This document shows positions 1 through 64,000 of a stretch of DNA of 64,000 nt, one piece after another. How positions within the stretch are numbered: the stretch's first letter is position 1; each line of letters starts with the position of its first letter. The DNA is taken from the NCBI GenBank assembly GCA_964199315.1, contig OZ116709.1, positions 2,666,001-2,730,000 on the forward strand, read 5' to 3'. The DNA comes from Orbicella franksi (taxonomy: Eukaryota). The notes beneath the pieces are model-generated. The model was not told the DNA's origin. It was given only the letters and a program-made list of their open reading frames with translations, and did not search any database. The position numbers and the translations under genes are program-made.

Positions 1-13121: not shown

Positions 13122-14571
13122 GGGTGAAAGGTGACGAGGACGAAGACGAAGATGAGCAGCCCGTGAAAAGACAAAATTTGGGTACGAAGTTGATGTAGTT
13201 TCAGTTGCAGTGAATAAACATTTTGCCACACAATAAATATATTTACAAATACTTTGATGTTTGTATAAATATATAAGTTAAGGAAGTCCACCTTTACATA
13301 AAAAAAATACTGTCAACAGCATGACAATTTATCTTAATATATAGAGAAGATGTCTTATATCTAGTCTAACATACAGATATCATCATTATTCAGGATGTAT
13401 TCAGGTACCGACAAGGAATAGTGCTTTTGGATATTTTTCTTTGCAGAGTTCTTTGCTGGTGAATTGGTATAAAAATCGACTTCCTTTTACCTTTAATTGA
13501 TTACTTATCATGTATATTATACTGTAGCTTGGGGATTTCCAGGACAGCAGTACGCTTATTCCAATCTACAGTGCTGTCCATCAAATATGATCTGCCCAGG
13601 TTAGTCCCACAGTAATACATGAGATGATGATATTTCCTGTACTCCTCTACACAAAATCCACTCATTTGCGAAGTTTGATACTAAGTATCACAGAATGTAG
13701 TACTTTATTACTATGTATAAAAACTACTCACCCACAAGTATCCGTTCCAGGCACTTGCCTGTAGAACGAAATACCAGGTTTATGACATAAATACCATGAT
13801 ATTTCTGTTCCTTTCCAGGCAAACCACCGTGTGTTCCAAACAACAGTGGTTACAAGGGTTACCAGGGTTACGTCAATTATCCCGGATATCCTAATTACCA
13901 GTCTCCAGCTGCACCAAGCTTTCAGCCTCAAGTAGTCCCCACTCCACCCCAGTACGTAATGACTGCACCACCTGCCAAAGACGGCAAGGCCATTCCAGTG
14001 AAAGCTCGACCAACAGCGGAGCATGCTTCCACAAGGAAGGTGTCCACTGGGAATCACACGGGAAACTCGGGTGCCTTGCCACAAACAAAGGATTTAATTT
14101 CAGATGCGGACGAGTTCGCGGAATATAATGGAACAGAACAAAGCTTTGCAAGGTACAGCTCTAAGCAAAATGAAGAAAAGTACTATAACAGTTCTACCAA
14201 ACACGAAGACGACAAGGAAGATTCTTCTGAGGAGGATGACAACAAAGAATCACAAAAGAAAGAACAAACATCTTCTGATGAACCAGATTACAAGGACGAA
14301 ATCGAGAAAGAAGCTGTTGAGCAAGAGAGAGAAGATGACCGGAAAGCCGAGGAAGAGGGAGACCATAACGACGACAATGATGAAGATGATGATGACGATG
14401 AAGAGGACGAAGATGATGAAGATGAACAGAATGATGACGATGAGGATGAATCGAAGGAGGAGGGACACTCTGAGAATGCTAACACCATGCTAAAGGATGA
14501 CATTAATAACCCCGCTGAACAATCCTTTGCCGTTTCACCCACAGTGCTTCCAGGGATGTGTCCCCCATGTC
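11957..14571 (+). other. Module: signal peptide plus Asp/Glu/Asn/Ser-rich low-complexity region (about 680 aa) with a short Cys/Tyr-rich insert
   Basis: NS(D/E)x tetrapeptide repeats at about 12400-12690. Poly-Asp tracts at about 13057-13120 and 14370-14450. Dibasic sites EKR, RQKR, VKR. Insert [15 protein letters not shown]...[17 protein letters not shown]. Confidence 0.8.
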
Positions 14572-17500
14572 GTGAGTAACACGTGACCTGAGTATCATTA
14601 ATGCATTTGATAATGTAACTTGCAGAGGCTAAGCTTGATCATGTATGATACAATTTCGTGAGTAAAATAGATAACAAATCTACAAGTCAATTTCTTGCTT
14701 TGTGAAGGCCTTCGTTGTCGGAGCCAAGTAACTGAGTTAATAAACGAAGCTTTAGGGTTTAACTTCCTAGTCAAGGAAACATATTAAAATAATTTTTTTA
14801 ATTTGATTATTTTTTTTCGCACTGTTTCAGCGTCTTTGAACTGTAACATTTAGTAATGCTCACTTTAAAAGACACCATTTTTACAGCGTAAAGCAAAACA
14901 ACAGGCTAACATTTGACTGGAGTTGCCACATCTTTCGAAACGCTAATATTTTTTTTCTTTTCTTCTACAGCCAAGCCAACAAAAGCACAAGGTAATAAAT
15001 ATGATTGATTCAGCATTAACATAAACCTTATTAAACGTGAAAGTGTGCTGAAATGCTTGTTACCTGTTATCTTACAACTTGCAAATAGTCAAAAAATTTG
15101 AAATAATGAGTAAGAGGAAATTTATTTATCTTAAGACAGAACATCGCATAGCTAACTTCAAAACCGGATTTAAAAACTGGAATCTCAAAAAGAAAGTGTA
15201 CATTCTTACCTTTTTTCCTCCTTTTTTCGCATTCTCTTTTCTCGTCAGCTTGTAGTGCAAAAATTGACCTAGCTTTATTGATCGATGGCTCTTCAAGTGT
15301 TGAAAGATACGGCGTCGGAAACTTCCGAAGGATTATCGACTTTGTCCGAGGTCTCACGATGGGCTTCGCAATCTCACGAAGAAACACGCGAGTGTCCTTG
15401 ATAGTCTACGGAACAAGACCGAAAATGATCTTCAATTTCCGCAGGTTAGTCCGGAGCAAAATTATTTCGTAGTGTATATTTTTGAATGAAGAGGGGCTTA
15501 GAACTAGCGGAAAGCAAAAAACTTTCAGCGCTTGTTTTTACTTCTCAGCAGAAACGTGGTCATTACGAAAAGCCCATATATTCCCAAAGAGGCCACAATC
15601 TCTGTCACCAGCGTAATAGGAACATGGACTTCGCATAATGAACCATTCACTTAGCGATTAACGTCTATCATTATATTGGGCTTGTTTTAAAACTATACCA
15701 CTGAAATAGGTACTTCGTCCATACCCACTCGGTCTCCAGTGTTAACGAAGTTTATTTGTGTTTGACTTGCTGCCTGGTTCTGGAAATCTAAATTAGCTGT
15801 AAGCCACATTCAACAAGCAGCTCTTAAACAATTAATTTTGAACATTTCAGATACCGGAGTAACACGCGGTTGTTCACTGGGCTCAATCGAGCCATTTACT
15901 ATCCTCGGACTGGTGCAAGAACAGGGCGCGCTCTTAGCTACGCTTATAGGAGGCTTTTCGTGAGAAGTCGACGCACCCGATCTAACAAAGTTGCGGTAGT
16001 TATCACTGATGGCCGCTCGCTTGATGACGTGCACACTATTTCCAAGCAACTGAGAGCCCGCGGAGTCACGATCTTCTCAGTAGGGGTGGGAAGGTACTTC
16101 AACGCAAGGGAACTTGATTCTATGGCAACTGATCCCGACAAGACTCATGTTTTCACGTCGGATTTTAAGCAGTTGCAGTACATCACCAACGATCTCAAGA
16201 AAGCAATATGCTTGAGTAAGTGTTCTGCCTGCAGAGATTCAGCTAAAGACTTCACACGTTTTTAGAACTTTTAGCTTGTGCTGTAACTTCTGAACTGTGT
16301 GCAGAAAAGCAAAGAAAATTTCATGGTCTGTGATGACTTCAACATTGTCACGTGAAAAAGTAGTTTTTGAGATATTTAGCTACTAAACTGCAAAGAGAAA
16401 ATTCGGTGCAGATTAAAAGGCTTCAGGCGCAGACATTTCTCTTCCAGGAAAATTATTTAGAAACAAAAGGATCACGATGACAACTAATTAGCAACATCAT
16501 TCTGTGGAAGCCTTAAATGTAAAGCCACTGATTAAGATGAGTAAGGATGCTGTCGTTACTGTTTTTGTTTTTTTTACATTGTTTCTTTTCAGGTGTGGGT
16601 GGCACTCTTTCAGTTTCTAAACTGCAGCCATGCGTGTGTGGACCAACCAAACCCGTGGGTCCAACAACTCCAGGTTTGTTCAACTAGTGTATTTCTTATT
16701 AAAGTATTCGATTTAAAAGTAGCCTCAGAAAGTGACATAATTTTCAAAAAATTCTTTGCAGTGTCAAAGACAACAAAGAAGCCCGGAGTTCCAGGAGGCC
16801 CTGGAAGCCCCGGTGGACCCGGAGGTCCGGGTGGTCCAGGAGGCCCCGGTGGACCAGGTGGCCCAGGAGGACCCGGGGGATCTCGCCCTGGTCAAATAAC
16901 AAAACCAACTAAAAATCCACCAGGTACGGAATAAATCATGTTAAAAAGTTTGAATTGCCTTAGTGTCCAGCTTTGGCAATACAGTTGTACTATCGACATG
17001 ACATCGAGCAATTTTTTGCTTCAAAAGGAAACCCCGGCGGTCCAGGAGGGCCGGGAGGTCCTGGTGGGCCAGGAGGTCCGAGTGGACCTGGGGGACCTGG
17101 TGGACCGGGTGGACCGGGAGGTCCAGGAGGTCCAGGTGGCCCGGGTGGACCCGGGGGACCAAAAACAACTCCTAAACCGGGAACAACAACAAAGCCCCCA
17201 GGCAAACCTGGAGGCCCCGGTGGTCCAGGAGGTCCAGGCGGTCCCGGTGGCCCGGGGGGACCAGGCGGACCAACAACCAAGAGGCCAGGTAAGCGTTAGA
17301 ACTAAACCTTTGAAGTAAAAGAGGTCTGGCCAGTTTAGTTACATTGGTCATGAGGTAAGTCCTTATGCATTGTACTATTAATAAACTGTTTTAGATATAT
17401 ATTAAAATTTTGTTTGGTAGCGAAACCTAGAGGACACAAACAAAGGAAATTGAATGAGCGTGTTTGTTCTTTTTTCTTGTTTGTTCCTCTAAGCCTCGCT

Positions 17501-20500
17501 ACTTAGCTGAACTCTAATAAGAGCGTTTAAACTTTTAACTTAAGTGGGCTCCCTTTTGAAATATTATTATCATTAGTAGTAGTATTATTATTATTACTAT
17601 TATTATTGGCCTATTTGCACAATACAGCGTGAAATTTACTACTTCAGTAGATGCTTAATTGTCACAGTTGAATGTCGCGCCTGTAGCTTATGAAGAGAAG
17701 AATTGTATTCACTCCACTCAACATTTTTTCTTGCAGGTAAATCTACACGACCTACGACACCAACTAAACATGCTCCGGGAACACCCGGTGGGCCTGGGGG
17801 ACCTGGTGGCCCCGGAGGACCCGGCGGCCCGGGTGGCCCTGGGGGTCCTGGAGGTCCAGGAGGCCCTGGTGGACCCGGTGGAAAGACCACACCTGTTCCA
17901 GGAAAAACTACCAAACCAACTAAACCCACAAAGAAACCAGGAACTCCCGGAGGTCCAAGTGGGCCAGGCGGTCCCGGTGGGCCAGGAGGACCCGGTGGTC
18001 CGGGAGGTCCGGGAGGTCCGGGTGGTCCGGGGGGACCGGGAGGGCCTTCGACACCTCGTCCTGGAAAAACGACAAAACCAACCAAGCCAACGAAGAAACC
18101 GGGTTCACCGGGTGGTCCGGGAGGTCCCAGTGGACCCGGTGGACCAGGGGGCCCAGGAGGACCAGGCGGTCCTGGAGGTCCCGGAGGACCGGGGGGACCA
18201 GGAGGACCTGGAGGACCGGGTGGTCCAGGAGGACCCGGGGGTCCGGGAGGCCCCACGACAAAACCTTCAAGAGCGCCAACCAAGAAGACCAAGCCAACCA
18301 AAAACCCGCCTGGTAAGCCGGGTGGACCCGGTGGACCAAATGGTCCTGGAGGACCTGGAGGACCCGGTGGTCCGGGCGGCCCAGGAGGTCCCGGGGGACC
18401 AGGAGGACCTGGAGGTAACGTATCAGAACACTTTACATTTGCTTAACATCCTGGATTTCCTTGTCAATGGTATTTGACGCTTTTTCTTGATTTATCCAAT
18501 TTCTCTATGCAATTTTCTCGTTTTCTTTCTTCTACCCACCTTGCGTACGGAGGCTGCGCCCGCAATACGAGTGGCAGTCAAAACTAAGCTGTCCTATTGA
18601 AACGACACTCTAATAGTCTTCTTCCTGGAAGCTAACAAAAATAAAGGCAATGCTTAAGTTGTTTTAGCCTCTTCTAATAATTAACTTGAGAATTCCGGAT
18701 TTAATTTGACGGGGCATGCGATGTGTGGCATCACATTTTGCTAGTTCTCGTTGTTGCTGTTTTGCCATTTGGATACGACTTAGACATATTTTGACTGAAT
18801 TAAGCATCAGCACCATTGTGGGAGGCGACGTGGCCGAATGGTTTGCCCGCCGAACTCCGGATCGGGTCCGGGTTCGAGCCCTGGCGGGAGCCATCAGGTT
18901 GTGTTCTTGAGTACGACACTGAACTCTCACAGTGCCTCTTTCTACCCAGGTGTGTAAATGGGTACCAACGAACATGCTGGGGGGTGACCCCCTGAGTGTG
19001 CTAGCTCCGGGGGTAGTAAAACACTGCTAGTCACTTCATGCTACTGAAACAAGGAAAAGCTCAGGCGATATGGACCACTTGGCCTGACGTCGACTTTACC
19101 TTACGCTGTAATAGTTTTCGAGTCGGAAGATTTCCCCACGAACGATCCTGGGTTATCGACTGAGTTCAGCTAAGTTAACACCCTCCGTGTCCCCGTTAAA
19201 TAATAAAAAGGGATTCCTAATGCTGTCGTTTTTGTACACAAAAATAAGGACGGCCTTTGTCTGTAAAAAATATTGAATTACGTTTGAATTCTTTGACACG
19301 TAAAATTACGCGACAGTGGAAACCCACATGAACAGAACTTCCTGTAACGAGAGAAGCGTTGTTATAATGTTTCAGGACCCGGAGGTCCGGGTGGCCCAGG
19401 AGGTCCCGGTGGTCCTTACGGTCCTACAACAAAGAAGCCAGGTACACCAGGAGGGCCCGGGGGCCCTGGAGGGCCAGGAGGGCCCGGTGGACCCACAACC
19501 AAGCGTCCCGGAAAACCAGGTGGGCCCGGAAAACCGGGTGGTCCTGGAGGACCCGGAGGACCCGGTGGTCCGGGGGGCCCAGGAGGTCCCGGGGGACCAG
19601 GCGGTCCAAATGGTCCTAAAACAACAACACCAAGACCAGGTGTACCGACGAAAAAACCGACAACAAGAAAACCGGGAACCCCAGGGGGACCAGGAGGCCC
19701 CGACGGCCCCGGTGGACCCGGTGGTCCGGGAGGACCAGGTACGTCATGTCTCTCCCAGCAATGTTGTTTAGACACGTTTCCACCTGTTATCAGCTCGATT
19801 ATTTTTTAGAAATTTAGGGAAAAGGAGATCGTATAAACTAGGCAATTGGGAAGTACCTTAAAGACCAAATTTCTCCTTAACAAACAAAGTACATTTCAAG
19901 CACAATACATCTTTACTCATAACCTCAAAAATAACAAAATGTAGTTCCTAAACAGGCAGTAAATTATTATGAGTGCATTTGCTTACCCATGTTCAATGTT
20001 CTTTTTTCAAATAAGGCTATTGTCACATCTCTAGGGTTTGTTTAAACTAAACTTACGTTTCTGATAGAACCTTTGGATAGAATTGTTTGTACAATAACAG
20101 GCTGACGTTTCACGGCCTTTGTCTGCAGAGAAAATGGCACTCAGAGGTCAACTTGCGTTGACCTCTGTTTAGTCCAGGAGCCTGTTTTAATCCTCGGAAC
20201 ACAAAGTAATGTTCATATAGAAAATTTTAAGATTCAAGAAATACTAAAGTTGTTGTACATTAGGCTGATTACCGATCTTTGAACTATTTATCAGCAGTAC
20301 TTGCTTTCTTTTGATAATTGTATATTTAATATCTACAAGAAGATAAACAACCAGTATAACGTAATCATGGCTTAGATTTCGTAATTTAATTTCTACAGAC
20401 ACGTTCTTAAGATTGTATAAAGCTTTCATCTTGTCACACTTTAAATTACTGTTCGTCCATATAGCATTTTGGGGGTGCTCCTAATGCTGAAAAATGGACA

Positions 20501-21224
20501 TTCTTAACAAGCGTATTCTTAGATTCATACGTAAGGACTATAACTCGCCCTATGGTAATTTACTGGATAAAATTAACAAGCGCATTCTTAGATTCATACT
20601 TAAGGACAGTAATTCGCCTTATGGTAATTTACTGGATAAAATTAATTCAAAACCTCTGTACATTAGACGCCTTCAAAAGTTTTTAGTTATACTATAGCTA
20701 TCCAAGATATTTAAGTAATATGTTTGCTCTGCACTCAACAACCTACAGTTTACGCGGTAATTATATTGTCTCTTCCTGATGCGAAAACAACAACTTACGG
20801 CCTGCATTCCTTTTCATATTTAGCTGCTAAATTACGAAACTTTTCCGGATTCGCTTTGAACTTCTACTTTTGCGGACTTTAACTCTTTTCCGTAGCATTG
20901 CAACTTGTCCCTAATTTTATTATGTACATAGTTCAGCTCATTCATAATTTTTAGCATATTTATTGTATAAGTATTGCATTTTGTTATATTTATGTTCTCG
21001 AAGATATTAGCTAATTTTAGCTACTTAAAAATTCGAGAGGAAACAAAGTATATGATGATGATGGTGTCATGTCGACAAGTTGTGAGTTATTTAAACAATA
21101 GCCTCCATTTGGCGCGAAAATATGCTCGGATATGGGTATTTGTCCGCGCACATTATCTGTTCCGAGAAGCGAACAGTTTTCCGAGAGCATAACTCCAGGA
21201 AAACTGTGAGCTTCCAGGGACGGA

Positions 21225-21258
<34 letters not shown>

Positions 21259-24200
21259 CTGCCAACTGGAGGCTATTGTGTTTATTATCCTTCACATATT
21301 TGTCGCAACACGCGCGGTTTTGAAATTGAGGAATATCCTCGGATATTCCCCAGTTTCACCTGGGGAATATTCGGTCACGTGACGTGCTTAGACCAATCGC
21401 GCGAACGAAAATATTTGATGGATTATCAACGTTATTGTCATTTCATTTCTGTACATCAGGGGGACCAAACGGTCCGGGGGGTCCAGGTGGACCGGGCGGA
21501 CCTACGACTGCAAAGCCGGGTGTACCAACCAAACCAACAACTCCAACAAAACGTCGACCACCATACCCAGGAGGACCTGGAGGACCCGGCGGGCCCGGAG
21601 GCCCAGGTGGCCCTGGGGGTCCAGGAGGACCCGGTGGACCCGGTGGACCCAAAACTCCTAAGCCTGGTGTACCAACTAAACCAACCAAGCCAACAAAGCG
21701 ACCAGGCAGACCAGGAGGCCCAGGAGGTCCGGGAGGTCCTGGAGGACCTGCAGGTCCCGGAGGGTCCGGTGGGCCCGGTGGTCCGGGCGGGCCTGGAGGT
21801 CCAGGTGGACCAGGAGGGCCAGGTGTGGTTCATATTTGTTTTAAAATTTGTTGAGAACTGTGGAAAGTTAACTTCAGTTCATGAGCTGGGAGTCCTACAC
21901 ATGACTCCGAGATAATTACAATAGAGTTTGTCAAAGTCGAAGACATGTGCTATTCTTGCGACAGTGTTTCTGATTGTTTATAATGAACATAATGGTTTTA
22001 CTGTCCTAGCGAGACTTACCGCTAACAAGTACATTAGCCTTGCAACATAATGCGATGTGAGGGAATACGGCTCGTTCAACATGTGCACCCAACAACAGAA
22101 ACCCAGTGATTTCATATCATTAATATAATGTCTGTTTTTCACTCTTAACTCGGAGTTTGTACCAGGAAAAATGACTCTGAGAAAGTTAAGAAACGTAATA
22201 GGAATTTGCTTCACTTAATTTATTCTTGCATCAAGGCCAGGGGTGACAGCACTTGAGGCAATACTCTATAATCAGTTAGGGCTTTGATGTGGGGTTGAGG
22301 GGATTGCACGGTAACCGGCATTTGGAGCTTGAGAATGGCAGAGCGACTGTTGATTCATTTATTTAAGGTGGACCTGGCGGACCACCAGCGGGGCAACCAA
22401 CATCGCCAGTGACAGAGAAACCGGGTAAGCCAGGAGGTCCGGCAGGTCCCGGTGGACCTGGCGGACCCGGCGGCCCGGGGGGACCAGGAGGACCAGGAGG
22501 ACCGACTGGACCAACCACGCCGACTAAACACGCTGGGAAACCCGGAGGACCTGGGGGACCGGGAGGACCTGGCGGGCCGGGAGGTCCAGGTGGACCAACA
22601 ACTGGACTACCAGGAAAACCAGGGGGACCAGGTGGACCCGGTGGACCGGGAGGACCGGGAGGACCTGGCGGGCCGGGAGGACCGACAACAAAAACACCAG
22701 GCACTCCAGGTAAGAAAGGAATGAGAAAGATCTGATAATCATGTGGGTGACAAAAGACGTCAAAGGCATACATTATGGCATGCAAGAACAAGAGGTCTCT
22801 GAGACCGTGGGAGTGAAGAGTATTAGGAATAACCCTTCAGTTCAGGCAGTTGTTGCATGACCCATACCAGAAAAAAAAGTTCGAAAATGATCCTGAAATC
22901 TACCCAAAAAGATTTTTTAAAAATGCTGTCTCTAAACTTTAGTTCGCTGTGTGTTGCACTCTGGATTCAATGGTCAGAGTTCGCGTCTCGGCCGTTTAAG
23001 ATAATTATCTTGTCTTTACTCTTTTAGTATTGTTAAGCTATTAACACAAACTTACGATTTGCTAGGTAGCTTCACGCTACGATTTTTGTGTTATATTGGC
23101 TCAGAAAAGGCCACACTTTATCTGCAGAAAGTATTCATAGGAATGTTCATTATTTAGGCGGCCCCGGAGGTCCGGGGGGTCCGGGAGGGCCTGGAGGACC
23201 GGGAGGTCCAGGAGGTCCAGGAGGACCCGGTGGTCCCACCACAAAAAAACCGGGATCACCAGGAGGTCCCGGTGGCCCGGGAGGACCTACTACAAAACCA
23301 CCACCCGGTAAACCGGGTGGCCCAGGAGGACCTGGGGGACCAGGAGGCCCCGGAGGCCCTGGAGGACCCGGCGGACCTGGAGGGCCTGGAGGTCCGACTA
23401 CAAAAAGACCAAAACCAGGAAGAACTACACCCACGACGAAGCCAACTAAAAAGCCTGGACGACCAGGAGGTCCGGGGGGACCTGGAGGTCCAGGGGGACC
23501 CGGAGGTCCAGGAGGCCCAGGTGGCCCAGGAGGACCGGGTGGACCAGGAGGACCAGGTGGGCCCAAGACAACAAAACGACCTCCAGGGAAACCAACCAAA
23601 CCTACCAAGACTCCAGGATCACCGGGAGGGCCAGGAGGTCCCGGAGGGCCCGGAGGACCTGGTGGGCCGGGAGGACCCGGTGGCCCCGGTGGACCTGGAG
23701 GACCAAAGACAAAACCTCCCGGTACTATTACAAAACCGACCAAGTATGCGCCTGGAAATCCCGGCGGGCCTGGAGGTCCGGGCGGACCGGGAGGGCCAGG
23801 CGGGCCAGGAGGACCTGGTGGACCAGGAGGGCCAGCTAAGACTACTCCTAAAACACCCAAGACACCAAAACCAGGTTAGAAAGAATAATAAGGCATTATA
23901 GCCGAGAAATGTGTCAAAATACTAACTGTAAATTTTTCATTATTCTTTCCCCTCTGCCTTGATGGTAATTCAAGTAATGTGACTGCATCTGCATTTTATC
24001 ACATAGAACAGATTTAAGTTGAGTGTGGAAAGTAACTCACATTTGCTTTGGTTTGTGTGCCACTGTCTACGTGAATGTTTTATAAAAATCTCGTTTTTTT
24101 TATTTGGCTTATACAAATCTTACGTTGTCATCCAGTCAGAAGTAAAACCAAAACCAAACGTATCTCTCTCACACGTTTCCCAGTGGTTCAAGTCAACTAC

Positions 24201-27200
24201 ATATGTTTGCTTAGAGTTTCATTGGCTCAGTTGATTACCGTGTCTTTGTGATTGGCCAGAATACATGATTAATTTGGTTTTACCCTTAAGATATTTCTAA
24301 CGAGTGTTTTTACTTGTCTTCGAAATACAAACGTTTTTAAACTGACACGTTTTGGCAAACAAAGTCATACCGTTTAAATGAAAATACTTTTTTTCCAAAT
24401 GTTCCGGATAATCTTAACAAACTAACCTAATTTTTAAGCGAAAGCAGTCGACACTGGTCGATGACCGCAAACTGAAAAAGTATTCCCATGCATGGCCAAT
24501 TTTGTTCCAAAGGAAACGACGAAAATAATCTTTTCTGCGTCTCAGAATGAGAACTCACCTGATATGATAAGTCACGTGCAAAGACTTGTAGTCACGTGCA
24601 TTTACGCGGTAGGCTCTGTATAGTTTCCAGAAAACCTAGAAAAACATCAATTGGCAGCACTCAGCGCAAACTTCCTCAAGTAGCTATAATAGACTCAAAA
24701 TAGTTTTGCTCTGTATTTGGGGATCTGAGAAAACATTTCTCGGGTATTTTATAACAAAATTACATAATTTCACAAAATTTCACAAATTAACTAAAAAAGT
24801 TGTTTATCAATACAAGTAGAAAAGAACAATTATTCTACATACAGAAACACAGAAACTAACACAGCCGGGCAGGTAAAAATTAAACTAACTATTGTCAGGA
24901 GCCCGATATAGCCTCTAGTATTGCTGATGTGTGATTTTCTCTCTCAGGGAAACCAGGCGGACCCGGAGGACCAACAACAAAGCGACCAGGAAAACCCGGC
25001 AGTCCAGGAGGACCCGGAGGACCCGGAGGACCCGGTGGTCCAGGTGGACCCGGAGGTCCAGGTGGGCCGGGAGGTCCGGGAGGACCCGGAGGTCCAGGCG
25101 GTCCAACCAAGAAACCAGGAAAACCCGGGAAACCAGGCAAAACTACTACTAAACCCCCAGGAACACCCGGTGGTCCAGGTGGGCCTGGGGGACCCGGAGG
25201 TCCAGGAGGCCCCGGAGGTCCAGGAGGTCCCGGCGGATCCGGTGGGCCAGGGGGACCAAATGGCCCTACAACTGCTCCCCCAGGAAAACCAGGGGGACCC
25301 GGTGGTCCTGGAGGCCCTGGAGGTCCTGGAGGTCCTGGTGGTCCCGGAGGTCCCAAAACATCTCCACCCGGTAAGCCGGGTGGTCCAGGAGGACCCGGTG
25401 GACCTGGTGGGCCCGGAGGTCCCGGCGGACCTGGCGGACCCGGAGGGCCGGGATGTGTTATGCGCCCAGGAGTGCCAGGAGCAACCACAACACCGAAAAG
25501 TGGTCCGACAAAACCTGGAGCTGTCACACCAACAACTGGAAAACCGTGCGTCACGATTCCACCAGGTAATCTAATGCTCAATAGTCTGTTCCTTTACCAA
25601 GTGCTGTCATTACAGATTTCAACAAAGCTTGGTCAGATCTTGTATCCTTTTGTCCTGTAAAACTGAACTTAATTTAACCGCATTTAATAGATTCTATTGT
25701 AATAAGGCACTTTCTTTATGATTAAGGTTTTACCGTTGTACGGAAACCAACAACTGTCCCCACGAAGCCAGTCGGACCATCAGGTCCCACTACAAACCCC
25801 GCTGCTACAACATCACCCAGTAAAGGTATGTGACGCGATAAGCACTTTTAAGTGTTCTAACACTTTTTTTTGTTTTAGATAACTAACATTACATGTGGCT
25901 GACCCCTGAAATTGCTGTTTGTTAAGTTCCTACCAACGTAACAGTTGCACGTTTAACTATAATGGCAACTCGGTTACCGACTTTGAGAATAAACGTACTA
26001 AAAATTATCTGCGACAATAGCGATGAATTATACATGATGTGTATTATAGTTCTAGAGAAATGCACTCAGGATGTGTGACCGCACGACCCGCCTAGATTAG
26101 CTCAGCTACCCGCGGGCATGTTATAATTGTTATAATAAAATGTATGTATGTATATATGTTCTCCAACTGTTGGGTTTATACGTAGTGCATGCGTGGAAAT
26201 TACGTTTGTTCTTGAGATTTTTGAAGGTCGGATAATGTATGTCACTATCTGGTATGCATGTATTTAAACATTCTGTAAATAAAGATCTCTTCTTCTATAC
26301 CCAAGGTAACATATGGTTAAAAGTAACTTTCCGTGATCTGGGGGTAAGGCCCTGGTCAAACGTCGAACTTCACTTGAGACGAACTAAACATGATAAGTTC
26401 TACGTTTGACTCAACTAAGTTCGTTGACTGAATTTAGATCGACTTGCACGTTCTATCCGTCTGAAGTTTAAATCGACTCAAATTGCAATTTGGTTCGTCT
26501 CATGGGAAGTCTGACGTTTCTACCTGGGCCTAAACTTTTTTTTCGCAGCGGGATAGAAGTTGAGTCTTTCTACGTTTTGCCGAGGCGATGGTCTTTCACC
26601 TGCTGCACGTACTATAATAAGCCTACAATAACCCTTTGACAATGTTATTCTTTTATACAGTGTGCAAAGCAAAGGTGGATATTGCTTTCGTGATCGACAT
26701 CGCCGGTGGTGTCAAAAGAAATTTCAACAGTATTAAGAAATTCTTCTTAGAACTGGTGGATTCCTTCACCATCTCTAGTCAAGATGTCCGGATTGGTTTA
26801 GTTGTAAACTCGTACAGTCCAGGAGTGAAGTTAAGCTTTGGTCAGTACAACAGCCCCAGAAAGATAAAAAGCGTTATTCAACTGTTACAACCAGTTGGTG
26901 GAGCTAGGAAGACTGGAAAGGCATTAGAACTTGCACTAAAACGCCTCTTTATTGCCAGCAAGGGCAAGAAAACGTTAATACTCCTTACCGTGGGGAAGTC
27001 TTTAGACAAAGTGCTTGGTCCAGTACAACAGCTCGTTGCTATGGGAGTGAATATCTTCAGTATTGGCGTGATGCCCGGTGCTATTCGCAGTGAAGTCCTT
27101 ACCATAGCTAAAGATCCACAACACGCGTACGAGACCAACTTTAGAAGTCTGGGGAATATTGTGAAACGAGTGAAGGACAAGGCATGCGCAGGTATGTTTT

Positions 27201-30200
27201 AAGATCTACAATAGCTGTGTGTTTAACGGAAAAATTAGGCCTATAGTCAATATTCTTTACTTCGACATGAAATGCTTTTATTGAACATTCTAGTTTAATT
27301 AGCATAGGTCGTCGTATGAATGCCAGTGCAATTAGCTGTTTACACTACGAGTGATATCTGAAAATTAAGGAAGTGCAATTTGAACGAATTTTCAAATATC
27401 ATGAGTAGTATCTTAATTGCTCGAGTTTTCATACCATTAATCATTTATTTGATGACTGAGAAAATTATGAAAACGCGCGCGTTAATTTGCACTAAATTAA
27501 CAATAAATTAGCCCGCTTTCAGCCAGTCACGGTGAAGTAATTTTCTCGGTCATATAATAAATAACAATAACAGTATTACTCTCCCTGTATTGTTTCTAGA
27601 CTTAATACAGTGTACAATAAAACCGATAACATAAAGATATATTCCAAAGAACTTAAGATTTAAAAGCTAAAAATTTTCAGAAAACATCAGCAGTACTTGA
27701 TTGTAAAATTGATTTTTATCAGGTTCCGAAAGCATTAAACTGGGTGAAGATCTGACTTTACATCTAACTAACTCATTTCTTTTACTCGCTCTTAACACAG
27801 AGGCAGGAGGCAGTCCACAGAGACCGAAAAAGCCTACTACCAGATCAAGTGAGTAATCACTTAATGTCATTTATTACAAGCTACTGCAGGTCTCGAAATC
27901 AACTTTACTTACTTAACAGACTGGTTATTAATTCAGCATGATCAAGTTATAAAGACCATGACATCTCAGGAAAAATAAATGAGACGCACAAATTTTTGAC
28001 GCCGCATTTCCTTACGTTTTTAAATCCCCTGACCCTGAAAACTTTACCTTCACCAACTGATCATTTTAACTACATTCCATTTCTAATCACAAATGTGTCT
28101 GTTTTCTAACCAGAGCCTCCAAAGGCTGTTGCTATTTTCCCACTCAACAAAAAGACTCGCGGAAAAGACATTGGTCCATTGGGGAATAGCCCAGGAATTC
28201 TGTACAATGTTCGACCCACTCCGGGCCCGAACGGCCAACCTGGTGGAGCTATAAAGTTCCCAAAATACAGGACTGGATACGTGGAGTTTCCTAACAGCGG
28301 GAAACTGGACACCAAGAATTCCATAACCGTGACAGTCTGGGTCAAGCCTGACGGACCAGGAACGATCTTCGAGTACAAGCCAAGAGGAGTGACATTTGGC
28401 ATTCGTTCGCCGGATACTCTGTATGTTCGTTTTATACGCCGAAACGGACGACCAACCAAAACTGTCAAAACAAGGCGGCGAGGAGTAATTCTTCGAAAAT
28501 GGAACTACATCGCGGTCACTTATGATCAGCGGACGGGCACTGGGACCATCTGGCGGAATTCTCGCCCCATTGCCTTCCAGAAACTCGGTTGGATCAGACT
28601 TGCGACGAAGAATCCGTTCAGACTGGGCGGGGCCACTCGCACTCGGCTTCCTTTCCGAGGCAGTATGACGTGTCTTCAGATTTACAGCGATGCTTTGACT
28701 GGGCCACAAATAAAGAACGTACAGAATGTTTGCATCAGACCAGGTAATAATCTTCATGTCTTTCAAGAATTCTTGACAGAGAGTCTCATTCAATCGGCAA
28801 TCCCAGAGTCTGGACAATAGCGTCTGAATCTATAATTCACAAGACCGTTAGATGTTCGTTGCTTGTAGGATTGTATCACATGATACCAGTAGTGACAGGC
28901 TGAAGATCTTGAACTCTAAATGCAAAACCATCTTCCAGTTGAAAGGCCTACACCGAATCTGCCAATGTTCAGGTGTTTCTGCTTAATTAACCAGATTCGG
29001 TTGGACTTTCAATAACATCTTACGAAATGGTTTACAAAAAAAAAAATTGATTTGACTGTCTCATTCGTAGAGAAATATCCCAATGTAATAACCTTTTACT
29101 GATCGGACATGGTTCTTTTATTCTCAGGTCAACCTACTCCCACACGTCCTCCTACGGCTCCTGCTCCAGGTAAGAAAAAAGTACCTAGCAGTTCCTTGGA
29201 ATAGATGTGTTTTACCTCCAAAATGTATTTATATTTTGCATATATTCCGTTTTTGTTAAACTTTTAGCTAGATACACGACCCCACAAGCAAACCTATTGC
29301 TTTAAACCAAATCGAGTTTGAAATAAAGGATTGTTGTTATGGTTGTTGTTGTTAATTGAGCCTGTTTAAAGAAAAGCTACTTGTCAGTGCCGTCGAAAAT
29401 GTTGCCGTCAGACCCCGCTTTTGAAGGGTAGAATAAATCTCAACTGCATCCTTAACGTAAGCTGCGGTCAGATTTCCTCAGACTTAAACATCAATACAGC
29501 ACATTGGCGTACATGGCTTAAACTCAGAGCTTTGGCTATATTAATACTACTCCTCTTTGCACACAATGTATGGAAATGTTTTGAAAAGAAGATAACAAAC
29601 GCAAAAAGGCAAAAACTCACTGCTTAGTATTTGGCATTTCTAATACACTCATTGATGGACCAGGGTAAGATTAACTGGGTGAGGGTGTTTTTGATCTAAA
29701 TCAGCTTCTTCCTGCCATATTTTTTCAGCATTACCACCTGCAATGGCATTCTTCCCGCTAACATCCAAATATGGTCCCCGAGACGTAAGTCCATCAAGAA
29801 ACCTTCCTGGGAAAATCGTAGGTGCATTGCCTACCCGAGGACCCGACGGCCAACCAGGAGGTGCTTTCAAGTTCCGAGGTCGTGCCGACAGCTACATCGA
29901 GTTTCCGAACAACGGCCGACTGGATACGAAGGATTCTATGACGATTCTTGCGTATGTTAATCCCGAATCGGCTGGACCCATCTTTAACTACAACCCAAAG
30001 GGGTTTGGAATGCATTTCTGGATGGTTCGACCGAATGTGTTATTTGCTCGCTTTGTGAAAAGGTCCAAAAAGTTCACAAGACCTGTAGCTACCAACAGAG
30101 TCAAGCCACGAACATGGAATTGGGTTGCAGCTTCATACGATAAGAACACTGGATACGCAAGGTTATACGTGGATTCAAGAATATCAGCTGAAAGGAACCT

Positions 30201-33200
30201 TGGCAGAATAAAACTTGCTACTAACTATCCTGTGAGAATGGGCGCGCGCATTAGAGATAGGAGATTTTTCCGCGGGAAAATCACATGTTTACAGTTGTTC
30301 AACGTGGCTCTGACAAGTCGACAAATCCGTGCTGCGAGAAAGAACTGTTTTAAGTCAGGTTGGTCAAGTTCGAAATGGAATTATTTACTTTAAGCACGGT
30401 AATATATTATGAATGCTAATTACAAGAGAGTTTTACAGCTTATCATGACAGTGGGCATGTTTGAAACGTTGCGTGAATTCTTGCTTTTCCAGCTTAACAG
30501 GTTTTGGTATCCAGTCACATCTTAAGCCTCCACAGCTCTCACTATGGATGAAAAAAATACAAGTGTTTCACAGAATGTTTTGTTTCACATTCCTTTTATT
30601 TCAAATGGGTAAAAAGTTCGTTAAACAATTTTACTTCGCGTAAACTTCAAACGAAAAAGTTTGGATATTCTTTATTAGTATATTCTCAGCTCCGACTATT
30701 GCATTTCTAGCTCTCTGATTGGCTCAAAAACTCCGACTATGAGCCATTAGTCGGAGTTTTACCTTATATGGAAAACAGTGCGCCAAGTTTAAAAATTTTC
30801 CGCTCTGTAAAATTGTTGAAATAAAAATCGGCGGCAAAAACCCGATTAAGAATATACTAAAACAATTATTCCATTCGACCTTGTTGGATATGAAGTGATC
30901 ATAACCAACTCGCGCTACGCGCTCGTTGGTTATTTATCACTTCATATCCAACGCGGTTTCATGGAATAATTGTTAAATAGAAAATACGCGACTGCAACTC
31001 TTGTTCCTTCTCATATGAAAATTGCTGCTTTATCTGTTTTAGGAAGAATCACACCAACCAAGCCAGTGCCGGTAATTACGAAACCCACCCCCGGTAAGTC
31101 TTTTGTCCTGTGCGCTTATTGCTTGTTCAAATATATAGAATACACTACATCCAATATCAAAACAATATTCGCATTGCGCTAGAATGTGCAAGTCTAAGCT
31201 TTCAAGATAGAATGATTTCATCTTTAATAAAGTGATCGAAAACGTTTTTTTTTCCATTTCGAACAGCTATTCGCAACTTGGTGGCTGTGTACCCACTAGA
31301 CGCCACTAACGGTGCACGTGACCTCAGCCCTACCAAAAACCTCCCAGGAAAACTTTCGGGAGTAAGTATCGTCCCAGGCCCCGACAGGCAGCCGGACACT
31401 GCGTTGCGGTTCTCTGGTAGTCCTGTCAGTTACATCGAGTTTCCAAACAATGGGAGACTGGACACCAGACGCTCTATCACCTGCTCGGTGTGGGTTTTTA
31501 ACGAAGGGAGGGGAGGCACTGTATTCCAGTACAACCCCAACGGACAAGGAGTTGGGTTGAAGATTATCGGAGCCAATCAAATTGAAGCGCGCATTGTCAG
31601 TCGAAGAGGAGCTAAAAATATCCCAGTGAGAACTCTAAAGAAGGCCTTCAAGCCCAGAACTTGGACATACATTGGTTTCAGTTATGATTACACATTAGGT
31701 ATTGTGAAAATTTATGTCAATGACAAGCTAGTCATAACAAGAGTCATTGGTCGAATGGAGCTTCTTACGAACAGACCAGCGCGAGCAGGATCAACAAGGC
31801 GTGGAAGGAGATTCTTCCGCGGTCGCATGTCCTGTATACAGATTTACAGCAGAGCTTTGAGTGATTATGAGATCAGCACAGTCAAGACAAGGTGCTTCAA
31901 AGGAGGTATGATGCTTGGAACAGTTGTCAATCACACTCGTGTTGTAGTCTTACCTCTCCAGTGTAGTTAATATGTTGTGAGTTAATTTCTTAGCCTTAGT
32001 TATAGCACATTTCGCGTTTTGGTTGTAAAAATAGACCTGACATGAAAGACTTTTACATTCATAGGTTTGAAACAAAGACAATTTGAAATGAAAAAGTTCA
32101 TGTTGACATTGAAATCTCATGTTGTTCAGTTTAAAGCAGCGCAATTTGCATCAGAGTGCGAAATGTCCTATTCTTTCTCGATGTTTGAACGAAGGTCGGT
32201 ATCTCTCTTTCTTCCTATACGGAAAGTTCAACAGAACAGCTCCTTAGTAAAATCGACATCAGTCAAGCATCTCCATTTGTTAATAGACAGGAAATCGTCT
32301 TAGTCTCACGGGTTCTTATAGAATATTTACAGTTGTTAGCAAAAAACAGCCTACGAGTACATGAAGTTATAAAAGTGGATCGAAGTAAAGGATAAAAGTG
32401 GAATGAATAGCTGAAAAATATCATTGCCGCTAATTTTGACGTTACAAGTACAACTTTTTCTTTTTTCTAGCCGAAGGAAAACCACCGAGCAAACCTTCGA
32501 CAGGTAAGGAGCAAGATTATTATCATTTTGTCGTTGCTTTCTGCATAATATTTAGCTAAGTTATGCGTTCCTAGTTTTTTTAGCTGCCCCGACGCCGGTG
32601 GCAACCTACCCGCTCAGCGGAGTACTCGGAAGACGTGACATCTCGCCAAATAAAAACCCGCGAGCCAGACTGCGAAATGTGAAGCCAGGTAACGGACCCG
32701 ATGGTCTTCCTTCAGGCGCCATAAAGCTCAATGGTAGCCCTAACAGCTATGTTTTGTTTCCAAACAATGGAAAACTCGACACTGTGGGCGAAATAACGAT
32801 CACAGTGTGGGTGAAGCCGAAAAGCGCTGGACCAATCTTTCATTATAAGCCTCGGACATGGGGAGGGGTGCATGTCTGGGTGGTGGGACGGCCAGGCCAA
32901 CGAAAGTTTTTCGTCAGATTCTCCGCGCGGTCTGGGAAGACTGTGCGAGCAATAAGGAGCAGCCATGTTAAGATGGGACGGTGGAATTACCTGGCGGTTA
33001 CTTATGACAAAAAGAAGGGAGTTGGAACCATCTGGAGAAATGGCATCCCTGTGGCTCAGGTACTCATGAAACATAGCAATTATAGACATATTTCCCCCTC
33101 TATAACACGATTTAACTCAGTTCAAATAAGAAGTCTCGTATGTAAGCTTACTGATTCAGAGCAAGAGAATATCGCACGGTCAGCAGAACCTAAAAAACAA

Positions 33201-36200
33201 GCCGTTTCAAAACTTGTTGAATTTGATAAAAGGAAACTCCTTGTCTTTCGCTGGTCAACTTGAACAAGGTTAGTAAGCACAAAGTATAAGTACCGATAAC
33301 AAATATGTTAATTGTTTATTCAAATAGCGGAGTGTCGGGATTTATAAACTCGCAACTAACTATCCCGCTGTCATGGGACGCAAGCCAGGTGACCGACGGA
33401 TCTTCAAGGGAAGTATTTCTTGCTTGCAAATCTTCAACAAAGCCTTGATCGGATCACAGATCCGAGTACAGAAGAGAAAATGCTTCAGACGAAGTAAGGA
33501 TTGTTTCGTTACCCTTTTCTGACAACAAAAAAACACATAGACAAACGGAGAGACAGTCCGACAGACAGACAGAGAGACAGACAGACAAAAACAGAATGAC
33601 ACAGTTAGGTCTAACAAGAGAAATCAAACAGACAGTCAGCCGGATAGGTAGATGGAAAAACCAACAAACAGTTCTAACACGTTACTTTGTAACAAAGCAA
33701 TAATCCTCAATCCGGTCCATCAATTTACTAAGACTAGTTCTCCCTGTCCCCAGGGGAACACTAGAAAGCTGCAGACAAATGTCTCTACGACACTCACGAA
33801 GCACTCTCCTTTCCCTTCTACACCTCATTTTATGGTATTTTTCGTGAGTATAACTACTTAAGTCAGTACATAACAACTGTAACGTTCTTACTTTCTCTTC
33901 GTAGAACCAAACCCGAAACCTCCAAAACCCAAACCAGGTACGTTTTTGTATAATATGCAACATTGAAATTACTCGATAATAACTTGTTAGTACGTTAGGA
34001 TATTTTTTCTAAGGACCTTTGAACCCAGTTCTGATTTTTTCTCCATAGCCGGTGGACCCTTCACCATATACTTTTGCTCCTATTTCACAGCTCAGCCAAT
34101 GCTCATGGGACTTTACCCGTTTGATCCAATCAGTAAGGGCCGAGATAGAAGCCCTAATAAGGCGCCTAAAGCTGTGTTCAATAACGTGCGCTTGACGCGA
34201 GGGCCGGATGGCCGACCAAACGCTGCGGTCTATCTACTTGGCAGTCCAAACAGCTACGTTGAAATTCCGAATAACAGCAAGTTACGTACATCAAACGCGA
34301 TCTCCATGTTTGCTTGGATCAAGCCCAAAGGAGGTAGTTCTGGTCCCATTATTAACTACAACAGAGGACCTGCCTGGGAGACTCATCTGTGGGTCACAGC
34401 CCCCAAAACGCTGTTTGTTCGTTACGTGAAGGTTGGCGGTATCGCTACTTCTTCATTGTCCAAAGCAAAGCTGAGACAAAATGTTTGGAACTTTGTCGGC
34501 TCAACGTATGATGGAACTTATGCCACGCTGTGGGTGAATGCCAAAAAAGTGGCTTCGCGCAAAATCGGAAGTATTAAATTGTCGACAAGTGGACCGATTA
34601 GGATCGGAGCTAAGGTCGGCGATCCTCGTTATTTTAAAGGAGCTGTCGCGTGTGTGCAACTTTATCGCGTGGCTTTACAGAAGAAGCAAGTGATAAGGGC
34701 AATGAAAAGATGTCTCAGACGTGAGTATTTCTTTAAATGACTGAAATGAAGTCAAGTTTAGAAATAAAGTAGACTGTTAGTAGGAATGAATTTCCTTGTT
34801 CGCAATTCCAAAAACCGGAATTGGCCGGCACCCTCCCGATTGCTGCATTTGATTTAAAGAGACTTTCCTTGCATACGGCTGGCGCGCCTCAAATTTAAAT
34901 TGACCAATTACGTACTGTCCTGACGTCAATATATGTTAACAGGAAAGGCATTGCATTCACGGTCAGGCGACGGCATTGAATATCAGTTCACGAAAAAGTG
35001 AAAACGCGGCATGAAACGTTTTGCGTCTCCAAGCTTTTAAAATGGGTCACCCGTGTACGGCGTTTCGTTCGTAGTTGAGTGTCGTCAGGTTGGATAATAG
35101 CTGTGTTATTTTCAACAAAATATGTTATTCCTCGTCAAATTAAACTCAGAAAAGAGGCCAAAGCAACTTGTCTTTATTTCTTTCAGCTGCGAAGACTAGT
35201 CCTTTCGTTTCGGTAGGACAGCTTGGTTTTGACTGCCGTTCGTACGGTGGACGCATTCGCCTTATGCAAAGCCTTTAACGTAACACCTTTTAAATTGCTG
35301 ATCAATTTTTATTCTCTATTCAGGTCGTCCAGCTGTTACTCCTCGTCCCACTCTCCGGCCGCCTCCACCAACTCAGGCTCCTGCATGTAAGTAGAAAACG
35401 AGGTGTCCCTTCCTTTCTTGCTCAAAAAGAACCAGTAACCCGTAGGGTTGACTGTCTGCGTTAAGCCCACAAAGTAATGTTTGTCATCGATCACCTAGCC
35501 ATTGAACTTGTATTGCGATAAGATAGGTTAACTGACATGATGCTACAAGATGAAAAATGTAAAACAAACGAGGTCAACCGATTGGATGACTATAATCTAT
35601 ACGAAAATTTTAATACTGAGTGAGCAGCCTGGATAGGTGGACGTGATTCTGCTGTTTCAGAATTGATTAATCCAGTTAACGTATACCGTCACGTGGGTGT
35701 AATTTTAGTTAAAAACAATTATAGAACACTGAGGCACATGTGTTGCCCGGCTAGCTCAGTCGGTAGAGCATGAGACTCTTAATCTCAGGGTCGTGGGTTC
35801 GAGCCCAACGTTGCGCGCACAAGTTTTTACTTGAATTGAATGAGAAATTTTGTCGTTCTCCTTTTGATTATGTCAAGATCAGCGAGAAATAACTCAGTTT
35901 TTTATCACTTCATTCTTATCTAGTTTTATTTCGTTATTTTATCAAGTGCCTTCTACACCCGTGGTTCTGTATCCATTAAACAAGCGATATAGAGGAATCG
36001 AAAAACTGGGAAGGAATCCCCCCGCCATTCTCAGCAGAGTACGACTTGTGCCTGGGCCCGACAAACGACCCGGAAGTGCATACGAATTGAAAGGAAAACC
36101 CGACAGCTACATTAAGATCCGGAACAGAGGTCGGCTGGATACTAGTAAAGCCATGACAGTCCTTATATGGGCATTACCAAAAAACCGCATGGGACCCATC

Positions 36201-39200
36201 GTTCAGTTTGCAGATAAGGGCGTGGCCGTGCGGTTATGGATGATGCGACGTAACATGGTGTTTGCCGAGTTTGTTACGAGACAATCACGCCGGAAACTAC
36301 CATATTTGGCCAGCGTCGACGGAGTGTTACCATGGAAATGGAACCACTTTGGAATGTCCTACGACAAGGCTAGTGGTAAAGCTACTCTGTTCGTTAACAG
36401 TAAACCTGTCGTGCGCAAAAAGATTGGTTATTTTGATCTCTCCACCAATCATGATGTGTACTTGGGGGCGAGGCCTGGTGACAAACAGTACTTCCGTGGT
36501 CGAGTTTCTTGTTTACAGTTTTTCGACAAAGCCCTCAGCAGCCATCAGGTCAAGAAAATGGAAAAGAAATGTTTCCGAGCTCCAGGTGGGTTTTTAAGCA
36601 AAATCCTCGTCAAACCTTATTGCTTTACGAGTGAAATAGCAAAGAAAATAAGACCTATGCAAATACACCAACTATGAACCTGTGCCCAGGGTCGTGGGTT
36701 CGAGCCCCACGTTGGGCGAATTTTTTTTTTAATTGTTGTTTTTTTTCTTTTTTCTTAACTTCTCCGGTATTTTTCTGGTATACTGTAAGTAAGACTCATG
36801 GTAGAGGAACACAAAGCTTATTGTTAATTGTGTGAAATCAAATGTAAATGAAATTATCCACAGGTGGTCAACCGTCCATTCAACCAACAGTAAAGCCTCC
36901 ATACAGGCCAAGCACAAAGCGTAAGTAACTATCCCTGACTTCGATTCCTAAACTCTTTGAAAATTAGAAACTGACATTGCATCTGAGAGAAATGTGTGCT
37001 TTTCATGGAGTGTCAACTTAACAGTTCACCTCAAAATTACTTTATATTTTAGTCGTTGCTGCAAAGGCATACCAGTAATGTTTGTTTGACCAACAGCTTG
37101 TAACAAGGTGGTAGCAGTGTATCCGCTTAGTGCCCGCGATGGAGGACGGGATATCACCCAGAATGCTAACCGACCCGCAAGATTACGCGGCGTTTATCCC
37201 GCTCCAGGTCCCGACGGTCAACCAAGGACTGCATATCGCTTCACCGGCAAGCATAACAGTTTCATTGAGATCCCTAACAGAGGTCCTTTGGATACTAAAT
37301 ACTCCATCACATTATTGGCCTGGATTTTCCCACAAGGAAAGCCTGGACCCATTGCAAACTACCACCCTAACGGTTGGGGAGTGCATTTCTGGCTAGAGAC
37401 GCCAAAAACGCTGATGGTGCGTTTCACCCGACGTGGTAAACGCGGCGGGAGAAGACGACGCTACACGATGGCTCTGCGAAGCGAGCGGATAAGACTGAAT
37501 CGTTGGCAGTTCGTGGGTTGCAGCTACGACAGAAAAACAGGGATGGCAAGATTGTGGATTAATAATTATCAAGTTGCGCGGAAGAACATTGGAAGAATCC
37601 GATTGGCTACCAACTATCCCATCAGAATGGGAGAAAAGATTGGAGACAGACGCCGATACTACGGCAGAGTCTCCTGTTTCCAAGTGTTTAACTACGCCTT
37701 AACTCGAAGAGAAATACAAGGGAGACAAAGAACGTGCTTTAAACAGCGTAAGTGATATATGAGGACGTCTGGATTACGGCATTTAGCGCATAAACACAAA
37801 TATACTTATCTCTGTGACTAACACCATGCGAAGTAAAATTGTGGCAGAAACATTAATTCAGCAGTAAATATATGATTTCAGACATTTAATTTTATATTCA
37901 ATGACCTGAATGTATTTTGTTTTTGCTAATTGTTACCTACTTAAAGAATTATGCCTTAGTCTTGGAGAAATGTCTTGCCTGACAAGTGAAGTTTCACGCT
38001 AAAGATTTCGTTTCAAACTAAAATTCAGCGTGAATTGTAGCGTAGACTCCACAAGACAGGCCAGTCGTTTTTTTTAAACATCATTACATTTTGAAAGGAA
38101 ATTTTCGTGTTTCTCTATCAATGCTCTCTTTATCCGTGAACCGTGTCAGCAATTCCTAATACCATGCATGATAGACATATTACTATCTACTAATGACTTG
38201 CACAATAAAACGATTGAGGATTTAGTACTTGGCGTATCCTTGTAAAAAAAATGTTACCAAAGGAGAATTTATCATCTATTTTACTCTTTCTTTTTATCCT
38301 TAAACATACAGCCAAAGGTCCTCTTCGACCACGCCCACTTCCCCGAAGGCCAGTATGTAAGTATTTTATTGTTTTATAAGCTGTTCGTAAGAAAAATAAA
38401 ACACAGTCTATCATCATACCATAGATGAAGAAAATTTATATCATTTTTGGCTTGATATCTTTTCTTCTTGGCTTAGTCGTAAGACGGATAGGTGAAGAAC
38501 ATTCATCCTACTCGGCTAGCTTTAAGGATTCATACATAGTGCTCGACCATTTCTCTATTTCTTAAGTCAGCTTTACTTAGTGTGTAGTCATTAGTCATAT
38601 TATTTATTAGATTTTATGTATAGTGTAACGAGGGCCACTAGTTTGTCAGTGCTAACTGTAAAGTGTTTTACCCTCGTTAAATAAAGTTAATCTTCTTCTT
38701 CTTTATACTTTAAAAAATTGATTCCAAAAGAATATTTTAAAAAAATGATATCTTATTTATATTATGAAACTTTCAGATCTTCCCCGACCAGCGGCGTTCT
38801 TCCCACTTAACAAAGGTGCTAGAGGAAGGGACCTCGGAAACAGGAACCCGCCAGGAAGACTCAGGAATGTTCGTGCAGCGCCAGGCCCACTCGGTCGGCC
38901 AGGCGGCTCCATTAAGTTACTGGGGACACGAACCAGTTACATTCATTTTCCTAACAGGCGAGGTGGTGCCCTCGATACTCCCTACTCCATGACGGTGTTG
39001 TTATGGGTTTATCCAGAAGGAACCGCAGGTCCTTTATTTAATTACCACCCTAGTGCCCACGGAGTCCACTTCTGGTTAAGCACTCCAAGAACGTTATACG
39101 CCAGATTTATGCGCCGGAAGGGAAGAAAATACACTACGCCTGTAAAGAGTAGAGCCATACAGCTTAGAAAATGGCAGTTTATCGGAGCAAGTTACGACAG

Positions 39201-42200
39201 GAATACTGGTACAGCGGCTCTGTGGAGGAATGGCAGAAAGATTGCTAGAAAGTTCATTGGTCGAATTCGTCTCGCCACCAATTATCCCGTGCGCTTAGGA
39301 GCGAGGTTTGGGGATAGGCGCTACTTTAAGGGCCGTGTGACCTGTCTCCAGGTGTATTCCAGGGCGTTGACGAAAGCGCAAGTGCGACGTGCTGCTAAGA
39401 AATGTTTCAAAGCGGGTAAGCTGTGATGCGTCAATGACAAGTATTGCTTTGTTTATTGTTACTGCTATTGAAATATTTGATTCCGTTCTTGGATTTCAGT
39501 TTCTTAAAGGGGGGAGAGATCGTGTGTTTTATGTTTGTTTGCCTGTGTGCAACACAGCGACTTTACAAAAGTAAAAAGTTGGATAAAACCTAAGTCCATG
39601 TAAAGAGTGTTGGTTCTTCAACATTGATTGATTCCTTGCAAAACGAACCCTGAACTAACATGGCATTGTACGGCTTTCTGATTATTACCCATACGTTAGT
39701 ACTGATTAACAGTTTTGCAAAACACAACTCTTGCTGATTTGTTTCCGTTTTGCTTCCCAGCTCCTCGACCCGTTCGTCCGCGGCCAACTTTCAGACCAAC
39801 CCGGCCAACTGCTCCTCGGCGTAAGTAATTTTTGGACAGAATATTTTTTGACAAAACGTAACTACCCTGAGATGCTTACATTACATTTTGACAAAACTAT
39901 CCTAAGAGGTGTATATCAAAATTAATTTATGCCCCTTATACTAAGTGTAATGCGCTCGACATGGTAAATTAATTTGTGTTCCTTAATAATCTCTTGTAAA
40001 TCGCTTTTCTCCATATTGACAGCATCCTACAATCCTGTCGCTGTCTACCCGCTAAACGTCCTCACTAAAGGCAGAGATATGAGTGCTCGTAAAAACCCTC
40101 CGGCCACCCTCGGCAGCGTTAGACCAGCTCGGGGACCCAACGGGAAACCAGGATCCTCCTATCAATTCTTCGGCCGCCCGAACAGCTATATACAACTCCC
40201 GAACAACGGTGCATTGGACACAGTGAAATCCATTACAATATCTCTGTGGGTGTACCCCCAGAAGCCTGGACCACTTGTTAATTATAACCCCAAGGGACAG
40301 GGAGTGCAGATCTGGATGGTTAGCCGAACTCAGTTGTTCGTGCGATTTGTCCGACGCCGAGGTCGTCGGCTGACTTCGCCGCTTATTTACAGAATATACC
40401 CCCGAAGCTGGAGCTACATCACAGCGACATACAAGCAGAGCACAGGCGTGGCAAGACTCTATGTGAACAATCGACTGGTTAAAAGAAAAGTTATCGGAAA
40501 AATCCAATTGGCAACTAACTATCCAGTCCGAATTGGAGCCAAAATCAAGGGCACCAGGTTTTTCAAGGGACGTTTGGCCTGCCTTCAATTCTATAACACC
40601 GCTCTGACCGGAAGACAGATTGCCGTGAGGAACAAGATGTGCTTTAAAACACGCGGTAAGATGGTTTAACAGATGGCTTACAATCTTACATGTCTAAAAG
40701 GGAGGTTATGGGGGATTCTTCTATGTTTAGGGTTGAGAGTTATTAGAGGGAAAAATATACACCACCAAACGCGCCTAGCCTTTTTTGGCGTTATGCACTT
40801 AATATTCTCGAAATTTATTGAAAGTTCATTGTTCTCTTTTATTCAACAGTCCACTTAAATTAAATCCATGAAGTCAAACATGTATGATGGCCACCCCAAA
40901 GCGAGATAAATTTGAGTTAAATGGTTTTGGTAAAAATATAACAAAGAAACCCAGATTTACGCTCTAAAGAAGCTACAGAAAGGCTAAGCTATACTTGATG
41001 TTTACTGTTTTCCTTAGTTTTCATTTCATTTTCTTTCCTTTCAGTTCCACTACCAGTAAGTTACAAGCCAAAACCAATCAGACCAGGTCAGTTTTGATTA
41101 CTTTGAAATGTCCTTACAATTTATCCTCAACCCGTCTGTTGAGAGATAAGAGGAAAAAGAAATTACTGGAGGCGATACAACGTTGCTGCAAAGGAACAAG
41201 AAATTCTCGCATCTGACTTTTAAGAAAAGTGCCACAATAAGAAGGAAGAATTGTTTTTTCGAGCTTGGGATTAGAAAGGAAATGCCAACCCAAGGGAAAA
41301 AGTCTAACTTTATAACAATATATCATTATTTTTATAAAATTAACTGTCCTCGCTAGTTCCACCTCTCCGCACCGGTTATTTGGGTCGTCACGCAACATGA
41401 CGACTCAAGTAATGGCTGCGAAGGGGACTGCGCCTGCGCCAGTTCGCGTTATTAATTTCATTCATTTGCTTGTTTTCTAAAGTATGCCGAAAGAGACTGG
41501 ACATAGGTTTCCTAGTAGAGAGCGGCAGAATAAGCTCTGGTAATTTCCAGCGCACTCTTAGTTTCATAAAGAAACTTGTAGTGTCGTTCCCACGTGCAAG
41601 GATTGGTCTCGTGTCTTATTCCAAGCGCGCCTCGAAAGTCTTTGGATTTTATAGGTAAGATCGTCTTCTCGCATTAACCTTTTTTGCAGAAACTGGAAAT
41701 GACGGTCGAAGGTACAATGGCTAATTTCCTCTATGGGACTGAATATTTATTTTGATGAATACAACTACCATGATTCCCTGCAGTCGCGTCTCATAGAGGG
41801 AAATGACCATAAAAGTGATGTCGATAAATTTCTGTTTGATTGAGATGCTACACAGTAGTATGGTAGCGTTTTTAGCTCCACAACAGGGAGTTTAAGAAAA
41901 CGACGACAGTAATGAGAACGCCGCTAAACAAAGTTTAATGAGCAGAACAATGACGGTCCATGTGCGTTAGAAAACTTGGTACATTTCTTTGCCATAGAAA
42001 ACAACAACGTGAAATGACCAAATTTGGCGTTGACTGCAGAACGTGAATCATTTCAAATTTATCGCTATATCCCAGATTCAGTTTCGTGATAGCTTTGACA
42101 GTGGTAAACAAAGTAAATGAGTACCGCGAAATTCGTAGGTAAAATATCAAAACATTTTAATCGACGTTTTCCTCGGCGTCGCCGTCGTGATTACTTTAAC

Positions 42201-45200
42201 TCCCTATGACTGGAATAACTACCAGTTACCCATACCCAGTCACACATACAAATAAAACATATTACAATGACAGATCGCCATTCAGTCTTAAATTTCAAAC
42301 TATTTCTTCTTCCTTTCAGCTTCCGAGGAAGAAGAAGAAGTCTACTGCGAGCCATCGGCGCTACTCCATCGTTTGGAGGCGGGCCTCGAACTGGTGCTGC
42401 TCTCAAATACGTGAAACAAACTTTGTTCAGCGGCCGATCACGTAAAAGAAAAGTACTTTTTGTAATAACACACGACAGGTCCTATGATAATGTTGCTATC
42501 CCAGCTGCCACTTTGCGCCGCGCGGGAATCGAGATTATTTCTATTGGGGCTGGAAAAGCTCCTAGCACCTCACAGCTTCGTCAAATGGCGGGAAAACGAA
42601 CTGGAGCCATGTTCACATCTAGCTTCAGAACACTGCTCTCTATTGCAAAGATCGTTGAGCAAAAGGCGTGTAAAGGTGAGATTTTTACCTGTGAACAACA
42701 AATTTTAGATTCTTTAGCAGGTCACTGTTTTGCAGTTATCCAGGATAAAAAATATTAGATCCCACAGCGTCTAATGTCGTTAAAGTAACCCATTCTATCT
42801 TGCTACTTTTATTCACGGGATTCATTTACCTTAACTGCGATAAATTTGATGGTGCATTAATAACCCCTGCATTTTAATTGCATACTAGTATAAAATATTG
42901 CGTGTTCTATCTACCTAGATTAAATTATTTTCTGTCGTTGACTTATTTTAGGTCCCAGGCCTTTCGTAAAGCCACCACCAGCAGGTATGTGACTGACCAT
43001 TGCATTGCACACATCATGCGGGCTTATCTTTGTAGATGTTGGACCGAGCGAAAATAACTACCAATCATCTTTTCCGACTTTTTTCATGCGATGAGTCTTC
43101 TTTGTTGTTGCTGATGGATTTCGTTTTTGTTATTTACAGTTCTACCAAGACCAAAGCCTCATGGGAAAGGTATGTAGATGACCATGATCAGTTTCTATAA
43201 CACCTTTAAAAAAAGAAAGATTTAGTATCATAGAAATTTTTCTTTCTTTGTTTTCATGGCGCCAAACAACAAACGACGACTACAAGCGGTCAAAGCAACT
43301 CTTAGCCTGGAACAAACGTTTACTTTTGTTTTTTTAACTTGTAAAAATACCTCAAAAAATTGACTAAGAGATAAGGGGATTGCATTTGAATGTGTTCGAA
43401 GCATAATATTCATCATATTTTGATATTTTTTGTTTACAGTTGTTTCCCGTGCCCTTGATATTGGGTTAATCGTGGACGCATCTGCGAATGTCGCCGGGAA
43501 AAGACTTATTGGAATTCGTAACTTTTTGAAACAAATCGTGGCGTCCTTCACAGTGTCTACATCATTCACTCGCTTTGGAATGGTCGAGTTCAGCAATTAT
43601 CCAAGAAAATTGTTTGATTTCAACCGATTCCCAAATCAAGCTACCTTAATCAATGCGCTTGGTCGTGTACCGTACATGGGGGGCCAAGCAATGCTGGGAA
43701 AAGCCTTGAAGTATTCCGCAGTGAAATTGTTCTCACGGAGCCCCAGAAAGAAGGTTGCCATAGTGGTAACAGGCAAGTCACTTGACTCGGTTGCAGGCCC
43801 CGCGCGTGATTTGAGGCGCGCTGGCGTGAAAGTGGTCTCGGTGGGTATTGGAGTTTATAGCGTCCCACAGCTGCAACAGATGGCTACTAACAAACGAAGT
43901 GTGTTTGCGACAAAGTTCAAGTCTTTGAACAACATTGTCAGAGCGATCAAACAGAAAGCTTCCAAAGGTATGTTTAGTACTTCTGTACTCCTGCATTAAA
44001 CTGTAATGAAAATGTAATCAAGACTATACTGAGAACTTTTTAAAAAACCACTGCATCGTAAAACAATTTGATTTTCACAGTTTTTTGTAATCACAGAAAA
44101 AGTGAGGAGACGTCTACGTTTTAAAATTTGTGTATACTGGGTTTAATTTTCACACTTAACTATGTAGCTTGTCAAGCAATCTGATACAAATTGCGGGTAT
44201 CATTTTTTCAAGATACATTTGAGATACTTTTTAAAGATACAGTACAGCCCCTATTAAACGGCCACCCTCGGGGAAATGGATAGTGGCCGCTTAATAGAGG
44301 TAAAAAACAATAGAAAAGCCCTCATTGGGACTTTGATTTCTGGCCGCCAAATACAGGTGGCCGTTAAATAGGTGACCACTTAATAGGGGATCAACTGTAT
44401 CTTTAAAAAGCAGATAAGAATCCGAGCATGTATTGTCACTTATTAGCTGACACTGGTATTTTGTTACATTGTATTCTTTAGCTCTCCGTCCTGTCCCTCG
44501 TCCCTTGCCGGTGAGACCTCGACCAGGTGCGTACGAATTATGGGTAATCTGTGCCACAACTATTTCTTGACGTCTTTTATAGATACATGTCAAGATTATC
44601 ATGAGAGTCTTAAACCAAAGAGTAAAATGCATATCACTCACTAACTCTACTTGTCCTTGCCAACTTAGGAGGAAGACGTCCGTACAGATTCATTGGCACC
44701 TACAAAGTTCCACCCAGGAAATATCTCGGCCGGGCAATACCGATTAAAAACCCTACATACGGACGTATAATATGTGAGCGCATAGCCCGTCGGGGTCGCT
44801 ACCGAGCCTTTGCAGTCCGCGGGGGTCGTCAGTGCTTTGTTTCTCGCTCCTCCCCACGTAAGTTCATGGTCTACGGCCGAACAAGGTCGAGGAAACCTGG
44901 GCGCAGTATCAGGGTCTACATTAGACCCAGAGGTTGGTGTCATAAGTATTGTTTCTCTAGATTTTTCTATCCTTATAAGCGACCTTCACTGCTGGAAACA
45001 AGTGACAGGCATCCAGCAAATTCGAGTTTCACGTAATTATTTTGGATCGTGCGATCTTTTTCTATACAAGAAGAGTCCAACTGTATGATGTAATCAGATC
45101 AAAAATGGCTTCACACGACAAAAATTATGCTCCACGCAATATCAAATAGGGACGGTTAATCCCTTAATCCTTTTGGGACACAATTTTTCAATTTATCATG

Positions 45201-48200
45201 ACTTACATTTATTCAACAGCTCCCATTAAACCCAGAGCCCGGCCCAGAATTCGGCCTCGAATTCGTCCCAGGCTTCCGCTTCGTCCCAGGCCCCGGCCAG
45301 TAAAACTACCTTTACCAAGGCCAAGAAAACCAGGTTTGTTAAAAATTTCATTTCAGATTAAAAAAATGTCGTATACTTGATGAAAGAAGATGGTGACTTT
45401 TTTAACGATCATGTATGGCTGTTATCAAGACTGTAAGCTCTATGAATCAGCCATCTATCTTGTTTTCAATTTTTTCTAGTCCAGTAAACGTTTAACAAGT
45501 TATTTTGAATTCACTTATTTTTAGGTGTACAAATAAGACCCAGGCTTCGACCAAAGCCGCGACCAGGTATAACAGTGTTGGTTTTTTTGGGTTTATTTTA
45601 CCTTATTATCGGACTCTTGTGTTGACTACTTTGGTGAAAGTGCATACTCTGTTTCTTTAGGAGCAAAATACAGATTCTTTGGACGCTATCGTGCTCCACC
45701 CAAAAAGATACTTGGCAGCCCAACAGTGACGTTCAGAAGTCTGAAGTTTGCAAGAAAGAACTGCCAGCGAGTAGCGCGCATGCGCCGTGCCTGGGCCTTC
45801 GCTTTGCGATTTGGTCGTCAGTGTTACATCGCTCAAAAAAGTCCGCGCAAGTTTACAAAGTTCGGTTTTCCTCGAACGAAAATGCCTGGAGCACTGAAGG
45901 TTTATATCGCTAAAGGTAAATAGGAGACTGGTGTGTTGGGCGCCTTAAAGCATAATAAGAACTTCATAGAAACTATTGAATTATTTGTTTTACTTACTGT
46001 ATGGCGTTATATTAACCCGCACCTAGCCCCATTCATTTCATTGGAGTTATGCATTTCCTTGTCCCTGGGAGTTATATCAGCAGTGATTTGAGGTCCGTCA
46101 CTTGATTTGAAAAAGCATTTCATTTGTGGGGTACAATAACTGGTTTTATTTACAAATTCTTCGTGGCTTTGTTTTTGTTGCCATTGTTATGTGCAGATAT
46201 AAGGTGATATCTGTGTTGTTTTCCAGGAGGTCGTTCCATACCAATAATAAGACCCAGGCCTCGACCCAGACCAAGGCCTTTCCCCCGTCCGAGGCCCCGA
46301 CCGAGACCAGGTAGAGAAACAGTTTCTTGTTAGTTATATCTGCGCTTGTGAAAATTATGCTCTCAAAACAATACAGGTAACCTTTAGAAGTACTTGAGAT
46401 GGAGTGTAATGGATAATGTTTTGAAAGGCAGACCAAAACTCCCCAAGTGCTGGTACAGGCTGCAAACAGTGACATATTTCAGGAAGTTGAGCGAGCAAGA
46501 AGCATGAGATTTCAAGAGCTGGCTCTATTATTTGATATGGAAAATCTTCTTACGGTCCAAAGATATTCTGTGTTTTGAATCATACACTCATTTTGCACTT
46601 ATAATGTTTTCAACTATTCTCTGTTTAAATGCTGTAGTCAATTTACTTAGAGGTAATTAATTTAAATTCATTTTAACATTGTACCTTTTTATAATCTCAC
46701 TGTATATTATTTTTAGAGTGTTTATTGTAGCAAGGGTATTTTGTAAATAATGTTATCCCAATAATTAATTCATTTGTAATTAATTTTCACGACCCCACAA
46801 GCTTTGAGCTTTAAATCTTATCGTGTTTAAATAAAGAATACGTACGTATGTATGTATACTTCATATTGTTCCTTCTCTCACTACACTAAGTGATCCATTT
46901 ACAATGCGAGCAAAACTAAACAGTAGTTTGTTTATGCTTGTTTGTCTCAGGACGCAAAACGTACAGGTACAGCGGACTCTACCGACCACCACCAAAGAGA
47001 ATGCTGGGAAGTCCTATTAGGAAATTTAGAAGCCGACTTTTCGCACGCAGACGGTGTGAAAAAATAGCAAGATCAGGCAGATATCGAGCATACGCCTTAC
47101 AATATGGCCGTTACTGTTATGTTGCTCGGTTAACAAGTAGAAAGTTTACCAGATATGGACGCAGCGTATCCAGGAGACCCAGTGCTCTTAAAGTCTTCAT
47201 AAGAACCAGTGGTACGTTTTCCAACAAATACTATGTGGGGCTTACTTTGTAACTAGAACGTTAAGGATTGCCAGAGAGATTTACTAGAATAAGATTTTAT
47301 CAAAAGAGACGACCGAGCAAAATTGGTGTACAGCTTTACAGACCACTATGGAAGCTAACATTGTTTACAAAATCCATTTGCTCAACTGAGCAATTTTGCA
47401 ACAAGGCCAACCTTTAAAACTAAGCTGTCACAGATTAAGACCCCATGAGCAGCTTAAAACGAGGAAAATATCACTTTTTACATTCTAAGTGTTATAGTTT
47501 ATCTCCTGGCTGATTCAATACTGCCGCAAACTTGAGCAACGTCTTACACTGACCGTTTTCAGTTAGCAACTAGTAGCTATTTTGCTGGTTCTAATGCTGT
47601 ACATTAACTTGTGCATCTGTTATCTTTGTATTTAGGAGGCATTCTCAGACCTAGACCTCGAATCAGACCTCGACCTCGAATAAGGCCTCGACCCAGAATT
47701 CGACCCAGACCTCGAATCAGACCTCGACCTCGAATAAGACCTCGACCTCGAATCAGACCTCGACCCAGAATTCGACCCAGACCTCGAATCAGACCTCGTC
47801 CAAGGCCTCGGTTACCAGGTATTTTTTGTCTTCTGCAACCTTGGCAGGTCAAACATGGAAACCTAAACAGATTCGTTTTTTCCTTCTCTTAGGAAGAAGA
47901 AGAGTTGTCCGCAAATATCTTGGAAGCTTCCGAGCTCCACCGAGACTGGGACGACCAGTGCGCACCTTCAGACGTCGAACATACGTTGTGCGCTCGTGTT
48001 TCCGTTTAGCCCGAGCGCAAAGGGCAAGAGCTTTTGCCATCCGAACAGGACAACGAGGAGTCAAGTGTTACTTGTCGAAAATGACTTCGGTTAAGTTTAC
48101 AAGACTCGGCAAAACTCGATTTGGAGGCCTTAAGGTTTACGTTTTGAGAAGAGGTAATTTACCAACATTTAATGTGTCAGCTAAAACAGTTTCTACGTTA

Positions 48201-50438
48201 AAACAAATAACGTTTCCATCAAGTTTACACGCCCCTTACTGACTGTTCGACTTCTTTAGCCGGGTACACTCGGACTGAATGAAAATTATTCACAGATTGC
48301 AGCGAAAATAAAAAAATTGAACTTTATTTCAATATCAAATGCTCCATTGCACTAAGACAATTGAAGTTGAAATTTTCCACGATTTCTACAACGAAATACG
48401 TTTTCGTTTTCGTTGTATAATGGTCTCGGTTATCTTCTTTAAGGTTTTTTAAAGTTTACATCACTCGTCTTGCTAGCATGGTCATATCTACTAAGCCTGT
48501 GGAACTGGGTCCCCTATTGTAACCTAGCTCACTAAGCCAAAGTAAGAAAAAAAGACTTCTGTTGTAGGCAGGAGCCCGTGGCCCGGAGCCTCCATATGTA
48601 TTACACCCTTGAGTCAACATGGGCTCCTGTTATATGTAATGAATAAGCTATGAAGTGCGTAGTTAACAGACTATCCCTCAATATCTCCTAATTCAGGCTC
48701 ACCAAGACCAAGAATAACACCCCGAGTGAGACCACGAATCAGGCCTCGCCCCAGACCTTCACGTCGCGTATGGAACTATCGTCGCCTTGGTACTTATAGA
48801 GTTCCACGTGGCCGTTCTTCCCCAGGGCGCAGATACTTAGGTACGGTCAAACCAAGAATAAATCCCACCAAACAGTGCGCTCTCACGGCGCGGAAGAGAC
48901 GCTACCGCTTCTTTGGTGTACGAAGTAGACGCTACTGTTACGGAGCAAGAATTCGGATACCGCTGACCAGATTTGGCCGAACAACTGGTCTTAGTGGAAT
49001 GGCTGTTTACAAGATCGGAAGAGGTAAGTCTAAAATACTGGAGTTCCACGTGTAGATTTTTGACGTGACGAGACGTGGTCGTAATTTGTTTCAATTGAAT
49101 TTTCATGCTTCCCAGGTCCCCTTAGACCAAGACCGAGAGTGGCAGGCTGGCACTACCGCTATGTAGGCCGCTTCAAATCACTCGCCCCCAAGCGCTTGGG
49201 CCGGTTTGTTGGGCGGATAACGGGAACTAAGAAAGTGTTTAAATGTGCGCGCACTGCTAGGAAGATGGGTTTCCGCGCGTTTGCTTTGCGTAACCGAGGA
49301 GATTGTTACGTGTCGAGATATTCATCAACTTACTCCACTAAAAAGCGTTTGTTTGGACGCTTCAGAGGAATTTCTGGTACACCACGTGCCATAGATGCTT
49401 ATGTGATCGGAAAAGGTAAGACAGATATAGTGTGGTTAAGATATTTCTAGTAAAGAGCACGGATAAGTGTCATTCTGGCAAAACTTCGTTTGGTCTTCCA
49501 CGAGTTTCTAATTTGTTTTTGATAACAAAAAAAAAAAACTGCGGACACTAAAGAATACTCTAATTAGACATGGCACCGTGACAGCTCGTCCTGCTGCTTA
49601 GCAACTCTGGTGACAAAACAAACACGGGTCCTGTCGTGCCTGCTGTCGTCCATTCTCCAAAATGAGATTTTGTTTTTCACTAGTAGAAACTGGCTCCACC
49701 GACTGCAACGCGTACAGTCTGTTCAGAAATAGACCGAAGACAATACGTAGCGACCAATATTTTCACAGAACATGTCAGAAAACATAGTCTACAACGCTTT
49801 TTCAGAAAGTTGTAAGAACTGTTCAGCCTTGTTATATTTGTTAAGTGTTTTTCAAAGCGTGCCATTCAACTCAATTGTTAGTCAATCAACTTAAAATTAT
49901 CCCAGTCGTGGCCCAAGGCAAAGTGAAGCGAATATCCCTAATTAATACATTTTGAACGTAGTGGAATCGCTTTAGTTGACTATCACTCTTGAAAATAAAA
50001 CTGTTATTTGTTTCTTTCCAAGGTCGTTTTAAGCCTCCCCCCAGACCTCGTAAAGGAGGTTCTGTTTGGCATTACCGCTGGCTTGGACGTTTCCGGTCAC
50101 TAAAAGCACGAGGTCTGGGAAGGAGATTAGGCAGAGTGACAGGGCGAAAGAAAGTGTTCAGCTGTGCTATGCTGGCAAAACGCAATGGTTATAAAGCATT
50201 CGCTTTGCGCCGACGCGGTATCTGTTATGGGACTCGTTCATCTAGAGCTTACACATCCAAGCCAGTTATCAAGGGCCGCTTTAGAGCTGGTGCAGGAGGA
50301 GGACGATTCATTGATACTTACATAATAGGGCGAGGTATGTCATGCTAGTATTTTAGCTGATGTAAAAATTTCACAGGAACGAACAGTTCAAAAAACAGTT
50401 GTGGAGCGCAGTCAATACCAACTTAGAAATTTGCAGTG

Positions 50439-50484
<46 letters not shown>

Positions 50485-53400
50485 GATAAATGTCAACAAG
50501 ACGACTTTTTCGTTTCTTGGTTTTCTGTCAAGCTATTTACTGTTAGAATACAGTTTAGGCTGGATATTTGTACACTGAGATGTGTTAGTCTTATTTCAAT
50601 GCTTCGTTAATTATCAGAACACGTTCACTTGATGTTGTCGTCAATTTATTCCGTACATACGTTTTCTTCTAGGTCATTACAGACGGCCATTACGAAAAGG
50701 CAAGTACTATATTTGAAGGTTCATTTTCAATCAGGTTTTGTATCTGTATCAAAAGATTCCAAAGATTTGTCAATCTTTGGCTTTTTAGGCTTTTGTGCAT
50801 ATAGAAAGAAAACAAACCAAAAACTTCAAATTGCTACAATCCCGGTTGATAAATCGAAAATTTAATTGTTATATGAAGTGTCAACTAAATGGACACTGAA
50901 TTTTTACCATAGGTGCGGACGTGTGGTATATGTTCAACTGAAACTAAAATCAGTAGTGACACATAACGTATATGAAATAAGTCAACATGTGAACTGCAGG
51001 CGACATAGAAACGGGTTAGGAAAAGAGTTCAATTCCCGACGGGATTCGAGCCTACGACCTTTGAAATTTCTGGTGCAAAAGCTCTACATAGCTATGAAAC
51101 TGCGGAGGCTCAATCACCACTACAAAACCAAGACATCCTTATTTGATCTAATTTAATTTTCTTTCTAAAGGAGTTAGAGGTCGCTCTAGAAAAACAAGGC
51201 AACGAAGAAGAAAGATGATAAGAGCAGTTAGAAGAAAGGTCAGAAGAATTAAACGAAAGAGGGCACGGATAGCAAAAACTAGAACACTAGAAAGAAGGAT
51301 AAAAACACGTGTTAGACGACTAAGAGGTCTGAGGAGGAAGGCTGTGCGAACTGCGCAACGGGTAAGGAGTTTGAGACGATTAAGGAAACTTAGACTACTG
51401 CGACTGGCAAGAAAAGCGAAACTTGCTTTGACCAGGAGAATACGGCAGATGAAGAGGAGAATCCGTGCACGGAAATTACGGCTAAGGCGACAGTTACAAC
51501 GCGTGCGAGCAGCAAGACGTCGGGCGAGAATACGACGAGCAAGAAGAAGAGCTATGCAGCTGTTGAAATTGCGAATGAGAAGGCGTTTGCAAAGACTGCG
51601 ACTGTTGGCTCAACAGAGGAGGGCGCGTGCACTCAGAATGGCCAGGTTACAACGTTTGAGACGGTATCGAATGTTGGCCAGGTTACAAGCGAGGCAGAGA
51701 GCACAGAGGAGACGAATGATGTCGCAAATCAGACGAAGAATGCTTCTTATGCGACGGAAATTAGCTCTGAAGCAAAGAGCTCTTAGAGCTCGATTCCAAA
51801 GTAGACGACAGAGGGCTGCGCGGTTACGACTCCTGTCATATAGAATAAGGGTTCGTCAAAGAAGAATGAGCAGTCAGCTGTCACAAATCAGGAGAGGGCT
51901 GATAGCCTTATCAAAAAGAATGGTGTATTACAGGCGTTTGAGGCGTTACAAACTCCTGGCAAGACTGCGAGTTTACAGGCAACAGCAGATGAAAAGAGCG
52001 AGCATGGTTCGAGTCAGGTGGTTCAGATATCAAAAGCAGTTAGCGGCCATCAGAACCAAACAAAGAATGCTAGCGCTGAGGCAACGACGTGCTCTTCAGA
52101 AGTTTCAGGCATTTCAAAGAAACAGAAGATTGATGTTCATGCAACAACAGCAGAAACTCAGAAAATTATTGCAGACGATGAATTCACGTCGAGTTCGAGG
52201 TGAGTGAGTTTAATTGAAATTCTTTGATTGAGATTACGCTGTTTATAATGCTTTGTGGGTGTTGATGTGGTGGGGTCGCTTATTGGAATGAGGACCGAGT
52301 TGGAATAGAATCCAGCCTTGCTAAACGCGAATCTATCCGCGAGTGCTTTAAGTATTTCCACAAAAAAGACGAAATTCGTCAAAAAAAAAAATTGTGAATC
52401 ACGTTTGAACCATTCTACGACGGCCACATGGAAATGAACAAGTCATTGTACAGAGACGCTATCCAGTGAACTGTTAACTAAAATTGTGCTTAACATTTCA
52501 ATGCAGCTGGGAAGAAGCGAGGAGATATTCTAAACAAGGAGCTAAAGAGGAAGAATTCATCCAAACAGATAAAAAGAGGACCTAACACTGGTAAGAAGGT
52601 GGTTAAAAATTTTTTGAGAAGTAAATCTCTGTGATCAGTTATTAAACAGACGCACGGTAACATGGAATCTATCTGTTTCATATAATTAAAAAAACGATAT
52701 AAAATATAAATGACGTCATCTAGATATATACGTTTATCCTCTGATTGCTCATAAGTAAGAACCAATCAAAATGCGAGAATAATTTGACTTATCGTGTATA
52801 TTATATAAAACTCGTTTGACCGGTATGACCATGACATCTGATTGGTTCACAGCCAAGCTTATCTTCTCTCGCTTGATAAGCCCGACACCACCCTGAAGGT
52901 TGGGCGGTCAGTTAACCCCGCTACAATATACACATCTCTTTTTAACACTTATGTAATATTCGATGATAAAAGTCTTAAAACAATACCACGCATGCATAAC
53001 CAATTATTCTCCCACAAAATCTCTCGTTTACCAAAATGACATGCATCTCATTAAACTAGTTTTGGATTGACAAGTCATTATTTCAGTGCTTATCACTTCA
53101 TGTAAAACCAAGTGATCTAGTTATCCGAGATGTGCTGCTATTGTGGATTAAATTAAAGTTCTATGTGGCTCGATTTTCGGTTTACCCTTCAAAGCACGTT
53201 ATTATGGAAGACTATAAATGGAATTTTCCCAACATTTCGTTTTCAGTTCCAAAAGAGTTCCATTCAGCAGATTACTTCTGGTCGTTTGAAGACTCTGAAG
53301 GTAATCAATCCGATGATGCTGTTCGGAAGCGTGCAGCGAAGCTTATGGGAGGATCGCTTGTTGTTGCGACAAGTGATCGAGGTCACGTGGCAGACACTGG

Positions 53401-54574
53401 TAAACCCAGAGGTTGGATCTCCCTTGGAGACTTTAAAGGTGATAAGAGTCAAATATTTTCGTTCGCGCGCGATTGGTCTAAAACGCGACACGTAACTGAC
53501 TATTACCCGACTAAAACTTGGGGATGTCCGAGTGATATTCCCCAGTTGTCAAAACTGCGTGTGTTGCGAAAAATATTTGAAAGATGAATAAGGAAATCTT
53601 GGTGGTGAAAACACGATGAGGTTCTCACCGTCTTGACTGATGTTTTTTCTCAACAGGAAAGTGCTTCAGCGACCCGGATCGGTGTAGAGATCAAGGAATG
53701 ACAGTAATGGCGTCCCTGAAACTGGATAAGGAATATTTCCATAAGAAATCTAGCACCTACTTCCTATCAAGCGGAGGTCAAACTACCAAGGCTCGAGGAT
53801 TTGCTTTCCTGCATCTTCTCGGCCGCTACATCGTAATACTCAGCACAAAAGACAAACAATGGACACTGGAAGCTCGAGATCTTCCAGAAGGATGGGCCAA
53901 CGTAGCCATTACTTGGAAAAAGGCCGGTTTACTGAAGATGTATGTAAATGGAAAGGAAGTGGCCAGTGGAGAAGCTATGAGTGTTTCAAGGCCAAAGGAT
54001 CAGTACTCGAGCTTTGAAGTTGGGCGGCCGAATAATTCTCACTCACCAAACTTTAGAGTGCCTTTAGAAATAGACAACATTGCTCTCTGGGAAAAAGCTC
54101 TCGCAAGCAAGGAAATTAGCGCATTGGCCAAGAAAGGTATTGAAAATTTAAGTGGACTATAGCTTTCCTTTTTTTCTAAATTACCTTTGACAAAAATTGA
54201 AAACAAGCAGTGAAAGGAGCTGATTACCGAAAAACGGCAATGACTAAGCATAATTAAATACGCATTTTATGAATGGTCTGGGATGAAAAATGAAAACTGG
54301 ATTCCATTCTTAGCCATGTTCGATCAGCTTTAAGGTTACCACTTATGTAACATAGAAATTGTCTGAAGTCTTTCACAATCGACACTTACTCATATATTCA
54401 TATTTTACAATAGCTTTATGTTTTTTTCATTTCTTTGCTTCTTTTTATTTTCAAAATATCACTCATCTTTTCTATATCTGTTATACATAAATAGCTTGAC
54501 TTTGCTAATAAACTCACTCTATCTTCCATTTAGATTTAACGAGAGCGTCCAAACAAGAGGCAATTAAAGAATAA
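11957..54574 (+). CDS. Giant secreted multi-block protein (about 6,157 aa, 60 coding exons): acidic region, vWA, (GGP)n, vWA, 9x LamG-like, 2x vWA, 7x Arg-rich WSC-like, Arg-rich helix, LamG/pentraxin-like
   Basis: Signal peptide [21 protein letters not shown]. Manual exons: 11957-13181, 13528-13599, 13819-14571, 14971-14991, 15249-15444, 15851-16215, 16593-16673, 16762-16923, 17028-17288, 17737-18414, 19376-19738, 21460-21822, 22368-22709, 23158-23874, 24948-25565, 25727-25825, 26661-27191, 27801-27848, 28114-28743, 29128-29169, 29729-30358, 31043-31093, 31267-31905, 32471-32503, 32584-33059, 33328-33493, 33905-33937, 34091-34720, 35324-35386, 35947-36585, 36864-36920, 37097-37747, 38312-38356, 38777-39415, 39761-39820, 40023-40655, 41045-41086, 41483-41654, 42320-42675, 42952-42984, 43140-43169, 43440-43967, 44482-44526, 44669-44932, 45220-45333, 45525-45566, 45661-45915, 46227-46310, 46951-47211, 47636-47818, 47893-48153, 48697-49023, 49116-49415, 50023-50334, 50673-50699, 51171-52199, 52507-52590, 53247-53438, 53657-54136, 54534-54574. 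Sum 18,474 nt, phases compatible throughout, ends TAA overlapping AATAAA. Only one signal peptide was found in the span. It could still be more than one transcript. Confidence 0.8.
15249..16215 (+). other. Module: vWA domain 1 with intact MIDAS
   Basis: [16 protein letters not shown]...ARTGRAL...VVITDGRS...IFSVGVG...KAIC; two exons joined by a phase-2 intron. Confidence 0.9.
18818..19104 (+). mobile_element. tRNA-derived SINE
   Basis: Head GGCGACGTGGCCGAATGGTT...GGTTCGAGCCC (A/B-box-like), body GTTGTGTTCTTGAGTACGACAC...GTGTGTAAATGGGTACC...CTTCATGCTACTGAAAC, tail GACTTTACCTTAC. Intronic. Confidence 0.75.
20494..20697 (+). mobile_element. Probable non-LTR retrotransposon 3' ORF fragment containing a 69-bp tandem duplication
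   Basis: Peptide [23 protein letters not shown] occurs twice (units start at 20504 and 20573), followed by [15 protein letters not shown]. Intronic; the LINE assignment is by resemblance only. Confidence 0.4.
21093..21283. repeat. Palindromic element
   Basis: AAACAATAGCCTCCA...AAAATATGCTCGGATAT...TTGTCC...CATTATC mirrored by GATAATG...GGACAAATATCCGAGCATATTTT...TGGAGGCTATTGTGTTT. Confidence 0.75.
26345..26533. mobile_element. MITE with GGCC termini flanked by TAA (PIF/Harbinger-like by end structure)
   Basis: Left TAAGGCCCTGGTCAAACGTCGAACTTC...TGAGACGAAC; right GTTCGTCTCA...GAAGTCTGACGTTTCTACCTGGGCCTAA. Confidence 0.6.
26661..27191 (+). other. Module: vWA domain 2 (degenerate MIDAS)
   Basis: [16 protein letters not shown]...DVRIGLV...KTGKAL...ILLTVGKS...IFSIGV...KAC; single exon. 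Confidence 0.88.
30861..30974. repeat. Palindromic element
   Basis: AACAATTATTCCAT...TTGGATATGAAGTGAT..TAACCAAC mirrored by GTTGGTTA..ATCACTTCATATCCAA...ATGGAATAATTGTT. Confidence 0.8.
35745..35817 (+). tRNA. tRNA-Lys(CTT), intronic; two stem mismatches, possibly a pseudogene
   Basis: GCCCGGCTAGCTCAGTCGGTAGAGCATGAGACT-CTT-AATCTCAGGGTCGTGGGTTCGAGCCCAACGTTGCGCG, 73 nt, followed by TTTTT. One C:C mismatch in the acceptor stem and one in the T stem. Confidence 0.85.
36687..36718 (+). pseudogene. Isolated 3' half of tRNA-Lys(CTT)
   Basis: CAGGGTCGTGGGTTCGAGCCCCACGTTGGGCG followed by AA and a T11 run; no 5' half upstream. Confidence 0.8.
41483..43967 (+). other. Module: vWA domains 3 (41483-42675) and 4 (43440-43967), both with degenerate MIDAS
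   Basis: [14 protein letters not shown]...ARIGLVSYS...RTGAAL...VITHD...KAC, and [15 protein letters not shown]...TRFGMVEFS...LGKAL...VVSVGIG...KAS. Confidence 0.87.
41885..42205. mobile_element. MITE inside the vWA3 intron
   Basis: Left AGGGAGTTTAAGAAAACGACGAC; right CGTCGCCGTCGTGATTACTTTAACTCCCT (imperfect inverted match). Confidence 0.65.
44238..44399. mobile_element. Tc1/mariner-like MITE (TACAGT...ACTGTA)
   Basis: Inverted ends TACAGTACAGCCCCTATTAA / TTAATAGGGGATCAACTGTA, with internal GGCCAC/GTGGCC repeats. Confidence 0.65.
44669..50334 (+). other. Module: seven Arg-rich two-Cys repeats (degenerate WSC-like) with Pro-Arg linker exons, about 800 aa
   Basis: Repeat exons at 44669, 45661, 46951, 47893, 48697, 49116 and 50023. 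Shared pattern YR..G.(Y/F)R...R.LG...C...AR....AFA.R....C(Y/F)......F...G.......V(Y/F). Confidence 0.8.
50443..50481 (+). repeat. (AG)n microsatellite
   Basis: About 19 AG units, intronic. Confidence 0.95.
51171..52199 (+). other. Module: 343-aa Arg-rich, Pro-free, predicted helical segment in a single exon
   Basis: Acceptor TTTCTAAAG at 51170 and donor GTGAGT at 52200. Roughly one third Arg, interspersed with L/M/I/A/Q; one Glu and no Asp. Confidence 0.85.
53247..54136 (+). other. Module: C-terminal LamG/pentraxin-like domain of a different subtype
   Basis: YFWSFE...[19 protein letters not shown]...SSGG...W.NVAITW...LKMYVNG...[11 protein letters not shown]; two exons. Confidence 0.75.
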
Positions 54575-54737
54575 ACATCAGCCCAAGAGGAAATACGCAA
54601 GACAATTTTTAGACACAAAGGAACGAACATTTTTGTTGGTTAGAACTTTGTAGTTATTCCAGTCTGCCTTCACATCAAGTCCAGCCACCATTAAAGGGGA
54701 ATGGTGTTTCTTTTGGATGTGACTTCATTTGACTGTT

Positions 54738-54889
54738 GGCCCGGTTTGTTCGAAAGGTGGATAACGCTATCCACCGGATCAGATCAATCACTATCCAGCG
54801 GATAGCGTGGTTTGTTTTGTTAACACTTATCCATTGGATAGCGGTTTACCCTGTGAATAGCGTTATCCAGCCTTCGAGCAACTGGGGCC
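54738..54889. mobile_element. MITE with GGCC termini
   Basis: Left GGCCCGGTTTGTTCGAAAGGTGGATAACGCTAT; right ATAGCGTTATCCAGCCTTCGAGCAACTGGGGCC; internal TATCCA/TGGATA subrepeats. Confidence 0.75.
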
Positions 54890-56434
54890 AAGTCTCTACC
54901 TTCACTGCTAGTTGTATTTTTTTGTAACCCTGTGTCAAAACCGTGTAGGCGGGTTTGGCGATTTTCGTCCAGTGCAGGAAGGTGTGAAGGGTTGAGATTT
55001 TGACACGTTTTCTAATGCGCTCAACTCAAGAATTTGCTTGGTTTAGCATTATCAAAGTTTTGATAAATCACTCGAGAGGCAAGAGGATAATTGTGAGTCT
55101 TTTATAGGATATAAGAATATGAAAGTGTGATGACTGTTCTGTTCATAAATATGTGGTTTCCATTATTACCGCCAGCAAACCCTCAGGGCTTAGTAATCGC
55201 CGTTAAATGTCTCAATTTTGAGTAAAATTAGGTAGTCTTTTAGTTCTTGAGCTTACAGGGGTCCATAACCAAAATACAACTAGTATTTGTAGTCTTGTGC
55301 ATCAAAAACTCAATAAAAAAATCATACTTCTAAAACAGACGTATTGTTCAATTTAATATGTAGCACAAAGGAGAAAAGCAATTGATTTGGAAAGTTCCGT
55401 TGTTATTAAAAAGTATTCATTGCAATGCATAAATCATGAAAAGACTCTCTTAATTTTGCCAAGTTCCTTTCAGCAACCTCGTTGAATCAGTCAGCTGGTT
55501 TGCGATTCTCGTTATCCAATCAGCGATAAAAATAGCTCGAAGACTTAGGACTGAACCTATGACGTCATGCTGCTTAGCAACCTTTGTTGACGAAGACCGC
55601 TGGCTCAGTCAATTCCATAGACATGGTGGCATTTTGTCCTTAACTGGTACTTATTCTCCCAAATGTGTTCCCAGCGTCAGACAAATTGAGAGCAAACGGA
55701 GAGAGGACTGAGGACTTGATTAGTCTTCCTCTGCTTTGTCCAAACCTTTCGCTCCTTTTTTCCCCTAAAAAACTGAAGATCTGAAACGAGCTACATTTTA
55801 TAGAGTTAAACAGTGTGTTTCTTAATCGTTGTCTTATGTGATAAAAGATTAGTGTGCGCCCGCGATCATTATCTCTGATAATTGCCATGCGGTTCATAAC
55901 ACTGTATTTAATCTACGGTGAACTATGAGTGGCAAGCGTGTCGAGTATTTTACGAGTCCATAGCAGTTTCTAGAGAACATGGCCGTTAAATTCTGTTATA
56001 TCACCTCCCAGTCTTTCTTTTTAACATGTACCTGCACAAAAACACCCAAACACAATGACTTGGAGACAAGCTCAATTTTTACTCATAAATTATTACTACT
56101 GAGTGTTCATACCTCCGAGCGAACGTAATTTTCTGAAATTTATCGACGGAAGATTGTTTCCTAAACAACAGTTTATGTTTATGGATTGAGAAATTATTTT
56201 CTTACCAAATTGGTGTTGCGCAGAGGTTATGTTCTTATCGTGTAATCTGCTCCGGTAGCAAGGTTTGTGTTCATAGTTTTTCCCATTGTTTCGCTGTGTT
56301 GAAAGCCCAGCAATTGAGGCGTTATTGGCGTGATATTCCGACGCCTTGTTCACTTGAAGAAAGAGCTAATCAATTCCAATGTCTTGCCTTAAAAACAATT
56401 TCCAGCTTGAAAGAGACGATCTCGAGCCGTATCG

Positions 56435-58214
56435 ATGGAGACGAAGTTGGTTCTTTATCTTGTGGCTCTTGTGGCTCTTGTGTTTATGTGTGGTAAGTGA
56501 ACTGATCTCCGATACCTTGTGTTTACGTTATTTGTCCTGCTTGGTTGTCAAAGCGAACTTTAACCTCGGAAGATAAGAAAGTCGAAGATAGTTTTAGAAT
56601 TAATACGTGGAAGACCAGCGACGATGAAAGAATCGCTAGCTTGAAGTTTTGTATGTTTTGTAGAACATGAGATATTGCTGTACCTAAATGATAAGAGACG
56701 AGTCTTACATTCAGTCCCCCGCACCTACAGTTTGTCCTGCTTTCAACCATGCAAACCAAGAATTGAAGCGAAGCTCAAGTTTGAAGATTATTGTACAGAG
56801 ACGACAGTAGTAAGAGATTATTGTCAATTTGTTATTCATATATAGGAATCGGCTGCGGCACAGTTCACGAGAAGAAGAGACGTTTGACCTCACTGGACTT
56901 AGCCGCAGGTAAATAAAGAGAATCGAAAGAACTTCCGAAAATTGTTATGTAGTGTGTATTAGCTTGAGTGAGAGGTCAGACATGAGATTATCTGACCTGG
57001 GTCAAGAGAGAAAATCCTGTGACGCTCATAGCGTGATGCATTATGGGCATGATATTTGACACCTACTTTCATTACTCAATCCCAGAGGTACTCATGAGTA
57101 TCTTCGTAGTTGCGTTGTGGGAAGATTCCTCTGTTCGGTGGGTAGAAAGTGGTAGAGATACGTCTAATTATTGCGCAGCACAATTTTGCAAGTGGGTTAA
57201 CCATAATATGTGGTTACATCAAAGCAAGTTCTACATGGAACGAAATTTCCTCTAATTGGAACACGTTACGGGTGGTTGTTGAGGACATCTTATAACGACA
57301 CTTTTAACTAGTCAGTAAAGGAAAGTAGATACAAGAGGATTGCAAGAGGGTAAGCCATACTGTAAAGGTCATAAGTGAATATTGTAAATAACGATTAAAA
57401 GAGTGTATGAAGGATTTACTCGTCTGACTAAACAGCGAAGTATTTTTAACGTCAAGTTTCTTTCGATGTTACAGAGAAGAGAGTGACGGTTTGTTCAAAA
57501 GGAAAGAGTCCACTTACATGCGTGTCCCCTGGGTCAGCTATCGCTATTACCGGAGTGTTTTGGGGTCGAGAATCTTCAGACATTTGCCCCTCGGAGGACG
57601 GGGATCCGGTAACAAATTGTCCCACAGCTCCCGAGGCCGAACACATTGTCAAGGAGATGTGCGAAGGAATGGGAAGTTGCGTTTTGGAAGGAAAGGCCGA
57701 CAAGTTACAACATGGAAAACACTGTTATGGCGTCCAGAAATATCTCCTCGTAAATTACACATGTGTGCCTCAGAAAAAGGAAGCCATTTTGTGTGACTCG
57801 GAGAGATCGATAATCTCCTGTCCATCTGATTGGATACTTAAAGTCAACTCGGCGTTCTGGGGCCGTCAAGCAACGGACGTTTGTCCATCGGTAAGAGGAC
57901 AGGAAGTCTGCCCCGGGGCATCAGAGACTGTCTCCAAACTGAGAAGCAGATGCAACAATATTCCTTTCTGTCCTGTTAAGGCATTTTACAAGGAGTTACA
58001 AAATGGAGGTGAAAACTGCCCTCATGTAAACAAGTATCTTGTTATTAACTACAGCTGTCGGCCCAGTCCCGATATAGGACGGCGCGGCCAGCTCGGGCTT
58101 ATTCCTCTCTCGGTTTACCGCGGACTCAGAAGCAGATCACGTATTTGGAAACCTAGTGATCTCAAACTGAAAGCTTCACAGATAACAAAGATAAAACAGA
58201 AGGATAAACAATGA
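56435..58214 (+). CDS. Secreted tandem SUEL/Gal_Lectin (rhamnose-binding-lectin-type) protein A, 3 exons, 286 aa
   Basis: Exons 56435-56492 (METKLVLYLVALVALVFMC), 56846-56908, 57475-58214; 861 nt in frame. Two 8-Cys domains with FWGR and KYL.(V/I)NY.C motifs. AATAAA at about 58251. Confidence 0.85.
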
Positions 58215-59058
58215 CCTAAGGAAAAATGTGGATTCTAGTTTACTGATGTTTAATAAAACGATTCGTTTCATACGTGGGATAAACTGTTTCCATAAAAGCA
58301 AAATTATTTATAAATAGCCTTTCCTGATCACGCTTAAATACAAGCATTATATGTACACGACAAGTTTTAATTTAAAAGACGATTTTAGAAAACCTTTGTT
58401 GCTTGTAAAATATAAAACTGTTTTTGTAAGTATTAAAGTAGGTAAACCATTCATAGTTTCTTTTTGTTGTGGTACGGTGATTTAATTTCTAGTTTGTAAC
58501 CTAGTAAAGGCAAAAGTTCATTCTCGTCTTGACAATTGATTGATTCTCGTCGGTGCCGGCCGGGCTTGGACACAAGGAAAGAGAGCGGTAAAACAACTTA
58601 TGATCGCTAATATTATTCCCGTTCTCACACCGCATTATCCGCGTAGAATTTCAGCTGTTTACCAGCGTTCATAGACGCTCTTAAAATGTCTCCGTGAGAG
58701 TTGTGTAAACATTCAAGTTCGTACTGGTTTATTTCAGTGGAAGTGAACGTAATTTGAATAAAAACGCAACTTGGCAATCTGTTAGTGTGGGTGCCATGTT
58801 TACATCTGCTGTCTTCCCTCAAGAATAAACGACAAGGGAGGGGAAGATATACACAGACTATGTAACAGGGTCCCCATTTCCAAGAAAACATAAAATCAAT
58901 CTAATTTAACTTTGGCATCTGACCTAACCTCTTGAGGAAAGGGCTCAAAACTTTGAAACACACGTAAGTTACCGAGGAAAAGACTTCTTTTTTCGGGAAA
59001 GCTGACACAGAATAATCTCACAGGTAACTCAGAGTAACATCAGTCAATTCCAACATAG

Positions 59059-59253
59059 CCAGGCGTAGTCGATCGATAAAAACTAATATCGGAAATCAAT
59101 CGATTCAATCGATATCAATTGCTGATTGCTATCGATTGACAACTTTTTGACTCACAACTTTTTCTTTTTATCGATTTTCATCAATTGCTATCGACAATCG
59201 ATATCAATCTTCGATTAATATCGATTGTCGGTTTATCGATTGACTACGCCTGG
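59059..59253. mobile_element. MITE with 22-bp TIRs and an ATCGAT-rich interior
   Basis: CCAGGCGTAGTCGATCGATAAA versus TTTATCGATTGACTACGCCTGG (one mismatch). Confidence 0.75.
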
Positions 59254-59448
59254 AACACACATGCAAGGCAGGTTGGGAACAAGTTCCAAAACATACTCAT
59301 TTCACCGACCCCATGAAACTATAGTATTACAAATAGATCAATACTCTGATAAAGCAGCTCCACAACTTGAAAGAGCTGCCTCAGTTTCTCAAGACAAGCC
59401 GAGCACAAAACACAGCCTGAGAGAGTATATTGTAATTTCGTTACATCT

Positions 59449-59731
59449 TCAAGAATATACGAACACGGTTTTAGTGCAATGGCACCTCGGTTTAACCTGC
59501 TTAGTCCGAACATTCACTTTGTTCATGATTTCCGACGGATTTTCGCAAGCTAATATCCGAATTAGTTTACTACGATTGCACCGCATCTTAAAATCTGTTA
59601 AAGCCGGCATTTTCAGGTTATAGGAATTGAAATACCGGCATCGTGGTGATACAAATTGTTCGTAACAGCCGTCAGCAGAAATATTGTAAGCACAATTCGT
59701 GATACACTGTGCTGACCCATTAATCGATAGC
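59449..59731 (-). CDS. Candidate Cys-rich exon of a small secreted protein or a pseudogene
   Basis: CTACAG acceptor, then 93 aa with 8 Cys (CITNC...CHC near the end) and three sequons (NGS, NIS, NRS). A phase-compatible donor lies at 59795, but the upstream exon has an in-frame TGA and no start was found. Confidence 0.3.
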
Positions 59732-60642
59732 CTGTAGATGTTCGATGAGTAGAATTGATGATGCATATGGAAAATCAAACTACTGTCTCCTTAACCTTGT
59801 AAGAGAAGCAAGGTTCTGTTTCTTGGACGAGGAAGACTCATTAGATCACCAAGATCGTATATCCTTCACTGTCTCGGATTCATCAGTGACGTCATGCATT
59901 TCTTTCATTATTAACATCTGGGCGTAAAGTCATAAGTCGAACAAGAAGAGAGAAAAAGTGGAACGAGAAAGGGCCCTGGAAAAAGGTAACTTGAATTGTT
60001 TTGGTTAACTACTTTTGTTTTTGTTTTAGTTGTTACACCTTATTGTGGAAATTAGAATCGTTATCACCTCGCCAAAGTAAATCAAGCAAACCAAAATGTG
60101 TTAGCTGTAACCTGCCGTTTTACTGGGCGTGAAGAGTGATCGAAGAAAGATTGTCGAGGCCTTGTTTGCCTGCATTTGTGCTTGGATTCTCTGGGCATAT
60201 AATGCAGGAAAACCATGTTTTGGTAATTTTTGTTATGTCTGGTCTGTCGGAGAAAAGAAGAAAAACATAAATGTTTAGTCTGAGATTAATCGCGTTTAAT
60301 TTCTCACCGGTGTGTGTTCTTCAACGCCAAAGTTTAACGAAATCCGTTTCTGTTTGGGACTGAAACCCATTAGGCGTATATGTCATGATTATACTGACTT
60401 TGGTTGCGAATTAGTTGTGAAATACCTGGAGAACGTTCTTACCTGATTCAGGTGATAGAAGACAAATTTTTACCTGCTCTTAATTTCCAGCCACCCGTTG
60501 TGTAAATTGTGTTCAGGTTTCTTCTTGTGGTGAGTTAAAAACATAACGACCCACACTTTGGCGCCCCTCTTAAGTTGTTACCATTGGAAGTGTTTTTCTC
60601 CTGTTCTTAACATAGTGTTCTTGTTCATGTATAAGGGCAGCG

Positions 60643-63600
60643 ATGGCAACAAGCCGTTTTATTTACCGTGTATTTGCTGTTTTTGCTGTTCTGGATGTAG
60701 TGACGCTCGCGTATGTACAAGGTAGGCAAGCTGTATTTAGGACTCAAATTCCTCAACACGCCAAAAGTGGCGTGCTACATAGATACAAGCCTTTTTTACT
60801 TCATGTCAAACATTGTCGGCTAATTTACCCTCCAACATTCGATGCTAATGTTTGTTTTAGGCAGCCTGCCGTTAACTTGGCCAGAGACCAGAAATCTCGA
60901 GCTTCACTGATCTTGGTGATGATGACACTTACATACAGTGCAACCACTGTGATACGGTTAACGCCATTTTGTGGCAACTTATGTTGCCATAAAACAAAAG
61001 CTCAGTCGATGTTATTTTTCTCCATTAATACCGTCAACGCATTATATAATTATAGCGCCTAAATTTTGGTGGCCCCTTGATTTTTTCAGTTTTTATTAAT
61101 TTATTTATTGGTTGTCAGATTAACCGGTTTCCACTGTACATACAAAATCAACAATGCTTACAATCACTGGAAGGTTTTTTTCGCTGTAAACCACTTACAA
61201 ACTCGCAGTAGTATTTATATGGATGTCGTGTCTTAACCGTCTCACTCATTCTCATAAGCTAATCAGATTAGCAACTCATCAGGTGGCGTACATTAAACAT
61301 CTTCTACAAGATATCTATTGCTAGACAGTGATGCAGTGTGTTGGTGTTATTCTGTGTTATTTAAAATACTGCCCTGGATATGATGTAGTTGATGGAGCAA
61401 GGTTACAGTGCAATGGTGTGGAACACGATCTAAAAAACTAGGTCCGCAATGCCCACAAATTGTAAAGGGCGAGCTAGACGCCTGAGTGATACATTAGCCT
61501 TGTAGAGACAAAAGCGCATAAAATTATCTATTTCAATTTGGGATTTTAGGTGGAGTTCACAGTCAGGAAGCGGGAGCTGGTTTGAGTCAGATTGATCTAG
61601 AAGCCTGTGAGTAGCGAGTTACTCTTAACAACCTTCTGCTTCTCACTCTTTCATTTATTTATTTTCCATTCGTAACGGAATCTTTTATTTTTAGCAAAAG
61701 AGATCACCGTATGCACGACACAGAGGAAACCACTGAGCTGCTCCTACCCGGGCTCAAACATCGCGGTGACTGGTGTATTCTGGGGTCGCAAGTCTGGTGC
61801 AATTTGTCCTTCAGATGATGGTGATACACAACTCGACTGTTTCACTGCGCCGGAATCAGAAGGCATTGTGAAAGGAAAGTGCGAAGGAAAGGAATCCTGT
61901 GAACTTGAAGCTAGACATGCCTTATTGCAAAATCCAGGAACTCAGCATTGTCCAGGAGTAAACAAATACCTGACTGTTAATTACACGTGTGTGCCCGATG
62001 CTAAAGAAGTCGTGATCTGCGATTCCGAGAACTCCAGTTTGACCTGCCCAGCCTCCTGGAAGATTGGTGTGAACTCTGTATTCTTTGGACGGCAGTCAAC
62101 TACCGTTTGTCCAGCGGAAAATGGACAGACCATGTGCACTGGAGCACCAGAGAGTCTTGGGATTGTTAAGAAGTCATGTGACGGGCTCACAAAGTGTGAC
62201 GTGCATGCGTCTTACGACCAAGTGCAGAATGGCGCGGAAAACTGTCCCGGGGTTCAGAAGTATTTGATTATTAACTACAGCTGCAAACCGCATCCAAATA
62301 TAGGTAAGATGGTGAAGAAATAGAGAAAAGCATTATAAAGCACCAACTGACATAAGAATAAATCTTGTGAAATTGACCTTTTTCAAGGACTGACTGCTCT
62401 CTTTCACTTACATAAAGAACACCGATAATAAGACTTTCCACTAACAGCGAACGGCCTCTACAGTCCCAATCGGTCGCAGTCTTGTTTTGTTCTTTCACAT
62501 AACAAATCTTAGTAAGTATTTATGTTGATCATGCACTTACAAAGGAAACAAATATTTCTCATTGTAACTTTCTACCTGAGGTATATTAAATGGAACTTCG
62601 AAGAATCTTGTTGGAGTTAAGCTTTATGGAGATAGGGAAGAAAGAATCGGGGAGGGGAGGGAGGGGTGGAGAGTCGGAGGACAGAAAGAAGGAAGAGTAC
62701 AATGAGGGGCCGTGGCTGACCGGATCCCATTGAGTTGTGAACGTCTGTCCTCTTAAAATCTCTTCATTCTGCTGAAAAGATAACTGCGATAACCACGACT
62801 GTGGACTTTCTGTTTAGGTTGTGAAGGTACTCTAAGCATTACGTTGTTTTTTTTCCATTCCTTAGGAACCGAGGACGATGCCATTCAGAACGACCAAGAA
62901 CCAGCCCCCGTGAAGGCTCCTGCTCCCAACAAACCTAACCCAGGCCTTGCACCAAACGTTGTGAGTGATTTAAAGCAGTTGGACGGCGGACAACAGATTG
63001 AGAAGGTACCGGCCGAGGAGGGAAACAGTATTGTTGGAGAAAACTTGAACATTGGACGGCTAGGCATGGGAGGCTTGAAGGCCTTGGAGAAAATCAATAA
63101 CCTTATCAAGGCTTCCGCCGAGACTCAAGATGGCGACGATCCTGGACCAGATAATAGTTTGACGGACGAGCAAGCACAGGCAATTGAGCGAATGATTATT
63201 GAAGGAATCCATCACATTAAGAAAAAACCTTCACCTCCGGCTGGTACACAGAGGGCCTCAATTCCACGTCAGAAGAACGATCAGAAACCTTTTCCCAAGT
63301 TACCTCAACCAGAGAAACGAAAGGGACTCCCGATTCCGTTCCCGCCAAAACTTGGAGCTCAAAGAAAGGATCCCAGAGCGGTCCCAACACCAGTTCAAGT
63401 GGGAGTTCCCAGGCTTCAGAAGGAAGGACCGAACGGGAAAGGGGGAACGTCAAGCAATCAGAATGAGGAAAAGAAAACGGTAAATGAGAGTAAAGGATCT
63501 TCATTGAACGGACCAGGCCAAGGTCCTGCCAAGATGAGGCCCATTCCTGTTCTTAAAAGTCAGCCTGCAGACGCAAGAAAGAAATCACAGCCTGGAAAAC

Positions 63601-63647
63601 TTCGTGGTTTAGGTCTGGGGAATGCTGGTGCTGGAAATTCGCCTTAG
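60643..63647 (+). CDS. Secreted tandem SUEL/Gal_Lectin protein B with a 260-aa Pro/Lys/Gly-rich tail, 4 exons, 508 aa
   Basis: Exons 60643-60721 (MATSRFIYRVFAVFAVLDVVTLAYVQ), 61550-61606, 61695-62303, 62866-63647; 1527 nt in frame. Same exon layout and Cys spacing as paralog A. Confidence 0.85.
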
Positions 63648-64000
63648 CATGGGAAAACGTATGACAAGAAAAGACTTGAAATGCGAACATTGGAAACCAG
63701 ACGAATTCTTGTACATTACTAGCGTTATTCGAACTGCTCAAAAAACTGTTTTTATGAAACATCTGCGCGCTCTTTCGCATTAAGCTTAGATTCCTCAAGG
63801 AATTCTTTTGACTTACCTAAAAATTCCCCGTACGAATCTTACCAGACTTTATATCGGTAGTGAAAGAAATCGATGTCTGGTTGCCATCGTTAATTTAAAA
63901 AAAAAACACTAAAGATCAGATTCTGATCTAAAATAGTACTTCAGACTCTCAGTCTGTAAAATGTTTCAATATGTACCGCAATTTTCGTCAAACCAGCTGT

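What the first reader, a model, noticed from the sequence alone, without database searches (positions are those of the whole stretch)
16762..25565. About 1,170 aa of (Gly-Gly-Pro)n blocks: neither collagen nor classical silk
Seen: roughly 25-30 blocks of near-perfect GGP, mostly about 5-12 triplets, separated by Lys/Thr/Pro linkers such as [12 protein letters not shown]. Gly and Pro codons are heavily mixed (GGA/GGT/GGC/GGG, CCA/CCT/CCC/CCG), so the repeat is held at protein level and is not a DNA satellite. Known: poly(Pro-Gly-Gly) adopts polyproline-II/polyglycine-II-type helices, and GPGG motifs underlie flagelliform silk elasticity. Inference: an elastomeric or PGII-bundle fibre, with Thr for O-glycosylation and Lys for cross-linking.
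Basis: partly seen in the sequence, partly recalled or inferred. Interest (0 to 1): 0.75.

Follow-up and report, generated by a model that had tools for sequence, protein, structure and literature searches.

The report
Coral Gly-Gly-Pro rod domain, misannotated antisense
Reef corals carry a strongly conserved 1,168-residue stretch of Gly-Gly-Pro blocks and Thr/Lys/Pro linkers between two collagen-VI-type VWA domains of a giant matrix protein, and public annotations read it on the wrong strand as a collagen.

Summary
Eight + strand exons (16762-25565), all phase 1-1, total 3,504 nt or 1,168 aa. Composition is G 45%, P 31%, T 9%, K 8%, with about 226 GGP triplets in about 33 blocks. Codons are scrambled.

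The array lies in phase between two VWA domains and upstream of nine Laminin_G_3 exons. The same array sits at the orthologous locus in Orbicella faveolata, Porites evermanni and at least five other coral assemblies. dN/dS is 0.05-0.07 at dS 0.7-1.0. All exon indels are multiples of 3, and AG/GT sites are conserved.

The antisense frame reads (PPG)n and hits Pfam Collagen at 1e-30, while the sense frame hits nothing. NCBI and the Porites annotation call minus-strand genes here. Four independent tests favour the + strand.

New points:
- Pro recurs every third residue through the linkers too.
- Within blocks the Gly before Pro is nearly invariant, while the Gly after Pro takes S/A/K/N/R. Formally this is (Gly-Pro-Yaa)n. 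It argues against a Pro-Gly beta-turn silk or elastin model.
- The domain has net charge +105.

The fold is unresolved between collagen-like trimer, polyglycine-II (PGII) sheet and free polyproline-II (PPII) tether. AlphaFold2 gave no compact fold. I rate it a new variant of a known kind.

The parts
15249..15444 (+). First exon of the upstream VWA domain (reads ...[12 protein letters not shown]..., metal-ion-dependent adhesion site (MIDAS)-type motif)
   Evidence: Translation and sequence. It joins 15851 in frame.
15851..16215 (+). Second exon of the upstream VWA domain. It ends in phase 1.
   Evidence: Pfam VWA at 2.4e-21, profile positions 57-173. Donor TTGA|gtaagt.
16593..16673 (+). 27-codon exon carrying the conserved LQPCxCGPTKP motif directly before the array. 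Phase 1-1.
   Evidence: Sequence. The motif is conserved in L001, L003, L004, L006 and L009-L013.
16762..16923 (+). GGP exon 1 (54 codons)
   Evidence: AG/GT conserved in L003.
17028..17288 (+). GGP exon 2 (87 codons)
17737..18414 (+). GGP exon 3 (226 codons)
19376..19738 (+). GGP exon 4 (121 codons)
21460..21822 (+). GGP exon 5 (121 codons)
22368..22709 (+). GGP exon 6 (114 codons)
23158..23874 (+). GGP exon 7 (239 codons)
   Evidence: 92-94% amino-acid identity to the L003 and L005 orthologues.
24948..25565 (+). GGP exon 8 (206 codons). It ends with a two-Cys tail (GCVMRP...KPCVTIPP).
25727..25825 (+). 33-codon Thr/Pro linker exon. Phase 1-1.
   Evidence: Sequence. Conserved tail ...TTSPSKG in the orthologues.
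26661..27191 (+). Downstream VWA domain in one exon. Phase 1-1.
   Evidence: Pfam VWA at 2.3e-27. The nearest solved relatives are collagen VI alpha-3 and mussel PTMP1. This exon served as the anchor for finding orthologues.
28114..40655 (+). Nine Laminin_G_3 exons with phase-1 splice candidates. They probably belong to the same gene.
   Evidence: The same order is seen in L001-L006.

Best explanation
The region is the sense-strand coding array of a giant coral matrix protein that appears to be secreted. The order is signal peptide, acidic block, VWA, CxC exon, this array, VWA, nine Laminin_G_3 domains, then more VWA domains. The array encodes about 1,170 residues with Pro at every third position throughout. 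Bare Gly-Gly-Pro blocks of 3-13 triplets alternate with Thr/Lys-x-Pro linkers. Such a sequence should form an extended polyproline-II-type chain with a contour of about 0.36 um at 3.1 A per residue. It is polycationic (net +105) and almost free of hydrophobic residues. My proposed mechanism is a long tether between the VWA adhesion modules. The side-chain-free Gly blocks act as backbone hydrogen-bonding 'stickers' that pair with the same blocks on other chains, in a collagen-like or polyglycine-II-like way. The Thr/Lys/Pro linkers act as charged, probably O-glycosylated spacers and hinges. Shown here: the exons, strand, phase, conservation, periodicity, charge, substitution asymmetry and domain context. 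Inferred: the PPII conformation, interchain pairing, glycosylation and secretion.
For: Exon set and phase continuity with both VWA exons. The orthologous array is present in O. faveolata (L014), P. evermanni (L001) and five further coral assemblies (L002-L006), always between the CxC exon or VWA and the Laminin_G_3 exons. Exon identity is 0.79-0.85 against 0.52-0.66 for introns. All exon indels are multiples of 3, and AG/GT is conserved at 16 of 16 boundaries in L003. dN/dS is 0.074 and 0.051 at dS 0.70 and 0.99. Strand tests: AAN codons end in a pyrimidine 8 times in 97 against 42% at four-fold sites, p = 2e-13, and conservation drops sharply at the + strand boundaries. Linker dN/dS is lower in the + frame. 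Codon-usage fit is +120.7 bits for the + frame and -13.1 bits for the minus frame. Pro-to-Pro spacing of exactly 3 occurs 96 times in and around linkers, against 32 +/- 5 in shuffles (0 of 2,000 reach it). Net charge is +105, pI 12.0, hydrophobic residues 1.6%. Within blocks the Gly before Pro and the Pro itself are nearly invariant. The Gly after Pro is replaced in only about 3% of aligned triplets at dS near 1, so every position is constrained, as expected of a packed repeat. (Pro-Gly-Gly)n is reported to form PPII helices that assemble through their Gly faces. Gly-only tracts can take part in a clamped triple helix (PMC13673506).
Against: NCBI models only the VWA exon on this strand, as a 186-aa single-exon protein. 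That suggests no spliced RNA support was available to that pipeline. AlphaFold2 on exon 7 gave pLDDT 52 and pTM 0.13 with no secondary structure, which fits disorder as well as it fits an oligomer-dependent fold. Blocks of 13 triplets or fewer with Gly in a non-core position are expected to be weak helix formers (my knowledge of host-guest peptide data, not tested here). Linkers do not preserve the triplet register between blocks.
Confidence: 0.5

Rival explanations
1. A true but atypical collagen. Three chains, nucleated by the C-terminal VWA and/or stapled by the N-terminal CxC motif, form short (Gly-Pro-Gly)n triple helices interrupted by non-helical linkers. This would make it a derived member of the VWA-COL-VWA collagens (types VI and XXVIII).
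For: Gly falls at every third residue inside all 32 runs. Within-block replacements spare the Gly before Pro (1 case) and hit the other Gly (45 cases) with S, A, K, N, R and M, which are typical of collagen Y positions. VWA domains lie on both sides, and their nearest solved relatives are collagen VI chains. The CxC exon is conserved. COL28 is a VWA-collagen with many imperfections (PMC10013395).
Against: The sense sequence does not match Pfam Collagen even at E<=10. The 'Y-position' Gly is itself replaced in only about 3% of triplets at dS near 1, which a triple helix does not require. Runs are 3-14 triplets long, and linkers of 3-38 residues break the register. Linkers keep Pro, not Gly, at every third position. 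No trimerisation domain was identified.
Confidence: 0.2
2. A purely non-associating, intrinsically disordered, glycosylated cationic spacer or entropic spring, similar to lubricin or titin PEVK. Under this reading the Gly blocks only provide flexibility and length.
For: P plus G is 76%, far above the composition line that separates elastomeric from amyloid-forming sequences (PMC5424786). The AlphaFold2 model has low confidence and no fold. The language-model look-alikes are mucin-like viral glycoprotein G fragments. Linkers are T/K/P-rich.
Against: Residue-by-residue conservation is much tighter than expected for a spacer. dN/dS is 0.05-0.07 with scrambled codons. Block lengths are mostly retained, with only 2.8% of exon columns gapped against L003. 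The constraint is asymmetric between the two Gly positions.
Confidence: 0.22
3. The gene is on the minus strand and encodes a (Gly-Pro-Pro)n collagen with hydrophobic F/V/L/G interruptions. This is how NCBI (O. faveolata) and the P. evermanni annotation model it.
For: The minus frame of exon 3 hits Pfam Collagen at 1.3e-30. A 1,312-aa minus-strand gene is called over L014:194-9123, and minus-strand genes are called in L001.
Against: The Lys-codon wobble test gives p = 2e-13. 82 of those 97 wobble bases would sit in four-fold minus-frame codons and should then be free to vary. Codon-usage fit differs by about 134 bits in favour of the + frame. Linker dN/dS is lower in the + frame. Canonical + strand splice sites sit exactly where conservation drops and are conserved across species. 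All exons are in phase with the flanking + strand VWA exons. The minus model starts [12 protein letters not shown], with no signal peptide. The minus frame stays open automatically because the sense sequence lacks Tyr, His and Gln codons.
Confidence: 0.04
4. A flagelliform-silk-like or elastin-like beta-turn or beta-spiral elastomer built on Pro-Gly turns. This is part of the first reader's inference.
For: High Gly and Pro content. The GPGG string occurs throughout.
Against: The period is 3, not 5. The residue after Pro is the tolerant position (45 of 51 within-block replacements), so the Pro-Gly turn core is not what is conserved. Hydrophobic residues are 1.6%.
Confidence: 0.04

Closest known systems
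Collagens VI and XXVIII (VWA - collagenous domain - VWA)
   Same: A Gly-periodic, Pro-rich domain is flanked on both sides by VWA domains. The VWA domain is closest to collagen VI alpha-3 and alpha-1 among solved structures. COL28 also has many imperfections in its collagenous domain. Cys residues lie at the domain edges.
   Different: The non-Gly, non-Pro position is itself about 95% Gly. Runs are only 3-14 triplets. Linkers are long, mucin-like and break the register. There is no Pfam Collagen match in the sense frame. The array is 1,168 aa, against 336 and 528 aa, and is followed by nine Laminin_G_3 domains.
Synthetic poly(Pro-Gly-Gly) and natural glycine-rich PPII-bundle domains (snow-flea antifreeze protein, ALK glycine-rich domain)
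   Same: The blocks have the same sequence as the polymer. That polymer is reported to form PPII helices packed in double-layered sheets, with Pro outside and Gly inside.
   Different: The natural bundles are compact, with short turns between helices of equal length. Here the blocks are unequal, the linkers are 3-38 residues, and AlphaFold2 finds no bundle. Bulky or charged residues are tolerated at one Gly position.
Mucin-like or lubricin-type Pro/Thr/Lys-rich domains
   Same: The linkers are P 28%, T 22%, K 18%. The nearest language-model neighbours are mucin-like viral G glycoproteins.
   Different: Only about 40% of the domain is linker. Pro keeps a strict three-residue period. Glycosylation was not tested.
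Flagelliform spidroin GPGGX and elastin VPGVG elastomers
   Same: Very high Gly plus Pro content, above the elastomer composition threshold.
   Different: The repeat is a tripeptide, not a pentapeptide. The Pro-Gly pair is not the invariant unit. The domain has almost no hydrophobic residues and is polycationic.
[quoted passage not shown]
   Same: The blocks are polymers of this motif (PMC3831164), so they are predicted to be good substrates for Vibrio or clostridial collagenases.
   Different: This is a resemblance of sequence only. Cleavage was not tested.

Membership tests
Collagen triple-helix repeat (Pfam PF01391) | Gly at every third residue over long uninterrupted stretches | tested here: inconclusive
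   This holds only locally. There are 32 runs of 3-14 triplets covering 816 of 1,168 residues. Linkers break the register.
Collagen triple-helix repeat (Pfam PF01391) | Match to the family profile | tested here: not met
   No hit for three sense exons even at E<=10. The antisense frame scores 1.3e-30. HMMER's composition filters may contribute to the sense-frame miss.
Collagen triple-helix repeat (Pfam PF01391) | One Gly per triplet under much stronger constraint than the other two positions | tested here: inconclusive
   The asymmetry is clear: 1 replacement against 45 across seven species, and 3 against 16 in pairwise differences. However, the 'free' Gly and the Pro are also highly conserved.
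Collagen triple-helix repeat (Pfam PF01391) | Trimer formation and hydroxyproline | not testable with these tools
   Needs expression, circular dichroism (CD), SEC-MALS and mass spectrometry.
VWA-collagens (types VI and XXVIII) | VWA domains on both sides of the collagenous domain, with VWA domains of collagen VI type | tested here: met
   Pfam VWA on both flanks, in phase. The best PDB relatives are collagen VI alpha-3 and alpha-1.
VWA-collagens (types VI and XXVIII) | Conventional Gly-X-Y domain with varied X and Y residues | tested here: not met
   X and Y are Pro and Gly in about 95% of triplets. For contrast, a conventional coral VWA-collagen (L007) has a varied GXY domain.
Glycine-rich PPII-helix bundle domains | Compact bundle of equal-length PPII helices joined by short turns | tested here: not met
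   Blocks are 2-13 triplets and linkers 3-38 residues. The AlphaFold2 model has pLDDT 52 and pTM 0.13.
Glycine-rich PPII-helix bundle domains | Tripeptide periodicity with Gly on the packing faces | tested here: met
   The blocks are (GGP)n. Whether intermolecular sheets form cannot be tested here.
Beta-turn elastomers (flagelliform silk, elastin) | Pentapeptide repeat with an invariant Pro-Gly turn and hydrophobic residues | tested here: not met
   The period is 3. Replacements fall on the residue after Pro. Hydrophobic residues are 1.6%.
Mucin-like PTS domains | Pro/Thr/Ser-rich sequence carrying dense O-glycans | tested here: inconclusive
   The composition is met in the linkers. Glycosylation cannot be tested here.

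The most novel reading that the evidence does not exclude
The Gly-Gly-Pro blocks form intermolecular polyglycine-II-type sheets or bundles in vivo. That would make this protein a natural poly(Pro-Gly-Gly) fibre or gel. It would be a third kind of Gly-rich PPII-based extracellular assembly, alongside the collagen triple helix and the compact PPII-bundle domains. Its roughly 32 sticky blocks per chain would be gated by cationic, glycosylated spacers.
Probability: 0.2. Interest if true: 0.85.

Novelty: new variant of a known kind. Interest (0 to 1): 0.62.

Why it matters
If translated as read here, this is a long natural polymer of the (Pro-Gly-Gly) model sequence and of the classical collagenase substrate motif. 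It has been kept residue-for-residue in both Orbicella and Porites, which I recall (not tested here) belong to the two major lineages of reef-building corals. It gives a concrete natural system for asking what a Gly-Gly-Pro chain does: marginal triple helix, PGII sheet or free PPII tether. It is also a candidate load-bearing or tethering component of coral extracellular matrix. There is a practical point too. Profile searches do not see the sense frame, while the antisense frame imitates collagen, so current coral annotations appear to model this locus on the wrong strand and split the gene. Similar cases could be hidden in other genomes.

Tried and rejected
1. Word-indexed and exhaustive HMMER searches with GGP exons returned only weak low-complexity hits, with at most 3 consecutive GGP triplets. 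Among them were a GMC oxidoreductase fusion and a bacterial mucin-binding protein. GGP-exon ORFs that were called as genes on database-source contigs, such as L002 4509-5243, did not appear among the hits.
2. The ESM Atlas returned mucin-like viral G fragments at scores of 0.68 or below. This is a lead only.
4. I looked for cDNA-derived contigs. All VWA-exon ORFs in the database carry intron-derived ends. A degenerate-pattern scan of JGI metagenomes for the CxC exon gave five contigs, all genomic.
5. AlphaFold2 on exon 7 with two orthologues gave no confident structure.
6. The literature held no paper with GGPGGPGGP in a coral or matrix context, and a search for GGP-repeat or Gly-Gly-Pro phrases found nothing relevant.
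7. I started an exact reconstruction of NCBI's minus-strand exon model and abandoned it as combinatorially large. The strand was decided by other tests instead.
8. A distant VWA hit (P0196, L007) turned out to be a conventional VWA-collagen with no GGP array. P0195 sits on a 1.2-kb contig, which is too short to judge.
9. CpG decay was considered as the cause of the G1/G2 asymmetry and rejected. The boundary C frequency is 29% against 11%, which allows at most about 2.6-fold bias. The 11 Ala replacements cannot arise that way.


Full report
**Observation**

A six-frame scan finds eight + strand open segments rich in GGP between 16.5 and 25.7 kb and none elsewhere in the window. Each segment is bounded by a polypyrimidine-AG acceptor and a G|GT donor, and every boundary is in phase 1. 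The exons are 16762-16923, 17028-17288, 17737-18414, 19376-19738, 21460-21822, 22368-22709, 23158-23874 and 24948-25565. Together they make 3,504 nt, or 1,168 codons.

The spliced peptide is G 44.9%, P 31.1%, T 9.3% and K 7.6%. It has 33 perfect (GGP)n blocks (n = 2-13), or 32 G-x-P runs of 3-13 triplets, separated by T/K/P linkers. Fifty-four of the 64 possible synonymous GGN-GGN-CCN units are used, and the longest exact DNA repeat is 29 nt.

**Gene context**

- A VWA domain lies upstream in two exons, 15249-15444 and 15851-16215.
- A 27-codon exon (16593-16673) reads ...[11 protein letters not shown]... and comes directly before the array.
- After exon 8 come a 33-codon Thr/Pro exon (25727-25825) and a one-exon VWA domain (26661-27191).
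- All of these junctions are phase 1, so the array is in frame with both VWA domains.
- Nine Laminin_G_3 exons (28.1-40.7 kb) and two more VWA exons follow, each with phase-1 splice candidates.
- An exon at 11.96 kb begins with a signal-peptide-like sequence. This is my own reading and was not tested with a predictor.
- The downstream VWA is most similar, among solved structures, to collagen VI alpha-3 and alpha-1 and to the mussel byssus matrix protein PTMP1.

**Relatives**

HMMER-based searches with the GGP exons were uninformative. GGP-exon ORFs that were called as genes on database-source contigs (for example L002 4509-5243) were not among the hits.

I therefore used the adjacent VWA exon as an anchor. 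It finds a graded series of exon-level ORFs at 99% down to 58% identity. One of them is XP_020622326.1, 'collagen alpha-1(XII) chain-like' from Orbicella faveolata. Another is an unnamed Porites evermanni protein. The O. faveolata assembly is 98% identical to the window over 14 kb, so the window is Orbicella or a very close relative.

I fetched 10 kb on each side of the anchor in seven assemblies: L001 (Porites), L002-L006 (unnamed coral holobiont assemblies) and L014 (O. faveolata). All of them show the same GGP exon array upstream and Laminin_G_3 exons downstream. The LQPCxC exon is also conserved. From my own recollection, not tested here, Orbicella is a robust-clade and Porites a complex-clade coral. 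If so, the array predates the split of the two main lineages of modern stony corals. A 31%-identical VWA hit (L007) is a conventional VWA-collagen with a varied GXY domain and no GGP. I could not search beyond Scleractinia.

**Selection**

- Against L003 and L005, exons are 79-85% identical, while introns are 52-66% identical and heavily gapped.
- Every exon indel is a multiple of three.
- AG/GT is conserved at all 16 boundaries in L003.
- dN/dS is 0.074 (dS 0.70) against L003 and 0.051 (dS 0.99) against L005.
- Exon 7 is 92-94% identical at the protein level, with almost all block lengths retained.
- Identity drops within 20 nt of the + strand splice sites.

These are coding exons under strong purifying selection.

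**Strand**

The strand needed care. The antisense frame reads (PPG)n with F/V/L/G linkers and hits Pfam Collagen at 1.3e-30. The sense frame hits nothing even at E<=10. NCBI models a 1,312-aa minus-strand gene across the array in O. faveolata, and the Porites annotation also places minus-strand genes there.

The wobble positions of the two frames coincide, and the sense sequence has almost no Tyr, His or Gln codons. The antisense frame is therefore open as a by-product. Four tests favour the + strand:

1. AAN codons end in a pyrimidine only 8 times in 97, against 42% at four-fold sites (p = 2e-13). In the minus frame, 82 of those 97 bases would be unconstrained wobble positions.
2. Synonymous codon usage fits the local Pfam-supported exons in the + frame (+120.7 bits) but not in the minus frame (-13.1 bits).
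3. Linker dN/dS is lower in the + frame: 0.16-0.26 against 0.26-0.42.
4. Canonical + strand splice sites are conserved and in phase with the flanking + strand VWA exons.

In addition, the NCBI minus model begins [12 protein letters not shown], which is not a signal peptide. I put the antisense reading at about 4%.

**What the sequence says about structure**

- *Pro periodicity.* Pro recurs every third residue in the linkers as well as the blocks. Ninety-six Pro-to-next-Pro spacings that involve linker residues equal exactly 3, against 32 +/- 5 in shuffled linkers (0 of 2,000 reach the observed value). Linkers are largely (T/K)-x-P triplets. The invariant periodic residue of the whole domain is therefore Pro, with 63 register changes over 363 prolines. 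This points to an extended PPII-type chain with a contour of about 0.36 um at 3.1 A per residue (figure).
- *Substitution asymmetry.* Within blocks, single replacements across seven species fall 45 times on the Gly after Pro, once on the Gly before Pro, and 5 times on Pro. Pairwise species differences give 16, 3 and 3 out of 559 triplets. Formally the unit is Gly-Pro-Yaa. The replacements (S, A, K, N, R, M) are residues I recall as favoured in collagen Y positions. This argues against a Pro-Gly beta-turn elastomer. CpG decay cannot explain the bias.
- *Constraint on the 'free' Gly.* This Gly is still replaced in only about 3% of triplets at dS near 1. A triple helix does not require that, whereas a two-face Gly packing such as the (Pro-Gly-Gly)n sheets would.
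- *Charge and hydrophobicity.* The domain has net charge +105, pI 12 and 1.6% hydrophobic residues. That excludes elastin-like hydrophobic coacervation and suggests binding to polyanions.

AlphaFold2 on exon 7 gave no confident fold.

**Mechanism**

I propose a long, extended, cationic tether between VWA adhesion modules. The bare Gly-Gly-Pro blocks would be multivalent backbone hydrogen-bonding contacts between chains, in a collagen-like or PGII-like way. The T/K/P linkers would be charged and probably glycosylated spacers. My confidence in this mechanism is about 0.5. My confidence that these are sense-strand coding exons is about 0.95.

Rivals:
- a bona fide but atypical VWA-collagen trimer (0.2);
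- a non-associating disordered spacer (0.22);
- the antisense collagen reading (0.04);
- a beta-turn elastomer (0.04).

The blocks are also polymers of the standard bacterial collagenase substrate motif, so susceptibility to Vibrio collagenases is a testable prediction.

**Limits**

- NCBI's single-exon VWA model suggests that spliced RNA support was lacking in that annotation run.
- The taxonomic range beyond stony corals, the oligomer state and the modifications are all open.

Noticed in passing
L014:194-9123 (O. faveolata MZGG01001743.1) and L001:1-7276 (P. evermanni), equivalent to window 16.9-25.8 kb: Public annotations model the array on the minus strand: a 1,312-aa gene in O. faveolata and three fragments in Porites. 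They model the adjacent VWA exon as a separate 182-186-aa protein (XP_020622326.1, CAH3178371.1). My strand tests indicate these minus-strand models are artefacts of the collagen-like antisense frame.
   Followed up: yes
window 17739-18413, 23160-23873, 24950-25564 (+): Pfam, phmmer and the word-indexed search return nothing meaningful for the sense GGP exons. GGP-exon ORFs called as genes on database-source contigs were not among the hits. This may be a blind spot for this kind of low-complexity coding sequence.
   Followed up: partly
L010:353-1306 and L013:1443-3028 (metagenome contigs OFHR01006734.1, OFFA01005724.1): Two short contigs from a related coral carry the CxC exon and exon 1, followed by a hybrid exon. 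The hybrid joins the start of exon 2 to the end of exon 3 or exon 7. This is either short-read assembly collapse through the repeat or deletion alleles.
   Followed up: no
window 21017-21400, in the intron between GGP exons 4 and 5: Two overlapping ORF-like stretches on opposite strands encode similar peptides (...[18 protein letters not shown]...). This indicates a palindromic or inverted repeat, possibly a transposon remnant.
   Followed up: no
L007:7811-13449: A conventional coral VWA-VWA-VWA-collagen gene with a varied Gly-X-Y domain. Its VWA is 31% identical to the window's. It is a useful contrast to the GGP array.
   Followed up: partly
window 28114-40655: Nine consecutive Laminin_G_3 exons of about 210-240 codons, one domain per exon. 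Each has phase-1 acceptor and donor candidates, which fits one giant modular gene running on from the VWA at 26661-27191.
   Followed up: partly
window 44626-50345 and 51152-52204: Repeated Arg-rich modules of about 110-130 aa with no Pfam match (one was tested), and a 351-aa Arg/Lys-rich ORF. With the +105 charge of the GGP domain, much of this locus encodes very basic sequence. The exon at 11.9-13.2 kb is acidic.
   Followed up: no

Follow-up and report, generated by a model that had tools for sequence, protein, structure and literature searches.

A coral array of seven arginine-rich modules predicted to be diverged WSC domains with a single disulfide

Canonical WSC domains carry eight cysteines paired in four disulfides (C1-C6, C2-C4, C3-C5 and C7-C8), and in yeast Wsc1 C49 and C69 form a bridge that is conserved in PAN cores (PMC9024836). 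Slimmer WSC-like modules with four cysteines occur in cnidarians and deuterostomes, as in Nematostella (A7RFD4), Montipora foliosa (XP_068699032), Styela and Branchiostoma, and four-Cys modules are accompanied by KPKPRP linkers and by exons for VWA and Laminin_G_3 domains. The Nematostella protein, named a 'WSC domain-containing protein', also joins an R/K/E-rich helix to its WSC-like modules. The same core fold is found in the PAN/Apple-type N-domain of HGF, an example of a PAN-type core able to serve as a binder of a polyanion, heparin.

In the window, the 64-kb stretch of coral DNA analysed here, a search with a profile made from the repeats themselves returned exactly seven modules at E<1e-3 and no others. 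They measure about 88 aa each, fall within 44669-50334 of the + strand in different frames, and occupy one phase-1 exon apiece; translation and the profile search thus agree with the seven repeats reported there by the initial annotation. Each module is preceded by a stiff Pro-Arg linker, and the array, which has VWA and Laminin_G_3 exons on its flanks, then runs into a 343-aa Arg-rich helix. The features and the evidence for them are as follows.

43424..43967, + strand, upstream VWA-domain exon (Pfam VWA E 1e-31; phase-1 donor AAAG/GTATGT, the slash marking the exon end)
44669..44932, + strand, module 1 exon, two-Cys basic WSC-like (profile match; best phase-1 acceptor and donor; RNA contig cover)
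45220..45333, + strand, putative Pro-Arg linker exon 1 (translation and phase-1 AG/GT sites; needed in frame for an open spliced model)
45661..45915, + strand, module 2 exon (profile match; phase-1 splice sites)
46227..46310, + strand, putative Pro-Arg linker exon 2 (translation, phase-1 sites, open spliced model)
46951..47211, + strand, module 3 exon (3' end proven by the RNA joint 47211/47636, GT..AG)
47636..47818, + strand, Pro-Arg linker exon 3, (PRPRIR)n (joints seen in run X4, of polyA RNA, prove both ends)
47893..48153, + strand, module 4 exon (5' end proven by the joint 47818/47893; donor predicted)
48697..49023, + strand, Pro-Arg linker and module 5 in one exon (translation, splice sites; an X4 contig begins at 48695)
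49116..49415, + strand, module 6 exon, opening on a short PRP stretch (3' end proven by the joint 49415/50023; acceptor predicted)
50023..50334, + strand, module 7 exon (both ends fixed by a 1,745-nt X4 contig)
50673..50699, + strand, mini-exon of 27 nt, HYRRPLRK, whose donor is GC (matched, followed by the exon at 51171, by the X4 contig's loose end)
51171..52199, + strand, Arg-rich helical exon of 343 codons (X4 contig; consensus phase-1 donor G/GTGAGT at 52200)

In polyA RNA, GT-AG phase-1 splice joints connect the modules to the Pro-Arg linkers and to the Arg-rich helix. This spliced RNA is from run X4, whose organism code differs from that of most holders of such modules. The PRPRIR frame of linker exon 3 is fixed by its phase-1 joints. 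The X4 contig runs 1,054 nt beyond module 7, through the mini-exon and into the Arg-rich exon, and the Arg-rich helical exon belongs to the same transcript as the modules. One X4 contig extends 77 nt into the putative intron upstream of the module 6 exon. On the 5' side, the phase-1 donor of the VWA exon fits the phase-1 acceptor at 44669, which suggests that this exon is probably part of the same gene. Farther upstream on the same strand lie strongly acidic blocks (11957-13198 and 13959-14579) and long Gly-Gly-Pro blocks, and the ORF at 11957-13198 has a signal-peptide-like start and poly-Asp. Strand, phase and the architecture of the paralogue suggest that the array is probably continuous with the VWA, LamG and acidic exons upstream of it. 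The flanking VWA and Laminin_G_3 exons and the signal-peptide-like start also speak for a secreted product.

The composition of the modules is extreme. Each has 85-97 aa with 13-23 Arg, 5-12 Lys, 0-2 Asp and 0-1 Glu, corresponding to Arg+Lys sums of 23-29, Asp+Glu sums of 0-2 and a pI of 11.6-12.0, in agreement with the near lack of acidic residues already described for the repeats. The earlier count of exactly two cysteines per repeat also held: modules 2-7 have two each, the open frame of module 1 has four, the last two of which lie past its best phase-1 donor at 44932, and the spliced array has 14 (7 x 2). Over its 795 aa the array holds 200 Arg, 54 Lys, 3 Asp and 2 Glu, a net charge of +249, with an Arg to Lys ratio of about 4:1 and 83 Tyr+Phe. 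A high Arg:Lys ratio together with Tyr/Phe is typical of proteins that bind oxyanions such as sulfate, phosphate and carboxylate. The Arg-rich helix (119 Arg, 24 Lys, 0 Asp and 2 Glu in 343 codons) adds +141, bringing the 12-exon model to about +390. By computation, tryptic peptides shorter than 7 aa would take up about two thirds of the array, which could partly explain its absence from coral proteomes.

The modules are nearly invisible to domain annotation. The initial annotation had predicted that profile searches would miss them, and with Pfam WSC (PF01822) all seven were indeed sub-threshold or absent: none reached the gathering cut-off of 27.8 bits, the best scored 15.1 bits (E 0.028), and five of the seven gave no match at all. 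Among two-Cys modules in general, WSC was the commonest weak Pfam match (13/30; best E 6e-4), and against PDB sequences the two-Cys profile found WSC chains only, again below threshold (E 0.24); these single-module and two-Cys-profile searches were not counted as proof alone. A search with ESM features returned a WSC-bearing cnidarian cluster. The strong links run through four-Cys intermediates. With hhalign, a profile of 30 two-Cys modules matched basic four-Cys WSC-like modules at 99.1% (E 4e-19, 89 columns), and the four-Cys modules matched canonical eight-Cys WSC domains at 98.5% (E 4e-15). The four-Cys paralogues clear the Pfam WSC cut-off (28.7 and 29.6 bits), and the seven-module profile matches them at E 7e-13 and 1e-8. 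Compared directly with canonical WSC, the two-Cys profile gave a weak match (P 5e-4), but one in register; for the seven modules alone the value was P 0.0026, too weak as proof. Common descent with WSC therefore follows from the significant profile-profile links through the four-Cys intermediates.

Structure prediction pointed the same way. AF2 models, for which module 3 was the module folded, reached pLDDT 86-87 and pTM 0.75, and a model made from two-Cys sequences only reached pLDDT 87. Foldseek placed yeast Wsc1 (7pz2; TM 0.69/0.62, prob 1.0) and human Kremen1 (about 0.64) at the top; the WSC matches as a group (7pz2, 5fws-5fwv) had prob 0.98-1.0 and TM 0.62-0.70, and PAN/Apple domains came next. 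The two-Cys-only model, with no canonical WSC sequence in its input, likewise matched WSC structures first. A PAN/Apple-type core, a sheet with one helix, and a long L5 loop are present in the models. The hhalign links and the predicted structures together uphold the WSC-derived fold suggested by the initial annotation, with WSC domains ahead of any other structural match; the refuting outcome named there, models resembling neither WSC nor another shared fold, did not arise. The seven repeats are thus assigned, on profile links and models, as diverged WSC (PAN/Apple-type) domains of a predicted large secreted coral protein.

We read the residue changes per column in a 137-sequence alignment. 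The two retained cysteines are its sole invariant columns across 2-, 4-, 6- and 8-Cys relatives and align to Wsc1 C49 and C69, in keeping with the earlier proposal that only the inner pair survives; by this alignment the pair is predicted to be the C2-C4 disulfide of the PAN/WSC core, tying helix alpha1 to strand beta4. Cysteines of the eight-Cys pattern are found at the C2 and C4 columns only: C1 has become R/K/T/L/S, C3 Ala and C5 G/T/V, the C6 column is a deletion, and neither C7 nor C8 survives. Likewise, the four-Cys pattern (GC..., ...KC..., GG.C, S..C) has lost its first and its last Cys in every one of the seven window modules and in 24/24 two-Cys modules sampled. Several substitutions proposed earlier for the WSC-like pattern stood. 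At the GC cysteine column 67% of two-Cys modules have R/K and the others T/L/S, the Gln of FAVQ is Arg in 89%, and the late Cys is lost, by deletion and not by substitution. The proposed replacement of Asp and Asn by basic residues did not stand, the conserved Asp after GC(F/Y)K having become A/P/S and never R/K, and the Asn of 'AN.VY' having become Leu. Two conserved Gly, one before Y..FA and one in GG.C, are now Arg. Within the CGG motif of loop L5 one Gly column is kept in 78% of two-Cys modules, the Cys and second Gly being missing from most, and the GG.WAN.VY tail is reduced to G...(L/I)(K/D)(V/A)Y. The modules are predicted to keep their fold and hydrophobic core together with a single one of the four ancestral disulfides, and nearly all exposed positions to be Arg or Lys.

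Orthologous two-Cys basic modules are present in other coral assemblies, including a diverged coral contig with six in a row (R+K 22-29 and D+E 0-2 each). Together with the exons spliced in polyA RNA, they show that the repeats are not a product of chance. In the searches run, two-Cys modules beyond the window were single-exon ORFs in coral assemblies only, without a named gene model. The relatives form a graded series of cysteine number and charge. In the tree all two-Cys modules make up a single clade (99/91), and every module of the window has an orthologue as its partner; the short alignment, of 99 columns, leaves deeper forks unresolved, and Arg-rich composition could inflate the two-Cys monophyly. 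The clade nests within basic four-Cys modules, with P0085 and P0146 as sisters. These relationships bear on whether the repeats derive from WSC at all, or owe their likeness to convergence or low-complexity Arg-rich bias, the predicted fold being an artefact. The weakness of the direct canonical comparisons (Pfam, hhalign and PDB sequence values above) speaks for such an origin. However, the full-length links via four-Cys intermediates are strong, cysteine number and charge change by degrees, the match in fold does not depend on canonical sequences, and the two-Cys modules sit inside the basic four-Cys ones; this explanation is largely refuted and we consider it very improbable.

Literature searches on WSC proteins in corals and cnidarians, on nematocysts, and on poly-gamma-glutamate with basic proteins yielded no description of these proteins; an Acropora nematocyst proteome paper makes no mention of WSC, VWA or laminin, and a Nematostella matrisome paper makes none of WSC. 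Domain annotation misses the family.

The gene is real, expressed and conserved. Its expression may be restricted or low, given the near-absence of reads in X23, a deep polyA run under the window's own species label, in which only 4 raw reads were found, all on an intronic repeat and of no use for gauging the level of expression. Such scarcity, together with the loss of three disulfides, would suit a four-Cys WSC gene in decay, of which the array would be a non-functional remnant. However, the spliced frame of the 12-exon model is open over 1,140 codons, splicing in RNA is correct, dN/dS is about 0.15 (0.14-0.15 for two module pairs, the only pairs without saturated synonymous sites), and diverged corals keep the two-Cys state and the charge in orthologous modules. 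Conservation refutes decay, which we regard as extremely improbable.

Judged from its composition, the protein would most likely serve to bind or condense a polyanion in a multivalent manner. We favour, with somewhat better than even confidence, a model in which the seven diverged WSC domains act as scaffold beads that bind a polyanion and condense or cross-link it. The WSC fold would supply a compact, disulfide-pinned scaffold displaying about 25 guanidinium/ammonium groups plus Tyr/Phe per bead, and the string of beads would bind its partner and condense or cross-link it through multivalent electrostatics. Sulfated or carboxylated glycans of mucus, the poly-gamma-glutamate of cnidocysts and acidic matrix proteins are candidates for this partner, the last including the Asp/Glu-rich block that starts what is probably the same gene.

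That block also figures in two other readings. In the first, the polycationic array and helix would harden into a glue as a complex coacervate, the counterpart being either a polyanion from elsewhere or the Asp/Glu/Ser-rich N-terminal block of the protein itself, possibly in larval settlement, tissue-skeleton anchoring or spirocyst threads. Sandcastle-worm cement is driven by oppositely charged protein sets, and the extreme charge, the pairing of Arg with Tyr/Phe, and the acidic and Gly-Gly-Pro blocks upstream on the same strand would all fit an adhesive. However, the acidic and Gly-rich exons are only putative members of the same transcript. An adhesive is also one particular form of polyanion binding and not a mechanism in its own right, and we regard it as unlikely. 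In the second, the array would be an antimicrobial polyprotein, cut into single basic WSC beads, Pro-Arg peptides or both, whose target would be microbial envelopes and whose neutraliser would be the acidic pro-region. Pro-Arg linkers do resemble Pro-Arg-rich antimicrobial peptides, and an acidic-then-cationic layout is common in antimicrobial peptide precursors, if the upstream block belongs to the gene. However, the 3 R-x-[KR]-R sites in 795 aa all lie within folded cores and none at a module border, the modules are conserved as folded domains that retain their disulfide, and the conserved order of orthologous modules is more in keeping with a structural array than with a magazine of peptides; release of antimicrobial peptides is, in our estimate, decidedly unlikely. 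We had also considered a depletion of furin sites as an argument against processing. The whole array has 3 against 15.8 +/- 3.7 expected, a deficit that is due to linker periodicity, and the depletion was not significant in the modules alone (3 against 6.7 expected, p ~0.08) or in other species (15 against 19.1, p ~0.2). This argument was dropped and only the lack of a site at module borders was kept.

Extending the polyanion-binding model, we tentatively suggest, though the odds are against it in this full form, that corals possess conserved, undescribed giant secreted 'super-polycations', in which the classical lectin and adhesion folds WSC, Laminin-G and VWA have been arginine-resurfaced and strung on Pro-Arg rods and Arg-rich helices. 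These would be the cationic organisers of a polyanionic secretion, packing for example cnidocyst poly-gamma-glutamate or sulfated mucus, the Asp/Glu-rich N-terminal block serving as a built-in neutraliser in transport. If this is true, evolution would have made of the one-disulfide WSC bead a minimal scaffold for displaying charge. For protein engineers the modules offer a minimal WSC/PAN scaffold of natural origin. A disulfide-rich extracellular lectin fold can apparently go from four bridges down to one, and from a neutral surface to one of about 30% Arg/Lys, yet stay conserved under selection. Should mucus, cnidocyst contents, adhesion or matrix be organised by the polycation, corals would have in it a cationic counterpart, so far missing, to their well-studied acidic proteins.

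Among known systems, WSC domains (7PZ2, 5FWS) are the best structural matches (TM 0.62-0.70), with the same predicted topology of a five-stranded sheet round one helix and a long wrapping loop, the helix-to-strand C2-C4 disulfide in common, and shared core positions (G before C1, A/C at C3, F/Y-A-L, G..C, Y-G, G, V-Y). However, WSC has four disulfides and the coral modules one, C1-C6, C3-C5, C7-C8 and the CGG Cys having gone; they carry a net charge of about +24 on 88 aa, whereas canonical WSC is roughly neutral (pI 4.4-8.6), and the surface aromatic clusters of fungal WSC have given way to an Arg/Tyr surface. The four-Cys modules, including a basic paralogue at about 5.80 Mb on the same chromosome, are direct relatives, with the same length and one phase-1 exon per module. 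Their basic members (R+K about 22, D+E 1-4) are sister groups of the two-Cys clade. Compared with them, the window modules additionally lack the C1-C6 bridge, have a degraded GG.WAN motif and nearly no acidic residues, and carry Arg in place of Gln and of two Gly at conserved sites. By analogy, eosinophil major basic protein is likewise a strongly cationic secreted protein with an acidic pro-piece that binds polyanions, but its C-type lectin fold is unrelated and it is a single-domain vertebrate granule protein. The HGF N-domain is among the weaker structural matches, which include its NK1-heparin complexes (1GMO, 3MKP), and it differs in its loop insertion, as a single domain without a repeat array and with a local basic patch, whereas the surface of the coral modules is predicted to be wholly cationic.

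The window (C12:2666001-2730000, drawn from a 497-Mb assembly) is intron-rich, eukaryotic DNA with a GC content of about 41%, and the public sequencing runs that contain it carry coral or coral-metagenome labels. Three-frame translation of 43.3-52.4 kb revealed seven open plus-strand stretches that carry the motif series described in the initial annotation, and a profile built from these seven modules recovered the same seven in the window and no others, confirming that the repeats are real. The modules share 33-45% identity over about 89 aligned columns (MAFFT), with G8, L/G19-20, C35, A39, C55, G69 and G88 invariant. Basic residues dominate every module, at 13-23 Arg and 5-12 Lys against 0-2 Asp and 0-1 Glu, and the pI is 11.6-12.0, whereas ten canonical WSC domains from the same genome have eight Cys and a pI of 4.4-8.6.

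As had been anticipated, profile searches miss the modules: the Pfam WSC profile gave two matches among the seven, at 15.1 and 13.5 bits, both below the cut-off of 27.8. The profile proposed at the same time, built from the seven repeats, matched basic four-Cys exons at C12:5.796-5.806 Mb in the whole genome (E 7e-13 to 1e-8) and many further four-Cys exons, several of which coincide with above-cut-off PF01822 matches. An exhaustive search of 1.84 billion representative proteins returned 278 matches forming a graded series by Cys number and charge. Two-Cys basic modules occurred only in unnamed ORFs of coral assemblies; the rest were four-Cys basic, four-Cys neutral and six-Cys modules, the neutral ones being carried by Nematostella A7RFD4 (named WSC domain-containing protein), Montipora foliosa, Styela and Branchiostoma. 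A WSC-bearing cnidarian cluster was also among the returns of an ESM-feature search. Profile-profile comparison linked 30 two-Cys to 43 four-Cys modules (99.1%, E 4e-19, 89 columns) and four-Cys modules to canonical eight-Cys domains (98.5%, E 4e-15), which closes the chain of homology; the direct comparison of two-Cys with eight-Cys forms gave P 5e-4, in register. When 137 domains covering every type are aligned, the two Cys are the sole invariant columns. A convergent resemblance without WSC descent is very improbable. The suggested derivation of the repeats from WSC is supported by this chain through the four-Cys modules and by the predicted fold.

AlphaFold2 models of module 3 reached pLDDT 86 with a mixed alignment and pLDDT 87 (pTM 0.75) with a two-Cys-only alignment, and their secondary structure was identical (E-H-H-E-E-H-E). 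When both models were searched against the PDB with Foldseek, WSC domains ranked first: the top match was yeast Wsc1 (7pz2; TM 0.69/0.62), followed by human Kremen1 (about 0.64) and the WSC domain of a glyoxal oxidase, with PAN/Apple domains weaker. Probabilities were 0.98-1.0, while the small size of the domain kept E-values modest (2.5e-3 to 0.1). In Wsc1, C49-C69 and C53-C71 tie helix alpha1 to strand beta4 and are both common to PAN/Apple cores, whereas C27-C86 and C90-C98 are WSC-specific (PMC9024836). The Cys of the two-Cys profile align with C49 and C69, so the retained inner pair, recognized from the start, corresponds to one native bridge, C2-C4 in the numbering of the eight canonical positions. 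The other positions are lost: C1 is R/K in 67% of two-Cys modules and otherwise T/L/S, C3 has given way to Ala (a change already present in the four-Cys forms) and C5 to G/T/V, the C6 position has been deleted and C8 is replaced. The invariance of both Cys suggests that the C2-C4 bridge forms in the coral modules.

In a maximum-likelihood tree of 54 modules, all 24 two-Cys modules fell into one clade (support 99/91) nested among basic four-Cys modules of a paralogous giant gene, and every window module paired with its orthologous counterpart in a different coral assembly. This pattern indicates, within the limits of a short alignment (99 columns) and shared composition, that Arg enrichment came first, that a single event removed the C1-C6 bridge and that the array predates the splits between these species. 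A diverged coral contig (L023) carries six two-Cys modules in a row adjoining a Laminin_G_3 ORF, and another (L024) has the order module, Arg-rich helix, Laminin_G_3. With dN/dS at 0.14-0.15 in the two pairs with unsaturated synonymous sites, decay of the gene is scarcely credible.

RNA runs contain up to 41% of the sampled words of the window. Contigs of X4, a polyA RNA run, contained GT-AG joints at 47211|47636, 47818|47893 and 49415|50023, and all joints observed in them were in phase 1. Borders lacking an RNA joint were placed by choosing the best phase-1 acceptor and donor. The main features are as follows.

Nearest upstream of the array, plus strand: VWA exon (Pfam; phase-1 donor compatible)
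45220-45333, plus strand: Pro-Arg linker as its own exon (exon model)
46227-46310, plus strand: Pro-Arg linker as its own exon (exon model)
47636-47818, plus strand: Pro-Arg linker as its own exon (both ends at X4 joints)
50673-50699, plus strand: 27-nt mini-exon (RNA contig; GC donor)
53132-54162, plus strand: Laminin_G_3 exons 3' of the Arg-rich exon, not obviously basic

The resulting model has twelve exons in one continuous frame of 1,140 codons. Eleven exon lengths are divisible by three; the last is the exception (1,037 nt if run to the stop at 52207, 1,029 nt if ending at the donor, 52199). A single 1,745-nt X4 contig joins module 6, module 7 (end 50334), the mini-exon and the exon from 51171, placing the Arg-rich helical exon (51171-52199, plus strand) and the WSC-like modules in one transcript. 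The intron after the mini-exon has the donor GCAAGT at 50700 (plus strand), GC rather than GT, and the join is present in the RNA contig. Two other RNA signals were observed. Intron stretch 46600-46890 has contig depth far above its surroundings, a 120-nt TA..TA 'joint' and numerous loose ends, and probably represents a dispersed repeat with expression from other loci; an X4 contig running 77 nt into the putative 92-nt intron 49024-49115, which contains stop codons, may reflect intron retention or pre-mRNA.

In the model a Pro-Arg linker precedes each module. The three linkers with exons of their own are (Pro-Arg-x)n repeats, for example in stretches of 13 and 22 residues, and for modules 5, 6 and 7 the linker sits in the 5' part of the module exon. 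Modules and linkers together comprise 795 aa (R 200, K 54, D 3, E 2, Cys 14, Pro 89, Tyr+Phe 83; net +249). The Arg-rich exon encodes 345 aa to the stop (343 codons to the donor; R 119, K 24, D 0, E 2; net +141), with neither Cys nor Pro. It is closed by a consensus phase-1 donor, so the gene probably extends downstream, and the exon is internal rather than a C-terminal tail. The linkers are presumably similar to antimicrobial peptides of the Pro-Arg-rich kind, Bac7 for instance, although an antimicrobial polyprotein is an unlikely reading of the gene as a whole.

Upstream, the plus strand of 11957-43996 encodes, from 5' to 3', first an ORF with a signal-peptide-like start and with blocks rich in Asp, Glu, Ser and Asn, poly-Asp among them. 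A VWA exon follows, then Gly-Gly-Pro blocks spaced by TKPTKP over about 9 kb, a second VWA exon, basic Laminin_G_3 exons (about nine) and a further pair of VWA exons. We infer that these blocks and the WSC-like array form one giant gene, which may extend into the downstream Laminin_G_3 exons. In the coral contig L024, Laminin_G_3 likewise lies 3' of the Arg-rich exon (L024:3293-3943) and is not obviously basic. Further downstream, the plus-strand exons 57483-58214 and 61766-62323 encode paired Cys-rich lectin-like repeats and probably belong to a separate gene.

The module is a folded, conserved and expressed WSC-derived bead of extreme positive charge; Pro-Arg rods string the beads together, and the array is connected to an Arg-rich helix. 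Judged from composition, the most likely role of the bead array would be to bind or condense a polyanion through multivalent contacts; the marked bias towards Arg rather than Lys and the many Tyr and Phe fit binding of sulfate, carboxylate or phosphate. A coacervate glue is a doubtful alternative, if slightly less so than the antimicrobial polyprotein. A literature search found no paper on these coral proteins, and a sea-anemone venom listing includes WSC-domain proteins, role unknown (PMC6627431). Nematostella A7RFD4 has an Arg/Lys/Glu-rich helical N-terminal region of about 290 aa followed by five four-Cys WSC-like modules, which implies that the combination of such modules with a charged helix is older than the coral gene. 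The gene family holding the modules is itself undescribed, and the modules are a new, more extreme variant within the known WSC domain family.

What the first reader, a model, noticed from the sequence alone, without database searches (positions are those of the whole stretch)
51171..52590. Protamine-like 343-aa Arg-rich helix inside a secreted protein, followed by dibasic sites
Seen: roughly one third Arg, no Pro, no Asp and one Glu, with regularly spaced L/I/M/A and Gln rising toward the end. The next exon adds KKR, KRK and IKR before the terminal LamG. Inference: a rod of about 50 nm if fully helical, which would need a polyanion partner to fold or oligomerise. Candidate partners are the protein's own poly-Asp block, poly-gamma-glutamate (known from nematocyst matrix) or sulfated mucus glycans. 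Proteolysis would also yield cationic amphipathic peptides.
Basis: partly seen in the sequence, partly recalled or inferred. Interest (0 to 1): 0.7.

Follow-up and report, generated by a model that had tools for sequence, protein, structure and literature searches.

The report
Conserved all-cationic helical rod in coral
A coral gene for a giant matrix-type protein has a real, expressed exon encoding about 340 residues of arginine-rich helix with almost no negative charges. Other corals keep it position for position, so it is probably a stiff positively charged rod that grips negatively charged polymers.

Summary
Exon 51171-52199 (+, 1029 nt, phase 1-1) encodes 343 codons: 35% Arg, 7% Lys, no Asp/Pro/Cys/His, one Glu, net +142.

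One polyA RNA-seq contig splices it in frame. Upstream lie a basic Cys-containing module and a 27-nt micro-exon with a GC-AG intron. Downstream lie the 28-codon KKR/KRK/IKR exon and a two-exon terminal Laminin_G_3 domain.

It is not just low complexity:
- Orthologues from at least three other coral lineages align without gaps over 332 residues, at 41-49% identity against 14-16% at wrong registers. One is a syntenic locus.
- Pro, Gly, acidic residues and stops are strongly excluded among accepted substitutions.
- Conserved columns recur every 3.6 residues.
- AlphaFold2 predicts three long helices (pLDDT 86).

So a helix is well supported. A single 50-nm rod is not settled, because the model folds back into hairpins of about 27 nm.

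Hydrophobic spacing and amphipathicity do not exceed shuffled controls. That fails the "regularly spaced" and "amphipathic peptide" ideas. Nothing matches in Pfam, PDB or the ESM Atlas.

Best reading: a coral-restricted, fixed-length polycationic helical module that binds polyanions or acts as a spacer. The partner is untested.

The parts
50023..50334 (+). Exon for the last basic, Cys-containing module upstream. Net charge is about +31.
   Evidence: RNA contig X1 record 2 covers 50124-50334 and joins it onward. The acceptor at 50022/50023 is inferred from sequence. The exon is 312 nt, phase 1-1. Pfam finds no family. It is 80% and 73% identical to the orthologues in L003 and L002.
50673..50699 (+). 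A 27-nt micro-exon of 9 codons, basic, followed by a GC-AG intron.
   Evidence: 25 to 27 letters of X1 record 2 lie between the two large exons. Of the cut positions the read allows, only this one gives an AG acceptor, and its donor reads AG|GCAAGT. The frame stays open.
51171..52199 (+). The Arg-rich exon: 343 codons, net +142. It is predicted to be helical almost throughout (helices at residues 6-70, 73-256 and 259-341 of the 342 whole codons).
   Evidence: composition. (contig piece 51167-52197, depth 15.6)..
51878..51967 (+). The most conserved block, residues L236-L265. It holds all nine columns that are invariant in the 5- and 6-sequence alignments (L236, L243, S247, M250, Y252, Y253, R254, R257, L265). 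The predicted helix break at 257-258 lies inside it.
   Evidence: Alignments A1 and A2. AlphaFold2 secondary structure. Hairpin-type structural matches span model residues about 175-334.
52507..52590 (+). A 28-codon basic linker exon with KKR, KRK and IKR. It also has an RGD at 52518-52526.
   Evidence: Joints 52199/52507 and 52590/53247 in X1 record 2. Translation. The orthologous 28-codon exon in L002 keeps [KR]KRG[DE]I but reads RGE where the window reads RGD.
53247..53438 (+). First exon of the terminal LamG-type domain.
   Evidence: Joints in X1 record 2. Open frame. 51% identical to L002.
53657..54162 (+). Second exon of the terminal LamG-type domain, with the stop codon at 54160-54162.
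   Evidence: Pfam Laminin_G_3, E 9.7e-11. RNA contig reaches 54136. 64% identical to L002.

Best explanation
The exon encodes a coral-restricted protein module: an almost uninterrupted alpha-helical segment of fixed length that is polycationic on all sides.

Where it sits: near the C-terminus of a giant, otherwise basic, matrix- or mucus-type protein, between an array of basic Cys-containing modules and a terminal LamG domain.

Shown here:
- It is transcribed and spliced in frame.
- It is single-copy.
- It is conserved position by position, without indels.
- It is under purifying selection that excludes helix breakers, acidic residues and stops.
- One helical face is conserved more than the other.

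Inferred:
- It works as a stiff rod of high positive charge density: about 2.8 charges per nm if straight and 51 nm long, or about 27 nm long if folded back as hairpins.
- It holds the terminal LamG at a set distance.
- It binds extended polyanions electrostatically. Candidates are sulfated glycans of mucus or matrix, acidic matrix proteins, and the protein's own two Asp/Glu-rich N-terminal blocks.
- The conserved face would be the contact or packing surface.
- At seawater ionic strength, charge repulsion is largely screened. A polyanion may therefore not be needed for folding (general physical chemistry, not tested).
For: Expression and structure of the transcript:
- Spliced in frame in one polyA RNA-seq contig of 2089 nt and depth 15.6.
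- Parts of the exon are held by RNA runs of six studies.
- Every exon whose two ends are placed here (four by the RNA contig, one with an inferred acceptor) is phase 1-1, as is usual for shuffled extracellular modules.
- Single copy in the 497-Mb genome.

Conservation:
- The orthologous locus L002 keeps the order VWA, basic module, R-rich ORF, LamG, two SUEL lectins.
- Gapless alignment over 332 residues: 49% and 41% identity, against 16.4 +/- 2.2% and 13.8 +/- 1.9% at wrong offsets.
- All-basic columns 82 against 21 +/- 4 expected. All-hydrophobic columns 99 against 22 +/- 4. Identical columns 105 against 10 +/- 3.
- R+K stays at 38-42%, with Arg and Lys exchanging freely. Pro is 0 in all three sequences and D+E is 1-5.
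- Among 298 derived residues: Pro 0 against 18.5 expected from the mutational spectrum (P 9e-9), Gly 4.7 against 21.8, acidic 7.7 against 18.2, stops 0 against 24. R, K, Q, L, M and A are enriched.
- dN is 0.39-0.52, against 0.15-0.23 in the flanking domains, with dS saturated (about 1.7-2.7). The exon is therefore constrained, but less so than the globular modules.

Helix:
- Conservation is periodic at 3.6 residues (p 0.0002 at 3.6, none at 3.5). In sliding windows z is 5-7.
- AlphaFold2 gives pLDDT 86 and 97% helix.

Charge context:
- The rest of the protein downstream of the acidic N-terminus is basic too: each LamG +23 to +41, the basic modules +23 to +33. The two acidic N-terminal ORFs carry -73 and -45.
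Against: - No partner or binding was tested.
- About 31% of residues are L/I/M/V/F/Y/W. That is too hydrophobic for a solitary solvent-exposed helix and favours helix-helix packing, which is the rival reading.
- The AlphaFold2 model is not one straight rod.
- Splicing evidence comes from one contig of one run. Two deep polyA raw-read runs showed no reads on the gene.
- Continuity with the signal-peptide exon at 11957 is inferred only. It rests on strand, domain types, and the fact that the 5' exon is held by RNA runs of the same four studies and three of the same runs.
- One orthologue (L003) has an in-frame TAA at codon 10 of the exon.
Confidence: 0.5

Rival explanations
1. It is a structural stalk made by helix-helix packing. 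Either it folds back on itself as antiparallel hairpins (helix 1 and helix 3 lying on the long central helix, giving a rod of about 27 nm), or it pairs with further copies. This would resemble the helical region that precedes LG domains in laminin alpha or the pentraxin domain in long pentraxins. The conserved face is then the packing interface, and the cationic surface is secondary.
For: - AlphaFold2 breaks the helix at 71-72 and 257-258.
- The model's residues about 175-334 superpose on solved antiparallel hairpins such as PspA, the p85 inter-SH2 domain and the Rad50 hook, with Z 11-12.
- The orthologues have Gly-Asn or Asn at the two breaks.
- All nine invariant columns lie around the second break.
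- Strongly hydrophobic residues make up 31%, close to the 2-in-7 of coiled coils.
- Heptad a/d occupancy is slightly above shuffles.
- One face is conserved.
Against: - The hydrophobic pattern has no significant 3.5 or 3.6 periodicity, globally or in windows (z 1-1.9).
- Globally, the periodicity of conservation is at 3.6-3.65 and not at 3.5.
- Packing helices that carry about +0.4 charge per residue and no acidic residues is electrostatically costly.
- Z values of 11-12 are within the range that long helices reach by chance, per the tool's own note. pTM is only 0.37.
Confidence: 0.27
2. It is a precursor region that convertases cut in the secretory pathway into many short cationic peptides with antimicrobial or cell-penetrating action. 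The acidic N-terminal blocks would act as a neutralising pro-piece, as in eosinophil major basic protein or Hydra arminin (general knowledge).
For: - 48 dibasic pairs and 12 R-X-[KR]-R motifs in the exon.
- A [KR]KRG[DE]I site in the next exon is kept in L002.
- The acidic N-terminal ORFs carry -73 and -45, against +142 here.
Against: - The basic motifs are no more frequent than composition predicts: 12 against 16.9 +/- 3.4.
- There is no amphipathicity beyond shuffles.
- There are no repeated peptide units.
- Indel-free length conservation and helix-periodic conservation over 332 residues are not expected of a string of independent short peptides.
Confidence: 0.1
3. It is a disordered low-complexity linker constrained only in composition (positive charge), with no defined structure.
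For: - Extreme composition, no Pfam, PDB or Atlas match.
- It evolves two to three times faster than the flanking domains.
Against: - Register-specific identity lies about 14-15 SD above wrong offsets, and there are no indels.
- Class-specific column conservation.
- Pro and Gly are excluded.
- Conservation is periodic at 3.6 residues.
Confidence: 0.08
4. The exon belongs to a separate gene for a nuclear or nucleic-acid-binding protein and is not part of the extracellular protein.
For: The composition resembles nuclear basic proteins. An ATG at 51215 could start a 330-codon ORF.
Against: - The RNA contig joins it in frame to the upstream module and to the LamG exons.
- The open frame begins only 19 nt before the acceptor.
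- The orthologue P0002 has the basic module and the R-rich part in one ORF.
Confidence: 0.03

Closest known systems
ER/K single alpha-helix (SAH) domains, for example in myosin VI and X and caldesmon (general knowledge)
   Same: A long, highly charged, Pro- and Gly-free helix-forming segment that serves as a rigid spacer of set length.
   Different: SAH domains are zwitterionic, stabilised by Glu to Lys/Arg i,i+4 salt bridges, and poor in hydrophobic residues. This segment has 1 Glu, 0 Asp, net +142 and 31% strongly hydrophobic residues. SAH domains are also intracellular.
Protamines and histone H1 C-terminal tails (general knowledge)
   Same: Arg/Lys-rich polycations that neutralise a polyanion. 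H1 tails gain helix on binding.
   Different: They are 30 to about 100 residues long, nuclear, bind DNA, and are rich in Pro, Ser or Ala with few large hydrophobic residues. No sequence relation was found. Here the segment has 343 residues, lies inside a modular extracellular-type protein, and is conserved position by position.
Helical stalk followed by a C-terminal concanavalin-like domain: laminin alpha chains (coiled coil then LG domains) and the long pentraxins PTX3 and NPTX (general knowledge)
   Same: The order of parts: a long helical region, a short linker, then a terminal LamG/pentraxin-fold domain.
   Different: Those stalks are heptad coiled coils of mixed charge that oligomerise. 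Here no heptad signal was found, there are no acidic residues, and there is no sequence similarity.
Acidic pro-piece paired with a strongly basic mature part: eosinophil proMBP, alpha-defensins, Hydra arminin and periculin (general knowledge)
   Same: One secreted polypeptide has an N-terminal polyanionic block (-73 and -45 here) and a C-terminal polycationic part (+142 in this exon).
   Different: In those proteins the basic part is small and globular or a short peptide. Here the whole C-terminal two thirds of a giant protein is basic, so the acidic blocks cannot neutralise it all.
Polycation/polyanion marine adhesives: sandcastle-worm cement proteins and mussel foot proteins (general knowledge; reviews PMC11277488 and PMC12817120 were listed but not read in detail)
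   Same: Secreted polybasic proteins that work against polyanions in seawater.
   Different: Those are Lys/Gly/Tyr(DOPA)-rich, disordered and repetitive. This segment is helical and non-repetitive, and no adhesive role was tested.

Membership tests
Any curated protein family or solved structure | Significant sequence match to a Pfam model, a PDB chain or an ESM Atlas cluster | tested here: not met
   Pfam: 0 families. PDB profile search: 0 hits at E <= 1. Atlas: no usable hit. Among 1.84 billion cluster representatives there were only 4 credible hits, all unnamed ORFs, two of them shown here to lie in orthologous context (L002, L003).
Protamine / sperm nuclear basic proteins | A small stand-alone protein (tens of residues), Arg about 50% or more in clusters, few large hydrophobic residues | tested here: not met
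   343 codons inside a multi-exon transcript with LamG. Arg 35%, L/I/M/V/F/Y/W 31%.
ER/K single alpha-helix | Alternating acidic and basic residues at i,i+4 and low hydrophobic content | tested here: not met
   D 0 and E 1 of 342 residues. Orthologues have D+E 3-5. Hydrophobic content 31-41%.
Canonical coiled coil | Heptad (3.5-residue) periodicity of hydrophobic a/d positions | tested here: not met
   Power at 3.5 and at 7 is within shuffles. Windowed z is 1.0-1.4 on orthologue-averaged hydrophobicity. Best-register a/d occupancy is only slightly raised, z about 2.4.
Canonical coiled coil | Self-association | tested here: inconclusive
   The two-copy complex prediction gave no verdict. This is neither for nor against.
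Cationic amphipathic antimicrobial peptide precursor | Helical hydrophobic moment above that expected from composition | tested here: not met
   Mean hydrophobic moment at 100 degrees is 0.24-0.38 against 0.26-0.41 in shuffles (z -1.0 to -0.1). The maxima are also within shuffles.
Cationic amphipathic antimicrobial peptide precursor | Repeated peptide units separated by processing sites that are enriched over chance | tested here: not met
   No tandem or internal repeats. R-X-[KR]-R count is 12 against 16.9 +/- 3.4 expected.
Alpha-helical rod (generic structural class) | Exclusion of helix breakers, no indels, conservation periodic at about 3.6 residues, helix predicted | tested here: met
   Pro 0 against 18.5 expected and Gly 4.7 against 21.8. 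Gapless over 332 columns. Periodicity p 0.0002 at 3.6, windowed z 5-7. AlphaFold2 gives 97% helix, pLDDT 86.
Exon-shuffled extracellular module | Phase 1-1 exon flanked by extracellular-type domains in the same transcript | tested here: met
   Exons of 312, 27, 1029, 84 and 192 nt are all phase 1-1. Laminin_G_3 lies downstream, VWA upstream.
Exon-shuffled extracellular module | A signal peptide on the same transcript | not tested
   The candidate signal-peptide exon at 11957 lies 39 kb upstream. The sole support is that both exons are held by RNA runs of the same four studies.

The most novel reading that the evidence does not exclude
The segment is a charge-driven assembly switch. In the secretory pathway, the +142 helix is paired with the protein's own Asp/Glu blocks (together about -118) as a self-neutralised pro-form. 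Once the acidic part is removed, or swapped for sulfated mucus glycans or acidic skeletal-matrix proteins, the fixed-length cationic rod cross-links polyanions at a set spacing. That would make it a natural helical polycation acting as a ruler or coacervating cross-linker in coral mucus, adhesive or calcifying matrix. Standard tryptic proteomics would miss it, since only 4 of its 143 tryptic peptides have 7 or more residues.
Probability: 0.15. Interest if true: 0.75.

Novelty: new variant of a known kind. Interest (0 to 1): 0.55.

Why it matters
Long charged helices known so far are zwitterionic (ER/K) or heptad coiled coils. Known natural polycations are short, disordered or nuclear. This segment has about 340 residues, is extracellular by its context, and carries positive charge almost exclusively. 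Selection keeps its length, its helix-compatible residues and one helical face across coral lineages.

If it binds polyanions, it bears on how corals organise sulfated mucus, tissue-to-skeleton attachment or the acidic calcifying matrix. It would also give a natural template for stiff polycationic rods that work at seawater salt.

A practical point follows. Trypsin cuts it into pieces mostly of 1-3 residues, so published coral mucus and skeleton proteomes could not have seen this part.

Tried and rejected
- Homodimer prediction (two copies): no verdict, so it is not evidence either way.
- Pfam, PDB sequence profile and ESM Atlas: nothing.
- Foldseek against PDB: no match at E <= 0.001, only generic helical hairpins. 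The VIA-align second look gave Z 11-12, within the chance range for long helices.
- The search for homologous proteins with the alignment returned the same few ORFs plus one fragment.
- The JGI metagenome scan returned only a 100% identical copy of the same species.
- Raw-read runs X23 and X24 had no reads on the gene, only on an intronic repeat. Depth, strand and exon-skipping could therefore not be measured.
- dN/dS: dS is saturated (about 1.7-2.7, or undefined) and the methods disagree. Only the ranking of dN is used.
- The RGD in the linker exon was considered as an integrin site. It reads RGE in L002, so it is not conserved.
- Five literature searches found no description of such a domain: arginine-rich with coral skeletal matrix, with laminin G and VWA, with nematocyst, 'highly basic secreted', and coacervate adhesives in Cnidaria. 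The Acropora skeletal proteome paper PMC4890752 lists laminin G proteins of other architectures only.
- ARAGORN found no tRNA in the flanking introns.
- Word searches of earlier scan notes gave nothing relevant.
Full report
**1. What is there**

The + strand has an AG acceptor ending at 51170, preceded by a pyrimidine tract. A consensus donor (GAG|GTGAGT) follows at 52199/52200. The exon 51171-52199 is 1029 nt, or 343 codons in phase 1-1.

Its 342 whole codons give R 119 (34.8%), L 49, Q 35, A 34, K 24 and M 18. There is no D, P, C or H, one E, and the net charge is +142. Gln rises and Arg falls toward the 3' end.

The open frame starts only 19 nt before the acceptor. The other two + frames are full of stops. 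No minus-strand ORF of 60 codons or more lies within the exon; only one, at 52158-52427, clips its last 42 bases.

Tandem Repeats Finder sees no repeat in the exon. All six Arg codons are used. A protein self-comparison finds no internal repeat beyond shuffles. The composition is therefore not the product of recent slippage.

The next exon, 52507-52590, encodes 28 codons with KKR, KRK and IKR. After it, two exons encode a Laminin_G_3 domain ending at the stop at 54160-54162.

**2. Is it expressed and spliced?**

The organism is a stony coral: the runs that hold the exon are labelled coral metagenome or coded coral species. Parts of the exon are held by RNA runs of six studies.

I laid 48600-54500 on four runs. 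A 2089-nt contig of a polyA RNA-seq run (X1, depth 15.6) reads 50124-50334 | 50673-50699 | 51171-52199 | 52507-52590 | 53247-53438 | 53657-54136.

All joints are GT..AG except the one after the 27-nt micro-exon.

Joining these exons gives one open frame. It runs from the upstream basic Cys-containing module through the Arg-rich exon to the LamG stop. All of these exons are phase 1-1.

Limits:
- This is one contig of one run.
- A second run (X5) shows unspliced pieces that cover intron sequence.
- Two deep raw-read runs had no reads on the gene. Depth, strand and exon skipping remain unmeasured.
- The link to the putative signal-peptide exon at 11957 was not tested directly. That exon is held by RNA runs of the same four studies and by three of the same runs, which is weak support.

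**3. Is it conserved?**

The exon is single-copy in the 497-Mb genome. A search of 1.84 billion cluster representatives found four credible relatives, all unnamed ORFs from Logan or ENA assemblies, plus one weak, unrelated-looking hit.

P0002/P0013 lies on an 833-kb contig whose neighbours repeat the window's gene order: VWA, basic module, R-rich ORF, Laminin_G_3, two SUEL-lectin ORFs and a 268-codon ORF. That makes it an orthologous locus (L002). L003 is a second lineage. P0003, P0004 and P0020 are fragments of one or two more.

The three full-length sequences align without a single gap over 332 residues. Identity is 49% (L003) and 41% (L002). At all other gapless offsets it is 16.4 +/- 2.2% and 13.8 +/- 1.9%. 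The similarity is therefore positional and not only compositional.

Against shuffles, identical columns number 105 against 9.7 expected, all-basic columns 82 against 21, and all-hydrophobic columns 99 against 22.

R+K stays at 38-42% while Arg and Lys exchange (Arg is 35%, 31% and 23% in the three). Pro is absent from all three, and D+E is 1-5.

The flanking modules are more conserved. The basic module is 80% and 73% identical, and LamG is 64%. dN is 0.39-0.52 in the exon against 0.15-0.23 in the flanks. dS is saturated, so only this ranking is used.

The donor phase, and in L002 even the GGTGAGTGA context, are kept.

Caveats:
- L003 has an in-frame TAA at codon 10 of the exon, where the window has CAA. 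The remaining 333 codons are open.
- The L004 fragment matches in two frames and shows many Arg to Trp, Cys or His changes.

**4. Is it a helix, and what kind?**

I took the single-nucleotide non-synonymous neighbours of all codons as the mutational supply. The 298 derived residues in the alignment include:

| Residue class | Observed | Expected | P |
|---|---|---|---|
| Pro | 0 | 18.5 | 9e-9 |
| Gly | 4.7 | 21.8 | 4e-6 |
| Cys/Trp/His | 6 | 23.7 | 4e-6 |
| Acidic | 7.7 | 18.2 | 3e-3 |
| Stop | 0 | 24 | 4e-11 |

R, K, Q, L, M and A are over-represented. This is selection for helix-compatible, non-acidic residues.

Conserved columns recur with helical period:
- The globally coherent power at 3.6 residues has p = 0.0002, tested a priori. 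There is none at 3.5.
- As the maximum over the whole spectrum, the peak is only about the 95th percentile of shuffles.
- In sliding windows the signal is strong, z 5-7 at 3.5 to 3.67.
- Identity is 46% on the conserved face and 20% on the opposite face. Both faces mix Arg with Leu, Met or Ala.

AlphaFold2, with the six-sequence alignment, gives pLDDT 86 and helices at 6-70, 73-256 and 259-341, with pTM 0.37.

The hydrophobic pattern itself is not periodic. Global power at 3.5, 3.6 and 7 is within shuffles. The helical hydrophobic moment equals shuffles. Windowed z on orthologue-averaged hydrophobicity is only 1-1.9. The basic residues are spread evenly around the helix.

**5. One rod or folded back?**

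The two predicted breaks fall where the orthologues have Gly-Asn (window residues 71-72) and Asn (258-259). The second break lies inside the block that holds all nine invariant columns, L236 to L265.

Structural comparison shows that model residues about 175-334 superpose on solved antiparallel helical hairpins (PspA, the p85 inter-SH2 domain, the Rad50 hook). Residues about 24-156 superpose loosely on the Snf7 hairpin. Z is 11-12, which the tool itself rates as within the chance range for long helices.

With 31% strongly hydrophobic residues, a solitary exposed helix is less comfortable than a packed one. The segment may therefore be a rod of about 51 nm or a hairpin rod of about 27 nm. The present data do not decide. 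A two-copy complex prediction gave no verdict.

**6. How it most likely works**

Shown: a transcribed, conserved, indel-free, helix-constrained module whose positive charge is conserved as charge (Arg and Lys interchange) and whose acidic residues are selected against.

Its context is basic throughout. Each of the LamG repeats tested carries +23 to +41, and the basic modules +23 to +33. The two N-terminal Asp/Glu-rich ORFs carry -73 and -45.

Inferred: the module is a stiff element of high charge density, about 2.8 positive charges per nm if straight. It binds extended polyanions and sets the distance to the terminal LamG. The conserved face would be the contact or packing surface.

Which polyanion is unknown. 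Candidates are sulfated mucus or matrix glycans, acidic matrix proteins, the protein's own acidic blocks, or poly-gamma-glutamate. At seawater ionic strength, electrostatic repulsion within the helix is largely screened (general physical chemistry), so a partner may not be needed for folding.

Furin-type motifs are present but no more frequent than composition predicts (12 against 16.9 +/- 3.4). That neither supports nor excludes processing. The [KR]KRG[DE]I site in the linker exon is kept in L002 and is the best candidate for a cut that would free the LamG domain.

**7. Comparison with known things**

There is no match to Pfam, PDB or the ESM Atlas, and five literature searches found no description.

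- It works like a rigid charged helix of the ER/K SAH kind, but fails that family's defining acidic-basic alternation.
- It shares only composition with protamines.
- Its order of parts (helical region, linker, terminal ConA-fold domain) recalls laminin alpha and the long pentraxins, but it lacks their heptad pattern.
- The pairing of an acidic N-terminus with a basic body recalls acidic pro-pieces of cationic proteins.

I file it as a new variant of the helical-rod kind, so far seen only in stony corals.

**8. Verdict**

The single 50-nm rod and the polyanion partner remain open. Amphipathic peptides are not supported.
- Interest is moderate to fairly high. The feature is unusual and clearly selected, but its function is still inferred.

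Noticed in passing
window 50673-50699 and intron 50700-51170: A 27-nt micro-exon (9 basic codons) is followed by a rare GC-AG intron, with the donor context AG|GCAAGT. It is seen in one RNA contig.
   Followed up: partly
window 52518-52526: An RGD tripeptide sits at the start of the 28-codon linker exon. The orthologous exon in L002 reads RGE, so it is probably fortuitous or lineage-specific.
   Followed up: yes
window 47645-47798: An 18-nt (72-nt) tandem repeat encodes about nine copies of RPRPRI in one + frame. It is a Pro/Arg repeat just upstream of a basic module ORF and probably another polycationic linker of the same gene.
   Followed up: partly
window 52749-52792 and 53449-53482: Short intronic stretches have very high summed RNA contig depth (up to about 790) and many loose ends running into unrelated sequence. 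These are fragments of an interspersed repeat expressed elsewhere in the genome.
   Followed up: no
L003:1674-1703: The orthologous exon of another coral lineage has an in-frame TAA at codon 10, where the window has CAA. The following 333 codons are open. This could be a downstream acceptor, an assembly error or an early step of decay.
   Followed up: partly
L004:4024-4832 (P0003): This orthologous fragment from a Tara metagenome scaffold matches in two reading frames. It has many Arg to Trp, Cys, His or Gln changes of the CpG-transition type. It may be a pseudogene, a paralogue or an assembly error.
   Followed up: no
window 28179-50334: Every tested module downstream of the acidic N-terminus is strongly basic: LamG repeats +23 to +41, one VWA domain +24 and the Cys-containing modules +23 to +33. 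The two N-terminal ORFs carry -73 and -45. The whole protein is a polyanion head on a polycation body.
   Followed up: partly
window 50443-50481: An (AG)19.5 microsatellite lies in the intron after the last basic module. Reads appear to be cut there.
   Followed up: no
window 51020-51100, minus-strand sense: The sequence resembles a tRNA T-arm and acceptor end (GGTCGTAGGCTCGAATCCC in reverse complement), which suggests a tRNA-derived SINE fragment in the intron. ARAGORN calls no tRNA here.
   Followed up: partly
window 50604-50827 and 51090-51170: Run X5, a random-primed metatranscriptome, has contigs that cover intron sequence. It contains unspliced RNA or DNA and cannot be used as splicing evidence.
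   Followed up: no
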